Of a DNA stretch of 64,000 nucleotides, positions 1 to 64,000 are shown piece by piece. The notes beneath the pieces were generated by a model, which was not told the DNA's origin, made no database searches, and saw only the letters and a program-made list of their open reading frames with translations. The stretch comes from Sminthopsis crassicaudata (lineage: Eukaryota): contig NC_133619.1 in the NCBI RefSeq assembly GCF_048593235.1, positions 164,376,454 to 164,440,453 of the forward strand, in the 5' to 3' direction. Positions within the stretch are counted from its first letter, which is position 1. Each line of letters opens with the position of its first letter. Both the position numbers and the translations under genes were made by a program.

Positions 1-1075
1 TCTCTTGCATAGCTTCTCTTTCCTTTCCCTGTTTTTCTTCTAGATCCCTTTTAAGATTTTTAATAGTCTCTTCTAGGAGAGCCTTTTGTGTTGGGTACCA
101 ACAATTGTCTGGTGACTGTTTTCTATTAGTCTCCTTTGGGTTGTAAACCTGCTCTCTTTCTATATAGAAGCTATCCTTTTAATTTTTTTACTCATTTTTT
201 AAAGCCTGTATGGTCTGCTTTCAGGGCCTGGGAGGTGTATGGCCGGCCTGTCAACCAGTTACAAGGAGTGGCCAGGTATGGGAGTGCTCTGGGAAATAGT
301 TCCCCAATGGAAATGTCTCAGGTCTGCACAGCCTGGTAGGTGGGGGATTGCCCTGCTAAGAATGCCACTGTGTGGGTTAAGACTGTCTTGAGGCAAGAGT
401 GCAAGCAGTGAAAGTGTCACTATCCCAATCTGAAGCTGCTGTGGGGCTGTGGGTATTTACAGCTGACCAACTGAATAGCCCTGCTGGGACTTGAAGTTTC
501 TCTGGTGCAGAAGCACAGTCTTACTGTGGAGGTTCTGTTGCCCAGGCTGAGCACCACACTGTGCAGATTAGAGGCTGTCCCAGGCTGCACCCCCCTGCAG
601 TGTAGATTTGCTGCTACCCTGACAGTGGGTCAGCATGTGGCTGCACAGTTGCACTGGTCTATGGTGAGTCACTTCCAAACTGGGGGGGGGGGCCTACTGT
701 TCTGTCGTTTTTTAAGAGTACCCTGTACCTCCGGCTCCAACCTACATCTGTGCTGGTCCCCTGCTTTACAATCAAGGTAAAGCAGTCAGCCTATGGCAGG
801 GGCATTTCCACTGTTCTTCTAGTCACAGAGGCTACCCTAGTCCCTGGTCCTCTCAGGATGCCAAACTTTCCTATTTCCCTGTCTGCCCCTCAGACAAACC
901 TGTTCTGGTGGTCTTCCAGATTATCTTCAGCTGGTAAGTATTTGCACCTTTAATTTTCATGAACTTCACCAGTCAAGCACTATTTTTGAGGCTATATTCA
1001 AAGATTGGTAGTAAGGGCAAAAGAGAGGAGCAGAAAGAGAGTGTGCCTTCTCCACTATATTCTTGGCTCTGCCTC
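1..1075 (-). mobile_element. L1 LINE 5' UTR plus start of ORF1 (runs off the left edge of the window)
   Basis: Reads as an antisense marsupial L1 5' region; ends in 'ttcttggctctgcctcc', resembling the antisense L1 5' terminus 'catcttggctccgccc'. Confidence 0.7.
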
Positions 1076-1379
1076 CTCACTATATTCTTGTTACAAAACC
1101 ATGGAAACATTTCATTTCCCCCCCCCCCTTTTGTTAGATTTCTGAAAAGGTCAAAGGAACATAAGTTTTATAGTTGAAATAGAGCCTAATCTAATCCCTT
1201 CTTTTCACAAAGAAAATGGAAACTAAGTAGCTTGCTCAGAGTTGCATAAGTGACTTTTCTCCAAATTTTCATTTATGTTGCTTTGATTACTGGTTGCAAT
1301 GATGATTATGATGTCATAACATGCTAGTTTCCTTTTTTTGATATCATGTTAAGACATATTATTTAGGTGAAGATCATCT

Positions 1380-1592
1380 CAGAGGTACAATAGAGTGCTA
1401 GGTTTGTAGTAAGACATGTTTAAATCTAGGCTAAGACACTTAATAGGTAGGTGCTGCTGGGCAAAGCACTGAACCCTGTTGCCTGAGCTTCCTTAACCAT
1501 AGACTGAACAGAAGAAGGAAATGGCAAACTACTTTAGGAATTTTGCTAAGAAAACTCCAAATGGGGTCACCTGAAGTCTAAAAGACTGGAAG
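1380..1592 (+). mobile_element. CORE-SINE (Mar1/MIR-like) with RTE-type tail, interrupted by an LTR
   Basis: 'gaaggaaatggcaaactact...gctaagaaaactccaaatggggtcac' matches the RTE/BovB-type SINE tail; boundaries approximate. Confidence 0.55.
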
Positions 1593-2233
1593 TGATGTGG
1601 TTAAGATTCCTTTCTGATTCCCAACCCCCATGAATTCCAAGGGTCCATATGTGGGCTCTCCCAGCCCCCATTGGATCTGAGCCAACTTGGGCTGTCCCAG
1701 CCCCCATTCTAATTACCTGCTCAGGATTCCCAATTCTCACCCCAAGCACAAACAGTCCCTTATCTAAAAAACCCATTGAATTCTATTCAAATTCTAACCT
1801 TGGCTGAACCCCAAGTCAGAGGCCAATCTGGGACTCCACCCAGGAGCCCCTTCAATTTACCAAAAGTCCCCCATTATAAAAGGGGCAGAATTGGAGTTCA
1901 CTCTTGGCAGAAGACCCAAACATGGCATCCTTATGCCGGCATGTCAAGGGTTTCTGCCCACCGGTGCCAGCCCTGGCCCTGGAGCCTTTCTACCTTTCAA
2001 CCTTACTTCCAGACCCCACAATGAACCTCTTTTATCAATCTAGGTTTTCATGTCTATAAATTCCTTTACAGAGGATTCTTGGCCGCTACTAGACCTCATT
2101 TAACTCTATATCCTTGAGCTGAATCCAAAGGGGTTGCAGAGGAGCTCTATTTGATTCCCTGTACCCCAGAGCTACCACTAGACCTCTATGAAAACCTAAT
2201 TTCATTTAGATACTCCTTACCTAATTCTCATCA
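1593..2233 (+). mobile_element. Solo LTR (ERV-type)
   Basis: Starts TG and ends approximately at TCA; TATAAAA at 1875; shares several blocks with the LTR at 3592 (ttaagattcc, ggatctgagc, ttttatcaatc..ggttttca..taaattc.tttacag). Confidence 0.6.
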
Positions 2234-2284
2234 TAAGGACCAAACAGCTGAAGTTATTAATGTGATATGTGTGCATGTATGTCT

Positions 2285-2345
2285 GTGTGTGGGTGTGGGT
2301 GTGGGTATTGTGTGTGTGTGTGTGTGTGTGTGTTGTGTGTGTGTA
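2285..2345. repeat. (GT)n microsatellite followed by a GA-rich tract
   Basis: Visible directly in the sequence. Confidence 0.9.
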
Positions 2346-3079
2346 TGAAAGCAAGAGAGAAGAGCCAGGAGAGAGAAAAAAGAGAGAAAGGAGAGAAGAG
2401 GAGAGAGAGAAAAATTTTTTTTTCCATTATCAAGATGAGCAAAACCTTAAAAGTATTACAGAGTAAAAGTATGCTTTTTTCTCCCATTATTAGATATGAC
2501 TCTAAAAAGAGTGTAAGTAATTTTTAAAATTTTGAATTCTACTTTCACTTCAATTAGCAGTAACAGTTTGGAGCTGCTTATTTAATTTGTGAGCTTTAAT
2601 TGCCATTGAATCTTAACTACATCCCATAAATTTGCATATTCTTGGCCACCCTATGAACTAGGAAACAAACCCTTAAATGGATTAGGGGTGGAAGGAAAGG
2701 AAATTCTTTCTAAAAAGTCTCCAGGCAGGCCTTTTGGTGATTATGAATCCTTTGGTAATGCAAAAGAATTCTTTCAATTCCAAGATCCAAAGACACTTTC
2801 TCTACTTGCTCTTAGCCTCAACTTCACTAGGAGAGATGAGGTTGATCTGGTTCAGGGGAGGACTTCAGGGATAACTGAGTACAACCCTTTTGCTTTATAG
2901 ACTAAGAAATGGAGTTTAAGGAAATTAAGGTCTAGAGGTAGTGTCAGAGATTAGAGTTGAAGCTAGTTTCTCAGACTCCATTACTGTAATGTTTTTTCCC
3001 CTCTTCCACACTGTCCTCCTCCCTTGCCATAAATCTTGAAGTTTCTTAAGTCCTCAGAAGCCATCTGTGAACCCCCTAT

Positions 3080-3478
3080 CCAGTACTGGTAGAATACTGT
3101 AGTAGACCACTATGCTACAGCATACCAGTATACTACAGTATATATACTTTGGATAAACCAGTATATTGCAACATATCAGTATACTGTAGTATACAATTGA
3201 TATAGTAAAAAACTGGTGTAGTATAGTAGTTTATTGTAGTGTGGCAGTAAACTATAATATATTACTATAGTACACCAATACACTATAATATACTATTAAA
3301 TCATGCCAATGTACTCTAATATACTAGACAATACATGTAATAAATATGTACATACATATATGATATAGATAGTATATAATCTGCATATAGATTACATTAT
3401 CGACTACATAATATCCTATATGTAAGATAGGACACCAATAGTGTGCTTTATTACTGGTGTACTATGGTATACTTCTAA
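3080..3478. repeat. Degenerate TA/TAC/TAG-rich low-complexity tract with many short palindromes
   Basis: Recurrent tagta/tacta/gtatac motifs; perfect palindromes ccagtactgg and cagtatactg. Confidence 0.6.
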
Positions 3479-3479
3479 T

Positions 3480-3591
3480 GCTAGATTTGTCATCTGTAAA
3501 ATGAGTTGGAGAAGGAAATGGAAAACCACTCCAGTACCTTTGTCAAGAAAATGCTAAATGGGATCATGAAGAGTCAGACATGACTTGAAAT
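3480..3591 (+). mobile_element. CORE-SINE 3' part with RTE-type tail; the tail resumes after the LTR at ~4075
   Basis: 'tcatctgtaaaatgag ttggagaaggaaatggaaaaccactccagta...gagtcagacatgact' and then 'aaatgactgaacaa' after the LTR. Confidence 0.65.
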
Positions 3592-4071
3592 TGATGGGGG
3601 TTGAGGTCCCTTTAAGATTCCTCTCTGACTGCCCAACCCCCATGGCTGACCTTGATTCACAAATCCTGGTCAAAAGCACCCTTTTGAATATCCAGGCCTA
3701 ACCCCACCATCTGCTCAGCTTCCCCTAGCTCCCACTGGATCTGAGCTAACTGAAAAGCCTGCCAAGGACTTGGGGGTACCACCCACAATCTTTTAGGTAT
3801 CAAATAGCCAGGCAGAGGTTTCTCTTGACAGGAGCCCTCCCCTCCAACACATGGTATCATTCTGACCATGTAAGGGTTCCTGCCCGCCCAGTGGCCACCT
3901 CTGGCCCTGGCATCTTTCTAACTGAACTTTACTTCCAAATTCCTACAATAAACCTTTTTTATCAATCAGGTTTTCAGGCCTGTAAATTCATTTACAGGGG
4001 ACACTGGGCCTCATGGGATTATCTGACTATCTATGCACCCACAAACGGGGTTCCCCCTTTCTTTTCCCTCA
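3592..4071 (+). mobile_element. Solo LTR related to the one at 1593
   Basis: TG start, AATAAA in 'acaataaacc', blocks shared with 1593-2233; splits a SINE tail. Confidence 0.6.
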
Positions 4072-4261
4072 TTAAAATGACTGAACAATAAAATAGTAAA
4101 TAAAGCATATAAACATTGTAAGTACATACCCATTTGTGGCAAAGGGATTGGCGTTATTCTGAGCACCCAGAATCTGGGGCTTGCTTCTTGCTCTGTTCTT
4201 CAGCAGTATGAATTTAGAATTAAGAGTGCTAACTTTTCAGGAGGACTACAAATCTGAGAGC

Positions 4262-5738
4262 CTTTTATTTAAACCAAGAAAAATCTGGCTACATTGTTAA
4301 TCCTTCTTACCATAAAAAGGAGAAGTCATGTTTTTTTTTTCCTTTGGTGGCTGATCTTCCAGCACCTAATTTGGAAGAGGAGACTGTTGGAAGAATGGGA
4401 GAAAAAAATCTAAGAAAAATTAAAGAGAAGGAAAAAACCTTCCAAGTACAAAAGGAGGAAGAACAAAATTTGGAATGCTAAATTGCAGTAGGAATATCTA
4501 AACAACCAAGCAGATAATGAAGCAAAGAAATGAATAAAGAAAAGGGAGAAAACTTCTCTTGGTTGAAGGTCTAGGCACATGGGTAGGGAAAGTCTATTGC
4601 TCTGAGTGAGAGAGATCTACTGGAGGATCATAGCAGACTCAAAGCTTTTGCAAGAAATAAGAAAATATAAGAGAGGTACAGGTAGAAAGGTGTTGTGAAG
4701 AATTGCAATAAATTAGTCCTCAATTGAGTAGGAAAATGAAGCAAGACATTTTGCCAAACATACTTTCATTTGGTCATGCTCTTTTTCTACCCTTCTCTTG
4801 TAGAACTTTTTGTGCCTCTTCTCAGAGCTATCCCATTATGGAACACAAGCTAGAACATGAGTATACTATCACCATATGTCTAGGTTAAAGTCCCATTTTT
4901 CAAGCCAATTAAACTCAAGTTGCAATGTTTTGAAAATCTGAAGAGCAAAATTACTGTGGTCTTAAGTGCATAGGTGTGAACAGCATTGTGTATCTGTAAT
5001 TTCATTGGAGTATTTTTAAAAGGGGAGCCATGGTGACAACACAGCCCCAGTGAAGAGAGTTGCAGCACTTTGCAAAGTGGGAGTCCTCACCTTCTGAGCA
5101 GTAAATAAAAGAACCTTCATGGGGCAAAAAATAAAAAAAAAAAAATAATAATAGGAACTCCCTTTGTGGCAAGAAGCAAAAGGAGAAAGCAATCTTTTTT
5201 CTCAGTTGAATATCTAAAAAGAAAGGAATCAGAAACAAGGTCCTTCCAAAACATCTTTTATAAATATAAAGATATCTTAATCTGATGATTGAATCATAAT
5301 TATGAAATGAGACAAAAAGGGGAAAATAAGGGGGAGAGATAGCAAAGGTTGATACTTGTTTTTTTCATGGGAGCCGTGGCTGGGAAGCAATTTTTGAAAA
5401 AAATATTTTGTTTGGGGTGAGGGCGGGTTGAGGGTGGGGGGTGTGGATAGGGGGTCTTTCCTTGCCATGTTTCTATATCAGCACATCAGAAAGATGATGT
5501 CTTGAGGTTTGGAAATGAGAACATTACTACTAAGTGAAGTGACCCAATAAGGAGATCTTTCTAAGTACTAAGAGGGAGGGAAGCAGTTTTCTTCTCAAGA
5601 GATGCTGACTCTGAAGGGTGGGATTAAAAGGAAGGTGAGAACTCAGCCCTAAATCAAAGAGTAGAAGTCCTCTCAAAAGGCAAGAGTTCTCACCTTTTTA
5701 AGGGTGGAGTTAAGAGAAGGGCTAAGCAGGGATAGACA
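4262..5738 (+). repeat. Paralogous copy of the TRIM-array intergenic spacer (3' flank plus distal promoter) with no CDS upstream of it
   Basis: Collinear with 15115-16605, starting from 'ttatttaaaccaagaaa'. Confidence 0.85.
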
Positions 5739-5746
5739 TATAAAAG
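5739..5746 (+). promoter_or_regulatory. TATA-like box (TATAAAAG) of the diverged TRIM copy
   Basis: Motif is conserved at the homologous position in all seven units, ~335-340 nt upstream of the ATG. Confidence 0.55.
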
Positions 5747-5861
5747 GAATCACACAGCTCAGTGCCAAGATCTTTTGCTGTCAGAGCACAAGGGCTGGAG
5801 CTACCTCTCTCTCTACCTGAAAAGGAAGGAACCAGAAGCTTAGGAAACTACAAGCAAGAGT

Positions 5862-6079
5862 TTCATTGAAAGCCTCCAGCTAGGTCTCACTTGCTTTCAT
5901 CTGCCTGAACTACTTCACTGACTGGGTGACTGAGAGTGCAGAGAGTGTCTTCTCCAGGGCAGTGAAGGAGTCACTGAAACCCCAATCTTTACAGAGTACA
6001 GGGGTGTCATTCATCAGACAGGTTGACTTGCTGCTGCGCAGGAATCTGCAGACTCAGTGTTGAGTGTTGATTGGCCAAG
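5862..6079 (+). pseudogene. Decayed RING-domain coding remnant in the 5' leader
   Basis: Translates across frameshifts as FIESLQLGLTC-F/-ICLNYFTDWVT...FTEYRGVIHQ...DLLLRRNLQ, matching the TRIM N-terminus and RING pattern (L-EELTCxICLDYF.DPVT...CPECR). Confidence 0.75.
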
Positions 6080-7249
6080 ATGCTCCAACCTCACCTGCTG
6101 CAGAAAGAGCTTGGCCTCAGCACCTGTGATCAACATGGAGAACGAGTGATGTTCTTCTGTGAGGAAGACCAGAGAGCCCTCTGTGATTCCTGCTTATCAG
6201 CCCCAGAGCACAAGGACCACCAAGTCCTTCCCTTGGAGACAGCAGCTGACAAGTGCAAGAACACGCTTCTGGAGATGTGGAGGATCTTACACACCAAAGA
6301 AGAGAAATTTCAAACTGCACTGGACACAATAAGAAGAAGAGAAGTACAATTCACAGAGAATACCTACACTTTGAAAGAATCAGCTATTTCTGAATATGAA
6401 AAAATTCACCAGTTTTTATGGGATGAAGAATGTCAACGCCTGGAAAGACTGGAGGAGCGATCCAGAGGTAATGTGGTCTACCTGGAGGAGAAGGAGCACG
6501 GGCTGTCCCAACAAATCCAACATCTACAAGAAATGCTGTTCCAAGTAGAAGAGAATTTGGACAAGATGCCTTTGGCAATGATACAGGATATGCCAGGCAC
6601 TTTCAAAAACAAGGAAGAGCTCCTACTTAACAAACCTGAGCTTTCTTACATTTCCTGGCCTACCTGCCCTGTCACAGGCATGAGAGAAATGCTCATGAGT
6701 TTCCACAGGGATATAACTTTTGATCCTCAATCAGCCCATCCTCATCTCATCCTGTCTCAAGATTTGAAGAGGGTCCAGTATGCAAGCACTTTTCAGGACC
6801 TGCCTGACAACAGAGGGAGATTTGACTCTTCTCATGTGGTTTTGGGAACCCAGAAATTCACCTCAGGAAAACACTATTGGGAAGTGGAGGTGGGAGATAA
6901 GACAGAGTGGGAATTGGGCATCTGTAAAGATTCAGTCAAGAGAACGGGGCTGATCTCCCCCTCATCTGAGGATATAAATACCCTCGTGGGCTTCATATCT
7001 GGAAATGAATTCTTCCTCTGGAATTCAGAAAAAGGCTGTCAATGCAGCTTACCTTTGCAAAAATTGGGCATTTTTCTGGATTGTGAAATGAGCTATATAG
7101 CATTTTATGATGTCATTGACAGATCCCTTATCTACAGTAACTCAGACATAGATTGTGAAGGACCTCTTTGCCCTTATTTCTCTCCTTGCCTTCACTATGA
7201 CGAAAGTACCACTGGTTCACTCATCATTTGCCCCAAGAGTCCACAGTAG
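6080..7249 (+). CDS. TRIML1-like: Intronless RING-less TRIML1-like protein, diverged copy (389 aa): intact B-box2, coiled coil, PRY-SPRY/B30.2
   Basis: B-box2 CDQH..C..D..C..C..H..H; PRY 'DITFDPQSAHPHLILSQDLK'; SPRY 'FTSGKHYWEVEVGDKTEWELGICKDSV' and 'FSPCL...SLIIC', resembling recalled TRIML1. The ORF track starts at TTG 6071; the first ATG is 6080 (A at -3). Confidence 0.85.
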   Translation: MLQPHLLQKELGLSTCDQHGERVMFFCEEDQRALCDSCLSAPEHKDHQVLPLETAADKCKNTLLEMWRILHTKEEKFQTALDTIRRREVQFTENTYTLKESAISEYEKIHQFLWDEECQRLERLEERSRGNVVYLEEKEHGLSQQIQHLQEMLFQVEENLDKMPLAMIQDMPGTFKNKEELLLNKPELSYISWPTCPVTGMREMLMSFHRDITFDPQSAHPHLILSQDLKRVQYASTFQDLPDNRGRFDSSHVVLGTQKFTSGKHYWEVEVGDKTEWELGICKDSVKRTGLISPSSEDINTLVGFISGNEFFLWNSEKGCQCSLPLQKLGIFLDCEMSYIAFYDVIDRSLIYSNSDIDCEGPLCPYFSPCLHYDESTTGSLIICPKSPQ

Positions 7250-7355
7250 AGGGCTGTCCCAGATGCTAATTGCTATGGATGATCCTCTCTGACAAATGAG
7301 TAAATATGATACTGACAGTGACATTCTATTTCTTTGAATTCCTGTTTAAATGGTC

Positions 7356-7361
7356 AATAAA
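7356..7361 (+). terminator. Polyadenylation signal AATAAA of the diverged copy
   Basis: ~106 nt after the stop; same position in all seven units. Confidence 0.6.
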
Positions 7362-7855
7362 GTGATGTGTCATTTGTAAAACCAAATGAAATAAAATCTG
7401 CCTTCTTTTACTTCTACTGAAAAAAAAACACAGGTTATTTGTTTTTCCTCGTTGGCTAATCTTGTAGCACCTCAAGTAGAAGGAAAAGCAGAGAGAAAAA
7501 GAGGAGGAAAGGAATGGAAAAAAGGAAAATAGGAATCAAAAATTTCCAAATATTTTAGGAGGAAGATCAAAATCTCAAATGTTAAATTATCTTATGTAAG
7601 AAAAACAAATAAGCAACTCAGCTAAAAACAAAAAGCAGTCAAAAAAATGAATGAATGAATGAATAAGGAAAAGGGTGACATTTTCTCTTGTCCTAGGGAA
7701 GTGGGAATGGAAAGACTATTGTTCTGAGTGAGAAACAAGTTCAGCTTGAGGAACATAGGAACTCCAGGATCTTCAATTGAAGAAGGTGATATGACACTAC
7801 AGACATAAAGGTCTTGTGAATGATTGCAATACATTAGTCTTCAGTATAATATATA

Positions 7856-8119
7856 GGTTGATCCTGCCAGTAGCATATGCTTGTCTCAAAGATTAAGCCA
7901 TGCATGTCTAAGTACATAAAGTTGTACAGTGAAACTGCCAGTGGCTCATTAAATCAGTTATGGTTCCTTTGGTCTCTCGCTCCCTACTACTTGGATAACT
8001 GTGATAATTCTAGAGCCCAATGAGCACTACATTTCAATGAGCACTGATCCTGCCCCCTTTACTCCCGGGGGTGGGGGCCCCCGAGGATGCATGCATTTAT
8101 CAGACCAAAACCAACCTGG
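7856..8119 (+). pseudogene. 18S rRNA pseudogene fragment (5' ~250 nt)
   Basis: 'ggttgatcctgccagtagcatatgcttgtctcaaagattaagccatgcatgtctaagtac...gtgaaactg...ggctcattaaatcagttatggttcctttggtc...ttggataactgtg.taattctagagc...gcatttatcaga.caaaaccaacc' is the eukaryotic SSU 5' end, with CpG decay and indels. Confidence 0.92.
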
Positions 8120-8207
8120 CAGCAGTAAACTATAATATATTACTATAGTATACCAATGCACTTTAGTATACTATTAAACAATGCCAATGTACCCTGGATA
8201 TCTTAGA

Positions 8208-8480
8208 ATCAGCTGGAGTCAGGATAAGCAAAAGTTTTTATTCTTTGTGTTTTGGAATTGCTGTCAGGGGATTAGATATAGGAATCTCCACATCTCCTTT
8301 CTCTCTCTCTCCACCACCAAAGAATGATCCTGCTTGTCCTACTCCACCCTCTGATCTCTCTTCCCCTTCTTTGTCCACATCCAGAGATCCAGCCAGCAAA
8401 GAATTGAGTAAGGTCATCCTCCAAGCATATGTTAATAGAGAATTGTCCAAATGGTAATTAGCCTTAAGTGCTAGTTTACC
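8208..8480 (-). mobile_element. LTR-like fragment
   Basis: 'ggagtcaggataagcaaaagtttttattc' (antisense AATAAA) followed by a pyrimidine-rich U3-like stretch resembling marsupial ERV LTRs; recognition only. Confidence 0.35.
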
Positions 8481-10140
8481 TTTCCTTTAGTGCATCTGCT
8501 CAATTCTAGCCCTTTACAGTTTATGATCATAACAAACAACAAATTTGACTATTTTAATGTCCAAAGAAAATAAAAGGGGATTATATATATGAACCAGTGA
8601 ACTTCTATTAGATATAGTTTTAAAGTATGTATTAAATTATACACTAAAACTTCTCCTCTAGTTTCCCTTCAAAGCTTCCCTCTGCCTATCTGTATATTTT
8701 CACTGATGTTCCTTTCTTGCTTTTTTTCCATCACTATCACTATCAGTTCTCCTAATAATTTTCTCTGGAGACAAATAAGCTTAACAAGACAAACAAACAA
8801 ACAACAACAAAAAAATGCCTTGGGCAAATCTCCAAATAAATGTTTCATTCTGTACCTTTCTTTATCATTTGTGGGTTTCTTTCTTGTCTATTAAAAAGTG
8901 GCCCAGAAGGAGGATTGAGTGTACTTCTAATGTTCTATTGCCAAGTTCCAATCTTTTTTTGCCATTATTACTTAACAACTTCTCTTCCTTTGAACTTAAT
9001 GACATACATTTCTATCATCTCAGTTTAGACTCTTGTTATGTATTATGTATTATATATTGACTTTTGGGTTAGCTTTTCCTTTCTCAAGTTCACCATCTGG
9101 TTGACGGTCTCCTTTTTCAACAATTCAACCTCTTTCCTACTAACATGGAAACTTCAAAAAATATATCACTGCCCCTCAAACATCCTGTCTTCTCAGTCTT
9201 TCAATCTATATAACTCTTATGATATTATAGCTTTAGTCATCTGCTGGAATGATCATCTGTGACGTTTGTCCTATTCTCTGTGATGATGCACCAGTCTGGT
9301 TGTGAACTCTTAAATTCCTTTCTCATCAATCGCTTGTCCTGCATTTTCTGCTTCTTACTACTCCTAAAGCTATGTATTTTGTCCTCATCACAACCTCCAT
9401 TTCTTCTATCCCTCCCAATCATTGCTGCTCAGGTCTCAATATTTTCCCTTCAAAAATGATCCTCTAGTGATGCATTTCTGTTCTATACCATCATCCTTTA
9501 CATTCCTGCTTTCTTGGATTAAAAGTAACTTGGACTAAGTAACAACATTCTGCCTCTACTTCAGAACCCTTCACATTATTCCTAGGGAAATCTATAGGTG
9601 TGTCTATCATTCACATGTTTCTCTCTCCTTTTCCCTTTCCCCTCCCCACCACTCTGCTCCTTTCTTTCCAGCAGCACATATCCAACATTAAACACATAGT
9701 AACACTTAGTGACACAGTTGTAGGGGCAAATGGAAACAAACCTTTCTGAAGGAATATACAAAGCAGGGGAAGTTTGATTGAATCAATGTTTTATTAGGTG
9801 ATTCAGATATCACATTGGTATTCCAAAAAATCCGATTTTATAGTACTTTTGTCTTCCTTCCTCTAAGCAATTAATATCAATGCTTATATGTCACATCAAG
9901 GGATTGCTTGAAAATATTTTATTAGGTATTATCACGAACTGGGCATATTCTTGTTTATTAAATCTCATTTAATTCTTTATGGGAAAATGCCAAGAAATTT
10001 AGCTCCCAAGATTAGCTCATGTAACAAAACTATTTACATTTTAGATTCATAATGATGAGAAGTTATTCCTTTTTGATATAATACAAAGTATTTTCTATTA
10101 TAGTGCAACAATTTAACCTTATTAAGTTTCTCATGATTTC

Positions 10141-10955
10141 CTTTTATTTCCCTTTTCATGCCACATTGGAGTCTTGTATTTGAAAGTTCAGTTCTCTATT
10201 AAGCTCTGGTCTGTTCATTAAGAATGCTTGAAAAGTCTTTATTTCATTGAATGCCCATTTCTTCCTGAATAGCCCAATTTTGCTGGGTAGATGATTCTTG
10301 GTTGCAACCCTAAATCTTTTGCCCTTTAATATTTTATATTCCAAGGCCTCTAATCCTTTAATGTCGAAACTTTTTGACCTAAGAATTCTGAAATTTGATT
10401 ATAATATTCTCCCCTACTCCCAGGAGGGGGGAGGGGACAGTGGGAGAGGGCTGTAGGTGTGGGGAGAGAGTAGGGTCCATTTTGGGATCCCTTTCTGGAG
10501 GTGATTAGTGAATTCTGTCAATTTCTATTTACCCTCTAGCTCCAGAATATCAGGGCAGTTTTCCTTGAATTTCTTGAAAGATCATCTTGAGGCTCTTTTT
10601 TTCATCATAGCTTTCAGTAGTCCGATAACATTTACATGAAATCTTCTGGATCTATTTTGCAGCGCAGCTCTGCTTTAAAGGAGAAATTTCACATTATCTT
10701 CTTTTTTCCCAATGTTTTGTTTTTGTTTTGTTTTTCCTTGATTTCTCCTAAAGTCATTAATTTCCATTTACTCAATTCTAATTTGTAAGAAATTATTTTC
10801 TTCAGTGAGTTTTTATATTCCCTTTTCCATTTGTCAAATTCAACTTTTAAAGGAATTATTTGTTTTAAGCAATTTTTTCCCTTAATAGCCAATTTTGTTT
10901 TTTAAGGCATTCTCTTCTCCTCACTGGCTTTTTGTATTTTTTTTTCCTTTTCCTT

Positions 10956-10993
<38 letters not shown>

Positions 10994-11680
10994 TATTTGC
11001 TTTACTTTGTTTTTTAAGGTGTTATTTTTCTCAGTATTGCTTGTGTATGTGTGCATGTGTATGTGTGTTTAACAAGCTACTGACTTGTTTTTCATGATTT
11101 TCTTGGATCATTTGCCTTCCCAATTTTTATTCTACTTCTCTGACTTGATTTTGAAAATCTTTTTTGACTTTTTCCGTAAGCTGAAACCAATACCTATTTT
11201 TCTTGAAGGCTTTGGATGTAGGAGCTTTGACTTTGTTATTTTCTTCTGAGTTTCCATTTTGATTTTTCCTTGTCACTACTGTGCTTTTTATGGTGAAAAT
11301 ATTTTTTCTTGTTGTTTCCTTATTTTCACAAATTATTATTTAACTTTTCATTCTTTGTTAAAGTTGGGCTCTGTTTCCAGGGTAGAAAATGCACTGTCCT
11401 GAACTTTAGGCTTTTGTGCAGCTGTTTTCAGAGATCTTTCTGGGAATCAGCAACTTTTCTTACAAGGTAGTAGGATCTTAGCAGAGGTGTGTTTACTCCT
11501 CTTTTGACATGTGTTCTTGTCTGTGAATGACCACAGACACTCTTTTCTGTCCTGGAACTATGGCTGCAAACTCTAGTGTGCTAAATGCTCTTCCTCACTC
11601 TGGGACTGCTATCCAGGACTATGACCCAGAACCAAATATGGGCAAAACAGAGTCCTACCTCAGTGCTAGCAAAAAGACTC
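10141..11680 (-). mobile_element. L1 LINE 5' part (5' UTR plus decayed ORF1)
   Basis: Antisense ORF pieces 'KKWAFNEIKTFQAFLMNRPELNR' (ORF1 C-terminus) and coiled-coil heptads at 10689-10892; L1 5' UTR-like sequence at 11380-11680. Confidence 0.8.
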
Positions 11681-12795
11681 TGTGTGACCAAGTAACAGGT
11701 GTAGGTCATTATGCAGACAATTTAGCACAAATTAATTACTCTAGAGCAGCATATGAGCAAATTGCTGCTCCTGCTATCAAAGTATGGGGCATCCTCCCAG
11801 GAAGACAAGAGAGGGGAAGCCTTCATGAAAACAGCTCAAGGTCTGATTTTGTGGGATGTCTGCAGACAGCTGCCTACAAACTATTGGTGAAAATGCAGCA
11901 ACAGAAATTATGATAAGACAACTTGTAAAGAAAATGCTAATGAAGTTTGTAGAAGAATCATACTAGGACTACACAAGGATCATATGAGATCATGAGATGC
12001 TGTGCCACAGTGGACACAAATACCTTTTATACTCAAGTTATGATGCAAAACATGGGAAGACTAGGTCCCTTTTAGCAAAGGACTTCCAAAGAGATTCGTC
12101 AATACTTTCAATGTGGTAAAGTAGGGCATCAGAACGTTCAGTGTTGGCATAGAGATAGAATGAGAAGACAAGGTGGGAGAACAAGATCCAAAACTCCAAT
12201 GTCTAAAATACAACAGAAACTTCTATTGGGCATTAGAATGTAAATTGATTCATGGAAATGGGAAGTGGAGACCAACTGCTGAGCCCCAGGGAAAAAAAAC
12301 ACTTGGAGCATGATGGTAGCTAATGTAACAGCCAGAGAATCTTAAGAAGTTCAGTACTCAGATATGATGAATCAGTTAAGAAAAAACCTAATGGGAAAAA
12401 GGGATTACAATTGGGGAAAATAGAGTCATATGCAGCTGGGACCACTGAGATATACTCTGGAGAGGTGAAATCTGTCCCCAGCCATTTCACCTCCTGAGAG
12501 TGCTTTACAAAACTTTTTCCATACATACACTGATATAAGAAACTGGGAATATGTAGACACTATCCAGTCACTAATACAGGTAGACAATATGTGAGTTATC
12601 AACTAGGAGAAGTAGTAGCATCAGGTTTACTGATATGCTGATATTTGCCCAAACTTTGACTCCCAACAATAGAATCCAGGAATATTCTTGACTGACCATT
12701 CTATACTTACTATCAAATGTCATACCATTGGAAGGGTTGGTAGCTACAGGAACAGATTGTACAGTCATTAGAAGTTCAAATTGGCAAACCACAGT
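11681..12795 (+). mobile_element. Endogenous retrovirus internal remnant, betaretrovirus/ERV-K-like gag-(dUTPase)-pro, truncated on both sides
   Basis: Capsid-like 'DQVTGVGHYAD...YEQIA...DFVGCLQTA' and 'ENANEVCRRIILGL'; zinc knuckle YFQCGKVGHQNVQC (12103-12144) plus a second decayed knuckle; protease motif LVATGTDCTVI (from LVDTGAD) at 12737. Confidence 0.8.
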
Positions 12796-13501
12796 GGAAA
12801 GAGTGGAAGAACTTTGGGAAGTAGGAGTTCTCACCTTTTGAGGAGTAGATGAAAGGACCTTAAAGGGGCAAACAATAAAAAAAATGTAACAGCAACCTCC
12901 ATTCTGAAATGTTTTGTGGCAGAACAAAAAAAAAAAAAAAAAGAAGACTAACTTCTTTCTGAGAAAATATCTAAGAAGAAAGGAATCAGAAATAAGGTCC
13001 TTCTAAAATAATATTTTTAAAATCTAAAAATCCAGTGATTGAATCAAAATTATGAAAAGAGACCAAAAGAAGAAACTAAGGGGGAGGGATAGCAAAGGTT
13101 GATACTTGTTTTCTTCATGAAAGCCATGGGTGGGAAGCAATTTCTGAAAAAAATATTTTGTTTGGGGTGGGGGAGGAAGGGTGGTATGGGGGGAGTATGT
13201 GGATCTTGTGTTTGTGGGCAGATTTTTCGTTGCCATGTTTCTATCTCAGCACATAAGAGAGGTGATGTCTTGAGGCTTGCAAATGAGAATGTTGTTACTA
13301 AGTGACCCAATAAGGAGATGTCTCCAAGTTCAAGGAGGGAGGGAAGGAGTTTTCTTCTCAAGAGTTGCTGTCTCCTAAGGGTGGGATTAGAAGGAAGGTG
13401 AGAACTCAGCTCTCAAGCAGAGAGTGGGAATCCTCTCAAAAGACAAGAGTTGTCACCTTTTTGGGGGTGGAGTTAAGAGAAGGGCTAAGCAGGGGAAAAG
13501 A

Positions 13502-13509
13502 TATAAAAG
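13502..13509 (+). promoter_or_regulatory. TATA-like box of array copy 1 (others at 16606, 19707, 22814, 25920, 29022)
   Basis: TATAAAAG exactly 333 nt upstream of each start-codon position. Confidence 0.55.
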
Positions 13510-13623
13510 GCTCACACAACTCAGTGCCAATACTTCTTGCTGCCAGAGCTCCAGGGCAGGAGCTAGCTCTCTCCCTACCTGAAAAGGAAGGAATCAGAAG
13601 CTTAGGAACATACAAGCAAGAGT

Positions 13624-13834
13624 TTCATTGAAAGCCTCCAACTAGGTCTCACTTGCTTGCATCTGCCTGAACTACTTCACTGACTGGGTGACTGAGAGTG
13701 CAGAGAGAGTCTTCTCCAGGGCAGTGAGGGAGTCACTGAAGCCTCAACCTGTACAGAGTGCAGGGGAGTCATTCATCAGACAGGCTGACTTGCCGCTGAG
13801 CAGGAACCTGTAGACTCAGTGCACCACCGGCAAG
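13624..13834 (+). pseudogene. Decayed RING remnant in the leader of array copy 1 (present in all array units)
   Basis: LTC at 13654, ICLNYFTD at 13661, CTECRGVI at 13750, DLPLSRNL*TQCTTGK leading into the ATG; frameshifts and an in-frame TAG at 13811. Confidence 0.78.
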
Positions 13835-14995
13835 ATGCTCCAACCTCACCTGCTGCAGAAAGAGCTGGGCCTCAGCACCCGTGATCAACGTGGAGAACGA
13901 GTGATGTTCTTCTGTGAGGAAGACCACAGAGCCCTCTGTGATTCCTGTTTATCAGACCCAGAGCACAAGGACCACCAAGTCCTTCCCTTGGAGACAGCAG
14001 CTGACAAGTGCAACAACAAACTCCGGGAGATATGGAGGATCTTTCACACAAAAGAAAAGAAGCTTCAAACTACATGGGACACATTGAGAAGAGGAGAGGC
14101 ACAATTCACAGAGCATACCTGCACTTTGAAAGAGTCAGCTATTTCTGAATATGGGAAAATTCACGAGTTCTTGCGGGATGAAGAATGTCAACACCTTGAA
14201 GAGCTACAGCAGCAATACAGAGACAATGCAGTCCAACTGGAGGACAAGGAGCATGAGTTGTCCAAACATACCAAGAGTCTGCAACAAATGATGCTCCAAG
14301 TAGAAGAGAATTTGGACAAGATGCCCTTGGAAATGATCCAGAATATGCCAGGCACTTGGAAAAAGAAAGAAGAGCTCCTACTTAAAAAACCACAGCTTTC
14401 CTGCCTTTCCTGGCCTACCTGCCCTGTCACAGGCATGAGAGAAATGCTCATGAGTTTCTACAAGGATTTCACTTTTGATCCTGAATCAGCCCATCCTCAT
14501 CTCCTCCTGTCTGAAGATCTGAAGAGGGTCCAGTATGGAAGTATCTGTCAAGACCTGCCTGACAACAAAGGGAGACTTGACTCTGCTCTTAGGGTTTTAG
14601 GAGCCCAGGAATTCACCTCAGGAAAACATTATTGGGAAGTGGAGGTGGGTGACAAGACCGAATGGGAATTGGGCATTTGTAAAGATCCAGCCAGGAAAAA
14701 GGGGCTGATCTTCTCTCCTAAGCACGGAAGAACCATCCTAGGCTCCACATCTGAAAATGAATCCATTGTCTGGAAATCAGAAAAGGGCTATCATTGCAGC
14801 ACATCTGGACACATAGTGGGCATTTTTCTTGATTATGAAATGAGTTATATAGCATTTTATGATGCCATATATGGATACCTTAATGGCATAATAAACATAG
14901 ATTTTGAAGGGCCTCTTCGCCCTTATTTTTGTGCTTTCCTTTCAAAAGATGAGAGCACCCCTGTTTCACTGATCATTTGCCCCAAGTGTCCATAG
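13835..14995 (+). CDS. TRIML1-like: RING-less TRIML1-like protein, array copy 1 (386 aa)
   Basis: Intact ORF with a B-box lacking its first C/H ligands, coiled coil and PRY-SPRY. Confidence 0.85.
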   Translation: MLQPHLLQKELGLSTRDQRGERVMFFCEEDHRALCDSCLSDPEHKDHQVLPLETAADKCNNKLREIWRIFHTKEKKLQTTWDTLRRGEAQFTEHTCTLKESAISEYGKIHEFLRDEECQHLEELQQQYRDNAVQLEDKEHELSKHTKSLQQMMLQVEENLDKMPLEMIQNMPGTWKKKEELLLKKPQLSCLSWPTCPVTGMREMLMSFYKDFTFDPESAHPHLLLSEDLKRVQYGSICQDLPDNKGRLDSALRVLGAQEFTSGKHYWEVEVGDKTEWELGICKDPARKKGLIFSPKHGRTILGSTSENESIVWKSEKGYHCSTSGHIVGIFLDYEMSYIAFYDAIYGYLNGIINIDFEGPLRPYFCAFLSKDESTPVSLIICPKCP

Positions 14996-15100
14996 TAGAG
15001 GGCTTTCACAGATACTAATGACTAAGAATGACTATGAAAACTGAATGAAGATAACACTGCCAGTGGCACTCTATTTCTTTGTATTCCTGTTGAAATGGTC

Positions 15101-15106
15101 AATAAA
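15101..15106 (+). terminator. Polyadenylation signal of copy 1 (others at 18205, 21309, 24415, 27521, 30623)
   Basis: AATAAA ~105 nt after each stop codon. Confidence 0.6.
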
Positions 15107-16264
15107 GCATGATTATTTAAACCAAGAAAGCACTTTGTTTATCCTTCTTGTCATAAAAAAGGACAGGTCATATTTTTTTTTTTTTCCTTTCCCTTTAGTG
15201 GCTGATCTTCCAGCACCTAATGTGAAAGGGGAGGCTTTCAGAAGGATAGGAGAAAAAGCGGGAGGAAAGAAAATGGGAAGGGAAAAAGTTCCAGGTAGAA
15301 AAGGAGGAAGAGCAAAATTTGCAATGCTAAATAATTGGAGGAATAAAGAAACAACCAAAACAATAAGGAAGCAAACAAATAAATAAAGAAAAAAAAGACA
15401 AGCTCTCTTCTTGAAGGACTAGAGAGTGGAGTATGCAAAATCTGTTGCTCTGAGAAAGAGAGAGATCTACTTGAGGATAAGAGCAGACTCAAATATCTTT
15501 TATTAAATTAGAAAATATGAGATATGTACAGGCATCAAGGTGTTGTGGAGGACTGAAATAAATCAGTCCTCAACTGAGCAGGAAACTGAAGCAAGACATT
15601 TTGCCAAATTCACTTTCATTTCGTCCTTCTGTTTTTCTACCCTTCTCTTGTAGAACTTTTTGTGCCTCTTCTGAGAGTTATCCCATTATGGAATACAATC
15701 CAGAACATGAGTGATATTGTCACCATGTGTCCAGGTTAAAGAGCATTTTAATTTGAAGCCAATTAAACTCAATCTGCAATGTTCTGAGAAATTGAAGGGT
15801 AAAATGACTGTGGTCTAAAGTATATAGGTGTGAACAGCATTGTGTATCTGTCATTTCAATGGAGTATTTTTAAAGGGAGAGCACTAGCTCCAGTGAAGAG
15901 AGTGGAAGCTCTTTGCAAAGTGGGAGTTCTCACCTTCTGAGCAGTAAATAAAAGAACCTTCATGGGGCAAACAATGAAAAAAATAATAAAATTAGCAATT
16001 TAGTTCTCGGTTCTTCGTGGCAAGAACCAAAAGGAGAAACCAATGTTCTTTCCAAGTTGAATATCTAAAAAGAAAGGAATCAGAAATAAGGTCCTTTTAA
16101 AAAATCTTTTATACATATACAGATATCTTAATCTGATGATTGAATCATAATTAGGAAATGAGGCAAAAAGGGGAAAATAAGGGGGAGGGATAGCAAAGGT
16201 TGATCCTTGTTTTCTTCATGGGAGCCATGGGTGGGAAGCAATTTCTGAAAAAAAGATTTTGTCT

Positions 16265-16324
16265 GGGGTGGGGAAGGGTGGGGGGCATGCGGGGTGGGGG
16301 TGGGGGTGGAGGTGCTTGGGGGGG
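16265..16324 (+). other. G-rich, G-quadruplex-prone tract in each spacer (also 19366-19425, 22473-22532, 25579-25638, 28683-28741)
   Basis: More than seven runs of G3 or longer within 60 nt. Confidence 0.7.
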
Positions 16325-17007
16325 TGTCTTTCCTTGTCATGTTTCCATCTCAGAACATCAGAAAGGTGATATCTTGAGGTTTGCAAATGAGAATGTTACT
16401 GCTAAGTGACCCAATGGGAAGATCTTTCCAAATACTAAGAGGGAGGGAAGGAGTTTTCTTCTCAAGAGATGCTGACTCTGAAGGGTGGGATTAGAAGGAA
16501 GGTGAGAACTCAGCCCTGAAGCAGAGGGTGGAAGTCCTCTCAAAAGACAAGAGTTGTCACCTTTTTGGGGGTGGAGTTAAGAGAAGGGCTAAGCAGGGGA
16601 AAAGATATAAAAGGCTCACACAACTCAGTGCCAATACTTTTTGCTGCCAGAGCTCCAGGGCAGGAGCTAGCTCTCTCCCTACCTGAAAAGGAAGGAATCA
16701 GAAGCTTAGGAACATACAAGCAAGAGTTTCATTGAAAGCCTCCAGCTAGGTCTCACTTGCTTGCATCTGCCTGAACTACTTCACTGACTGGGTGACTGAG
16801 AGTGCAGAGAGAGTCTTCTCCAGGGCAGTGAGGGAGTCACTGAAGCCTCAACCTGTACAGAGTGCAGGGGAGTCATTCATCAGACAGGCTGACTTGCCGC
16901 TGAGCAGGAACCTGTAGACTCAGTGCACCACCGGCAAGATTCTCCAACCTCACCTGCTGCAGAAAGAGCTGGGCCTCAGCACCCGTGATCAACGTGGAGA
17001 ACGAGTG

Positions 17008-18099
17008 ATGTTCTTCTGTGAGGAAGACCACAGAGCCCTCTGTGATTCCTGTTTATCAGACCCAGAGCACAAGGACCACCAAGTCCTTCCCTTGGAGACA
17101 GCAGCTGACAAGTGCAACAACAAACTCCGGGAGATATGGAGGATCTTTCACACAAAAGAAAAGAAGCTTCAAACTACATGGGACACATTGAGAAGAGGAG
17201 AGGCACAATTCACAGAGCATACCTGCACTTTGAAAGAGTCAGCTATTTCTGAATATGGGAAAATTCACGAGTTCTTGCGGGATGAAGAATGTCAACACCT
17301 TGAAGAGCTACAGCAGCAATACAGAGACAATGCAGTCCAACTGGAGGACAAGGAGCATGAGTTGTCCAAACATACCAAGAGTCTGCAACAAATGATGCTC
17401 CAAGTAGAAGAGAATTTGGACAAGATGCCCTTGGAAATGATCCAGAATATGCCAGGCACTTGGAAAAAGAAAGAAGAGCTCCTACTTAAAAAACCACAGC
17501 TTTCCTGCCTTTCCTGGCCTACCTGCCCTGTCACAGGCATGAGAGAAATGCTCATGAGTTTCTACAAGGATTTCACTTTTGATCCTGAATCAGCCCATCC
17601 TCATCTCCTCCTGTCTGAAGATCTGAAGAGGGTCCAGTATGGAAGTATCTGTCAAGACCTGCCTGACAACAAAGGGAGACTTGACTCTGCTCTTAGGGTT
17701 TTAGGAGCCCAGGAATTCACCTCAGGAAAACATTATTGGGAAGTGGAGGTGGGTGACAAGACCGAATGGGAATTGGGCATCTGTAAAGATCCAGCCAGGA
17801 AAAAGGGGCTGATCTTCTCTCCTAAGCACGGAAGAACCATCCTAGGCTCCACATCTGAAAATGAATCCATTGTCTGGAAATCAGAAAAGGGCTATCATTG
17901 CAGCACATCTGGACACATAGTGGGCATGTTTCTTGATTATGAAATGAGTTATATAGCATTTTATGATGCCATATATGGATACCTTAATGGCATAATAAAC
18001 ATAGATTTTGAAGGGCCTCTTCGCCCTTATTTCTGTGCTTTCCTTTCAAAAGATGAGAGCACCCCTGTTTCACTGATCATTTGCCCCAAGTGTCCATAG
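17008..18099 (+). CDS. TRIML1-like: RING-less TRIML1-like protein, array copy 2; first ATG mutated to ATT (16939), next ATG gives 363 aa
   Basis: 'ggcaagATTctccaa' versus 'ggcaagATGctccaa' in the other copies; the ORF is otherwise intact. Confidence 0.7.
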   Translation: MFFCEEDHRALCDSCLSDPEHKDHQVLPLETAADKCNNKLREIWRIFHTKEKKLQTTWDTLRRGEAQFTEHTCTLKESAISEYGKIHEFLRDEECQHLEELQQQYRDNAVQLEDKEHELSKHTKSLQQMMLQVEENLDKMPLEMIQNMPGTWKKKEELLLKKPQLSCLSWPTCPVTGMREMLMSFYKDFTFDPESAHPHLLLSEDLKRVQYGSICQDLPDNKGRLDSALRVLGAQEFTSGKHYWEVEVGDKTEWELGICKDPARKKGLIFSPKHGRTILGSTSENESIVWKSEKGYHCSTSGHIVGMFLDYEMSYIAFYDAIYGYLNGIINIDFEGPLRPYFCAFLSKDESTPVSLIICPKCP

Positions 18100-20039
18100 T
18101 AGAGGGCTTTCACAGATACTAATGACTAAGAATGACTAGGAAAACTGAATGAAGATAACACTGCCAGTGGCACTCTATTTCTTTGTATTCCTGTTGAAAT
18201 GGTCAATAAAGCATGATTATTAAAACCAAGAAAGCACTTTGTTTATCCTTCTCGTCATAAAAAAGGACAGGCCATTTTTTTTTTTTCCTTTCCCTTTAGT
18301 GGCTGATCTTCCAGCACCTAATGTGAAAGGGGAGGCTTTCAGAAGGATAGGAGAAAAAGCGGGAGGAAAGAAAATGGGAAGGGAAAAAGTTCCAGGTAGA
18401 AAAGGAGGAAGAGCAAAATTTGCAATGCTAAATAATTGGAGGAATAAAGAAACAACCAAAACAATAAGGAAGCAAACAAAGAAATAAAGAAAAAAAAGAC
18501 AAGCTCTCTTCTTGAAGGACTAGAGAGTGGAGTATGCAAAATCTGTTGCTCTGAGAAAGAGAGAGATCTACTTGAGGATAAGAGCAGACTCAAATATCTT
18601 TTATTAAATTAGAAAATATGAGATATGTACAGGCATCAAGGTGTTGTGGAGGACTGAAATAAATCAGTCCTCAACTGAGCAGGAAACTGAAGCAAGACAT
18701 TTTGCCAAATTCACTTTCATTTCGTCCTTCTGTTTTTCTACCCTTCTCTTGTAGAACTTTTTGTGCCTCTTCTGAGAGTTATCCCATTATGGAATACAAT
18801 CCAGAACATGAGTGATATTGTCACCATGTGTCCAGGTTAAAGAGCATTTTAATTTGAAGCCAATTAAACTCAATCTGCAATGTTCTGAGAAATTGAAGGG
18901 TAAAATGACTGTGGTCTAAAGTATATAGGTGTGAACAGCATTGTGTATCTGTCATTTCAATGGAGTATTTTTAAAGGGAGAGCACTAGCCCCAGTGAAGA
19001 GAGTGGAAGCACTTTGCAAAGTGGGAGTTCTCACCTTCTGAGCAGTAAATAAAAGAACCTTCGTGGGGCAAACAATGAAAAAAATAATAAAATTAGCAAT
19101 TTAGTTCTCGGCTCTTTGTGGCAAGAACCAAAAGGAGAAACCAATGTTCTTTCCAAGTTGAATATCTAAAAAGAAAGGAATCAGAAATAAGGTCCTTTTA
19201 AAAAATCTTTTATACATATACAGATATCTTAATCTGATGATTGAATCATAATTAGGAAATGAGGCAAAAAGGGGAAAATAAGGGGGAGGGATAGCAAAGG
19301 TTGATCCTTGTTTTCTTCATGGGAGCCATGGGTGGGAAGCAATTTCTGAAAAAAAGATTTTGTCTGGGGTGGGGAAGGGTGGGGGGCATGCGGGGTGGGG
19401 GTGGGGGTGGAGGTGCTTGGGGGGGTGTCTTTCCTTGTCATGTTTCCATCTCAGAACATCAGAAAGGTGATATCTTGAGGTTTGCAAATGAGAATGTTAC
19501 TGCTAAGTGACCCAATGGGAAGATCTTTCCAAATACTAAGAGGGAGGGAAGGAGTTTTCTTCTCAAGAGATGCTGACTCTGAAGGGTGGGATTAGAAGGA
19601 AGGTGAGAACTCAGCCCTGAAGCAGAGGGTGGAAGTCCTCTCAAAAGACAAGAGTTGTCACCTTTTTGGGGGTGGAGTTAAGAGAAGGGCTAAGCAGGGG
19701 AAAAGATATAAAAGGCTCACACAACTCAGTGCCTATACTTTTTGCTGCCAGAGCTCCAGGGCAGGAGCTAGCTCTCTCCCTACCTGAAAAGGAAGGGATC
19801 AGAAGCTTAGGAACATACAAGCAAGAGTTTCATTGAAAGCCTCCAGCTAGGTCTCACTTGCTTGCATCTGCCTGAACTACTTCACTGACTGGGTGACTGA
19901 GAGTGCAGAGAGAGTCTTCTCCAGGGCAGTGAGGGAGTCACTGAAGCCTCAACCTGTACAGAGTGCAGGGGAGTCATTCATCAGACAGGCTGACTTGCCG
20001 CTGAGCAGGAACCTGTAGACTCAGTGCACCACCGGCAAG

Positions 20040-21201
20040 ATGCTCCAACCTCACCTGCTGCAGAAAGAGATGGGCCTCAGCACCCGTGATCAACGTGGAG
20101 AACGAGTGATGTTCTTCTGTGAGGAAGACCACAGAGCCCTCTGTGATTCCTGTTTATCAGACCCAGAGCACAAGGACCACCAAGTCCTTCCCTTGGAGAC
20201 AGCAGCTGACAAGTGCAACAACAAACTCCGGGAGATATGGAGGATCTTTCACACAAAAGAAAAGAAGCTTCAAACTGCATGGGACACATTGAGAAGAGGA
20301 GAGGCACAATTCACAGAGCATACCTGCACTTTGAAAGAGTCAGCTATTTCTGAATATGGGAAAATTCACGAGTTCTTGCGGGATGAAGAATGTCAACACC
20401 TTGAAGAGCTACAGCAGCAATACAGAGACAATGCAGTCCAACTGGAGGACAAGGAGCATGAGTTGTCCAAACATACCAAGAGTCTGCAACAAATGATGCT
20501 CCAAGTAGAAGAGGATTTGGACAAGATGCCCTTGGAAATGATCCAGAATATGCCAGGCACTTGGAAAAAGAAAGAAGAGCTCCTACTTAAAAAAACCACA
20601 GCTTTCCTGCCTTTCCTGGCCTACCTGCCCTGTCACAGGCATGAGAGAAATGCTCATGAGTTTCTACAAGGATTTCACTTTTGATCCTGAATCAGCCCAT
20701 CCTCATCTCCTCCTGTCTGAAGATCTGAAGAGGGTCCAGTATGGAAGTATCTGTCAAGACCTGCCTGACAACAAAGGGAGACTTGACTCTGCTCTTAGGG
20801 TTTTAGGAGCCCAGGAATTCACCTCAGGAAAACATTATTGGGAAGTGGAGGTGGGTGACAAGACCGAATGGGAATTGGGCATCTGTAAAGATCCAGCCAG
20901 GAAAAAGGGGCTGATCTTCTCTCCTAAGCACGGAAGAACCATCCTAGGCTCCACATCTGAAAATGAATCCATTGTCTGGAAATCAGAAAAGGGCTATCAT
21001 TGCAGCACATCTGGACACATAGTGGGCATTTTTCTTGATTATGAAATGAGTTATATAGCATTTTATGATGCCATATATGGATACCTTAATGGCATAATAA
21101 ACATAGATTTTGAAGGGCCACTTCGCCCTTATTTCTGTGCTTTCCTTTCAAAAGATGAGAGCACTCCTGTTTCACTGATCATTTGCCCCAAGTGTCCATA
21201 G
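20040..21201 (+). pseudogene. TRIML1-like: TRIML1-like array copy 3 with a +1 frameshift (A7 instead of A6 at 20589-20595); real pseudogene/truncated allele or a homopolymer error
   Basis: ORF is split into 20040-20684 and 20641-21201; the only disruption seen is one extra A. Confidence 0.7.
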
Positions 21202-23146
21202 TAGAGGGCTTTCACAGATACTAATGACTAAGAATGACTTTATGAAAACTGAAAGAAGATAACACTGCCAGTGGCACTCTATTTCTTTGTATTCCTGTTG
21301 AAATGGTCAATAAAGCATGATTATTTAAACCAAGAAAGCACTTTGTTTATCCTTCTTGTCATAAAAAAGGACAGGTCATATTTTTTTTTTTTTCCTTTCC
21401 CTTTAGTGGCTGATCTTCCAGCACCTAATGTGAAAGGGGAGGCTTTCAGAAGGATAGGAGAAAAAGCGGGAGGAAAGAAAATGGGAAGGGAAAAAGTTCC
21501 AGGTAGAAAAGGAGGAAGAGCAAAATTTGCAATGCTAAATAATTGGAGGAATAAAGAAACAACCAAAACAATAAGGAAGCAAACAAATAAATAAAGAAAA
21601 AAAAGACAAGCTCTCTTCTTGAAGGACTAGAGAGTGGAGTATGCAAAATCTGTTGCTCTGAGAAAGAGAGAGATCTACTTGAGGATAAGAGCAGACTCAA
21701 ATATCTTTTATTAAATTAGAAAATATGAGATATGTACAGGCATCAAGGTGTTGTGGAGGACTGAAATAAATCAGTCCTCAACTGAGCAGGAAACTGAAGC
21801 AAGACATTTTGCCAAATTCACTTTCATTTCGTCCTTCTGTTTTTCTACCCTTCTCTTGTAGAACTTTTTGTGCCTCTTCTGAGAGTTATCCCATTATGGA
21901 ATACAATCCAGAACATGAGTGATATTGTCACCATGTGTCCAGGTTAAAGAGCATTTTAATTTAAAGCCAATTAAACTCAATCTGCAATGTTCTGAGAAAT
22001 TGAAGGGTAAAATGACTGTGGTCTAAAGTATATAGGTGTGAACAGCATTGTGTATCTGTCATTTCAATGGAGTATTTTTAAAGGGAGAGCACTAGCCCCA
22101 GTGAAGAGAGTGGAAGCACTTTGCAAAGTGGGAGTTCTCACCTTCTGAGCAGTAAATAAAAGAACCTTCGTGGGGCAAACAATGAAAAAAATAATAAAAT
22201 TAGCAATTTAGTTCTCGGTTCTTTGTGGCAAGAACCAAAAGGAGAAACCAATGTTCTTTCCAAGTTGAATATCTAAAAAGAAAGGAATCAGAAATAAGGT
22301 CCTTTTAAAAAATCTTTTATACATATACAGATATCTTAATCTGATGATTGAATCATAATTAGGAAATGAGGCAAAAAGGGGAAAATAAGGGGGAGGGATA
22401 GCAAAGGTTGATCCTTGTTTTCTTCATGGGAGCCATGGGTGGGAAGCAATTTCTGAAAAAAAGATTTTGTCTGGGGTGGGGAAGGGTGGGGGGCATGCGG
22501 GGTGGGGGTGGGGGTGGGGGTGGTTGGGGGGGTGTCTTTCCTTGTCATGTTTCCATCTCAGCACATCAGAAAGGTGATATCTTGAGGTTTGCAAATGAGA
22601 ATGTTACTGCTAAGTGACCCAATGGGAAGATCTTTCCAAATACTAAGAGGGAGGGAAGGAGTTTTCTTCTCAAGAGATGCTGACTCTGAAGGGTGGGATT
22701 AGAAGGAAGGTGAGAGCTCAGCCCTGAAGCAGAGGGTGGAAGTCCTCTCAAAAGACAAGAGTTGTCACCTTTTGGGGGGTGGAGTTAAGAGAAGGGCTAA
22801 GCAGGGGAAAAGATATAAAAGGCTCACACAACTCAGTGCCAATACTTTTTGCTGCCAGAGCTCCAGGGCAGGAGCTAACTCTCTCCCTACCTGAAAAGGA
22901 AGGGATCAGAAGCTTAGGAACATACAAGCAAGAGTTTCATTGAAAGCCCTCAGCTAGGTCTCACTTGCTTGCATCTGCCTGAACTACTTCACTGACTGGG
23001 TGACTGAGAGTCTAGAGAGAGTCTTCTCCAGGGCAGTGAGGGAGTCACTGAAGCCTCAACCTGTACAGAGTGCAGGGGAGTCATTCATCAGACAGGCTGA
23101 CTTGCCGCTGAGCAGGAACCTGTAGACTCAGTGCACCACCGGCAAG

Positions 23147-24307
23147 ATGCTCCAACCTCACCTGCTGCAGAAAGAGATGGGCCTCAGCACCCGTGATCAA
23201 CGTGGAGAACGAGTGATGTTCTTCTGTGAGGAAGACCACAGAGCCCTCTGTGATTCCTGTTTATCAGACCCAGAGCACAAGGACCACCAAGTCCTTCCCT
23301 TGGAGACAGCAGCTGACAAGTGCAACAACAAACTCCGGGAGATATGGAGGATCTTTCACACAAAAGAAAAGAAGCTTCAAACTGCATGGGACACATTGAG
23401 AAGAGGAGAGGCACAATTCACAGAGCATACCTGCACTTTGAAAGAGTCAGCTATTTCTGAATATGGGAAAATTCACGAGTTCTTACGGGATGAAGAATGT
23501 CAACACCTTGAAGAGCTACAGCAGCAATACAGAGACAATGCAGTCCAACTGGAGGACAAGGAGCATGAGTTGTCCAAACATACCAAGAGTCTGCAACAAA
23601 TGATGCTCCAAGTAGAAGAGGATTTGGACAAGATGCCCTTGGAAATGATCCAGAATATGCCAGGCACTTGGAAAAAGAAAGAAGAGCTCCTACTTAAAAA
23701 ACCACAGCTTTCCTGCCTTTCCTGGCCTACCTGCCCTGTCACAGGCATGAGAGAAATGCTCATGAGTTTCTACAAGGATTTCACTTTTGATCCTGAATCA
23801 GCCCATCCTCATCTCCTCCTGTCTGAAGATCTGAAGAGGGTCCAGTATGGAAGTATCTGTCAAGACCTGCCTGACAACAAAGGGAGACTTGACTCTGCTC
23901 TTAGGGTTTTAGGAGCCCAGGAATTCACCTCAGGAAAACATTATTGGGAAGTGGAGGTGGGTGACAAGACCGAATGGGAATTGGGCATCTGTAAAGATCC
24001 AGCCAGGAAAAAGGGGCTGATCTTCTCTCCTAAGCACGGAAGAACCATCCTAGGCTCCACATCTGAAAATGAATCCATTGTCTGGAAATCAGAAAAGGGC
24101 TATCATTGCAGCACATCTGGACACATAGTGGGCATTTTTCTTGATTATGAAATGAGTTATATAGCATTTTATGATGCCATATATGGATACCTTAATGGCA
24201 TAATAAACATAGATTTTGAAGGGCCACTTCGCCCTTATTTCTGTGCTTTCCTTTCAAAAGATGAGAGCACTCCTGTTTCACTGATCATTTGCCCCAAGTG
24301 TCCATAG
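23147..24307 (+). CDS. TRIML1-like: RING-less TRIML1-like protein, array copy 4 (386 aa)
   Basis: Intact ORF; translation identical to copies 5 and 6. Confidence 0.85.
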   Translation: MLQPHLLQKEMGLSTRDQRGERVMFFCEEDHRALCDSCLSDPEHKDHQVLPLETAADKCNNKLREIWRIFHTKEKKLQTAWDTLRRGEAQFTEHTCTLKESAISEYGKIHEFLRDEECQHLEELQQQYRDNAVQLEDKEHELSKHTKSLQQMMLQVEEDLDKMPLEMIQNMPGTWKKKEELLLKKPQLSCLSWPTCPVTGMREMLMSFYKDFTFDPESAHPHLLLSEDLKRVQYGSICQDLPDNKGRLDSALRVLGAQEFTSGKHYWEVEVGDKTEWELGICKDPARKKGLIFSPKHGRTILGSTSENESIVWKSEKGYHCSTSGHIVGIFLDYEMSYIAFYDAIYGYLNGIINIDFEGPLRPYFCAFLSKDESTPVSLIICPKCP

Positions 24308-26252
24308 TAGAGGGCTTTCACAGATACTAATGACTAAGAATGACTTTATGAAAACTGAAAGAAGATAACACTGCCAGTGGCACTCTATTTCTTTGTATTC
24401 CTGTTGAAATGGTCAATAAAGCATGATTATTTAAACCAAGAAAGCACTTTGTTTATCCTTCTTGTCATAAAAAAGGACAGGTCATATTTTTTTTTTTTTC
24501 CTTTCCCTTTAGTGGCTGATCTTCCAGCACCTAATGTGAAAGGGGAGGCTTTCAGAAGGATAGGAGAAAAAGCGGGAGGAAAGAAAATGGGAAGGGAAAA
24601 AGTTCCAGGTAGAAAAGGAGGAAGAGCAAAATTTGCAATGCTAAATAATTGGAGGAATAAAGAAACAACCAAAACAATAAGGAAGCAAACAAATAAATAA
24701 AGAAAAAAAAGACAAGCTCTCTTCTTGAAGGACTAGAGAGTGGAGTATGCAAAATCTGTTGCTCTGAGAAAGAGAGAGATCTACTTGAGGATAAGAGCAG
24801 ACTCAAATATCTTTTATTAAATTAGAAAATATGAGATATGTACAGGCATCAAGGTGTTGTGGAGGACTGAAATAAATCAGTCCTCAACTGAGCAGGAAAC
24901 TGAAGCAAGACATTTTGCCAAATTCACTTTCATTTCGTCCTTCTGTTTTTCTACCCTTCTCTTGTAGAACTTTTTGTGCCTCTTCTGAGAGTTATCCCAT
25001 TATGGAATACAATCCAGAACATGAGTGATATTGTCACCATGTGTCCAGGTTAAAGAGCATTTTAATTTAAAGCCAATTAAACTCAATCTGCAATGTTCTG
25101 AGAAATTGAAGGGTAAAATGACTGTGGTCTAAAGTATATAGGTGTGAACAGCATTGTGTATCTGTCATTTCAATGGAGTATTTTTAAAGGGAGAGCACTA
25201 GCCCCAGTGAAGAGAGTGGAAGCACTTTGCAAAGTGGGAGTTCTCACCTTCTGAGCAGTAAATAAAAGAACCTTCGTGGGGCAAACAATGAAAAAAATAA
25301 TAAAATTAGCAATTTAGTTCTCGGTTCTTTGTGGCAAGAACCAAAAGGAGAAACCAATGTTCTTTCCAAGTTGAATATCTAAAAAGAAAGGAATCAGAAA
25401 TAAGGTCCTTTTAAAAAATCTTTTATACATATACAGATATCTTAATCTGATGATTGAATCATAATTAGGAAATGAGGCAAAAAGGGGAAAATAAGGGGGA
25501 GGGATAGCAAAGGTTGATCCTTGTTTTCTTCATGGGAGCCATGGGTGGGAAGCAATTTCTGAAAAAAAGATTTTGTCTGGGGTGGGGAAGGGTGGGGGGC
25601 ATGCGGGGTGGGGGTGGGGGTGGGGGTGGTTGGGGGGGTGTCTTTCCTTGTCATGTTTCCATCTCAGCACATCAGAAAGGTGATATCTTGAGGTTTGCAA
25701 ATGAGAATGTTACTGCTAAGTGACCCAATGGGAAGATCTTTCCAAATACTAAGAGGGAGGGAAGGAGTTTTCTTCTCAAGAGATGCTGACTCTGAAGGGT
25801 GGGATTAGAAGGAAGGTGAGAACTCAGCCCTGAAGCAGAGGGTGGAAGTCCTCTCAAAAGACAAGAGTTGTCACCTTTTGGGGGGTGGAGTTAAGAGAAG
25901 GGCTAAGCAGGGGAAAAGATATAAAAGGCTCACACAACTCAGTGCCAATACTTTTTGCTGCCAGAGCTCCAGGGCAGGAGCTAGCTCTCTCCCTACCTGA
26001 AAAGGAAGGGATCAGAAGCTTAGGAACATACAAGCAAGAGTTTCATTGAAAGCCTCCAGCTAGGTCTCACTTGCTTGCATCTGCCTGAACTACTTCACTG
26101 ACTGGGTGACTGAGAGTGCAGAGAGAGTCTTCTCCAGGGCAGTGAGGGAGTCACTGAAGCCTCAACCTGTACAGAGTGCAGGGGAGTCATTCATCAGACA
26201 GGCTGACTTGCCGCTGAGCAGGAACCTGTAGACTCAGTGCACCACCGGCAAG

Positions 26253-27413
26253 ATGCTCCAACCTCACCTGCTGCAGAAAGAGATGGGCCTCAGCACCCGT
26301 GATCAACGTGGAGAACGAGTGATGTTCTTCTGTGAGGAAGACCACAGAGCCCTCTGTGATTCCTGTTTATCAGACCCAGAGCACAAGGACCACCAAGTCC
26401 TTCCCTTGGAGACAGCAGCTGACAAGTGCAACAACAAACTCCGGGAGATATGGAGGATCTTTCACACAAAAGAAAAGAAGCTTCAAACTGCATGGGACAC
26501 ATTGAGAAGAGGAGAGGCACAATTCACAGAGCATACCTGCACTTTGAAAGAGTCAGCTATTTCTGAATATGGGAAAATTCACGAGTTCTTACGGGATGAA
26601 GAATGTCAACACCTTGAAGAGCTACAGCAGCAATACAGAGACAATGCAGTCCAACTGGAGGACAAGGAGCATGAGTTGTCCAAACATACCAAGAGTCTGC
26701 AACAAATGATGCTCCAAGTAGAAGAGGATTTGGACAAGATGCCCTTGGAAATGATCCAGAATATGCCAGGCACTTGGAAAAAGAAAGAAGAGCTCCTACT
26801 TAAAAAACCACAGCTTTCCTGCCTTTCCTGGCCTACCTGCCCTGTCACAGGCATGAGAGAAATGCTCATGAGTTTCTACAAGGATTTCACTTTTGATCCT
26901 GAATCAGCCCATCCTCATCTCCTCCTGTCTGAAGATCTGAAGAGGGTCCAGTATGGAAGTATCTGTCAAGACCTGCCTGACAACAAAGGGAGACTTGACT
27001 CTGCTCTTAGGGTTTTAGGAGCCCAGGAATTCACCTCAGGAAAACATTATTGGGAAGTGGAGGTGGGTGACAAGACCGAATGGGAATTGGGCATCTGTAA
27101 AGATCCAGCCAGGAAAAAGGGGCTGATCTTCTCTCCTAAGCACGGAAGAACCATCCTAGGCTCCACATCTGAAAATGAATCCATTGTCTGGAAATCAGAA
27201 AAGGGCTATCATTGCAGCACATCTGGACACATAGTGGGCATTTTTCTTGATTATGAAATGAGTTATATAGCATTTTATGATGCCATATATGGATACCTTA
27301 ATGGCATAATAAACATAGATTTTGAAGGGCCACTTCGCCCTTATTTCTGTGCTTTCCTTTCAAAAGATGAGAGCACTCCTGTTTCACTGATCATTTGCCC
27401 CAAGTGTCCATAG
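26253..27413 (+). CDS. TRIML1-like: RING-less TRIML1-like protein, array copy 5 (386 aa)
   Basis: Intact ORF. Confidence 0.85.
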   Translation: MLQPHLLQKEMGLSTRDQRGERVMFFCEEDHRALCDSCLSDPEHKDHQVLPLETAADKCNNKLREIWRIFHTKEKKLQTAWDTLRRGEAQFTEHTCTLKESAISEYGKIHEFLRDEECQHLEELQQQYRDNAVQLEDKEHELSKHTKSLQQMMLQVEEDLDKMPLEMIQNMPGTWKKKEELLLKKPQLSCLSWPTCPVTGMREMLMSFYKDFTFDPESAHPHLLLSEDLKRVQYGSICQDLPDNKGRLDSALRVLGAQEFTSGKHYWEVEVGDKTEWELGICKDPARKKGLIFSPKHGRTILGSTSENESIVWKSEKGYHCSTSGHIVGIFLDYEMSYIAFYDAIYGYLNGIINIDFEGPLRPYFCAFLSKDESTPVSLIICPKCP

Positions 27414-29354
27414 TAGAGGGCTTTCACAGATACTAATGACTAAGAATGACTTTATGAAAACTGAAAGAAGATAACACTGCCAGTGGCACTCTATTTCTTT
27501 GTATTCCTGTTGAAATGGTCAATAAAGCATGATTATTTAAACCAAGAAAGCACTTTGTTTATCCTTCTTGTCATAAAAAGGACAGGTCATATTTTTTTTT
27601 TTTTCCTTTCCCTTTAGTGGCTGATCTTCCAGCACCTAATGTGAAAGGGGAGGCTTTCAGAAGGATAGGAGAAAAAGCGGGAGGAAAGAAAATGGGAAGG
27701 GAAAAAGTTCCAGGTAGAAAAGGAGGAAGAGCAAAATTTGCAATGCTAAATAATTGGAGGAATAAAGAAACAACCAAAACAATAAGGAAGCAAACAAATA
27801 AATAAAGAAAAAAAAGACAAGCTCTCTTCTTGAAGGACTAGAGAGTGGAGTATGCAAAATCTGTTGCTCTGAGAAAGAGAGAGATCTACTTGAGGATAAG
27901 AGCAGACTCAAATATCTTTTATTAAATTAGAAAATATGAGATATGTACAGGCATCAAGGTGTTGTGGAGGACTGAAATAAATCAGTCCTCAACTGAGCAG
28001 GAAACTGAAGCAAGACATTTTGCCAAATTCACTTTCATTTCGTCCTTCTGTTTTTCTACCCTTCTCTTGTAGAACTTTTTGTGCCTCTTCTGAGAGTTAT
28101 CCCATTATGGAATACAATCCAGAACATGAGTGATATTGTCACCATGTGTCCAGGTTAAAGAGCATTTTAATTTGAAGCCAATTAAACTCAATCTGCAATG
28201 TTCTGAGAAATTGAAGGGTAAAATGACTGTGGTCTAAAGTATATAGGTGTGAACAGCATTGTGTATCTGTCATTTCAATGGAGTATTTTTAAAGGGAGAG
28301 CACTAGCCCCAGTGAAGAGAGTGGAAGCACTTTGCAAAGTGGGAGTTCTCACCTTCTGAGCAGTAAATAAAAGAACCTTCGTGGGGCAAACAATGAAAAA
28401 AATAATAAAATTAGCAATTTAGTTCTCGGTTCTTTGTGGCAAGAACCAAAAGGAGAAACCAATGTTCTTTCCAAGTTGAATATCTAAAAAGAAAGGAATC
28501 AGAAATAAGGTCCTTTTAAAAAATCTTTTATACATATACAGATATCTTAATCTGATGATTGAATCATAATTAGGAAATGAGGCAAAAAGGGGAAAATAAG
28601 GGGGAGGGATAGCAAAGGTTGATCCTTGTTTTCTTCATGGGAGCCATGGGTGGGAAGCAATTTCTGAAAAAAGATTTTGTCTGGGGTGGGGAAGGGTGGG
28701 GGGCATGCGGGGTGGGGGTGGGGGTGGGGGTGGTTGGGGGGTGTCTTTCCTTGTCATGTTTCCATCTCAGCACATCAGAAAGGTGATATCTTGAGGTTTG
28801 CAAATGAGAATGTTACTGCTAAGTGACCCAATGGGAAGATCTTTCCAAATACTAAGAGGAGGGAAGGAGTTTTCTTCTCAAGAGATGCTGACTCTGAAGG
28901 GTGGGATTAGAAGGAAGGTGAGAACTCAGCCCTGAAGCAGAGGGTGGAAGTCCTCTCAAAAGACAAGAGTTGTCACCTTTTGGGGGGTGGAGTTAAGAGA
29001 AGGGCTAAGCAGGGGAAAAGATATAAAAGGCTCACACAACTCAGTGCCAATACTTTTTGCTGCCAGAGCTCCAGGGCAGGAGCTAGCTCTCTCCCTACCT
29101 GAAAAGGAAGGGATCAGAAGCTTAGGAACATACAAGCAAGAGTTTCATTGAAAGCCTCCAGCTAGGTCTCACTTGCTTGCATCTGCCTGAACTACTTCAC
29201 TGACTGGGTGACTGAGAGTGCAGAGAGAGTCTTCTCCAGGGCAGTGAGGGAGTCACTGAAGCCTCAACCTGTACAGAGTGCAGGGGAGTCATTCATCAGA
29301 CAGGCTGACTTGCCGCTGAGCAGGAACCTGTAGACTCAGTGCACCACCGGCAAG

Positions 29355-30515
29355 ATGCTCCAACCTCACCTGCTGCAGAAAGAGATGGGCCTCAGCACCC
29401 GTGATCAACGTGGAGAACGAGTGATGTTCTTCTGTGAGGAAGACCACAGAGCCCTCTGTGATTCCTGTTTATCAGACCCAGAGCACAAGGACCACCAAGT
29501 CCTTCCCTTGGAGACAGCAGCTGACAAGTGCAACAACAAACTCCGGGAGATATGGAGGATCTTTCACACAAAAGAAAAGAAGCTTCAAACTGCATGGGAC
29601 ACATTGAGAAGAGGAGAGGCACAATTCACAGAGCATACCTGCACTTTGAAAGAGTCAGCTATTTCTGAATATGGGAAAATTCACGAGTTCTTACGGGATG
29701 AAGAATGTCAACACCTTGAAGAGCTACAGCAGCAATACAGAGACAATGCAGTCCAACTGGAGGACAAGGAGCATGAGTTGTCCAAACATACCAAGAGTCT
29801 GCAACAAATGATGCTCCAAGTAGAAGAGGATTTGGACAAGATGCCCTTGGAAATGATCCAGAATATGCCAGGCACTTGGAAAAAGAAAGAAGAGCTCCTA
29901 CTTAAAAAACCACAGCTTTCCTGCCTTTCCTGGCCTACCTGCCCTGTCACAGGCATGAGAGAAATGCTCATGAGTTTCTACAAGGATTTCACTTTTGATC
30001 CTGAATCAGCCCATCCTCATCTCCTCCTGTCTGAAGATCTGAAGAGGGTCCAGTATGGAAGTATCTGTCAAGACCTGCCTGACAACAAAGGGAGACTTGA
30101 CTCTGCTCTTAGGGTTTTAGGAGCCCAGGAATTCACCTCAGGAAAACATTATTGGGAAGTGGAGGTGGGTGACAAGACCGAATGGGAATTGGGCATCTGT
30201 AAAGATCCAGCCAGGAAAAAGGGGCTGATCTTCTCTCCTAAGCACGGAAGAACCATCCTAGGCTCCACATCTGAAAATGAATCCATTGTCTGGAAATCAG
30301 AAAAGGGCTATCATTGCAGCACATCTGGACACATAGTGGGCATTTTTCTTGATTATGAAATGAGTTATATAGCATTTTATGATGCCATATATGGATACCT
30401 TAATGGCATAATAAACATAGATTTTGAAGGGCCACTTCGCCCTTATTTCTGTGCTTTCCTTTCAAAAGATGAGAGCACTCCTGTTTCACTGATCATTTGC
30501 CCCAAGTGTCCATAG
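29355..30515 (+). CDS. TRIML1-like: RING-less TRIML1-like protein, array copy 6 (386 aa)
   Basis: Intact ORF. Confidence 0.85.
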   Translation: MLQPHLLQKEMGLSTRDQRGERVMFFCEEDHRALCDSCLSDPEHKDHQVLPLETAADKCNNKLREIWRIFHTKEKKLQTAWDTLRRGEAQFTEHTCTLKESAISEYGKIHEFLRDEECQHLEELQQQYRDNAVQLEDKEHELSKHTKSLQQMMLQVEEDLDKMPLEMIQNMPGTWKKKEELLLKKPQLSCLSWPTCPVTGMREMLMSFYKDFTFDPESAHPHLLLSEDLKRVQYGSICQDLPDNKGRLDSALRVLGAQEFTSGKHYWEVEVGDKTEWELGICKDPARKKGLIFSPKHGRTILGSTSENESIVWKSEKGYHCSTSGHIVGIFLDYEMSYIAFYDAIYGYLNGIINIDFEGPLRPYFCAFLSKDESTPVSLIICPKCP

Positions 30516-31739
30516 TAGAGGGCTTTCACAGATACTAATGACTAAGAATGACTTTATGAAAACTGAAAGAAGATAACACTGCCAGTGGCACTCTATTTCT
30601 TTGTATTCCTGTTGAAATGGTCAATAAAGCATGATTATTTAAACCAAGAAAGCACTTTGTTTATCCTTCTTGTCATAAAAAAGGACAGGTCATATTTTTT
30701 TTTTTTTCCTTTCCCTTTAGTGGCTGATCTTCCAGCACCTAATGTGAAAGGGGAGGCTTTCAGAAGGATAGGAGAAAAAGCGGGAGGAAAGAAAATGGGA
30801 AGGGAAAAAGTTCCAGGTAGAAAAGGAGGAAGAGCAAAATTTGCAATGCTAAATAATTGGAGGAATAAAGAAACAACCAAAACAATAAGGAAGCAAACAA
30901 ATAAATAAAGAAAAAAAAGACAAGCTCTCTTCTTGAAGGACTAGAGAGTGGAGTATGCAAAATCTGTTGCTCTGAGAAAGAGAGAGATCTACTTGAGGAT
31001 AAGAGCAGACTCAAATATCTTTTATTAAATTAGAAAATATGAGATATGTACAGGCATCAAGGTGTTGTGGAGGACTGAAATAAATCAGTCCTCAACTGAG
31101 CAGGAAACTGAAGCAAGACATTTTGCCAAATTCACTTTCATTTCGTCCTTCTGTTTTTCTACCCTTCTCTTGTAGAACTTTTTGTGCCTCTTCTGAGAGT
31201 TATCCCATTATGGAATACAATCCAGAACATGAGTGATATTGTCACCATGTGTCCAGGTTAAAGAGCATTTTAATTTGAAGCCAATTAAACTCAATCTGCA
31301 ATGTTCTGAGAAATTGAAGGGTAAAATGACTGTGGTCTAAAGTATATAGGTGTGAACAGCATTGTGTATCTGTCATTTCAATGGAGTATTTTTAAAGGGA
31401 GAGCACTAGCCCCAGTGAAGAGAGTGGAAGCACTTTGCAAAGTGGGAGTTCTCACCTTCTGAGCAGTAAATAAAAGAACCTTCGTGGGGCAAACAATGAA
31501 AAAAATAATAAAATTAGCAATTTAGTTCTCGGCTCTTTGTGGCAAGAACCAAAAGGAGAAACCAATGTTCTTTCCAAGTTGAATATCTAAAAAGAAAGGA
31601 ATCAGAAATAAGGTCCTTTTAAAAAATCTTTTATACATATACAGATATCTTAATCTGATGATTGAATCATAATTAGGAAATGAGGCAAAAAGGGGAAAAT
31701 AAGGGGGAGGGATAGCAAAGGTTGATCCTTGTTTTCTTC

Positions 31740-47029: not shown

Positions 47030-48650
47030 TCATTTTGTTTTGCAATTTTTATTTCCTTAAAATGTTTCTCACATATAAAATTTTAAACAACTATTTTAGA
47101 AAAAAATTAGTTTCAATTTCTTTTTCTTTCTTCTGTTCACTCTCTCTTCTTGAGAAGACAAGAAATTTGATATTGATTTTATATGTGAAATCGTGTAGTA
47201 TGTTATTTCCTTATAACCCATGTGGAAAAAAAAACAATAAAAAATAAGAAAGAAAAAAGAAAAACATATGCATTCAGAGTGCATCAGCTCTCCCTCTGGA
47301 AGTGCATAGTATTTTTTATCATCAGTCTTTTGGGAACAATAGTGGATCATTATCTTGATCAGAATAGCTAAGATTTTAGCTAATCATCCTTAATGTATTG
47401 CTATTGCAGTACAGAGAACAATATTCTCCTGGTTCTGCTCATTTCATTTTACATGAGATCATATGAATAAAACCATCTTTTAAAAAATAATACAACGTTA
47501 CCTCACAATGTGTTCAATCTTTTTTCCTCTTGGTGGGTATCACTTCAGTTTCCAATTTTTTTTACACCAAAAGAGAGATGCTATATATAAAAATGTATAA
47601 GTAAGTCTTTTTCCACTTTCTTTGATCTCTTTGGGATATAGACCTCGTAATGATACTTCTGAGTCAAAGGATATGCCTTTTTACAGTTTTTGTAGTGTAA
47701 TTCCAAATTGTTCTCCAGAATAGTTGGATCAGTTCACAACTCTACCAACAGTGCATTAATGTCTCGATTTTTCCATATTCCCTCCAAAACTCCATTAGCC
47801 AAGGTGATAGGTAAGATATGTTATCTCAGAGTTTTTTTTAAATTTGCACTTCTCTAATCAGTAATGATGCATTTTTATATACTAACTTTTCTTTTTTCTG
47901 AAAACTATTGGCTTTCAGATTTTTGTTCACCGATTCCTTTGATATCTTGATTTTTTTATTTTTAGATACATTTTGTTACTAATATTTTTACTTCTATAAA
48001 ATAATTTTTGGTAGTTTGATCTACTAAATAAGTGAATTAACTTGAGTAGAAGCATGATTTTATTATATTGATTTATACCATCCATGAACAATTAATATTT
48101 CTCCAATTTTATGGATCTATTTTTATTTGTGTGAAAAATGTTTTGTTGTATCCATATAGTTTCTCAGTTTGTTTTGACAATTGGACTCCCAAGTATTTTA
48201 TATTGCCTGGCATTATTTTAAATGGTTTTTCTCTTTCTTTAACAATTTTTATAGTATATACAAATGTTAATGATTTATATGGGTTAATATTTTGCAACTT
48301 TGCTAAAATTGTTAATTGTTTCAACTCATTTTAGGTGTTGAATTATCTGTGTACCATAATATCATATGAATAGGTTTCTTTCTTGCTCCCTGGAATAATT
48401 GATAATATCCTTGGGAGTGTACATTTTGGGATCTCTTTTAAGAGATGACCAGTGAATTCTTCAAATTTTTATTTTACCTTTTTTGTTCAAGGATACTGAA
48501 ACAGTATTCTTTGACAATTTCTTTATATATGATGTATAGGCTTTTTCTTTGATCATGAAATTCAGGTAATCTAATACTTTTTAAATGATCTCTCCTCAAT
48601 CTATTTTCCAGATCAGTTGTTTTTCTTGATGTTTCACTAAACAGAAGTGG
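47030..48650 (-). mobile_element. Fragmented old L1 (3' UTR, ORF2 and ORF1 pieces)
   Basis: Antisense 'NIKYLGVQL' (ORF2) and 'DLENRLRRDHLKSIRLPE' (ORF1 motif) in the ORF track. Confidence 0.65.
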
Positions 48651-49813
48651 TATAGTGGGTAAATACAATTGAACTTCCAGGTAATTCCTGCTCCTCAGAG
48701 TTTTAACTCTCTCTTGACCAAAAGTTCAATGTAATTTTGCAGAAGTTTTTGATGTTTTTTTTTTTTTAATTAATTGACTTTTGTCATTCTTTCCTTCCTC
48801 TGTCTTTCACAACTTCTAGATAGTTTTTACAAATTAGTATTGTAGATTTAGTTAACTAATGAACTGGGTAGTATCTTTCACAACATATTTATTATGTCAC
48901 GTTGGTTAAGATTATATCAAAAGCTTAATTTTGCAACATTCTGTAGCTTTTCCCTTTCTGATGTCCCACATAGCATGTAATACATTACCTTAGATATAGA
49001 AGTCATTCAGTTAAAAATTTTTTCTGAATGGCTGAGTTAGTGATTAACTTATTTCAGTTGTATTTGTAGTAAAGTTTGCAAATTGAAATATATATTTTAA
49101 AAAGTGGATTTACTCATATATGAAACTTCAAAACTGAAAATATCATAACTAATCAAATTTATGACTCTCATCTATGATATTCAGAGAAGTCTTTTATGGG
49201 AAGACAAAATTGAATACACAATTTATCCAACATATTTATCCACTGGTTATGTCTCATTCTCTCTAGATGACTGGGCCCTTGTCAACTGTGTTCCCTTATC
49301 ATAGATCCTGAGAATTGAGGATAAAAGTCATTAATTACACTTAGGTGCAAATTGATAATTTGGAGTTTGTAGATTCAATAGGACAGGTAAGTTCTAATGT
49401 AAAGATGTTAAATCTGCTGGGAATTCTAGTGCTACTACCTGCCTCTCAACTCCTAATAGCATTTTAAGATGTTAAATCTGTATTGAATAGTAGTAAGGAG
49501 AGCAAAAATAAAGTGCCAGATATTTTGAAAGGTGAACTGTTGTGAAAATACCTTAACAATACCTTGGAGAGAAGAGGAACAGGATCTCCATATTTTATAT
49601 GATCTGTTTTTCAAATATTCATTGCAAATAATAGGTCTACTCATTGACTAAATTCAAAAAAAATTTAGTAATGTTGATACTTGTCATAGTCTTTTAAGTT
49701 AATGAGTAGGTAAAAGAAATAAGGTTAAATTCTAAATAGCATTGGAATTCATTTTTGTTACTAGAAAGCAAACATCCCAAGCAAACCATACAAATAACCA
49801 TATAGAGTTTCAT

Positions 49814-50056
49814 NNNNNNNNNNNNNNNNNNNNNNNNNNNNNNNNNNNNNNNNNNNNNNNNNNNNNNNNNNNNNNNNNNNNNNNNNNNNNNNNNNNNNNN
49901 NNNNNNNNNNNNNNNNNNNNNNNNNNNNNNNNNNNNNNNNNNNNNNNNNNNNNNNNNNNNNNNNNNNNNNNNNNNNNNNNNNNNNNNNNNNNNNNNNNNN
50001 NNNNNNNNNNNNNNNNNNNNNNNNNNNNNNNNNNNNNNNNNNNNNNNNNNNNNNNN
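49814..50056. other. Assembly gap (243 N)
   Basis: Run of N. Confidence 1.
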
Positions 50057-50522
50057 ATAAATACCTCAGGTCAAATTGTGATGAGAATTCTCTCTGCCAA
50101 AACAAACAATAATGACAATAACAACAACAAAACAAAAAAAATGGGTTTCTTTGAAACAATCCTCTCATCTGTGAAATAGGAATAACATACACCATATTAA
50201 TTATTTCACAGTATTATTGTGTAAGTCAAATTGTAGAAACCATATGAATAACTTTATAAGAATAAAGTTCCCTAAAAGCATAAATATCATCCATATTAGT
50301 GGGTAATATGTCTTAGTGAACAGTAGATTTGGATTCCAAAAGAAAATAAGTTTTTCTTCTGGCACATACATATGTCTATGATTATGAGGAAAACTATTAA
50401 TCTCTTTGCAGCAGAGCAAATCATGATAAGTATATAATTAACAAACTAGTTGATATGCATCAATAGTAATTCCCTATACTGACAGAATCACATGTCCGTT
50501 ACTACTAAGAGCAAAATAGTTA

Positions 50523-50523
50523 C

Positions 50524-50573
<50 letters not shown>
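50523..50573. repeat. (CAT)n microsatellite
   Basis: Visible directly. Confidence 0.95.
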
Positions 50574-50574
<1 letters not shown>

Positions 50575-52399
50575 TTCCATCAAGCAATTCTTTGTATTTT
50601 TTCATATAATCTAGATAGAAATTGTTTTGGGACAAGCTTCAGTTCCTTTATTATTCTTTTAAATTTAATGTTATGTACTGATTATTGCTCAAGTGGCTGA
50701 ATTTTTTTTATAGTTGAATAAACATTTTAGGATAGAGGCTTATCTTTTTCAAGCTCATTAAAGTTGTCCTTGGTACAATTTCAGTAGCAGATAGAATTGG
50801 AAATGATGTGCATTTCATCATCCTATTCTCACATTATTTTGATAGTCTCTGTTAGATGGCTTTCTGTTATCATCATCAATTATTATATTACTATTAAAAC
50901 TATTATTATTCATACTGTTTTGGTATTAGAAGGTTGGAATCAAGGTTATTGCTTATAAAACTACAGTTTGGCTCTAAACTTTTAGAATTTATAGAGAAAA
51001 AGTTATGAGCTTTAATAGTAAAAGAGAATATTACAAAATATCCTTATTTTACCATGCCTGAAAATTAGATATCTTTGAGGAAATGATAGATATTTATTTT
51101 CAGAAATGGCATCACAGTTAAAAATCTCATTTCTATTAAGGTCTCTTTAATATAAGACTATCTCTAATGTATGTGATGGTAGAATCTATTACAGAATTGT
51201 TTCAAATGTAACTTAGATTAGAATGATAAAATTTGGTCCTTCTGCAAAGGGGCACAACGGGTTAATTGAATTCAATTCAAAAGATATTTGCAGTCATTAT
51301 TCTGCCACAAATACTGCAAGGTAGATAAATCTCCAAAGATAATGATTTTTGTTTTTAGGGAGTATTTTTCTAAATACTCCAATTATAACATTGCCTTCTA
51401 AAAATAACACCCAGTTATAGACAAAATTGTTAATAGTAAACATTTGATTTTCTGTGATAATTACTCTTTTTAAAACTTCTAATACCATTGGCACTCTATA
51501 TTAGGGCCCATTCTCCCCAGTCTTTCCCTTCTTTATGGCAGAACTTGCTACTATACTCAGAGAACATAGACTATTAGAGAATAGAAGTTCAAAGATAGCC
51601 TAAAAAATCATGTCCCTGTCTCTGTCAATATTTATGATGAAAATAAAATGACTAACCCAAATCATTATAATATAATTAACATTTAAAGCATGTATAAGCC
51701 TCCAGATAATCCCACAAATAGGAATTTAAATTCTACCAAACATTCAATATATACATACTTTGGAAATTTTACAAGTTAGATAGAATATTCTAATTCTCTG
51801 ATAGAGAGATGATATAATATACTAGGGGGATTACTAGTTACAACTGATAGGCACATTTTGTGTACTTATTTGTAGTGTTTTTTTAAGTACAAATACAATA
51901 TAATATCATGGGCTTTTTTGTAGAATAAAGCAGAGCTTTTTAAACTTAAGTATAATCATGAGCCTGGAGTAATGGTGGTGATGATGGAGGGGTTAGATTG
52001 AGTCCTTCTTGGAATGAAAGTGCACAAAGCAATGATCTAAATGGTGAATATTTTCAAGTATAACTACAAAATAAGTAAATTCACTGTTAATAATGAAGAC
52101 ACCATCCTAGTCAAAGCCAAATGACGTGTCCATGATTACATAACTTCAAAACATGAGGGAAAATTTCAACTTTCTGACTCCACAGCAATTATTCTGTTTA
52201 TTGCATTGTTGTGTTTATTTGTTTAAGTCATGTCTGCTCTTTTGACCCCATTTGGGGTTATTTCAGCAAAGAAACCAGTGCTTTGTATTTCTTTCTCCAG
52301 ATCATTTTACAGAAGAAGAAACTAAAATAAATAGGATTAATTTTCCTAGAGCCATACAACTAGAAAACATCTTCCATTTACAACAAGGATCAGATACAA

Positions 52400-52680
52400 A
52401 GAACAGCAAGGTGGCCCTGCAATAAATAGAGCACCTGACCTGGGATCAGAAAATTTCATCTCCATGAGTTCAAACCTAACCTCAAATATTTACTAGCTGT
52501 ATGACCCTGTACAAGCCAGTTTGCTTCAGTTTTCTCATCTGTAAAATGTAAAATGATCAGTTTTCTCATCTGTTAAAAAAAAAAAAGGAAATGAAAAATT
52601 ACATCAGTATCTTTGCCAAGAAAGCCCCAAATAGTGTCACAGAGTGGTACACAATTGAAACGACCAAGCAAAAACAACAA
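52400..52680 (+). mobile_element. CORE-SINE (Mar1-like) with RTE tail
   Basis: 'gagttcaaacctaacctc...ctgtatgaccctg.acaag...cagttttctcatctgtaaaatg' followed by 'cagtatctttgccaagaaagccccaaat'. Confidence 0.65.
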
Positions 52681-55600
52681 AATATATAAAGTCCTCTTCA
52701 CAACTTGGCTAATTCCTATCTTTCAAGTATTTATATCTTCTACTTTCCCATGCCTACTCAATAATTCTGCCATACTGGCCTATTTGCCTCAATAATGGCA
52801 CTCCATCTCTCATGTTTTGCCCTAGTTTTTTCCCATGCTTAGCATGCTTTTTCTCATCCTCTCTATCTACCAGTTCCCCTAGCTTCCTTTAAGACTCATT
52901 TCAAACCTACTTTTTAATAGAAGTCTTATTATTTATATAGATATTTTAATGTTATTTCCCTCACTAAGCTCTTTTACAGTAAACAATGTGTTTCCCCCTT
53001 TTTTCTTTCTACCTCTAGTTCTACCATATGCCTAGTGCCTAACACATGAAAAATGTTTAATAAAAGTTTACTGATTGAGAATATCTCATATAAGGACAAA
53101 GAACTTAAGTAAAATTGTCTCCATATTATTATAGAGTTAAGCATTTTAAAAAGGTTTGTTACTGAATTGAGTTTACTACCTCAGGTGATTGGACCTCAAG
53201 TGGCTGTTGAGACACTAGTCATGTTCCTCCAGATTTCATTTTATTCCACTAACTCTAAGGATATGCAAATTGTGTAAAAGAGAGACAGGAATATAACAAA
53301 ATTTATATGGTGAGAAAAAGTGAGCCCAGGGGAATGTGGGAAGGAAGGAGACATGGTCTACCCTAAGTCACATAGGTAGTAAGCAATCTTTATTATGAAA
53401 AAAGAGCAGATGTGATGACTTCATTTCCCTTGATAGTGTTAAAGAGCCCTGTTTGTGAACTGTCTCTTTCCCATTCACTGTCACAGCTTTAAATGACAGC
53501 CAGCCAGCTGTGAACATAAAAGGCCTGAGAAGGAGAATGAAAAATGACAGTGAGCATTTCTGCACACGCCAAACTGCTGTTTACAACATGTATTTTTTTC
53601 TGTTTGTTTGTTTTGTTTTGTTTTTCTTTTTAGAGACCTATTTACTGTTTGTCATTCAAGCTGATTATGATTGTCTTCCCAGCAATCATATTGTCAGTTG
53701 GGATGACATAATGCATCAATAAGGTAATAGAGTATTGAGATATATTTCATATTTTATAAAAGACTATACACTCTTTGAGTCATCTACTTTGTCTTCTGAC
53801 TTCTGACTTATATATCTCTTCCCAGATCTGATCTATCTTTTCTTTCATTAGCTCTACATGCTTTCTAAAATGATATATTAACTATTATAATAGATACAAA
53901 ATAGATGGATGAAATGTGATAAAAGAAAATTATTTTATGTACATACTAGTGATTGGTATCATTATTTTGTCCTTTTTTCCTGAAGAGGACCATAACATCA
54001 GGGAGGTGATATATGTCAATTGGATTTATTTTCTTCTCCAGAGAAATTTGGGTCCATTGGCAAATTATAGATCTGGATGACTGAAGATGGCCCTAAACTT
54101 AATGGAAGATCTTGGCCTTTTAAAGCAAAGATCTTTAATAAGTCTCAGTTTGATTAAGGCAAGGTCCAATCAGTGATTAAGGTTAGATAAGGAATGAAGC
54201 AAAGAAAATCTGGGAAGAGAAGGTTCTCAGAGTTTCTGGCCAAAACAAAAAGAATTGTTATTTACATTCATTCACTCTGAACCAAGCTGGACTCAAATAA
54301 CGACCAAGTGGGACTTGAACCGGGGCCTGTTTTTGATCAATGCATGAAAGTCAGAATGATTTGCTTTCAAATCCTAGCTCATTAACCCCAAAATATTTGT
54401 GAGGTTTTAGGATCAAAATGTACATTCCTTTGGGTAGAACATCATCAGATAAGGGTATAATATCCTATGTGGACAGAGGGAAGAAAATGAAAGGAAAGAG
54501 AAAAAAGAAAAGAAGAGAACAGAAAAAAAAAAAAAAAAAACGAAAAGGGAAAAAAAGCTGTGTTGTCCAATTGGCCAGTTACATATGATACCCTAGTGGA
54601 TAGCTCCTACTCCTACTCACAGATGCTGTTATTTGTCCTTCATTTTAAGCAAAAATCATGACTTCAGGGAAGTGGTACTATGACATACAAGCAAATTACA
54701 TTTAAGTGAGGGAGGAATATATAAAGTTACCAGCCTTGCTTTTTCCTCTGGAGCCATATTGGTCCAGTGGCAGATATAAACCAGAATAGCCACAGGCTAG
54801 GGTATAATAACTTATGTAGATAAAGGGAAAAGAAAAGAAATAAAAAAAAGAAAAGAAAAGAAATGCCTCTGTGAGTAGGAGTAGGAGCTGCCTCACTGGG
54901 CATAAACATAAGAGAGAGGAGAAAATAAGTTGACAATTCTATTTTCTAGAAGGAGCAGCAGAGCTAAATGTTAAAAATATACTTCTACTTCTACTGTTTA
55001 CTCAGGTACTTTGTAATTTTGCTCTTTGTCTTAATAGAGGCAATAGTAATCATTTAAAATAAAATTTCAGCCATGAGAGAACAAAACAACTTTATGTAAA
55101 CAATATTGAAGGATAGACACTAATTCTATTTTTGGGACAGAACCACTGTATTATTCAGAGGAACAAAATAAAATTATAACCTATAACCAGATGACAAAGA
55201 GAACTAGTTGGCTGACAAGAATAGGGCTTGTTTATTTGGTAATGCAGATTCTTTTAGGGTTAAAGAGTTCATGTGGAAACTTAAATTTTAAAATCAGTGT
55301 CCCTAAATATCAGAATTTTCAGTAAAAAAACATAATGCTTCCAATTACAAAGAAGTTCTACAATCAATGGATGAAACATGATATTATAGTTAACTTCCTT
55401 GATACCTCATTTTGTATTTTATTTCACTCCATTTCTACCTTGTTTGTAAATCCTTTGGTTTTATTTACATTATTTTAGAACACAATCTGATATATTCTAT
55501 ATTTCTTAAATTCATATTTAGTTTTCTTGGAGACTGATATTATAGGCATTGTAGATAGATTATTGTGCCTGTAGCTATGAAAACTTGGGTTCAAGGTCAC

Positions 55601-57639
55601 CTTGACAGTTTCCGTGTATTTAATCATTTAATTACAGTGAGCTTCAATTTCCTCAACTCTAAAACAGGGAAAAGGATATTTAACAAGTTTGTTTTTAAGC
55701 TAAAATGAGATAATGTATATAAAACATTTTACAAATCTCAAAATGTAAATGTCAGTTATGTACTCATATGCATGTATAATTATATGTCTATATTTATATA
55801 CTTAGATGTTTATTTATATGTTTAGAAAATATAAATTTATATACTTACATGTATAAAGATATACTTATGTTCTTGAATTCTCTCTTTTTTTAAAAAAAGT
55901 TAAACAATTTAGTGAAAGAGACTTACTTATAAGATTTTTATGTTTTATTTTTAATGGAAAATGAATGTTATTTATATTCCATGTTTAACTCATTCTGCAA
56001 TATTACTTGAGTTCCAACTAGTTGGTTTTTCGTACTGTGATAGAGTATGAAAGAAATTAACTGACAGAAATGATCCCCAAGCAAATATAATTCTAGAAAG
56101 TTATTTATCCTCAGTTTTCATCTATATGTTCACTTTTAAATTTACAGTCAAAGATGTGAGAATTGCAGATTAAAAAATAATAATAAAAACAATAATACTT
56201 TCAAAATCACATTATTAAGTTCTAAAATATTTTACATATATTCTCATTTGATTTTCACAATAATCCTGTGAATTATAAGCTTTGTTATTATCCCCATTTC
56301 ACAGCTGAGGAAACAGGGACTCAGATTAATAACTACATAGCTAGTAAGTAAAAGACACAAAATTTCATCCCATGTCTTCCTTTATTCTACTTTCTACTCA
56401 TTATGCTATTCTTTTATTTTGGGAAAGATTTGGGAAACTGAATTCCCACTTTTTAACTCTTTTTTTTTTCTCCTAATAAATTGAAAGAGGAAGCAAACTT
56501 AGTATAACAATGTTTTTATGTGAATTTTTACTGTGAAACTCAAGTTTCACTAAATTTCTCATTAGTTTGGGATTTATCTAGTGATTTCTTCTTAGATATT
56601 TTCCAATATTTTGTCAATTGTAGATAAGTTACTAAAGCCATATGCTATATATTAATGAAATTAATGCTTAGATGGAACTACGTATAGAAAAATAAGATGA
56701 TACAATGGAAAAAAGTACCAGCACTGGGGAGTCGAGAAAATCTGACTTCAAATTCAATTTCTTAGTAGTTATGTTATCCTGAGCAAATCACTTAACCACT
56801 AGTTTATTCAGTTTTCTCTCCTGTAAGATGGTTATAGAAATACCATTTACATCACAAAATTGTTATGGAATTAAAGAATATCATAATTATTAGGCACATA
56901 GATATTGTTCTATTCAGTTTCTGATTTACTTGTATTTAATGAAATTAAATTCAGACATCCTCTATTTCAGTGGTGTCAAATAAATGGGCCATGAAATAAT
57001 AAGAGTCTGTGTTTTTGACATATTGATAGATGATGCTATATCATTATCTATACTTTATTGCATTTTTTAGTTTTATTGTGAAGTACTTTTAGATTATATT
57101 GTAATACGATTTGGCAGCATTGCCCTGTACCTCTACTTTAATTCAACCTCATTATTTTACAGAAAAAGCAACTGTAGCCCACAAAATTTAAATAAATTGT
57201 TCTGAATCACATGGGTAACTTCTAAAAGGGACTTTATTCCCCTGTTTCTGTGGCATTTCCATACTACCATATTTTTTTTCTCAAGTTTTCTAGGATTGTT
57301 TGAACTCCAAATTGATGATAATCTAGTGGAATGTCCCAGGACTCTGTTTTATAATTATATGTTATGTAACATCTGTTTTACAACCTATGATATACAACAT
57401 TGGTGTCCATCTTAAATGTAAACAGAACTATGAGGCCAAATATTGACTTTAGAACAACACAAATTACTATCATCTATGTGGTATTACATTTGTATTAAAT
57501 GTGTTAAACATTACATCTCTTCAAAATTACTTTTTCATAGAAAACAGTTGTCTGTGGCCTGAATTTGATATGTTTACTGTATGTTTTAATTAGAAACTTT
57601 GAAGAAATCATGATGTTTATCAAATTCATAGTTAACCCA

Positions 57640-57790
57640 AAGCTGTAAGGTTAGCTAATACAAAGGATGAGAGAAATCATGACCCAGAAAGATATCAGTA
57701 GACTAGAAAGGATAAGCCAAAACATCAGTTATTAAATATTAACATTAAATTTTGCACTTGGGTTCCAAAAATCAACTACACAAATACAGG
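57640..57790 (+). mobile_element. CR1/L3 ORF2 fragment
   Basis: 'gcacttgggttccaaaaatcaactacacaaatacagg' matches the CR1 RT C-terminal region. Confidence 0.5.
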
Positions 57791-58299
57791 TTTTCATTTG
57801 CTTATTATAATCAGTCAGTCAGTCAGTAAAGTTTTATTCAGGGCTTATTATGTGCCAGATAGGTGCTAAGCACAGTGTCAAGTTTACAAAGAAATATAAT
57901 AATTCTCAAGAAGCTCACAATTTGTCTATGGAAGATATTTTGCTCATGAAATACTTTCATCTTCATTGAGCTCACATTTATGGTTAAAATGAGTAATTCT
58001 GTATTACTTGCCATCTTGTTAACCCCTGCTTAGGCTTTTCTCCTTTCCTTCACCTTTACCCCCCTCCCCAGTATTAAACTTGTGAGCATCACTTGCTACT
58101 CACAGCCCTCCCTTTTTTGTATCTCTCCCCCACCTTGGAATTCCTCCCCCTATTTTACCCCTTTTCCTCACAATTTCTGTATTCTCTTCTGTTTAGCTTA
58201 CACCTTCCCTTTTCACTTTTCCCCTCCCACTTTTCAATTAAGTGGAAGAAGTTTCACCATAAATTGAATATGTCTATATTTTTCTCTTTAAGCCAATTC

Positions 58300-61265
58300 T
58301 AATGAGAACTCACCACTAATGAAGAGGAAATTAGAGCCATAATTGGGAGTTACTTTGCCAAACTTTATGCCAATAAATTCGATAACTTAAATGAAATGGA
58401 ATACCTTCAAAAATATAGCTTGCCCAGATTAACAGAGTAAATTGGTTAAATAGTCCCATCTTAGAAAAAGAAATAGAACAAGCAATTAACCAACTCCTTA
58501 AGAATAAAATCCCCAGGACCAGATGGATTTACATGTGAATTCTACCAAACATTTAAAGAACAATTAACTCCAATATTATATAAACTATTTGAAAAAAATA
58601 GGGATTGAAGGAGTCCTACCAAATTCCTTTTATGATACAGACGTGGTACTGATACCTAAACCAGGTAGTTTGAAAACAGAGAAAGAAAATTATAGATCAA
58701 TCCCCCTAATGAATATTGATGCTAAAATCTTAAATAAAATATTAGCAAAACGATTACAGAAAATCATCCCCAGGATAATACACTATGACCAAGTAGGATT
58801 TATACCAGGAATGCAGGGCTGGTTCAATATTGGGAAAACTATTAGCATAATCAACTATATCAATAACCAAATTAACAAAAAAAAACATATGATAATCTCA
58901 ATAGATGCAGAAAAAATATTTGACAAAATCTAAGATCCATTCCTAATAAAAAACACTTGAGAATATAGGAATAAATGGATTATTCCTTAAAATAATAAGG
59001 AGCATATATTTAAAACTGTCAGTAAACATCATATGTAATAAGGATAAATTTGAACCTTCCCAGTAAGATCGAAAGTGAATCAAGGTTGCCTACCATCACT
59101 ATTACTATTCAATATTGTATTAGAAACATTAGCCTCAGCAATAAGAGTCGAGAAAGAGATTAAAGAAATTAGAGTAGGTAATGAGGAAACCAAACAATCA
59201 CTCTTTGCAGATGATATGATGGTATAGTTAGAGAACCCCAAAGATTCTACTAAAAAGCTATTAGAAATAATTCACAACTTTAGCAAAGTTGCAGGATACA
59301 AAATAAATCCACATAAATCCTTAGCATTTTTATACATCACCAACAAAATCCAATAGCAAGAGATACAAAGAAACATTCCATTCAAAATAACTGTCGAAAG
59401 TATAAAATATTTGGGAGTCTATCTACCAAAGGAAAGTTATATGAGGAATTATATGAGGAAAATTACAAACACTTGCCACAAAAATAAAGTCTGATTTTAA
59501 TAATTGGAAAAACATTAAGTGCTCTTGAATAGGCCAAGCAAATATAATAAATATAACAATACTCCCTAAACTAATCTATTTATTTAGTGCTATATCAATC
59601 AGACTCCCAAGAAACTATTGTAATGACCTAGAAAAAATAACAACAAAATTCATATGGAAGAACAAAAGGTCGAGAATTTCAAGGGAATTAATGAAAAAAA
59701 AAATCAAATGAAGGTGGCCTAGCTGTACCTGATCTAAAACTATATTATAAAGCAGCAGTCACCAAAACCATTTGGTATTAGCTAAGAAATAGATTAATCA
59801 GCTTCACAAAACAAAATAGTCAATTACTATAGCAATCTAGTGTTTGACAAACCCAAAGATCCCAACTTTTGGGATAAGAATTCATTATTTGACAAAAACT
59901 GTTGGGAAAACTGGAAATTAGTATGGCAGAAATTAAGCATGGACCCACACTTAACACCACATAAGATCAAAAAGGGTCCATGATTTAAGCATAAAGAATG
60001 AAATTGTAAATAAATTAGAGGAACATAGAATAGTTTACCTTTCAGACTTGTGGAGGAAGAAGGAATTTGTGACCAAAGAAGAATTAGAGGTCATTATTGA
60101 TCACAAAATAGAAAATTTTGATTACATCAAATTAAAAAGCTTTTGTACAAACAAAACTAATGCAAACAAGATTAGAAAGGAAGTAACAAACTGGGAAAAC
60201 ATTTTTACAATTAAAGGTTCTAATAAAGGCCTCATTTTCAAAAATATAGCGAACTGACTCTAATTTATAAGAAATCAAGCCATTCTCCAATTGATAAATG
60301 GTCAAAGGATATGAACAGACAGTTTTCAGATGATGAAATTGAAACTATTGCCACTCATATAAAAGAGTGTTTCAGATCACTATTGATCAGAGAACTACAA
60401 ATTAAGACAACTCTAGATACCACTGCACACCTGTCAGATTGGCTAAGATGACAGGAACAAATAATGATGAATGTTGGAGGGGATGTGGGAAAACTGGGAC
60501 ACTGATGTATTGTTGGTGGAGTTGTGAAAGAATCCAATCATTCTGGAGAGCAATCTGGAATTATGCCCAAAAAGTTATCAAACTGTGCATACCCTTTGAT
60601 CCAGCAGTGCTACTATTAGGCTTATGTCCCAAAGAGATATTAAGGAAAGGAAAAGGGCCTGTATGTGCCAAAATGTTTGCGGCAACGCTTTTTGTAGTGG
60701 CTAAAACTGGAAGATGAATGGATGCCTATCAATTGGAGAATGGTTGTGAAATTATGGTATATGAATGTTATGGAATATAATTGTTCTGTAAGAAATGAAC
60801 AGCAGGATGAATACAGGCTTGGATGCTGAGTGAAATGAACAGAATTAGAAGATCATTATACACTTTAAAAACAATACTGTATGAGGATGAATTCTAATGG
60901 AAGTGGATATCTTCAACATAGAGAAGAGCTAATCCAATTCCAATTGATCAATGATGGACAGAATCAGCTACACCCAGAGAAGGAACACTAGGAAATGATT
61001 GTAAACTGTTTGCATTTTTGTCTTTATTCCAAGGTTATATTTTACCTTCTGAATCCAATTCTTCCTGTGCAACAGGAAATTTGGTTCTGCACACATATAT
61101 TGTATCTAGGATATACTATAACACATTTAACATGTATGGGACTGCCTGCCATCTAGGGAAAGGAGCAGAGGGAAGGAGGGAAAAATTTGGAACAGAAGTG
61201 AGTACAAGGGATATTGTAAAAAATTACAATGCGTATGTACTGTCAAAAAAGATTATAATTATAAA
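58300..61265 (+). mobile_element. 5'-truncated L1 (~3 kb; disrupted ORF2 RT and C-terminus, 3' UTR) ending in a (TA)n tract at ~61270-61343
   Basis: ORF 58589-58933 '[55 protein letters not shown]' is L1 RT; the 3' part is the same family as 39365-40157. Confidence 0.92.
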
Positions 61266-61302
61266 AGATATATATGTATATATATATACATATATATATA
61301 TG

Positions 61303-61343
<41 letters not shown>

Positions 61344-62564
61344 GAGGAAATGACTAAGGGAAGTCTTAACTTCCCAAATTTTGCTTAACAGTAATTATGA
61401 AATAAACATTTATACAGTGTTTTCTTCACAATTCTATGAAGTAGTATGAGTATCATTATTATCAATTTAAAGATGAAAAAAATGAGGTTCAGAGTGGTAA
61501 GATTTACTCATGTTACTTAGCTTTTAAATTCCAGATGTAAACTGCATCTTCTGGCTCCATATCCTGAGTTTTTTCTACCATATCATGATGGTATTAGTAT
61601 AGAAATAAAAATTTAAAAGTCCTGGAGGGCAAAATATTCTCCTGTATTTCTTTGAATCTAATTAGTATCATACTCTTAATAATATTCAGTAAACATTTTT
61701 TGAATGAATGAGATCTGGAAAGAAAAAAAATAATTTATTGGGGGGGGGAAACAAAAAATTGCTTATGTTGATAAATGCATGCAATGGGTTGTTTGGACTC
61801 ATTAGAGAGTGCTATATAATGAACAAGCAAAACATAGGTTAAATTTAGAATTTGGGTACATATGAAGATGAATGGAAATGATTTAAACATAACAATAAAA
61901 AACTAAATTAATTTTATTCTTAGTACACTCAATGTTTCTGTTAAGTAGGCAAATTTTTAGAGACTAGTCTGATGAGAAGTAAAAGGAGGAGGAAGGAGAA
62001 GAGAGAAGAAAGAGGCAGAAGGGAAGGGGAAGAATATGAAAGAAGAAGGGAAGAAGAGCAGAAAGAAGAGGGGAAGAGAAAGAAGGAGAAAGAGGTTTGT
62101 TTGTTACTTTTTCTCTATTTCTTTCTTTTTCTCTCATTCTTTGTTTTTTTTTCTTTTCTCTTTTGTTTGTTAGTTCATCAAGAGGCCAGGAATATAGACA
62201 AACAGAAGCCTAATAAGGATCATGAGAGCAAATATACATACACATATGTGTGTGCATGTGTGTGCACATGCATAGCTAAGTGATAAAGTTGATAAAGAGT
62301 CCAGGAGTATTTTGGAATTTTTCCTAAAGTGGTAAGTATATATCAAATCTGGTGGAATGAAGGAATATATAAGAGAAAAAGAAATATTATAATTCCAATA
62401 TTCCAAATTCAATTATTCAATAAAAAGAAGCATTTATAAGCAGCAAGTGTTGCCTTAATTATGATAAAGAGTAGAAAAATAAATTAATCTGACAAATTTT
62501 ATTCACACTAAGATAACTGGTCATAATTGGTGTCTTAAAGCTATTAACAATCAAATTAGAGCAA

Positions 62565-62960
62565 TATCATAGAATCCCAATATTTGAAGGAGATTCAGAG
62601 ATCATTTTCTTCATTATTTCTTTAAATTAACAATATTATCTAGAGTATCCACAGTAAGCTTGAGTAATGGAAGATTTCTGATGAAATTGAATTCACTGCT
62701 TCCCAAAAGAGCACAATTCTTTGTAGGAGCAATTTCTAATTTTGTGGAAGGTTTGTTTTATGTTGCATGAAATCTGTTACTCTATCACATCGAGTCTTTG
62801 GCCCTATTTGCTTCTTCTGAGAATCAAGCATAAATAAATTTGCTCTCAAATCCACATTATCACCCTTCAAATATTTGGAACTGGCTTGGATGGGTTCTTT
62901 TTGTCTGTTCTTTGCCAATCCCCACATTTCCAAATTCTTCAATTTTCCTTCCCATTTGGA
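62565..62960 (-). mobile_element. CR1/L3 remnant
   Basis: 'atcatagaatccc...gaaggagattcagagatcat' resembles the antisense CR1 3' end. Confidence 0.45.
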
Positions 62961-64000
62961 CTATCCTCTCTTAATTGCATTCTAGCTGATTTTTTTTGGT
63001 AGGAAATAAACTCCCTTAATTAAAAGGGATCATCAGGTGTTCTAAAAAGTACTAGAAAATGGCCTGGAGATACTGAGAGATTAATTGATTTGCCCAACAT
63101 CATTATCATGAGAAAATATCCTCAAAAATGCAAAATGTGTCTTCCTAAATTTATAGTCTTCCAGAATTTCTTGCTTGGGTTCTCATAGATTGCATTCTTT
63201 CATTATAATCACTTGGTTACATGTCCAGGCTCATGTTAGCTTTCAATTCAGTCCCTAAGAGGGTCTAATTATTTTATTATTCATCCAGCTTTTGCCCCCA
63301 TATTTACATAGGTTTGTATTTTTCAAATTATTTTTATATCCATTATCTCATTTTATTCCCACAATAACTGAGGGAAAGTAATTAGAAAGATGTCAGGATT
63401 CATTCCTTACAGTTGGAAAAATTGAGGCTTAAGGTATTTAAATAAGTCTTCTAGAAGAATACCAAAAATAAATTGTGGACTCAAAACTAGAACCTAACAC
63501 ATCAACAATGTTTTCTTTATAGCACCACTATTTTCTGTTTTTAGTCACTGATGCAGAGGTGATGAAATATTTTATTTGTGAAATTTAAACAACTATTTCC
63601 CAGTATTTCAGGATCTATGCAAATATCCAGCTATCCTTTCAAAAGTTCAATTACTCATGGAATCAGACTATGTTTGATACAAATTTTTATCAGTTGTTTG
63701 GATTACACATCAAAACAAATTGATGGGTCTGAAAGTCTGACTGATTGAATGATATTTAGATTTATAGTAATTTGATTAATTTCTTATAGAATATAATCTA
63801 TTGCTCCTAATGAATTTTCAGTGTACTCAATGGGAATACTTCCTCCACTGATAGATGCAGATCATCATCCATCTTATGTAACTCTTTGTCCTAGCCCTGC
63901 AGAAATCCAACATCTAGGGATCCTATTCAATTCACTAAGAGAAAACTCCAATTTACTGATAGAAAACCAATTTGCACAAAGATTATTATTAATGGTACTC

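Follow-up and report, generated by a model that had tools for sequence, protein, structure and literature searches.

Tandem expansions of TRIM genes bearing a PRY/SPRY domain are known, including the TRIM5 arrays of some mammals and the finTRIMs of fish. Among the TRIML genes, which are reported to be gonad-, embryo- and placenta-biased (PMC6993854, PMC12007913), TRIML2 has been described as placenta-biased in its expression and as damping trophoblast inflammation, with a published omega of 0.437 and a reported absence from marsupials (PMC6993854). The literature we searched that pairs TRIML1 with marsupials holds that the RING is kept in marsupial TRIML1 and that only eutherians have a TRIML without one (PMC6993854, PMC12007913). 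The TRIM5 cluster, an intracellular sensor niche, is likewise reported missing in marsupials (PMC10709114). The locus described here, from the fat-tailed dunnart Sminthopsis crassicaudata, qualifies the statement of a eutherian-specific RING-less TRIML. It carries an array that is the youngest tandem burst of an old, dasyurid-specific, RING-less family of TRIML1-like genes. NCBI already annotates these genes, and the novelty lies in how they evolved, namely through a single loss of the RING across an entire dasyurid clade of TRIML1-like genes without introns, selection that has acted on what remained for tens of millions of years, continued amplification as short tandem arrays, and convergence on the start point and domain-loss pattern of eutherian TRIML2.

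The window, by which we mean the whole 64-kb stretch of dunnart DNA that was analyzed, contains seven in-register copies by repeat search, spaced 7755-7763 bp and then 3101-3107 bp apart. A BLASTN search of the window with unit 5 delimits a young array of six tandem 3.1-kb units at 12966-31532, all on the + strand, as are the other features given below. Unit 1, the edge copy, occupies 12966..16012 and is followed by unit 2 (16017..19111), unit 3 (19117..22220), unit 4 (22224..25326), the reference unit 5 (25330..28431) and unit 6 (28435..31532). The array ends on a truncated seventh unit, of which 202 bp are present (31538..31739), 100% identical to positions 1-202 of unit 5. Over the whole unit, units 2-6 are 99.1-100% identical in pairwise comparison, with units 5 and 6 at ~100% across 3.1 kb, and unit 1 stands at 96.5%; its 5' spacer, to ~13440, is only ~86% like the other units and its remainder is 98-100% identical. 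The near-identical 3.1-kb array of the original prediction is therefore real by BLASTN, ending at 31739 exactly as claimed, and its claimed start of 13430 agrees with the near-identity of unit 1, which begins at ~13440-13450. Tandem Repeats Finder reported no repeat, for the sole reason that its longest detectable period is 500 bp. Upstream, an older repeat unit (5165..7843; 81% identical to unit 5 by BLASTN) is preceded by a partial older-unit tail, a 3' spacer at 4265..5149 that matches unit 5 positions 2204-3082 at 80.6% identity. A run of Ns is present elsewhere in the window.

Judged by its signals, each array unit appears to be a complete, self-contained intronless gene. Every array unit, like the older copy, has a conserved TATA box at -333 relative to the start codon (25920-25927 in unit 5, near 5739 in the older unit), and the array ORFs are preceded by a leader of ~300-330 nt without ATG. 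Indeed, the 450 nt upstream of the ORF hold no ATG in any of the six units or the older copy, which has a probability of ~0.01 in a shuffle test of one leader. The start codon has an A at -3, and an AATAAA at a conserved position follows the stop by 106-108 nt (27521-27526 in unit 5). The expectation that all six units encode protein holds for four of them, with intact ORFs of 386 aa in units 1 (13835..14995), 4 (23147..24307), 5 (26253..27413) and 6 (29355..30515), the last three identical to one another; it fails for units 2 and 3, which are damaged. Unit 2 (16939..18099) has lost its start codon in a frame that is otherwise open, the next in-frame Met being codon 24 and the possible product 363 aa, and a single frameshift splits the unit 3 gene (20040..21201) into two reading-frame fragments, 214 and 186 aa long. 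The older paralog said to lie at 6080 is likewise real, with an ORF at 6080-7249 that encodes 389 aa from its ATG and has an intact B-box.

The array protein, as exemplified by unit 1, comprises a degenerate B-box, a coiled coil and a PRY/SPRY domain (Pfam PRY E=1.9e-17, SPRY E=1.4e-14). Pfam found B-box, PRY and SPRY and no RING in either the array protein or the older paralog. The array B-box scores 30.9 bits against a cutoff of 24.1, over profile positions 12-42 only. The first zinc site is short of two ligands: where the older paralog and other relatives have C and H as ligands one and two, the array copies have R at both, and C16 is found in at least 90% of 45 relatives compared. The loss was stepwise, the change of H to R being found also in the copies at 165.6 Mb and that of C to R only in array-type copies. 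An AlphaFold model of moderate quality (mean pLDDT 64) has a helix at 52-160, linker helices and a beta-sandwich, and the predicted helix of ~110 residues is typical of the antiparallel TRIM coiled coil. Of the features that define a class IV TRIM, the long coiled coil followed by PRY/SPRY is present and the N-terminal RING with eight zinc ligands is absent. Accordingly, the NCBI annotation of these genes as 'putative E3 ubiquitin-protein ligase TRIML1', in models that are themselves predictions, is a misnomer as regards 'E3 ubiquitin-protein ligase', since the genes lack the ligase domain.

What became of the RING can be read directly upstream of the ORF, where a decayed in-frame RING relic persists in all seven copies. 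In unit 1 it is the ATG-free leader itself (13615..13834; tblastn with RING-bearing relatives, E ~1e-6), and tblastn places its counterparts at 16719-16938, 19820-20039 and 22927-23146 in units 2-4 and at 26033-26252 and 29135-29354 in units 5-6; that of the older unit lies at 5853-6079. The array relics contain two stops and retain at most two of eight zinc ligands, and no RING-like sequence other than the seven relics occurs in the 64-kb window at E < 0.1. The claim that the genes are RING-less is thus upheld, with a relic before each ORF and no RING-coding exon elsewhere in the 64 kb, and the RING was lost by decay in place. Placing that loss within the array or this species proved mistaken: it is common to all Sminthopsis, Antechinus and Sarcophilus members. 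A 1-nt indel that shifts the frame of the relic occurs in every dasyurid copy but not in Dromiciops. Since all dasyurid relatives are RING-less and have this frameshift in common, a single ancestral RING loss, older than the array, accounts for all dasyurid copies.

The window sits in a cluster of such genes, named 'TRIML1' by NCBI, that extends over at least 2.8 Mb. Tandem copies of a comparable kind, set ~3.1-3.3 kb apart, recur in Antechinus and at other places in the dunnart cluster, where similarly built arrays lie at 165.6 and 167.16 Mb. The young array is thus not alone but one of several in this multi-megabase cluster. The dasyurid members form an all-RING-less clade (bootstrap 100%). 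Window proteins fall within the TRIML clade at 98-99% bootstrap against TRIM58, TRIM21, TRIM39-like and TRIM11-like proteins, and TRIML1 is both their best non-marsupial match and their best eutherian one (36-40% identity, E ~1e-67). Orthology with TRIML1 was nevertheless ruled out by the placement of the window genes in a separate, marsupial-only expansion clade of intronless type (94-99% bootstrap). The RING-bearing relative P0018 is itself single-exon, with a gene span of 1407 bp for 468 aa, and the RING was therefore never on a separate exon in this subfamily. Among dasyurid relatives that bear a RING, the closest one found shares only 52% identity with the window proteins.

The family has evolved by tandem duplication with gene conversion. 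Conversion is evident from the chimeric P0002 and from dS, which is 0.045 for the B-box region and 0.32-0.37 for the remainder, and because of it the pairwise rates and neighbor-joining trees are approximate. The original prediction had named dN/dS near 1, together with a lack of transcription, among the results that would count against it; pairwise values were 0.43-0.57, clearly below 1, with bootstrap confidence intervals that exclude it, and the ORF stayed open in <0.3% of simulations in which the observed substitutions were placed at random. The remaining ORF is under purifying selection. Sliding-window pN/pS is 0.08-0.14 in the SPRY core and up to 1.3-1.7 in the loop region (residues 286-330), such that fast-changing SPRY loops surround a strongly conserved core. 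Moreover, the 1161 nt of CDS contain only 6 gap columns, whereas the 3' flank has 61 over 473 nt; the CDS gaps are consistent with codon-length indels, as both compared ORFs stay open. Tandemly amplified neutral pseudogenes were rejected on the omega of 0.43-0.57, the ORF survival of <0.3%, and damage in only two of the six young copies.

Taken together, we think it probable that the array is the youngest burst of dasyurid intronless RING-less TRIML1-like genes and that its product is a non-catalytic, SPRY-mediated binder. The ORF would be translated and the protein would dimerize through its coiled coil; without a RING it could not recruit an E2 of its own, which is why a non-catalytic binder is proposed. 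Such a protein might mask or sequester its ligand, or might join RING-bearing relatives as a modulating subunit, and higher copy number would mean a higher dose.

Decay must be weighed against this. Damage to two of six young copies, together with the loss of two B-box zinc ligands, could mark its onset, and the genes may be a recently amplified block heading to pseudogenization with no current function. Only a fossil of the RING is left, the two B-box zinc ligands disappeared from the array lineage in two steps, and B-box dN/dS is ~1 in comparisons involving the array. However, the 386-codon ORF is flawless in four copies and identical in three of these, and changes among the youngest copies are mostly synonymous (5-6 synonymous versus 3-5 non-synonymous; dN/dS 0.15-0.21, on only 8-11 substitutions). 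None of the gene signals (TATA box, leader free of ATG, polyA signal) has been lost, and the wider RING-less clade has been constrained since before the dasyurid radiation. We regard the dying-gene reading as rather unlikely.

Distinctly less probable, and argued by analogy, is the reading of the original prediction, in which the proteins would partner TRIML1-like paralogs that bear a RING, as dominant-negatives or decoys, and would damp inflammation in the manner of TRIML2, either in the germline or where fetal and maternal tissues meet. The decoy, placental, germline and antiviral roles that it proposed are speculative. Their architecture does converge on TRIML2 (linker start, no RING, B-box decay in some lineages), their dN/dS is close to the omega published for it (PMC6993854), and TRIML genes have the reported gonad, embryo and placenta bias (PMC6993854, PMC12007913). 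The window genes are not orthologous to TRIML2, though, and the family arose within dasyurids rather than at the origin of marsupial placentation. Hetero-oligomerization, moreover, is only putative because the closest RING-bearing dasyurid relative found is so divergent, at 52% identity.

Copy number or near-identity could also be inflated by an over-expanded or mis-joined repeat. Units 5 and 6, ~100% identical over 3.1 kb, are of the kind that is hard to assemble, and there is the N run elsewhere in the window. Such an artefact is very improbable given the private differences between units (the lost start codon of unit 2, the frameshift of unit 3, spacer variants), the clean edge copy and truncated last unit, and the similarly built, independent arrays in Antechinus and at 165.6 and 167.16 Mb in the dunnart. 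Lastly, a RING still supplied by upstream-exon splicing or relic read-through, which had nothing in its favor beyond the general possibility raised in the original prediction, is scarcely credible when the only RING-like sequences in 64 kb are seven relics with stops, a common frameshift and lost ligands, and when RING-bearing subfamily relatives are single-exon (P0018).

The locus offers a natural series for a TRIM without its catalytic domain, in which the RING is gone, then one B-box zinc ligand, then a second. A bolder claim, which we consider unlikely as it stands, is that dasyurids independently evolved and amplified a TRIML2-like, ligase-dead TRIM with the same linker truncation and a decaying B-box, possibly acting as a dose-dependent SPRY binder. 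Such a binder could serve in reproduction or embryo-maternal signaling, or in the sensor niche of the TRIM5 cluster. If true, a dasyurid ligase-dead TRIM contradicts the published view of the RING-less TRIML as a eutherian-only innovation.

How far do known systems inform this one? In fold, the best PDB matches to the model, across its full length, are full-length TRIM72 and the CHS-B30.2 portion of pyrin; TRIM72 (B-box-CC-SPRY) also matches in sequence over residues 22-365 of the array protein, and the PRY/SPRY alone matches TRIM58, TRIM11 and TRIM21. Identity to TRIM72 and pyrin is only 20-23%, however, and native TRIM72 has a RING; functional inference is not transferable. TRIML1, the source of the NCBI name, groups with the window genes against TRIM58, TRIM21, TRIM39 and TRIM11, but TRIML1 proper carries both a RING and introns, its gene extending over 24.8 kb in dog and over 5.6 kb in P0076, the basal marsupial form, whereas the window genes have neither. 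TRIM5 arrays and finTRIMs likewise evolve by birth-and-death, with near-identical young copies and pseudogenes, and with fast SPRY loops on a conserved core. Those expansions generally keep the RING, whereas the whole expanded dasyurid clade is without it.

The nearest parallel in design is TRIML2. Membership in TRIML2 was ruled out, since the Myotis and Rattus proteins form their own clade with 100% support, apart from the window proteins; because the latter lie in the TRIML clade and outside this one, their RING loss was independent, as anticipated. Both families belong to the TRIML clade, lack a RING, and combine a coiled coil with PRY/SPRY. The original prediction placed the TRIML2 start within the RING/B-box linker, and alignment bears this out, the rat protein starting 3 and the Myotis protein 9 residues before the window start Met. 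In both families the B-box is kept in some members and decayed in others (Pfam finds none in rat TRIML2 and one in Myotis), and both are relaxed but purifying, with an omega of 0.437 for TRIML2 and 0.43-0.57 for the window genes. TRIML2 is single-copy, whereas the window genes are a tandem intronless family with the RING relic still visible, and the placental expression and anti-inflammatory data belong to TRIML2 only. Insofar as sequence can tell, the parallel with TRIML2 is one of architecture, arrived at by convergence.

The six tandem 3.1-kb units of the young array are intact gene-like units that lack a catalytic RING and have a compromised first zinc site in the B-box. In the reference unit (unit 5, 25330-28431, with its open reading frame (ORF) at 26253-27413), a TATA box at 25920 lies 333 nt upstream of the ATG, the leader is free of ATG, the start codon has an A at -3, and an AATAAA follows 108 nt after the stop. 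This layout of TATA box, ATG-free leader, start and AATAAA is common to all six units and to the older copy (ORF 6080-7249). By shuffling, the absence of any ATG from the 305-nt leader has a P of ~0.01, a figure that is only indicative because the copies are non-independent. Pfam finds B-box, PRY and SPRY domains in the unit protein and no RING. An AlphaFold model, used only for its secondary-structure layout (mean pLDDT 64, <50 in the PRY region), has a small region that resembles a B-box and a single long helix spanning 52-160, along with linker helices and a beta-sandwich. Among PDB folds it best matches full-length TRIM72 and the CHS-B30.2 of pyrin, and in sequence comparisons the PRY/SPRY comes nearest to TRIM58, TRIM11 and TRIM21. 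From what is generally known of TRIM proteins, such a protein would form an antiparallel coiled-coil dimer presenting two SPRY domains and would be unable to recruit an E2 enzyme, so that it might act purely as a binder or as a partner of RING-bearing relatives, of which the nearest found in a dasyurid is 52% identical. Several identical copies would raise the dose. The placental or decoy role proposed in the original prediction is a putative one.

Purifying selection acts on the ORF, with conservation of the coiled coil and SPRY core and variation in the SPRY loops. Compared in pairs, the RING-less genes have dN/dS values of 0.43-0.57 whose bootstrap intervals exclude 1, so the ratio near 1 that the original prediction had named as counter-evidence was not found. 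When the observed 167-209 substitutions are placed randomly, the ORF stays open in 0-0.23% of simulations. Comparison of the older unit with the young ones gives 6 gap columns in 1161 nt of coding sequence and 61 in 473 nt of the adjacent 3' flank; both ORFs stay open, consistent with coding indels of codon length. Sliding-window pN/pS is 0.08-0.14 in the SPRY core (residues 256-285) and, when the array is compared with the older copy, reaches 1.3-1.7 over residues 286-330, in windows that are too small for formal significance. Fast-evolving binding loops on a conserved scaffold usually give such a profile. That the array is simply decaying strikes us as improbable; the youngest copies differ by 5-6 synonymous versus 3-5 non-synonymous changes.

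Both the rates that speak for purifying selection and the trees discussed below are approximate as a consequence of gene conversion among the copies, which is evident from a dS of 0.045 in the first 55 codons versus 0.32-0.37 elsewhere. One relative (P0002, encoded at L007:10001-11161, at 165.6 Mb on the dunnart chromosome) has a coiled-coil half near-identical to the older copy (dS 0.046) and a PRY/SPRY half near-identical to the array copies (dS 0.017), and this chimera of both types shows that arrays separated by more than 1 Mb have exchanged sequence. Divergence of the leader, at ~0.4-0.8 of coding dS, fits either some constraint on the 5' leader or conversion.

With one unit as query against the window, BLASTN bounds the six-unit array at 12966-31532, with the first 202 bp of a seventh unit behind it, as far as 31739, and places the older unit, 81% identical, at 5165-7843, directly preceded by the tail of a partial unit (4265-5149). 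A repeat search of the window recovered seven in-register copies with spacings of 7755-7763 bp and then 3101-3107 bp; Tandem Repeats Finder reported no repeats in the window because its period limit of 500 bp falls below the unit length. Units 2-6 are 99.1-100% identical to one another and 96.5% identical to unit 1, which is near-identical to the others only from ~13440 on and has a 5' spacer as divergent from them as the older unit is (~86% identity). Consequently, the interval 13430-31739 singled out by the original prediction precisely marks the young homogenised block, from the onset of near-identity in unit 1 to the end of the seventh-unit fragment. Six near-identical units were indeed found; the accompanying claim that all of them encode the B-box, coiled coil and PRY/SPRY needs correction, since the 386-codon frame is whole only in units 1, 4, 5 and 6, with unit 2 having lost its start codon in an otherwise open frame and unit 3 carrying one frameshift. 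A (GGGGT)n-like G-rich tract (25575-25640 in unit 5) recurs at the same offset in every unit, in the 5' spacer ~650 nt before the ATG; lying close to the unit boundary, it could be prone to recombination or form a G-quadruplex.

The copy number is unlikely to be an assembly artefact, because the units carry private variants and parallel arrays exist elsewhere. The window lies on chromosome CM109183.1 (~164.38-164.44 Mb), where more copies and arrays are found at 164.33, 165.6 and 167.16 Mb with a spacing of ~3.1-3.3 kb, some copies being broken; Antechinus has a comparable tandem arrangement. The genes themselves are already annotated: NCBI names the proteins 'putative E3 ubiquitin-protein ligase TRIML1', and the consecutive accessions XP_074158088 to XP_074158130 are relatives on the same chromosome.

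Elsewhere in the window, ~5 kb between the older unit and the young array (7843-12789) are unrelated to the repeat unit and may be what is left of a retroelement: one ORF, at 11527-11913, matches retroviral Gag_p24 just below threshold (E=5e-5; 23.6 bits, cutoff 24), and a search around the spacer found no LTR pair and no direct or inverted repeats of >=60 nt on its flanks. An AT-rich region (27-35% GC) fills 32-64 kb and includes an ORF fragment at 58589-58933 that is probably a decayed retroelement (RVT_1, E=7e-14). A 103-aa ORF at 61972-62283 has a below-cutoff 7tm_1 match (E=5e-4, 20 bits against 30.5), which could be chance or a receptor pseudogene fragment, and the window's only N run, 243 long at 49814-50056, is an assembly gap or masked sequence.

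How the RING was lost can be read in the leader. In tblastn searches with RING-bearing relatives, the alignment continues in frame upstream of the ATG and reaches back as far as residue ~12-14 of the full-length proteins; the translated relic is recognisably RING-like, is interrupted by two in-frame stops in each array copy and by a larger number in the older one, and keeps at most two of eight zinc ligands. Twelve RING-domain queries (E up to 10) found no other RING-like sequence in the 64 kb at E <0.1. The RING therefore shared the exon of the ORF and decayed in place, so that the genes are RING-less as predicted, and a hidden upstream RING exon joined by splicing, the exception that the prediction had allowed for, is rejected and effectively excluded, only the relics having matched. 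The B-box of the array copies seems to be decaying in turn, its first two zinc ligands having been replaced by arginine. Both are kept in Sarcophilus and Antechinus as well as in the older paralog and further dunnart paralogs, and at least 90% of 45 relatives have the first of them, a Cys. Copies 1.2 Mb away have the His-to-Arg change alone, and the two losses were thus sequential.

Neighbour-joining trees (200 bootstraps; TRIM60 and TRIM75, suggested as comparators, did not appear among the named matches) place the window proteins inside the TRIML clade against TRIM58, TRIM21, TRIM39 and TRIM11 (bootstrap 98-99%), as had been anticipated, and recover a marsupial-only expansion of intronless type (94-99%) and a dasyurid clade in which every sampled member lacks the RING (100%). 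Single-exon ORFs encode the window genes and their relatives in Sarcophilus, Antechinus and Dromiciops. Compared by gene span only, the RING-bearing Trichosurus relative P0018 spans exactly its coding length and basal marsupial TRIML1 (Macrotis, P0076) spans 5.6 kb; dog TRIML1 spans 24.8 kb, and both TRIML1 genes therefore have introns.

In leader DNA aligned across three dasyurids and Dromiciops, a 1-nt indel in the first RING Cys pair is present in six of six dasyurid sequences and absent in Dromiciops, so the RING was lost a single time before Sminthopsis, Antechinus and Sarcophilus split. Dromiciops carries other lesions, in a relic that is far better preserved; a second, independent loss probably occurred there, and perhaps another in Trichosurus. 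Bootstrap values in the tree are only 12-18% on the question of whether the RING-less genes of these two share the dasyurid loss, and the lesions and better preservation of the Dromiciops relic argue for independent loss, so RING loss looks recurrent in the intronless subfamily. RING-less TRIML1-like genes with the same start Met occur in Dromiciops (L006) and Trichosurus (P0014, P0021, P0023), accompanied in both by RING-bearing sisters. The leaders of Sarcophilus and Antechinus (L004, L005) retain an ATG at ~-220 that aligns with a Dromiciops ATG at -213; it is probably the ancestral RING start codon, and in Sarcophilus and Antechinus it would yield a short upstream ORF. All window copies of Sminthopsis have it mutated, so that in the predicted dunnart mRNA no AUG precedes that of the RING-less ORF.

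TRIM arrays confined to one lineage are a familiar kind, as are RING-less TRIMs; what is new is that a whole dasyurid family goes back to a single ancient RING loss, has been maintained and repeatedly amplified, and has converged with TRIML2. A literature search on marsupial TRIM expansions and dunnart TRIML1 found nothing beyond two TRIML2 papers. TRIML2 has been described as lacking RING and B-box, with an omega of 0.437, and as missing from marsupials, whose TRIML1 keeps its RING, making RING-less TRIML eutherian-specific (Zhang et al., PMC6993854). The B-box generalisation fails for some eutherians: Myotis brandtii TRIML2 (P0221) has a B-box that is significant in Pfam and keeps every ligand position, whereas rat TRIML2 (P0317) has no Pfam B-box, and B-box decay is thus lineage-dependent in TRIML2 too. 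In the alignment, rat and Myotis TRIML2 have their first residues within the RING/B-box linker, 3 and 9 residues ahead of the window's Met, as the original prediction proposed, and the window genes share this RING-less architecture with a linker start. TRIML2 (Myotis, Rattus) nevertheless forms its own clade with 100% bootstrap, apart from the window proteins. The predicted independence of the RING loss from TRIML2 thus stands; the loss predates the array and is common to the sampled dasyurid clade. The proposed parallel with TRIML2 is real in architecture, having arisen by convergence and not by common descent.

Follow-up and report, generated by a model that had tools for sequence, protein, structure and literature searches.

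Independent loss of the RING domain in marsupial TRIML1-like genes, with a DNA fossil upstream of the present start codon

The window analysed here, a stretch of 64,000 nucleotides from the genome of Sminthopsis crassicaudata (the fat-tailed dunnart), contains genes that are annotated as E3 ubiquitin ligases and whose ORFs encode no RING. Seven intronless TRIML1-like genes were found in the window, comprising one diverged copy and the six units of a 3.1-kb tandem array (13001-31628). The closest database match of the 386-aa ORF at 13835-14995 was a 99% identical Sminthopsis crassicaudata protein named "putative E3 ubiquitin-protein ligase TRIML1". Array units 2-6 were mutually 99.1-99.97% identical, unit 1 was 97.2-97.4% identical to units 2-6, and the diverged copy (ATG at 6080) was about 80% identical to the array units. 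The ORFs of the two lineages are:

13835 to 14995, + strand: present ORF of 386 aa, with B-box2, coiled coil, PRY, and SPRY (Pfam, alignment, model).
6080 to 7249, + strand: diverged-copy ORF of 389 aa, with the B-box ligands intact (sequence comparison).

The B-box, PRY, and SPRY domains were found by Pfam in the window ORFs, and no Pfam match to a RING was obtained in any of them. The zf-B_box score was 42.3 bits in the 6080 copy and 28.5-30.9 bits in the two array copies tested (cut-off 24.1), and the E values of PRY and SPRY were 2e-17 and 1e-14, respectively. Residues 23-365 aligned with the B-box, coiled coil, and SPRY of TRIM72 structures (E = 1e-27), and the B30.2 matches in the PDB were TRIM58, TRIM11, and TRIM21 (E = 1e-32 to 1e-34). 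In the predicted structure of the 386-aa protein, which was of low confidence (mean pLDDT 61, pTM 0.37), residues 52-160 formed a long helix with a pLDDT of 53-89 per 10-residue block, lowest at about 91-120, and a coiled coil following the B-box was predicted for the window proteins. Since no RING is encoded in the ORF, intrinsic E3 ligase activity would not be expected of these proteins, and the TRIML1 ligase annotation is misleading for the window genes.

The RING-bearing relatives were also intronless (genes of 1407 and 1410 nt for 468 and 469 aa), and because the family is intronless even with a RING, the RING was always contiguous with the rest of the ORF. The approximately 225 nt before each ATG in the window were homologous to the RING-coding start of the intact marsupial paralogs. 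The sequence-only reading had proposed such a remnant, broken by frameshifts, and had called for a frameshift-aware comparison with a RING. In a frameshift-aware local alignment of our own implementation (BLOSUM62, gap 11/1, frameshift 15), the leader at 13540-13834 scored 77-111 against the N-terminal 80 residues of six RING-bearing homologues from marsupials, taken from the protein search (P0015, P0016, P0018, P0022, P0027, and P0032), whose N-termini are of the type LIENLKADLTCSICLAYFTDPVTVKCGHSFCTECLLQCREGANETLTCPECRGVIKYSDLVPNKNLQNLSITGK, followed by (T/M/R)LRPHLLQ. Controls of 1000 dinucleotide-preserving shuffles scored 24-26 ± 4 with a maximum of 50, and 430 genomic segments taken from the right half of the window, which has no genes, reached a maximum of 51. 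Dog TRIML1 scored 54 against the leader, which is borderline and just above the controls. The fossil pieces were also recovered in the expected frames by tblastn (E = 5e-8 in a 64-kb search space), so that the proposed check came out in favour of the remnant.

At the DNA level, the fossil was 66-73% identical over about 220 nt to the intact RING coding DNA of Dromiciops P0027 (L004), Antechinus P0062 (L005), and dunnart locus L007; the RING-bearing comparators matched zf-C3HC4_4 at 46-47 bits (cut-off 30). Generic Pfam RING profiles gave no match to the three separate open pieces of the fossil, which says nothing against homology, because such profiles lack the power to detect pieces of 25-55 aa. 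The fossil was recognisable by family-specific comparison only. Its 25-nt stretch CATCTGCCTGAACTACTTCACTGAC occurred exactly once upstream of each of the seven copies, in agreement with the earlier claim that the remnant precedes every copy.

Comparison with the intact genes located the ancestral start codon, the zinc ligands, and the lesions of the fossil in the first array unit as follows:

13610 to 13834, + strand: fossil RING segment in the putative 5′ leader, beginning with the ancestral start codon and ending immediately ahead of the present ATG (alignments).
13610 to 13612, + strand: ancestral start codon, now ATA, aligned to the ATG of Dromiciops P0027, Antechinus P0062, and dunnart L007.
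13622 to 13623, + strand: 1-nt deletion at ancestral codon 5/6, common to the window copies, Sarcophilus L001, and Antechinus L002.
13654 to 13666, + strand: Cys1 (TGC, 13654-13656) and Cys2 (TGC, 13664-13666) with one extra base between them (alignment).
13698 to 13699, + strand: junction of a 16-nt deletion that removed V-K-C-G-H-S and with it the zinc ligands Cys3 and His4, its ends ambiguous by a few nt (alignment).
13699 to 13710, + strand: Cys5 kept (TGC, 13699-13701), and Cys6 as AGT (Ser, 13708-13710) in the 3.1-kb family and TGT in the diverged copy (alignment).
13750 to 13761, + strand: Cys7-x-x-Cys8 kept (TGT ACA GAG TGC), reading TTT ACA GAG TAC in the diverged copy (alignment).
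13769 to 13776, + strand: 4-nt insertion, a doubled TCAT that restores the frame of the present ORF; 3 nt in Sarcophilus (alignment).
13811 to 13813, + strand: TAG, confined to the 3.1-kb family and in frame with the present ORF, a stop 8 codons upstream of its ATG; the other dasyurid copies have CAG (alignment).

The corresponding segments of the other copies are:

5848 to 6079, + strand: fossil RING of the diverged copy, with the same indels and a 7-nt insertion containing TGA, the last Cys pair gone (alignments).
16714 to 16938, + strand: fossil RING of unit 2, whose start codon is ATT (motif, alignment).
19815 to 20039, + strand: fossil RING of unit 3, whose ORF is split by an additional A at about 20589 (motif, alignment).
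22922 to 23146, + strand: fossil RING of unit 4 (motif, alignment).
26028 to 26252, + strand: fossil RING of unit 5 (motif).
29130 to 29354, + strand: fossil RING of unit 6 (motif).

The ancestral reading path through the fossil runs from frame 1 to frame 2, back to frame 1, and again to frame 2, with three shifts of frame from Cys1 onward to the present ATG and one more upstream, in addition to the lost start codon. The translations quoted in the sequence-only reading were exact (FIESLQLGLTC and CTECRGVIHQ in frame 1, ICLNYFTDWVT and DLPLSRNL*TQCTTGKM in frame 2), and its span of 108 nt from the first to the last Cys (13654-13656 to 13759-13761) was correct; the Cys1-Cys8 span of the intact gene is 123 nt, and 123 + 1 - 16 = 108. 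The +1 insertion after Cys1 that it described in the diverged copy was seen in the alignments, where the gap between Cys1 and Cys2 consists of 4 nt and ATC in place of one codon and ATC. This insertion was present in all dasyurid copies and absent from the intact genes and from the Dromiciops RING-less gene. The replacement of the last Cys pair of the diverged copy by Phe and Tyr was confirmed by the bases TTT and TAC. Four lesions had been missed, namely the 16-nt deletion, the 1-nt deletion near codon 5, the 4-nt insertion, and the change of ATG to ATA. The middle of the fossil had been left blank; its ancestral frame is frame 1, in which ECRESLLQGSEGVTEASTCTECRGVIHQ aligns to FCTECLLRCREETNETLTCPECRGVIKY, and the open frame 2 is not ancestral. 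A frame-2 reading of the middle, SAERVFSRAV against CGHSFCRAC, was dropped because the DNA alignment showed the 16-nt deletion and frame 1 as the ancestral frame. The ligand codons surviving are five of the eight in the 3.1-kb family (Cys1, 2, 5, 7, and 8) and Cys1, 2, 5, and 6 in the diverged copy, and the eight ligands of a C3HC4 domain at canonical spacing in one open frame were not found in the fossil.

The lesions also dated the loss. The lost ATG, the 1-nt deletion, the 1-nt insertion, the 16-nt deletion, and the 4-nt insertion were common to both lineages of the window, and the same lost ATG and four indels were found in Sarcophilus P0004 (L001), Antechinus P0010 (L002), and dunnart P0041 (L006), except that the last insertion was 3 nt in Sarcophilus and the 1-nt deletion in P0041 was not resolved by the alignment. 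In a maximum-likelihood tree built from the post-RING region only, with TRIML2 sequences left out, 16 dasyurid RING-less proteins formed one clade (100/100 support) with two subclades, each containing Sminthopsis and Sarcophilus and one containing Antechinus too. Since the lesions are common to both subclades in three genera, the RING had died before a duplication that is older than the genus split, and its loss precedes the divergence of the three dasyurid genera. This split is of the order of tens of millions of years ago. Decay in situ before the two window lineages separated, as the sequence-only reading had it, is thereby upheld, and the loss is older than was supposed there; the suggested search for orthologs in other marsupials found the disabling lesions in Sarcophilus and Antechinus as well.

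The sister of the RING-less clade, with weak support (80/78), consisted of RING-bearing Antechinus P0062 and the dunnart P0069 locus (L007), where the DNA retains a coding sequence for a full RING, its eight ligands all present. Both sisters looked damaged downstream: the continuous ORF of L007 runs for 291 codons only, and the gene model of P0062 is spliced, has 372 aa, and gave no SPRY match. More distant relatives from Trichosurus, Vombatus, Dromiciops, and Monodelphis were RING-bearing, and eutherian TRIML1 lay outside all marsupial sequences in a tree of 85 rows. Nesting of the RING-less clade within a RING-bearing, marsupial-only radiation excludes a RING-less ancestor shared with eutherian TRIML2, and no descent from a stem-eutherian RING-less gene (the TRIML2 lineage) was found; the loss is thus a dasyuromorph event, independent of the eutherian RING-less form. 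Convergence with the eutherian loss, which had been argued earlier from the readability of the remnant, stands on this nesting; readability by itself is a weak clock, since it is due in part to the leader evolving more slowly than synonymous sites.

The best eutherian matches of the window protein were all TRIML1, at 35-40% identity. One-to-one orthology of the window genes with eutherian TRIML1 is open to doubt, since the likelier TRIML1 orthologue belongs to a marsupial clade that branches early and has a multi-exon gene (P0073/P0076; 6347 nt for 480 aa). The multi-exon structure in that clade also suggests that the intronless marsupial expansion may have begun as a retrocopy.

A second case of RING loss was found in Dromiciops, where the RING-less P0017 lies 48 kb from the RING-bearing P0027, with which it pairs as sister in the tree (98/94 support). 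The P0017 fossil was 87% identical to the P0027 RING, and its lesions were the change of ATG to ATA, a 20-nt deletion over Cys3/His4, and the substitutions of Cys2 (TGC to TAC, Tyr) and Cys7 (TGC to AGC, Ser). None of the dasyurid indels was found by DNA alignment in the Dromiciops RING-less gene, the ORF of which starts at the same Met as the dasyurid ORFs. Thus, Dromiciops P0017/P0019 resemble the dasyurid genes in the ATG-to-ATA change, the deletion over Cys3/His4, and the start Met, but differ from them in the lesions themselves and in being sister to their own RING-bearing gene, and the Dromiciops loss is separate and younger. A diprotodontian RING-less clade (Trichosurus, wombat, and koala) was also separate in the tree (98/94), its RING absence being by annotation alone. 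Switches between the RING-bearing and the RING-less state numbered at least three to four in the subfamily and six to nine across the 85-row tree, some of which may be gene-model artefacts.

Upstream of the fossil, a TATA-like element was present in all seven copies:

13500 to 13510, + strand: TATA-like element GATATAAAAGG, a putative promoter element 334 nt upstream of the present ATG.

Between the element and the ancestral start codon lie about 105-110 nt. The block around the element aligned with the upstream region of the RING-bearing Dromiciops and Antechinus genes. No upstream ATG was present in the 304-312 nt from TATA+30 to the present ATG in any of the seven window copies, against an expectation of about 4.5 (P(0) = 0.007 by shuffling) and 4-5 in the intact RING sequence. 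The Sarcophilus and Antechinus leaders each had one upstream ATG, which opens a 6-codon ORF. The present start codon has an A at -3 and aligns to the residue after "GK" and before LRPHLLQ. This position is Met in 5 of the 14 RING-bearing paralogues of the maximum-likelihood tree set (P0024, P0025, P0027, P0043, and P0050) and Lys in the nearest RING-bearing sister, so that the start Met may be ancestral or, given this Lys, new. For paralogues P0008, P0041, and P0026, the annotation extends the N-terminus through the fossil, and the start may therefore differ between copies. The shift of translation to an internal Met, as proposed from the sequence, is consistent with the conservation of the ORF, the A at -3, and the lack of upstream ATGs.

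Three other explanations of the locus were weighed. It might be a graveyard of non-functional retro-derived pseudogenes in which the surviving frames are young or lucky and the internal-Met start is an artefact of gene prediction. Two of the six array units are broken, unit 2 by ATG to ATT (16939) and unit 3 by the additional A at about 20589, which sits in an A-run and may be a sequencing error. All six units carry Arg for the first Cys (Cys16, 13880-13882) and the first His (His19, 13889-13891) of the B-box, two ligands that the 6080 copy and all other paralogues retain, so that the young array may be losing its second zinc domain or sliding into pseudogenes. The units are moreover 97-99.97% identical; being near-identical, their open frames carry little information and cannot prove selection, and several family members in the databases are truncated or patched models. 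Against this, ORFs of 379-389 aa were kept in three dasyurid genera, and full-length ORFs were present in at least 16 paralogues of these genera at a synonymous divergence of 0.3-0.4, with dN/dS of 0.43-0.59, significantly below 1 (Fisher p 2e-6 to 1e-3), although a dN/dS near 0.5 is moderate constraint only. In addition, the window leaders are free of ATG, the promoter block is conserved, and the B-box ligands are all kept in the diverged 6080 copy and in most paralogues. We therefore regard a graveyard as unlikely.

A different alternative, which would complement loss in place and is possible but short of probable, is that the former RING was retained as a regulatory element of the 5′ UTR or the promoter-proximal region. 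Leader divergence between paralogues was 0.12-0.25, compared with 0.30-0.40 at synonymous sites of the adjoining ORF, and was below that of the 3′ flank (0.18-0.55) in five of six dasyurid pairs, a pattern that may reflect a degree of constraint or gene conversion; the removal of all upstream ATGs from the window copies also speaks for such a role. However, the slow divergence could reflect gene conversion between tandem copies or the estimation of dS, indels and a new stop have accumulated freely, and the RNA structure of the leader was ordinary, being no more stable than shuffles (z = 0.23). The codon-position test of neutrality in the fossil was uninformative, since two intact RINGs differ by 12, 15, and 14 at the three positions. 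As for a RING that is in fact intact or could be restored, whether hidden by sequencing errors or recovered through splicing, editing, or ribosomal frameshifting, its chance is negligible. Single-base indels are common in long reads, and the additional A of unit 3 could be one; but the same four indels occur in the seven window copies and in the independent Sarcophilus and Antechinus assemblies, and the finding of the same indels in three species rules out assembly error as their source. With Cys3 and His4 deleted, the start codon gone, and Cys6 or Cys7/Cys8 substituted, the RING could not be encoded from the fossil by any splice or frameshift. Restoration of this kind, which the sequence-only reading had itself raised against its proposal, is effectively excluded, as eight ligands cannot be rebuilt.

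Loss in place is thus the reading we prefer, and we consider it likely that the RING was lost on the dasyurid stem, that a RING-less TRIM was then made from an internal Met, and that the gene was duplicated later. In the ancestor, a single unbroken ORF would have encoded the RING, B-box2, coiled coil, and PRY/SPRY. On the dasyurid stem, the RING of one paralogue would have decayed where it stood, with mutation of the start codon and breakage of the frame by two single-base indels, the 16-nt deletion of Cys3/His4, and the 4-nt insertion. The promoter and TATA element probably stayed in place and transcription would still start from the old promoter, and with the promoter unmoved the dead RING would have become about 225 nt of a roughly 300-nt 5′ leader. 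Scanning ribosomes would pass this ATG-free leader and initiate at the first ATG that they meet, which is located between the former RING and the B-box. The predicted product is a RING-less TRIM that would keep coiled-coil dimerisation and target binding by PRY/SPRY without an intrinsic E3 module, and by analogy with eutherian TRIML2 it would most likely be a non-catalytic binder or modulator, possibly of the RING-bearing paralogues. The RING-less gene would then have been duplicated repeatedly in dasyurids, the 3.1-kb array representing the youngest and further eroded burst.

RING-less forms were counted at least three times in the family (dasyurids, Dromiciops, and diprotodontians, the last by annotation only). 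The route was alike in the two cases seen at the DNA level, with loss of the ATG, deletion of Cys3/His4, and putative re-initiation at the Met before the B-box, and upstream ATGs were cleared from the dasyurid leader, not from the Dromiciops leader. A broader reading, which we put forward tentatively, is that RING shedding was recurrent and selected in this probably retrogene-derived TRIML1-like family, the products serving as ligase-dead partners or antagonists of the RING-bearing paralogues and as a marsupial counterpart of eutherian TRIML2. If true, it would contradict the published view of RING-less TRIML as eutherian-specific and tied to placentation.

Marsupials made RING-less TRIML1-like genes on their own and more than once, in dasyurids and in Dromiciops. 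The case is one of independent RING loss, recurrent in marsupials and caught with its DNA fossil; neither the molecule nor the mechanism is of a new kind. What the case offers is a record, dated and resolved to single bases, in which a multi-domain immune/reproductive gene sheds its catalytic domain yet survives. Other RING-less TRIM proteins are TRIM14, TRIM16, pyrin/TRIM20, TRIM29, and TRIM44, which, like the dasyurid genes, have no RING and have kept a B-box, a coiled coil, and a C-terminal domain; to our knowledge, for none of them has a DNA relic of the RING been reported in place in the leader. RING-less TRIMs as such are a recognised category (PMC2533329, PMC8720877, PMC4455283).

The RING-bearing marsupial paralogues (Dromiciops P0027, Antechinus P0062, dunnart L007:4590-, and Trichosurus P0015/P0018) share the intronless layout and the promoter block with the window genes and are 50-56% identical to the window proteins from the B-box to the SPRY. 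Unlike the window genes, they retain the ATG, and their eight zinc ligands are all in frame.

Marsupial TRIML1 has been stated to be RING-bearing and RING-less TRIML to be eutherian-specific (PMC6993854, PMC12007913). Those studies took a single orthologue for each marsupial and left the large "TRIML1-like" expansion aside, and no description of RING-less marsupial TRIML1-like genes or of a RING remnant in a leader was found in open-access papers. The marsupial RING-less genes are relevant to arguments connecting TRIML2 with placentation in eutherians. TRIML2, the paralogue of TRIML1 that is RING-less in eutherians, has had a role proposed for it that needs no ligase activity, possibly that of a dominant inhibitor working by oligomerisation (PMC6993854). 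Like it, the dasyurid genes are of the TRIML type, carry PRY/SPRY, and lost the RING after duplication. They differ from it in that the B-box, which TRIML2 is without (PMC6993854), is kept, and in being intronless, independent in origin, and apparently still led by their own dead RING.

A second fossil RING, the decayed RING-coding DNA lying just upstream of the present start codon, was located in Dromiciops gliroides.

L003:2783-3000, fossil RING upstream of the gene for the RING-less protein P0017

This remnant was 48 kb away from the intact RING-bearing paralogue P0027, and its lesions comprised the change of ATG to ATA, the replacement of Cys2 by Tyr and of Cys7 by Ser, and a 20-nt deletion across Cys3/His4, which overlapped the segment removed by the dasyurid 16-nt deletion. 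The Dromiciops fossil is independent of the dasyurid one and younger than it.

The N-terminal extensions of 26-57 residues annotated in some dunnart and devil paralogues (P0008, P0041, P0026 and P0007) are plain read-through of the fossil RING in the frame that happens to be open, e.g. MSLNYLPDWVTESAQSVFSRALRES... In the fossil of dunnart P0041 (L006:3001-3200), the Ile codon preceding Cys2 was now ATG, and the 406-aa gene model was present as two tandem copies in this locus. A dunnart locus that still encodes a complete RING was found on the same chromosome record as P0041.

L007:4590-5462, locus of dunnart P0069, at about 655.36 Mb

The reading frame here was lost ahead of the PRY/SPRY, a pattern of decay that is the opposite of that in the RING-less copies. 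The NCBI model P0069 bypassed the intact RING start and took a different upstream exon, and the RING-bearing Antechinus paralogue P0062 was similarly represented by a 372-aa spliced model without a SPRY match.

The window contained the array together with stretches that partially matched the 3' portion of its unit.

13001-31628, tandem array of six 3.1-kb units
4265-5255, partial match, before the diverged copy
12792-13008, partial match, directly before unit 1

Pairwise identity was 99.1-99.97% among units 2-6 and 97.2-97.4% between unit 1 and units 2-6. Because partial matches lay outside the array, it was formerly longer, or has been rearranged. Two units were broken at the following sites.

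16939-16941, start codon of unit 2, ATT in place of ATG
about 20589, unit 3, one additional A within an A-run (CDS position 550)

The additional A broke the ORF of unit 3 into pieces of 214 and 186 aa and might be a sequencing error in the homopolymer. The B-box had Arg for both its first Cys (TGT to CGT) and its first His (CAT to CGT) in every one of the six array copies (13880-13882 and 13889-13891, with the equivalents in units 2-6), giving LSTRDQRG rather than LSTCDQHG, whereas both ligands were kept in the copy at 6080 and in all other paralogues seen. Erosion seems to have reached a second zinc-binding site, following that of the RING, in this youngest family.

Four units also carried a 107-113-aa ORF beginning 50-70 nt past the stop codon of the TRIML1-like gene.

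15045-15386, unit 1
21271-21594, unit 3
24377-24700, unit 4
30585-30908, unit 6

The two tested (15045-15383 and 24377-24697) had no Pfam match, and the ORF is probably a chance one of the 3' region. The window also contained the following features.

11527-11910, + strand, short ORF, Gag_p24-like piece located downstream of the diverged copy and upstream of the array (23.6 bits, slightly below the cut-off of 24)
58589-58930, + strand, short ORF, reverse-transcriptase piece (RVT_1, E = 7e-14)
49814-50056, run of 243 N

Both retroelement ORFs look like fragments only. The right half (32001-64000), where the RVT_1 piece lies, was much more AT-rich, with a GC content of 26-35% against 40-46% in the gene array, and contained no TRIM ORF.

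Introns were absent in the checked members of the expansion, both RING-bearing (P0018 and P0027) and RING-less (P0004, P0010, P0017 and P0020), whereas P0073, a gene of an early-branching marsupial clade, spanned 6347 nt for 480 aa. The large marsupial expansion may therefore have been derived from a retrocopy.

Follow-up and report, generated by a model that had tools for sequence, protein, structure and literature searches.

The window analysed here, a stretch of 64,000 nucleotides located at ~164.4 Mb on chromosome CM109183.1 of the fat-tailed dunnart (Sminthopsis crassicaudata), contains an array in which about six units are repeated in tandem with a period of 3.10–3.11 kb (positions 12976–31740; all window features given here are on the plus strand). 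Unit 1 is diverged over its first ~450 nt. Copies 1, 4, 5 and 6 of the array gene (13835–14995, 23147–24307, 26253–27413 and 29355–30515, respectively) are intact coding sequences of 386 codons. In copy 2 (16939–18099) the start codon is changed from ATG to ATT, and the first in-frame methionine would be Met24, past the site described below; copy 3 (20040–21201) is frameshifted by one additional A in a run of A at about position 20589 (coding position ~550). An A-rich stretch with an AATAAA motif is present in every unit ~350 nt past the stop codon (15342–15395 in unit 1) and is likely to represent the polyadenylation region. Upstream of the array lies a diverged relative (6080–7249), a whole single-exon ORF of 389 codons that encodes a RING-less, TRIML1-like protein with 8/8 B-box ligands.

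The best protein matches of the array product were dunnart proteins named "TRIML1" (99% identity), and eutherian TRIML1 proteins are 36–40% identical to it. The array genes have no introns and form part of a large marsupial expansion of intronless genes. A single true TRIML1 orthologue has been described per marsupial species (Zhang et al. 2020, PMC6993854); we treat the array genes as TRIML1-like paralogues rather than TRIML1 proper, the NCBI names being similarity-based. Pfam and AlphaFold2 yielded the domain order B-box, coiled coil, PRY/SPRY. In the array ORF, PRY and SPRY scored 63.1 and 54.7 bits, each above cut-off, and the PRY/SPRY domains of TRIM58, TRIM11 and TRIM21 were matched in the PDB with E = 1e-32 to 1e-34. 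The B-box (PF00643) of the array copy scored 30.9 bits (cut-off 24.1), with a match limited to residues 21–52 (profile positions 12–42 of 42), compared with 42.3 bits over residues 14–52 for the diverged copy. No match to a RING domain was obtained with Pfam in the array ORF; measured against class IV of the TRIM/RBCC proteins, the product has the coiled coil and the PRY/SPRY but not the RING with its eight zinc ligands. The AlphaFold2 model consists, beyond the B-box, of a single helix spanning residues 52–160 and shorter helices up to residue 182, and the closest solved folds were those of TRIM72 (7xt2, 7xv2) and of the pyrin coiled coil/B30.2 (4cg4). In the literature on the dunnart, its genome assembly and TRIM proteins, we found no expression data for the array genes, and TRIML genes are absent from the text of the dunnart methylome paper.

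The feature at issue lies at codons 16–19 of the array gene. In copy 1 these codons read CGTGATCAACGT (13880–13891; CGT-GAT-CAA-CGT, R-D-Q-R), whereas the diverged copy has TGTGATCAACAT (6125–6136; TGT-GAT-CAA-CAT, C-D-Q-H), the ancestral state. As the initial annotation had noted, the CGT..CGT arrangement is found in 6/6 array copies, the remaining patches, each beginning at codon 16, being at 16984–16995, 20085–20096, 23192–23203, 26298–26309 and 29400–29411. A 39-nt pattern around the site occurs exactly seven times in the window, with 0 copies expected by chance. Likewise in agreement with that annotation, both substitutions create a CpG in CpG-poor sequence, the array coding sequence having nine CpGs per 1161 nt (observed/expected 0.15). 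In the cross-brace of a B-box2, zinc site 1 is formed by the residues equivalent to C16, H19, C35 and C38 of this protein and site 2 by those equivalent to C27, D30, H44 and H47. The B-box aligns residue-for-residue with B-box2 of TRIM21 (5jpx) and TRIM5 (5eiu, 5va4, 5k3q), from which the ligand pattern C16-x2-H19-x7-C27-x2-D30-x4-C35-x2-C38-x5-H44-x2-H47 is obtained. This alignment bears out the assignment of the lost residues as the first Cys/His zinc pair: C16 and H19 are replaced by arginine in all six window copies, leaving 6/8 ligands, and site 2 together with the CxxC pair (C35/C38) is unbroken in every array copy. We denote the states of residues 16 and 19 as C..H, C..R and R..R.

A decayed RING remnant, in frame with the ATG of copy 1, is found at 13658–13813 (CICLNYFTDWVTESAERVFSRAV...SRNL followed by a stop codon). 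It has lost most of its zinc ligands to substitution, is enclosed by stop codons and is untranslated. Remnants of this kind, judged by eye against the family consensus, lie upstream of every copy and were also seen for the C..H paralogues and for Tasmanian devil proteins. The RING was thus lost before half of the B-box, as had been proposed: the remnant is common to the C..H paralogues, and the B-box pair disappeared later and in a stepwise manner. A look-up of P0085, a RING-bearing dunnart relative, gave no record.

All eight ligands are kept in 48/48 aligned marsupial homologues, and at the two changed positions T and A are found in all outgroup copies; on this comparison, R..R is the derived state. 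The genomic loci compared are from dunnart or Tasmanian devil, none being human. A sister array at 165.6 Mb (L002, 1.2 Mb away) is 98.5% identical and C..R (TGT..CGT), with the ancestral Ala41. The claim that all amplified copies are R..R holds inside the window and fails for this array. Fixation among the amplified copies as a whole is not supported, given the C..R sister array, the 2/6 broken copies in the window and another amplified sub-family in which the B-box decays in a neutral-like fashion. Because the sister array is C..R, H19R (CAT>CGT) appears to have preceded C16R (TGT>CGT); the order leans on weakly supported nodes, the sister array being placed as basal in the array clade with a support of 65%. 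Alternatively, R..R could be the older state and C..R and C..H could have arisen by reversion, as CpG deamination of CGT would restore exactly TGT and CAT. A third change, A41D (GCC>GAC; 13955–13957 in copy 1), accompanies C16R as a derived state both in the array of the window and in a solitary inverted copy ~50 kb away that carries R..R (L003), and is missing from the C..R sister array.

The R..R patch also occurs in one copy, 10% diverged and 2.8 Mb away, of a different sub-array (L001, 13264–14433). This copy differs from its sister copies at four coding positions, of which C16R and H19R account for two, and the array-specific markers at −8/−5 and +113 are not present in it. Most likely, the patch was introduced by a gene-conversion tract of at most ~117 nt; since the array-derived differences are confined to the two codon changes, the tract would have been short. 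We rejected a long tract that would have carried window-array sequence into this copy, the upstream differences being ancestral and common to all outgroups. GC-biased gene conversion as a general driver was also dropped, since weak-to-strong and strong-to-weak changes on the stem are balanced (18 to 20). Both arginine changes are themselves weak-to-strong.

Several lines of evidence indicate that the array is under constraint. Among the nine array-type copies we counted 10 nonsynonymous and 11 synonymous differences, with ~72% nonsynonymous expected (p = 0.016; the test comprises 21 variable sites, which are not fully independent because the copies exchange sequence). Within the PRY/SPRY the ratio is 1 to 6. 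Site densities were 0.011 for nonsynonymous sites, 0.047 for synonymous sites and 0.059 for the 5′ flank, the nonsynonymous density being about one fifth of that of the flank; the neutral yardstick is the 5′ flank only, since the 3′ flank is non-homologous across loci beyond ~240 nt past the stop codon. Pairwise omega values were 0.15–0.21. Full ORFs are preserved in 7/9 array-type copies, at three loci spanning 1.3 Mb. These results argue against the view that the array merely records the decay of dead genes, and we conclude from the retained ORFs and the pattern of substitutions that its genes are probably still functional.

On the stem of the array, three amino-acid changes fall in 55 B-box codons, two of them at site-1 ligands (hypergeometric p = 0.012). 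If the whole protein is considered and no constraint is assumed, a change of at least two of eight ligands has p = 0.14. The significance of the ligand loss rests on conservation, because the latter value is unremarkable and 48/48 homologues keep the ligands. In the C..H RING-less paralogues no other domain is as constrained as the B-box (omega 0.13–0.27); the loss of the pair therefore marks a real change of state.

The most serious competitor of the reading that we favour is neutral or near-neutral decay in a young, redundant array, in which a copy with a damaged B-box was amplified by unequal crossing-over, the arginine pair is functionless and the genes are turning into pseudogenes. The two disabled copies in the window, the whole-protein probability given above and a stem omega of ~0.5 (33 nonsynonymous, 17 synonymous) fit such a scenario, and copies that differ by only ~1% have left selection little time to act. 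The nonsynonymous deficit, the low nonsynonymous density relative to the flank and the retention of full ORFs at three loci, however, do not, and we regard decay as a possible but unlikely explanation. A second dunnart array offers a comparison (L005, CM109183.1, 234.28 Mb, P0041 cluster; the analysis covers its single-exon 383-codon ORFs, next to which a 406-residue spliced gene model exists). It is likewise RING-less and TRIML1-like, with a tandem period of ~2.95 kb and an intronless 383-codon form, but it has lost other ligands (H19Q, C35F and H44L, in some copies C38S or D30G), so that both zinc sites are affected. Its B-box is below Pfam detection, and the variation among its copies looks neutral (40 nonsynonymous to 14 synonymous); the heavier B-box decay in this array lends some support to decay in the window, and the difference in the two ratios speaks against it (Fisher p = 0.054). 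The neutral-like loss in this second array shows that B-box loss can be plain decay, an observation that counts against the explanation given next.

In our preferred reading, which we hold to be somewhat better than an even bet, the array encodes a TRIML2-like, non-catalytic coiled-coil/SPRY protein with half a B-box, which arose stepwise by H19R and then C16R and was amplified. Two transitions in the lineage that was later amplified converted both site-1 ligands to arginine, with C35 and C38 remaining. A high copy number probably made the first change, H19R, cheaper, and once His19 was gone, Cys16 would have been free to change. Tandem duplication afterwards multiplied the arginine pair, and gene conversion most likely placed the patch in another sub-array. 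The array proteins would still be made and still be constrained, presumably as antiparallel coiled-coil dimers with two SPRY binding domains and without E3 ligase activity.

The structural consequences of the two substitutions are predicted to be local. Models of both B-boxes, a check suggested by the initial annotation, gave AlphaFold2 confidence values for residues 11–20 of 47 in the array copy and 73 in the diverged copy, and of 83–87 and 89 for the rest of the B-box, the fall being confined to residues 11–20; the effects of point changes are judged poorly by AlphaFold2, whose models contain no zinc. Such a pattern would be consistent with an N-terminal loop (approximately residues 12–20) that is no longer tethered by zinc and a B-box core that is kept by site 2. 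Any RING-independent role of the B-box in the C..H paralogues, for example in self-association or in capping of the coiled coil, would then be lost or altered in the array, whose products may act as non-catalytic SPRY-based binders or modulators, as proposed for eutherian TRIML2.

In eutherians, TRIML1 was deprived of its B-box by ligand substitutions, and TRIML2, which has been called eutherian-specific and proposed to be a non-catalytic dominant inhibitor, has neither RING nor B-box left (Zhang et al. 2020, Mol Biol Evol, PMC6993854). Both belong to the same wider TRIML1-like group as the array, and TRIML2 keeps, like the array product, the coiled coil and the PRY/SPRY. The dunnart losses, in contrast, are independent and marsupial-specific and occurred in an intronless tandem expansion whose genes are not TRIML2 orthologues; one zinc site of two was lost with the remaining B-box nearly unchanged, and the C..H, C..R and R..R states coexist as near-identical paralogues. 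By analogy, the array may represent a marsupial parallel to the placental TRIML1/TRIML2 domain losses. A bolder form of this idea, which we consider improbable, is that marsupials, which reportedly have no RING-less TRIML, evolved their own functional counterpart of TRIML2 and that the dunnart paralogues represent the whole path, from RING-bearing intronless genes through RING-less C..H and C..R to R..R. The arginine pair would then have been held against CpG decay and spread by conversion because a half-B-box protein was favoured, for instance through inhibition of TRIML1-like paralogues that carry a RING, be it in reproduction or in innate immunity.

More doubtful still is an adaptive loss of zinc site 1 that would have served to stop B-box polymerisation, producing a dimer that caps or poisons a TRIM lattice or acts as a ligand decoy. 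The strong B-box constraint in the C..H paralogues, which would make the loss a mark of functional shift, and the constraint retained on the SPRY are compatible with it, as are the arrival of the R..R patch in another sub-array, the persistence of both CpG-bearing arginine codons in seven copies and the dominant-inhibitor proposal for RING-less TRIML2 (PMC6993854). TRIM5α and TRIM21 B-box2 structures (5eiu, 5f7t, 5iea, 5jpx; Wagner et al. 2016, PMC4936894) share with the family the ligand pattern, its spacing and the domain order B-box, coiled coil, PRY/SPRY, whereas the array is without the RING and the first ligand pair. On the numbering of rhesus TRIM5α (array residue n corresponds to TRIM5 residue n+81), however, the trimer-core residues on the B-box surface, the hydrophobic W117, L118 and L132 together with R121, correspond to D36, S37, P51 and S40, respectively, throughout the family, intact C..H copies included. 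A TRIM5-style lattice can therefore not be assumed in the marsupial family, and the suggestion of lattice capping or blocked polymerisation made in the initial annotation is left without support; nothing in these sequences suggests that family B-boxes ever built a lattice of this type that could be capped. Neither a nonsynonymous excess nor any other signature of positive selection emerged. There is no weak-to-strong excess either, and duplication and gene conversion account for the spread of the patch.

A remodelled rather than lost zinc site, in which C35 and C38 combine with substitute ligands such as D41, a nearby His or Asp, or the CxxC of a second chain, is very improbable. A41D is derived in exactly the C16R copies and not in the C..R array, and C35 and C38 are retained in all copies; but this pairing may be plain linkage over 76 nt, arginine is not a zinc ligand, residues 11–20 are modelled with low confidence, and the proposal is purely inferential. 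Although tandem arrays of 99% identity are difficult to assemble, we see next to no chance that the pattern is an artefact of sequencing or assembly, for example through repeats that were collapsed or mis-polished: the same two bases are found in the six copies of the window, which are distinguished from each other by further differences, in the inverted copy and in the diverged L001 copy, with the intermediate C..R state at a third locus.

TRIM14, TRIM16, TRIM20/pyrin, TRIM29 and TRIM44 are RING-less proteins that keep B-box and coiled coil, often together with a B30.2 domain. Such proteins (TRIM16, PMC3357404; pyrin, 4cg4) resemble the array product in having lost the RING with other modules kept; they are, however, old single-copy genes with full B-box zinc sites, whereas those of the dunnart are young, arranged in tandem and left with a half-site. 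The B-box is the least understood part of TRIM proteins, and the dunnart paralogues are near-identical and differ almost solely in having four, three or two site-1 ligands, with no RING to confound the readout. The C..H, C..R and R..R set would thus allow a direct test of the role of one B-box zinc site in folding, self-association and RING-free function. The data further show that TRIML-type domain loss (RING, then B-box) has taken place in mammals on more than one occasion. RING-less TRIML1-like genes are common in marsupials, which qualifies the view of RING-less TRIML as a eutherian invention tied to invasive placentation. Even if the genes are decaying, the locus cleanly illustrates the spread of a damaging change by tandem amplification and gene conversion.

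All six array copies in the window carry CGT..CGT at codons 16 and 19 (R-D-Q-R, denoted R..R; CGTGATCAACGT, window 13880-13891) versus TGT..CAT (C-D-Q-H, denoted C..H; TGTGATCAACAT, window 6125-6136) in the upstream diverged copy, which confirms the codons reported in the initial annotation. A 39-nt pattern across this patch yielded seven matches on the + strand of the window, none being expected by chance: a single one at 6113 in the diverged copy and six from 13868 to 29388, spaced 3101-3107 nt apart, in the array. The array coding sequence is CpG-poor, as had been claimed (nine CpGs; observed/expected 0.15), and C16R and H19R each generate a CpG. The reverse changes, CGT>TGT and CGT>CAT, are CpG-deamination transitions, so the arginine codons are liable to mutate back to precisely those of the ancestor.

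Gap-free alignment of the first 87 residues encoded by the diverged copy with the B-box2 structures of TRIM21 (5jpx) and TRIM5 (5va4, 5eiu, 5k3q, 5w9a and 4tn3) gave the ligand pattern C16-x2-H19-x7-C27-x2-D30-x4-C35-x2-C38-x5-H44-x2-H47. In the cross-braced B-box2 fold, ligand pairs 1 and 3 form one zinc site and pairs 2 and 4 the other; we therefore take site 1 to comprise C16, H19, C35 and C38, and site 2 C27, D30, H44 and H47. It follows from the alignment and this pairing that the array proteins lack half of site 1 and retain site 2 whole, as first proposed. Among 60 aligned homologues, each of the 48 marsupial sequences has the full set of eight ligands, with or without a RING, and only the array protein deviates; the B-box region of the eutherian TRIML1 sequences is wholly degenerate. 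The two DNA positions are T and A in every outgroup copy, the Tasmanian devil gene included, and we take the ligand change in the array to be derived. On the stem of the array clade, 33 nonsynonymous and 17 synonymous changes could be polarised. The only amino-acid changes within the 55 B-box codons are C16R, H19R and A41D, two of the three falling on the four site-1 ligands (p = 0.012).

Each array unit contains a single-exon open reading frame (ORF) of 386 codons, which is intact in copies 1, 4, 5 and 6; copy 2 has lost its start codon (ATG>ATT), and copy 3 is frameshifted by an additional A in an A-run near 20589. A Pfam scan of the array ORF detected B-box, PRY and SPRY domains and no RING, the B-box match covering residues 21-52 (30.9 bits) in the array protein and 14-52 (42.3 bits) in the diverged copy. 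Every copy is preceded by a dead RING that shares the reading frame of the ATG (CICLNYFTDWVTESAERVFSRAV...SRNL*). Compared with the family consensus C-x-ICLxYFTDPVTxxCGHSFCxxC...CPECR, these remnants have the majority of their ligands substituted, and they are bounded by stop codons. The top protein matches, "putative E3 ubiquitin-protein ligase TRIML1" of Sminthopsis crassicaudata (99% identity), belong to a cluster that includes three products of the window itself; an exact look-up placed array copies 4-6 at CM109183.1 164,399,600-164,407,968 (assembly GCA_048593235.1), which identifies the window as marsupial. The nearest RING-bearing relative, a brushtail possum protein of 468 residues, is likewise coded by contiguous bases (1407), so the ancestor was an intronless full-length TRIM whose RING decayed in place. 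RING-less TRIML1-like proteins also occur in Tasmanian devil, antechinus, brushtail possum and monito del monte. The suggested succession of RING loss and then loss of half the B-box is correct.

AlphaFold2 models of the array protein and the diverged copy, for which one set of 59 homologues supplied the alignment, both contain a long helix (52-160), shorter helices up to residue 182 and a beta-sandwich SPRY domain; the closest solved folds are TRIM72 and the pyrin coiled coil/B30.2. Mean pLDDT was 76.4 for the array protein and 80.5 for the diverged copy over the whole chain, 47 versus 73 over residues 11-20, and 83-87 versus 89 over residues 21-50, and a small beta bridge between residues 15 and 22 formed in the C..H model only. 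These predictions fit a first knuckle that is unanchored in an otherwise preserved B-box but are weak evidence for it, AlphaFold2 modelling no zinc and being insensitive to point changes. Many array-stem amino-acid changes fall in SPRY loops (window 14690-14900, array residues ~286-353), a region where the array also lacks three residues of the diverged copy; for residues 301-330 the array protein is modelled with a confidence of 52-68 and the diverged copy with 78-83. The binding surface of the array proteins may be altered.

The comparison was extended to four further loci of the same dunnart chromosome and to one locus of the Tasmanian devil. An inverted locus ~50 kb upstream (L003) holds one array-type copy with R..R and D41. 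A sister array at 165.60 Mb (L002) contains two copies (L002:16023-17183 and L002:19113-20273) that are 98.5% identical to the window array and carry TGT..CGT (C..R) with the ancestral A41. The initial annotation had assigned both arginines to all amplified copies, which holds for the six in the window and fails for this sister array. The first L002 copy (P0002, L002:10001-11161) is a recombinant with C..H and a full B-box, its N-terminal half resembling the diverged copy of the window and its C-terminal half the array. In a tree of coding sequence and flanks, the C..R copies are basal in the array clade and the window and L003 copies nested (support 65%). On these sequences, the most parsimonious order is H19R first and C16R with A41D afterwards; an older R..R state followed by CpG reversion is possible.

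At 167.16 Mb, a sister sub-family array (L001; 89% identical, period ~3.27 kb) has two C..H copies and a third that is R..R. This third copy (L001:13264-14433, CGT..CGT) shows just four coding differences from its TGT..CAT sisters, two of them being the C16R and H19R codon changes. The array-specific markers closest to the patch (-8/-5 and +113) did not move with it, and the remaining upstream differences of this copy are ancestral states. The patch was probably acquired by gene conversion over no more than ~117 nt; that both changes should have arisen anew in a copy differing at only four coding positions is very unlikely. Between sub-families, the opening 165 bases of the coding sequence (window 13835-14000, with the corresponding stretch of all paralogues) have a very low synonymous divergence of 0.03-0.06, versus 0.17-0.33 elsewhere, which suggests that the 5' end has been repeatedly homogenised by gene conversion. 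Window copy 2 (16939-18099) and L002:16023-17183 share derived sites, such as CDS 990 T>G (I330M), and several 3' flank sites, suggesting sequence exchange between arrays 1.2 Mb apart.

We somewhat favour the interpretation that zinc site 1 has truly been lost and that the genes still encode constrained, non-catalytic coiled-coil/SPRY proteins. In the RING-less C..H paralogues the B-box is the domain under strongest constraint (omega 0.13-0.27); it hence does something without a RING, and loss of the ligand pair marks a real shift in state. High copy number probably rendered this loss tolerable, and duplication together with gene conversion would have spread it. The main rival, plain decay in a redundant array, appears rather unlikely to us. 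It is favoured by the two disabled copies among the six in the window, by a stem omega of only ~0.5 and by the array of a second RING-less TRIML1-like sub-family (L005:1311-20173, CM109183.1 ~234.28 Mb; seven copies, period ~2.95 kb). All seven 383-codon ORFs of the latter are open, other ligands are lost (H19Q, C35F and H44L, with C38S or D30G in some copies), Pfam recognised no B-box in these copies, and their variation looks neutral (40 nonsynonymous to 14 synonymous). Against decay stands a nonsynonymous deficit among the nine array-type copies of three loci: their 21 variable coding sites comprise 11 synonymous and 10 nonsynonymous ones, with C16R and the start-codon loss counted among the latter, versus an expectation of 72% nonsynonymous given the observed transition/transversion mix (binomial p = 0.016). 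Per site, variation is 0.011 at nonsynonymous, 0.047 at synonymous and 0.059 at 5' flank positions; PRY/SPRY counts are 1 nonsynonymous to 6 synonymous, and comparing the three loci in pairs gave omega values of 0.15-0.21. This pattern argues that purifying selection acted after H19R, although the numbers are small and the sites partly dependent through copy exchange.

An adaptive decoy or lattice-capping dimer, as originally envisaged, found no positive support and seems improbable. The TRIM5 B-box trimer is built by W117, L118, R121 and L132 (Wagner et al. 2016, PMC4936894). With array-family residue n equivalent to rhesus TRIM5alpha residue n+81 in the B-box2 structure alignment, these positions are D36, S37, S40 and P51 throughout the marsupial family, full-B-box copies included. 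The TRIM5-based capping argument thus lacks support, and nothing indicates a lattice for the array proteins to cap. A decoy or inhibitor role is possible. TRIML2 has lost both RING and B-box, keeps its SPRY domain under positive selection and may dominantly inhibit inflammation in trophoblast; eutherian TRIML1 lost its B-box through ligand substitution (Zhang et al. 2020, PMC6993854). RING-less TRIML genes have been regarded as eutherian-specific (Zhang et al. 2020, PMC6993854), whereas the dunnart genes are an independent marsupial lineage, intronless and tandemly amplified. They follow the same path as eutherian TRIML1 and TRIML2 with intermediate states still present, and are chiefly of value as a natural series with which to probe what a B-box zinc site does.

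ORFs of 107-113 codons directly 3' of array copies (window 15045-15386, 21271-21594, 24377-24700 and 30585-30908) are of low complexity, enter an A-rich AATAAA region and are probably spurious. Beyond the array end (window 31740-64000), GC content falls from ~0.42 to ~0.30, and the only ORFs of at least 120 codons are one of 128 codons and artefacts of 144-145 codons (49742-50195) spanning the single N run of the window (49814-50056), which is distant from the patch. Within the L002 array, a LINE-like 788-codon ORF with a reverse-transcriptase domain (RVT_1) is inserted on the - strand (L002:12401-14767), and a decayed relative, 85% identical to it, occupies 58404-61213 of the window, whose right half is AT-rich.
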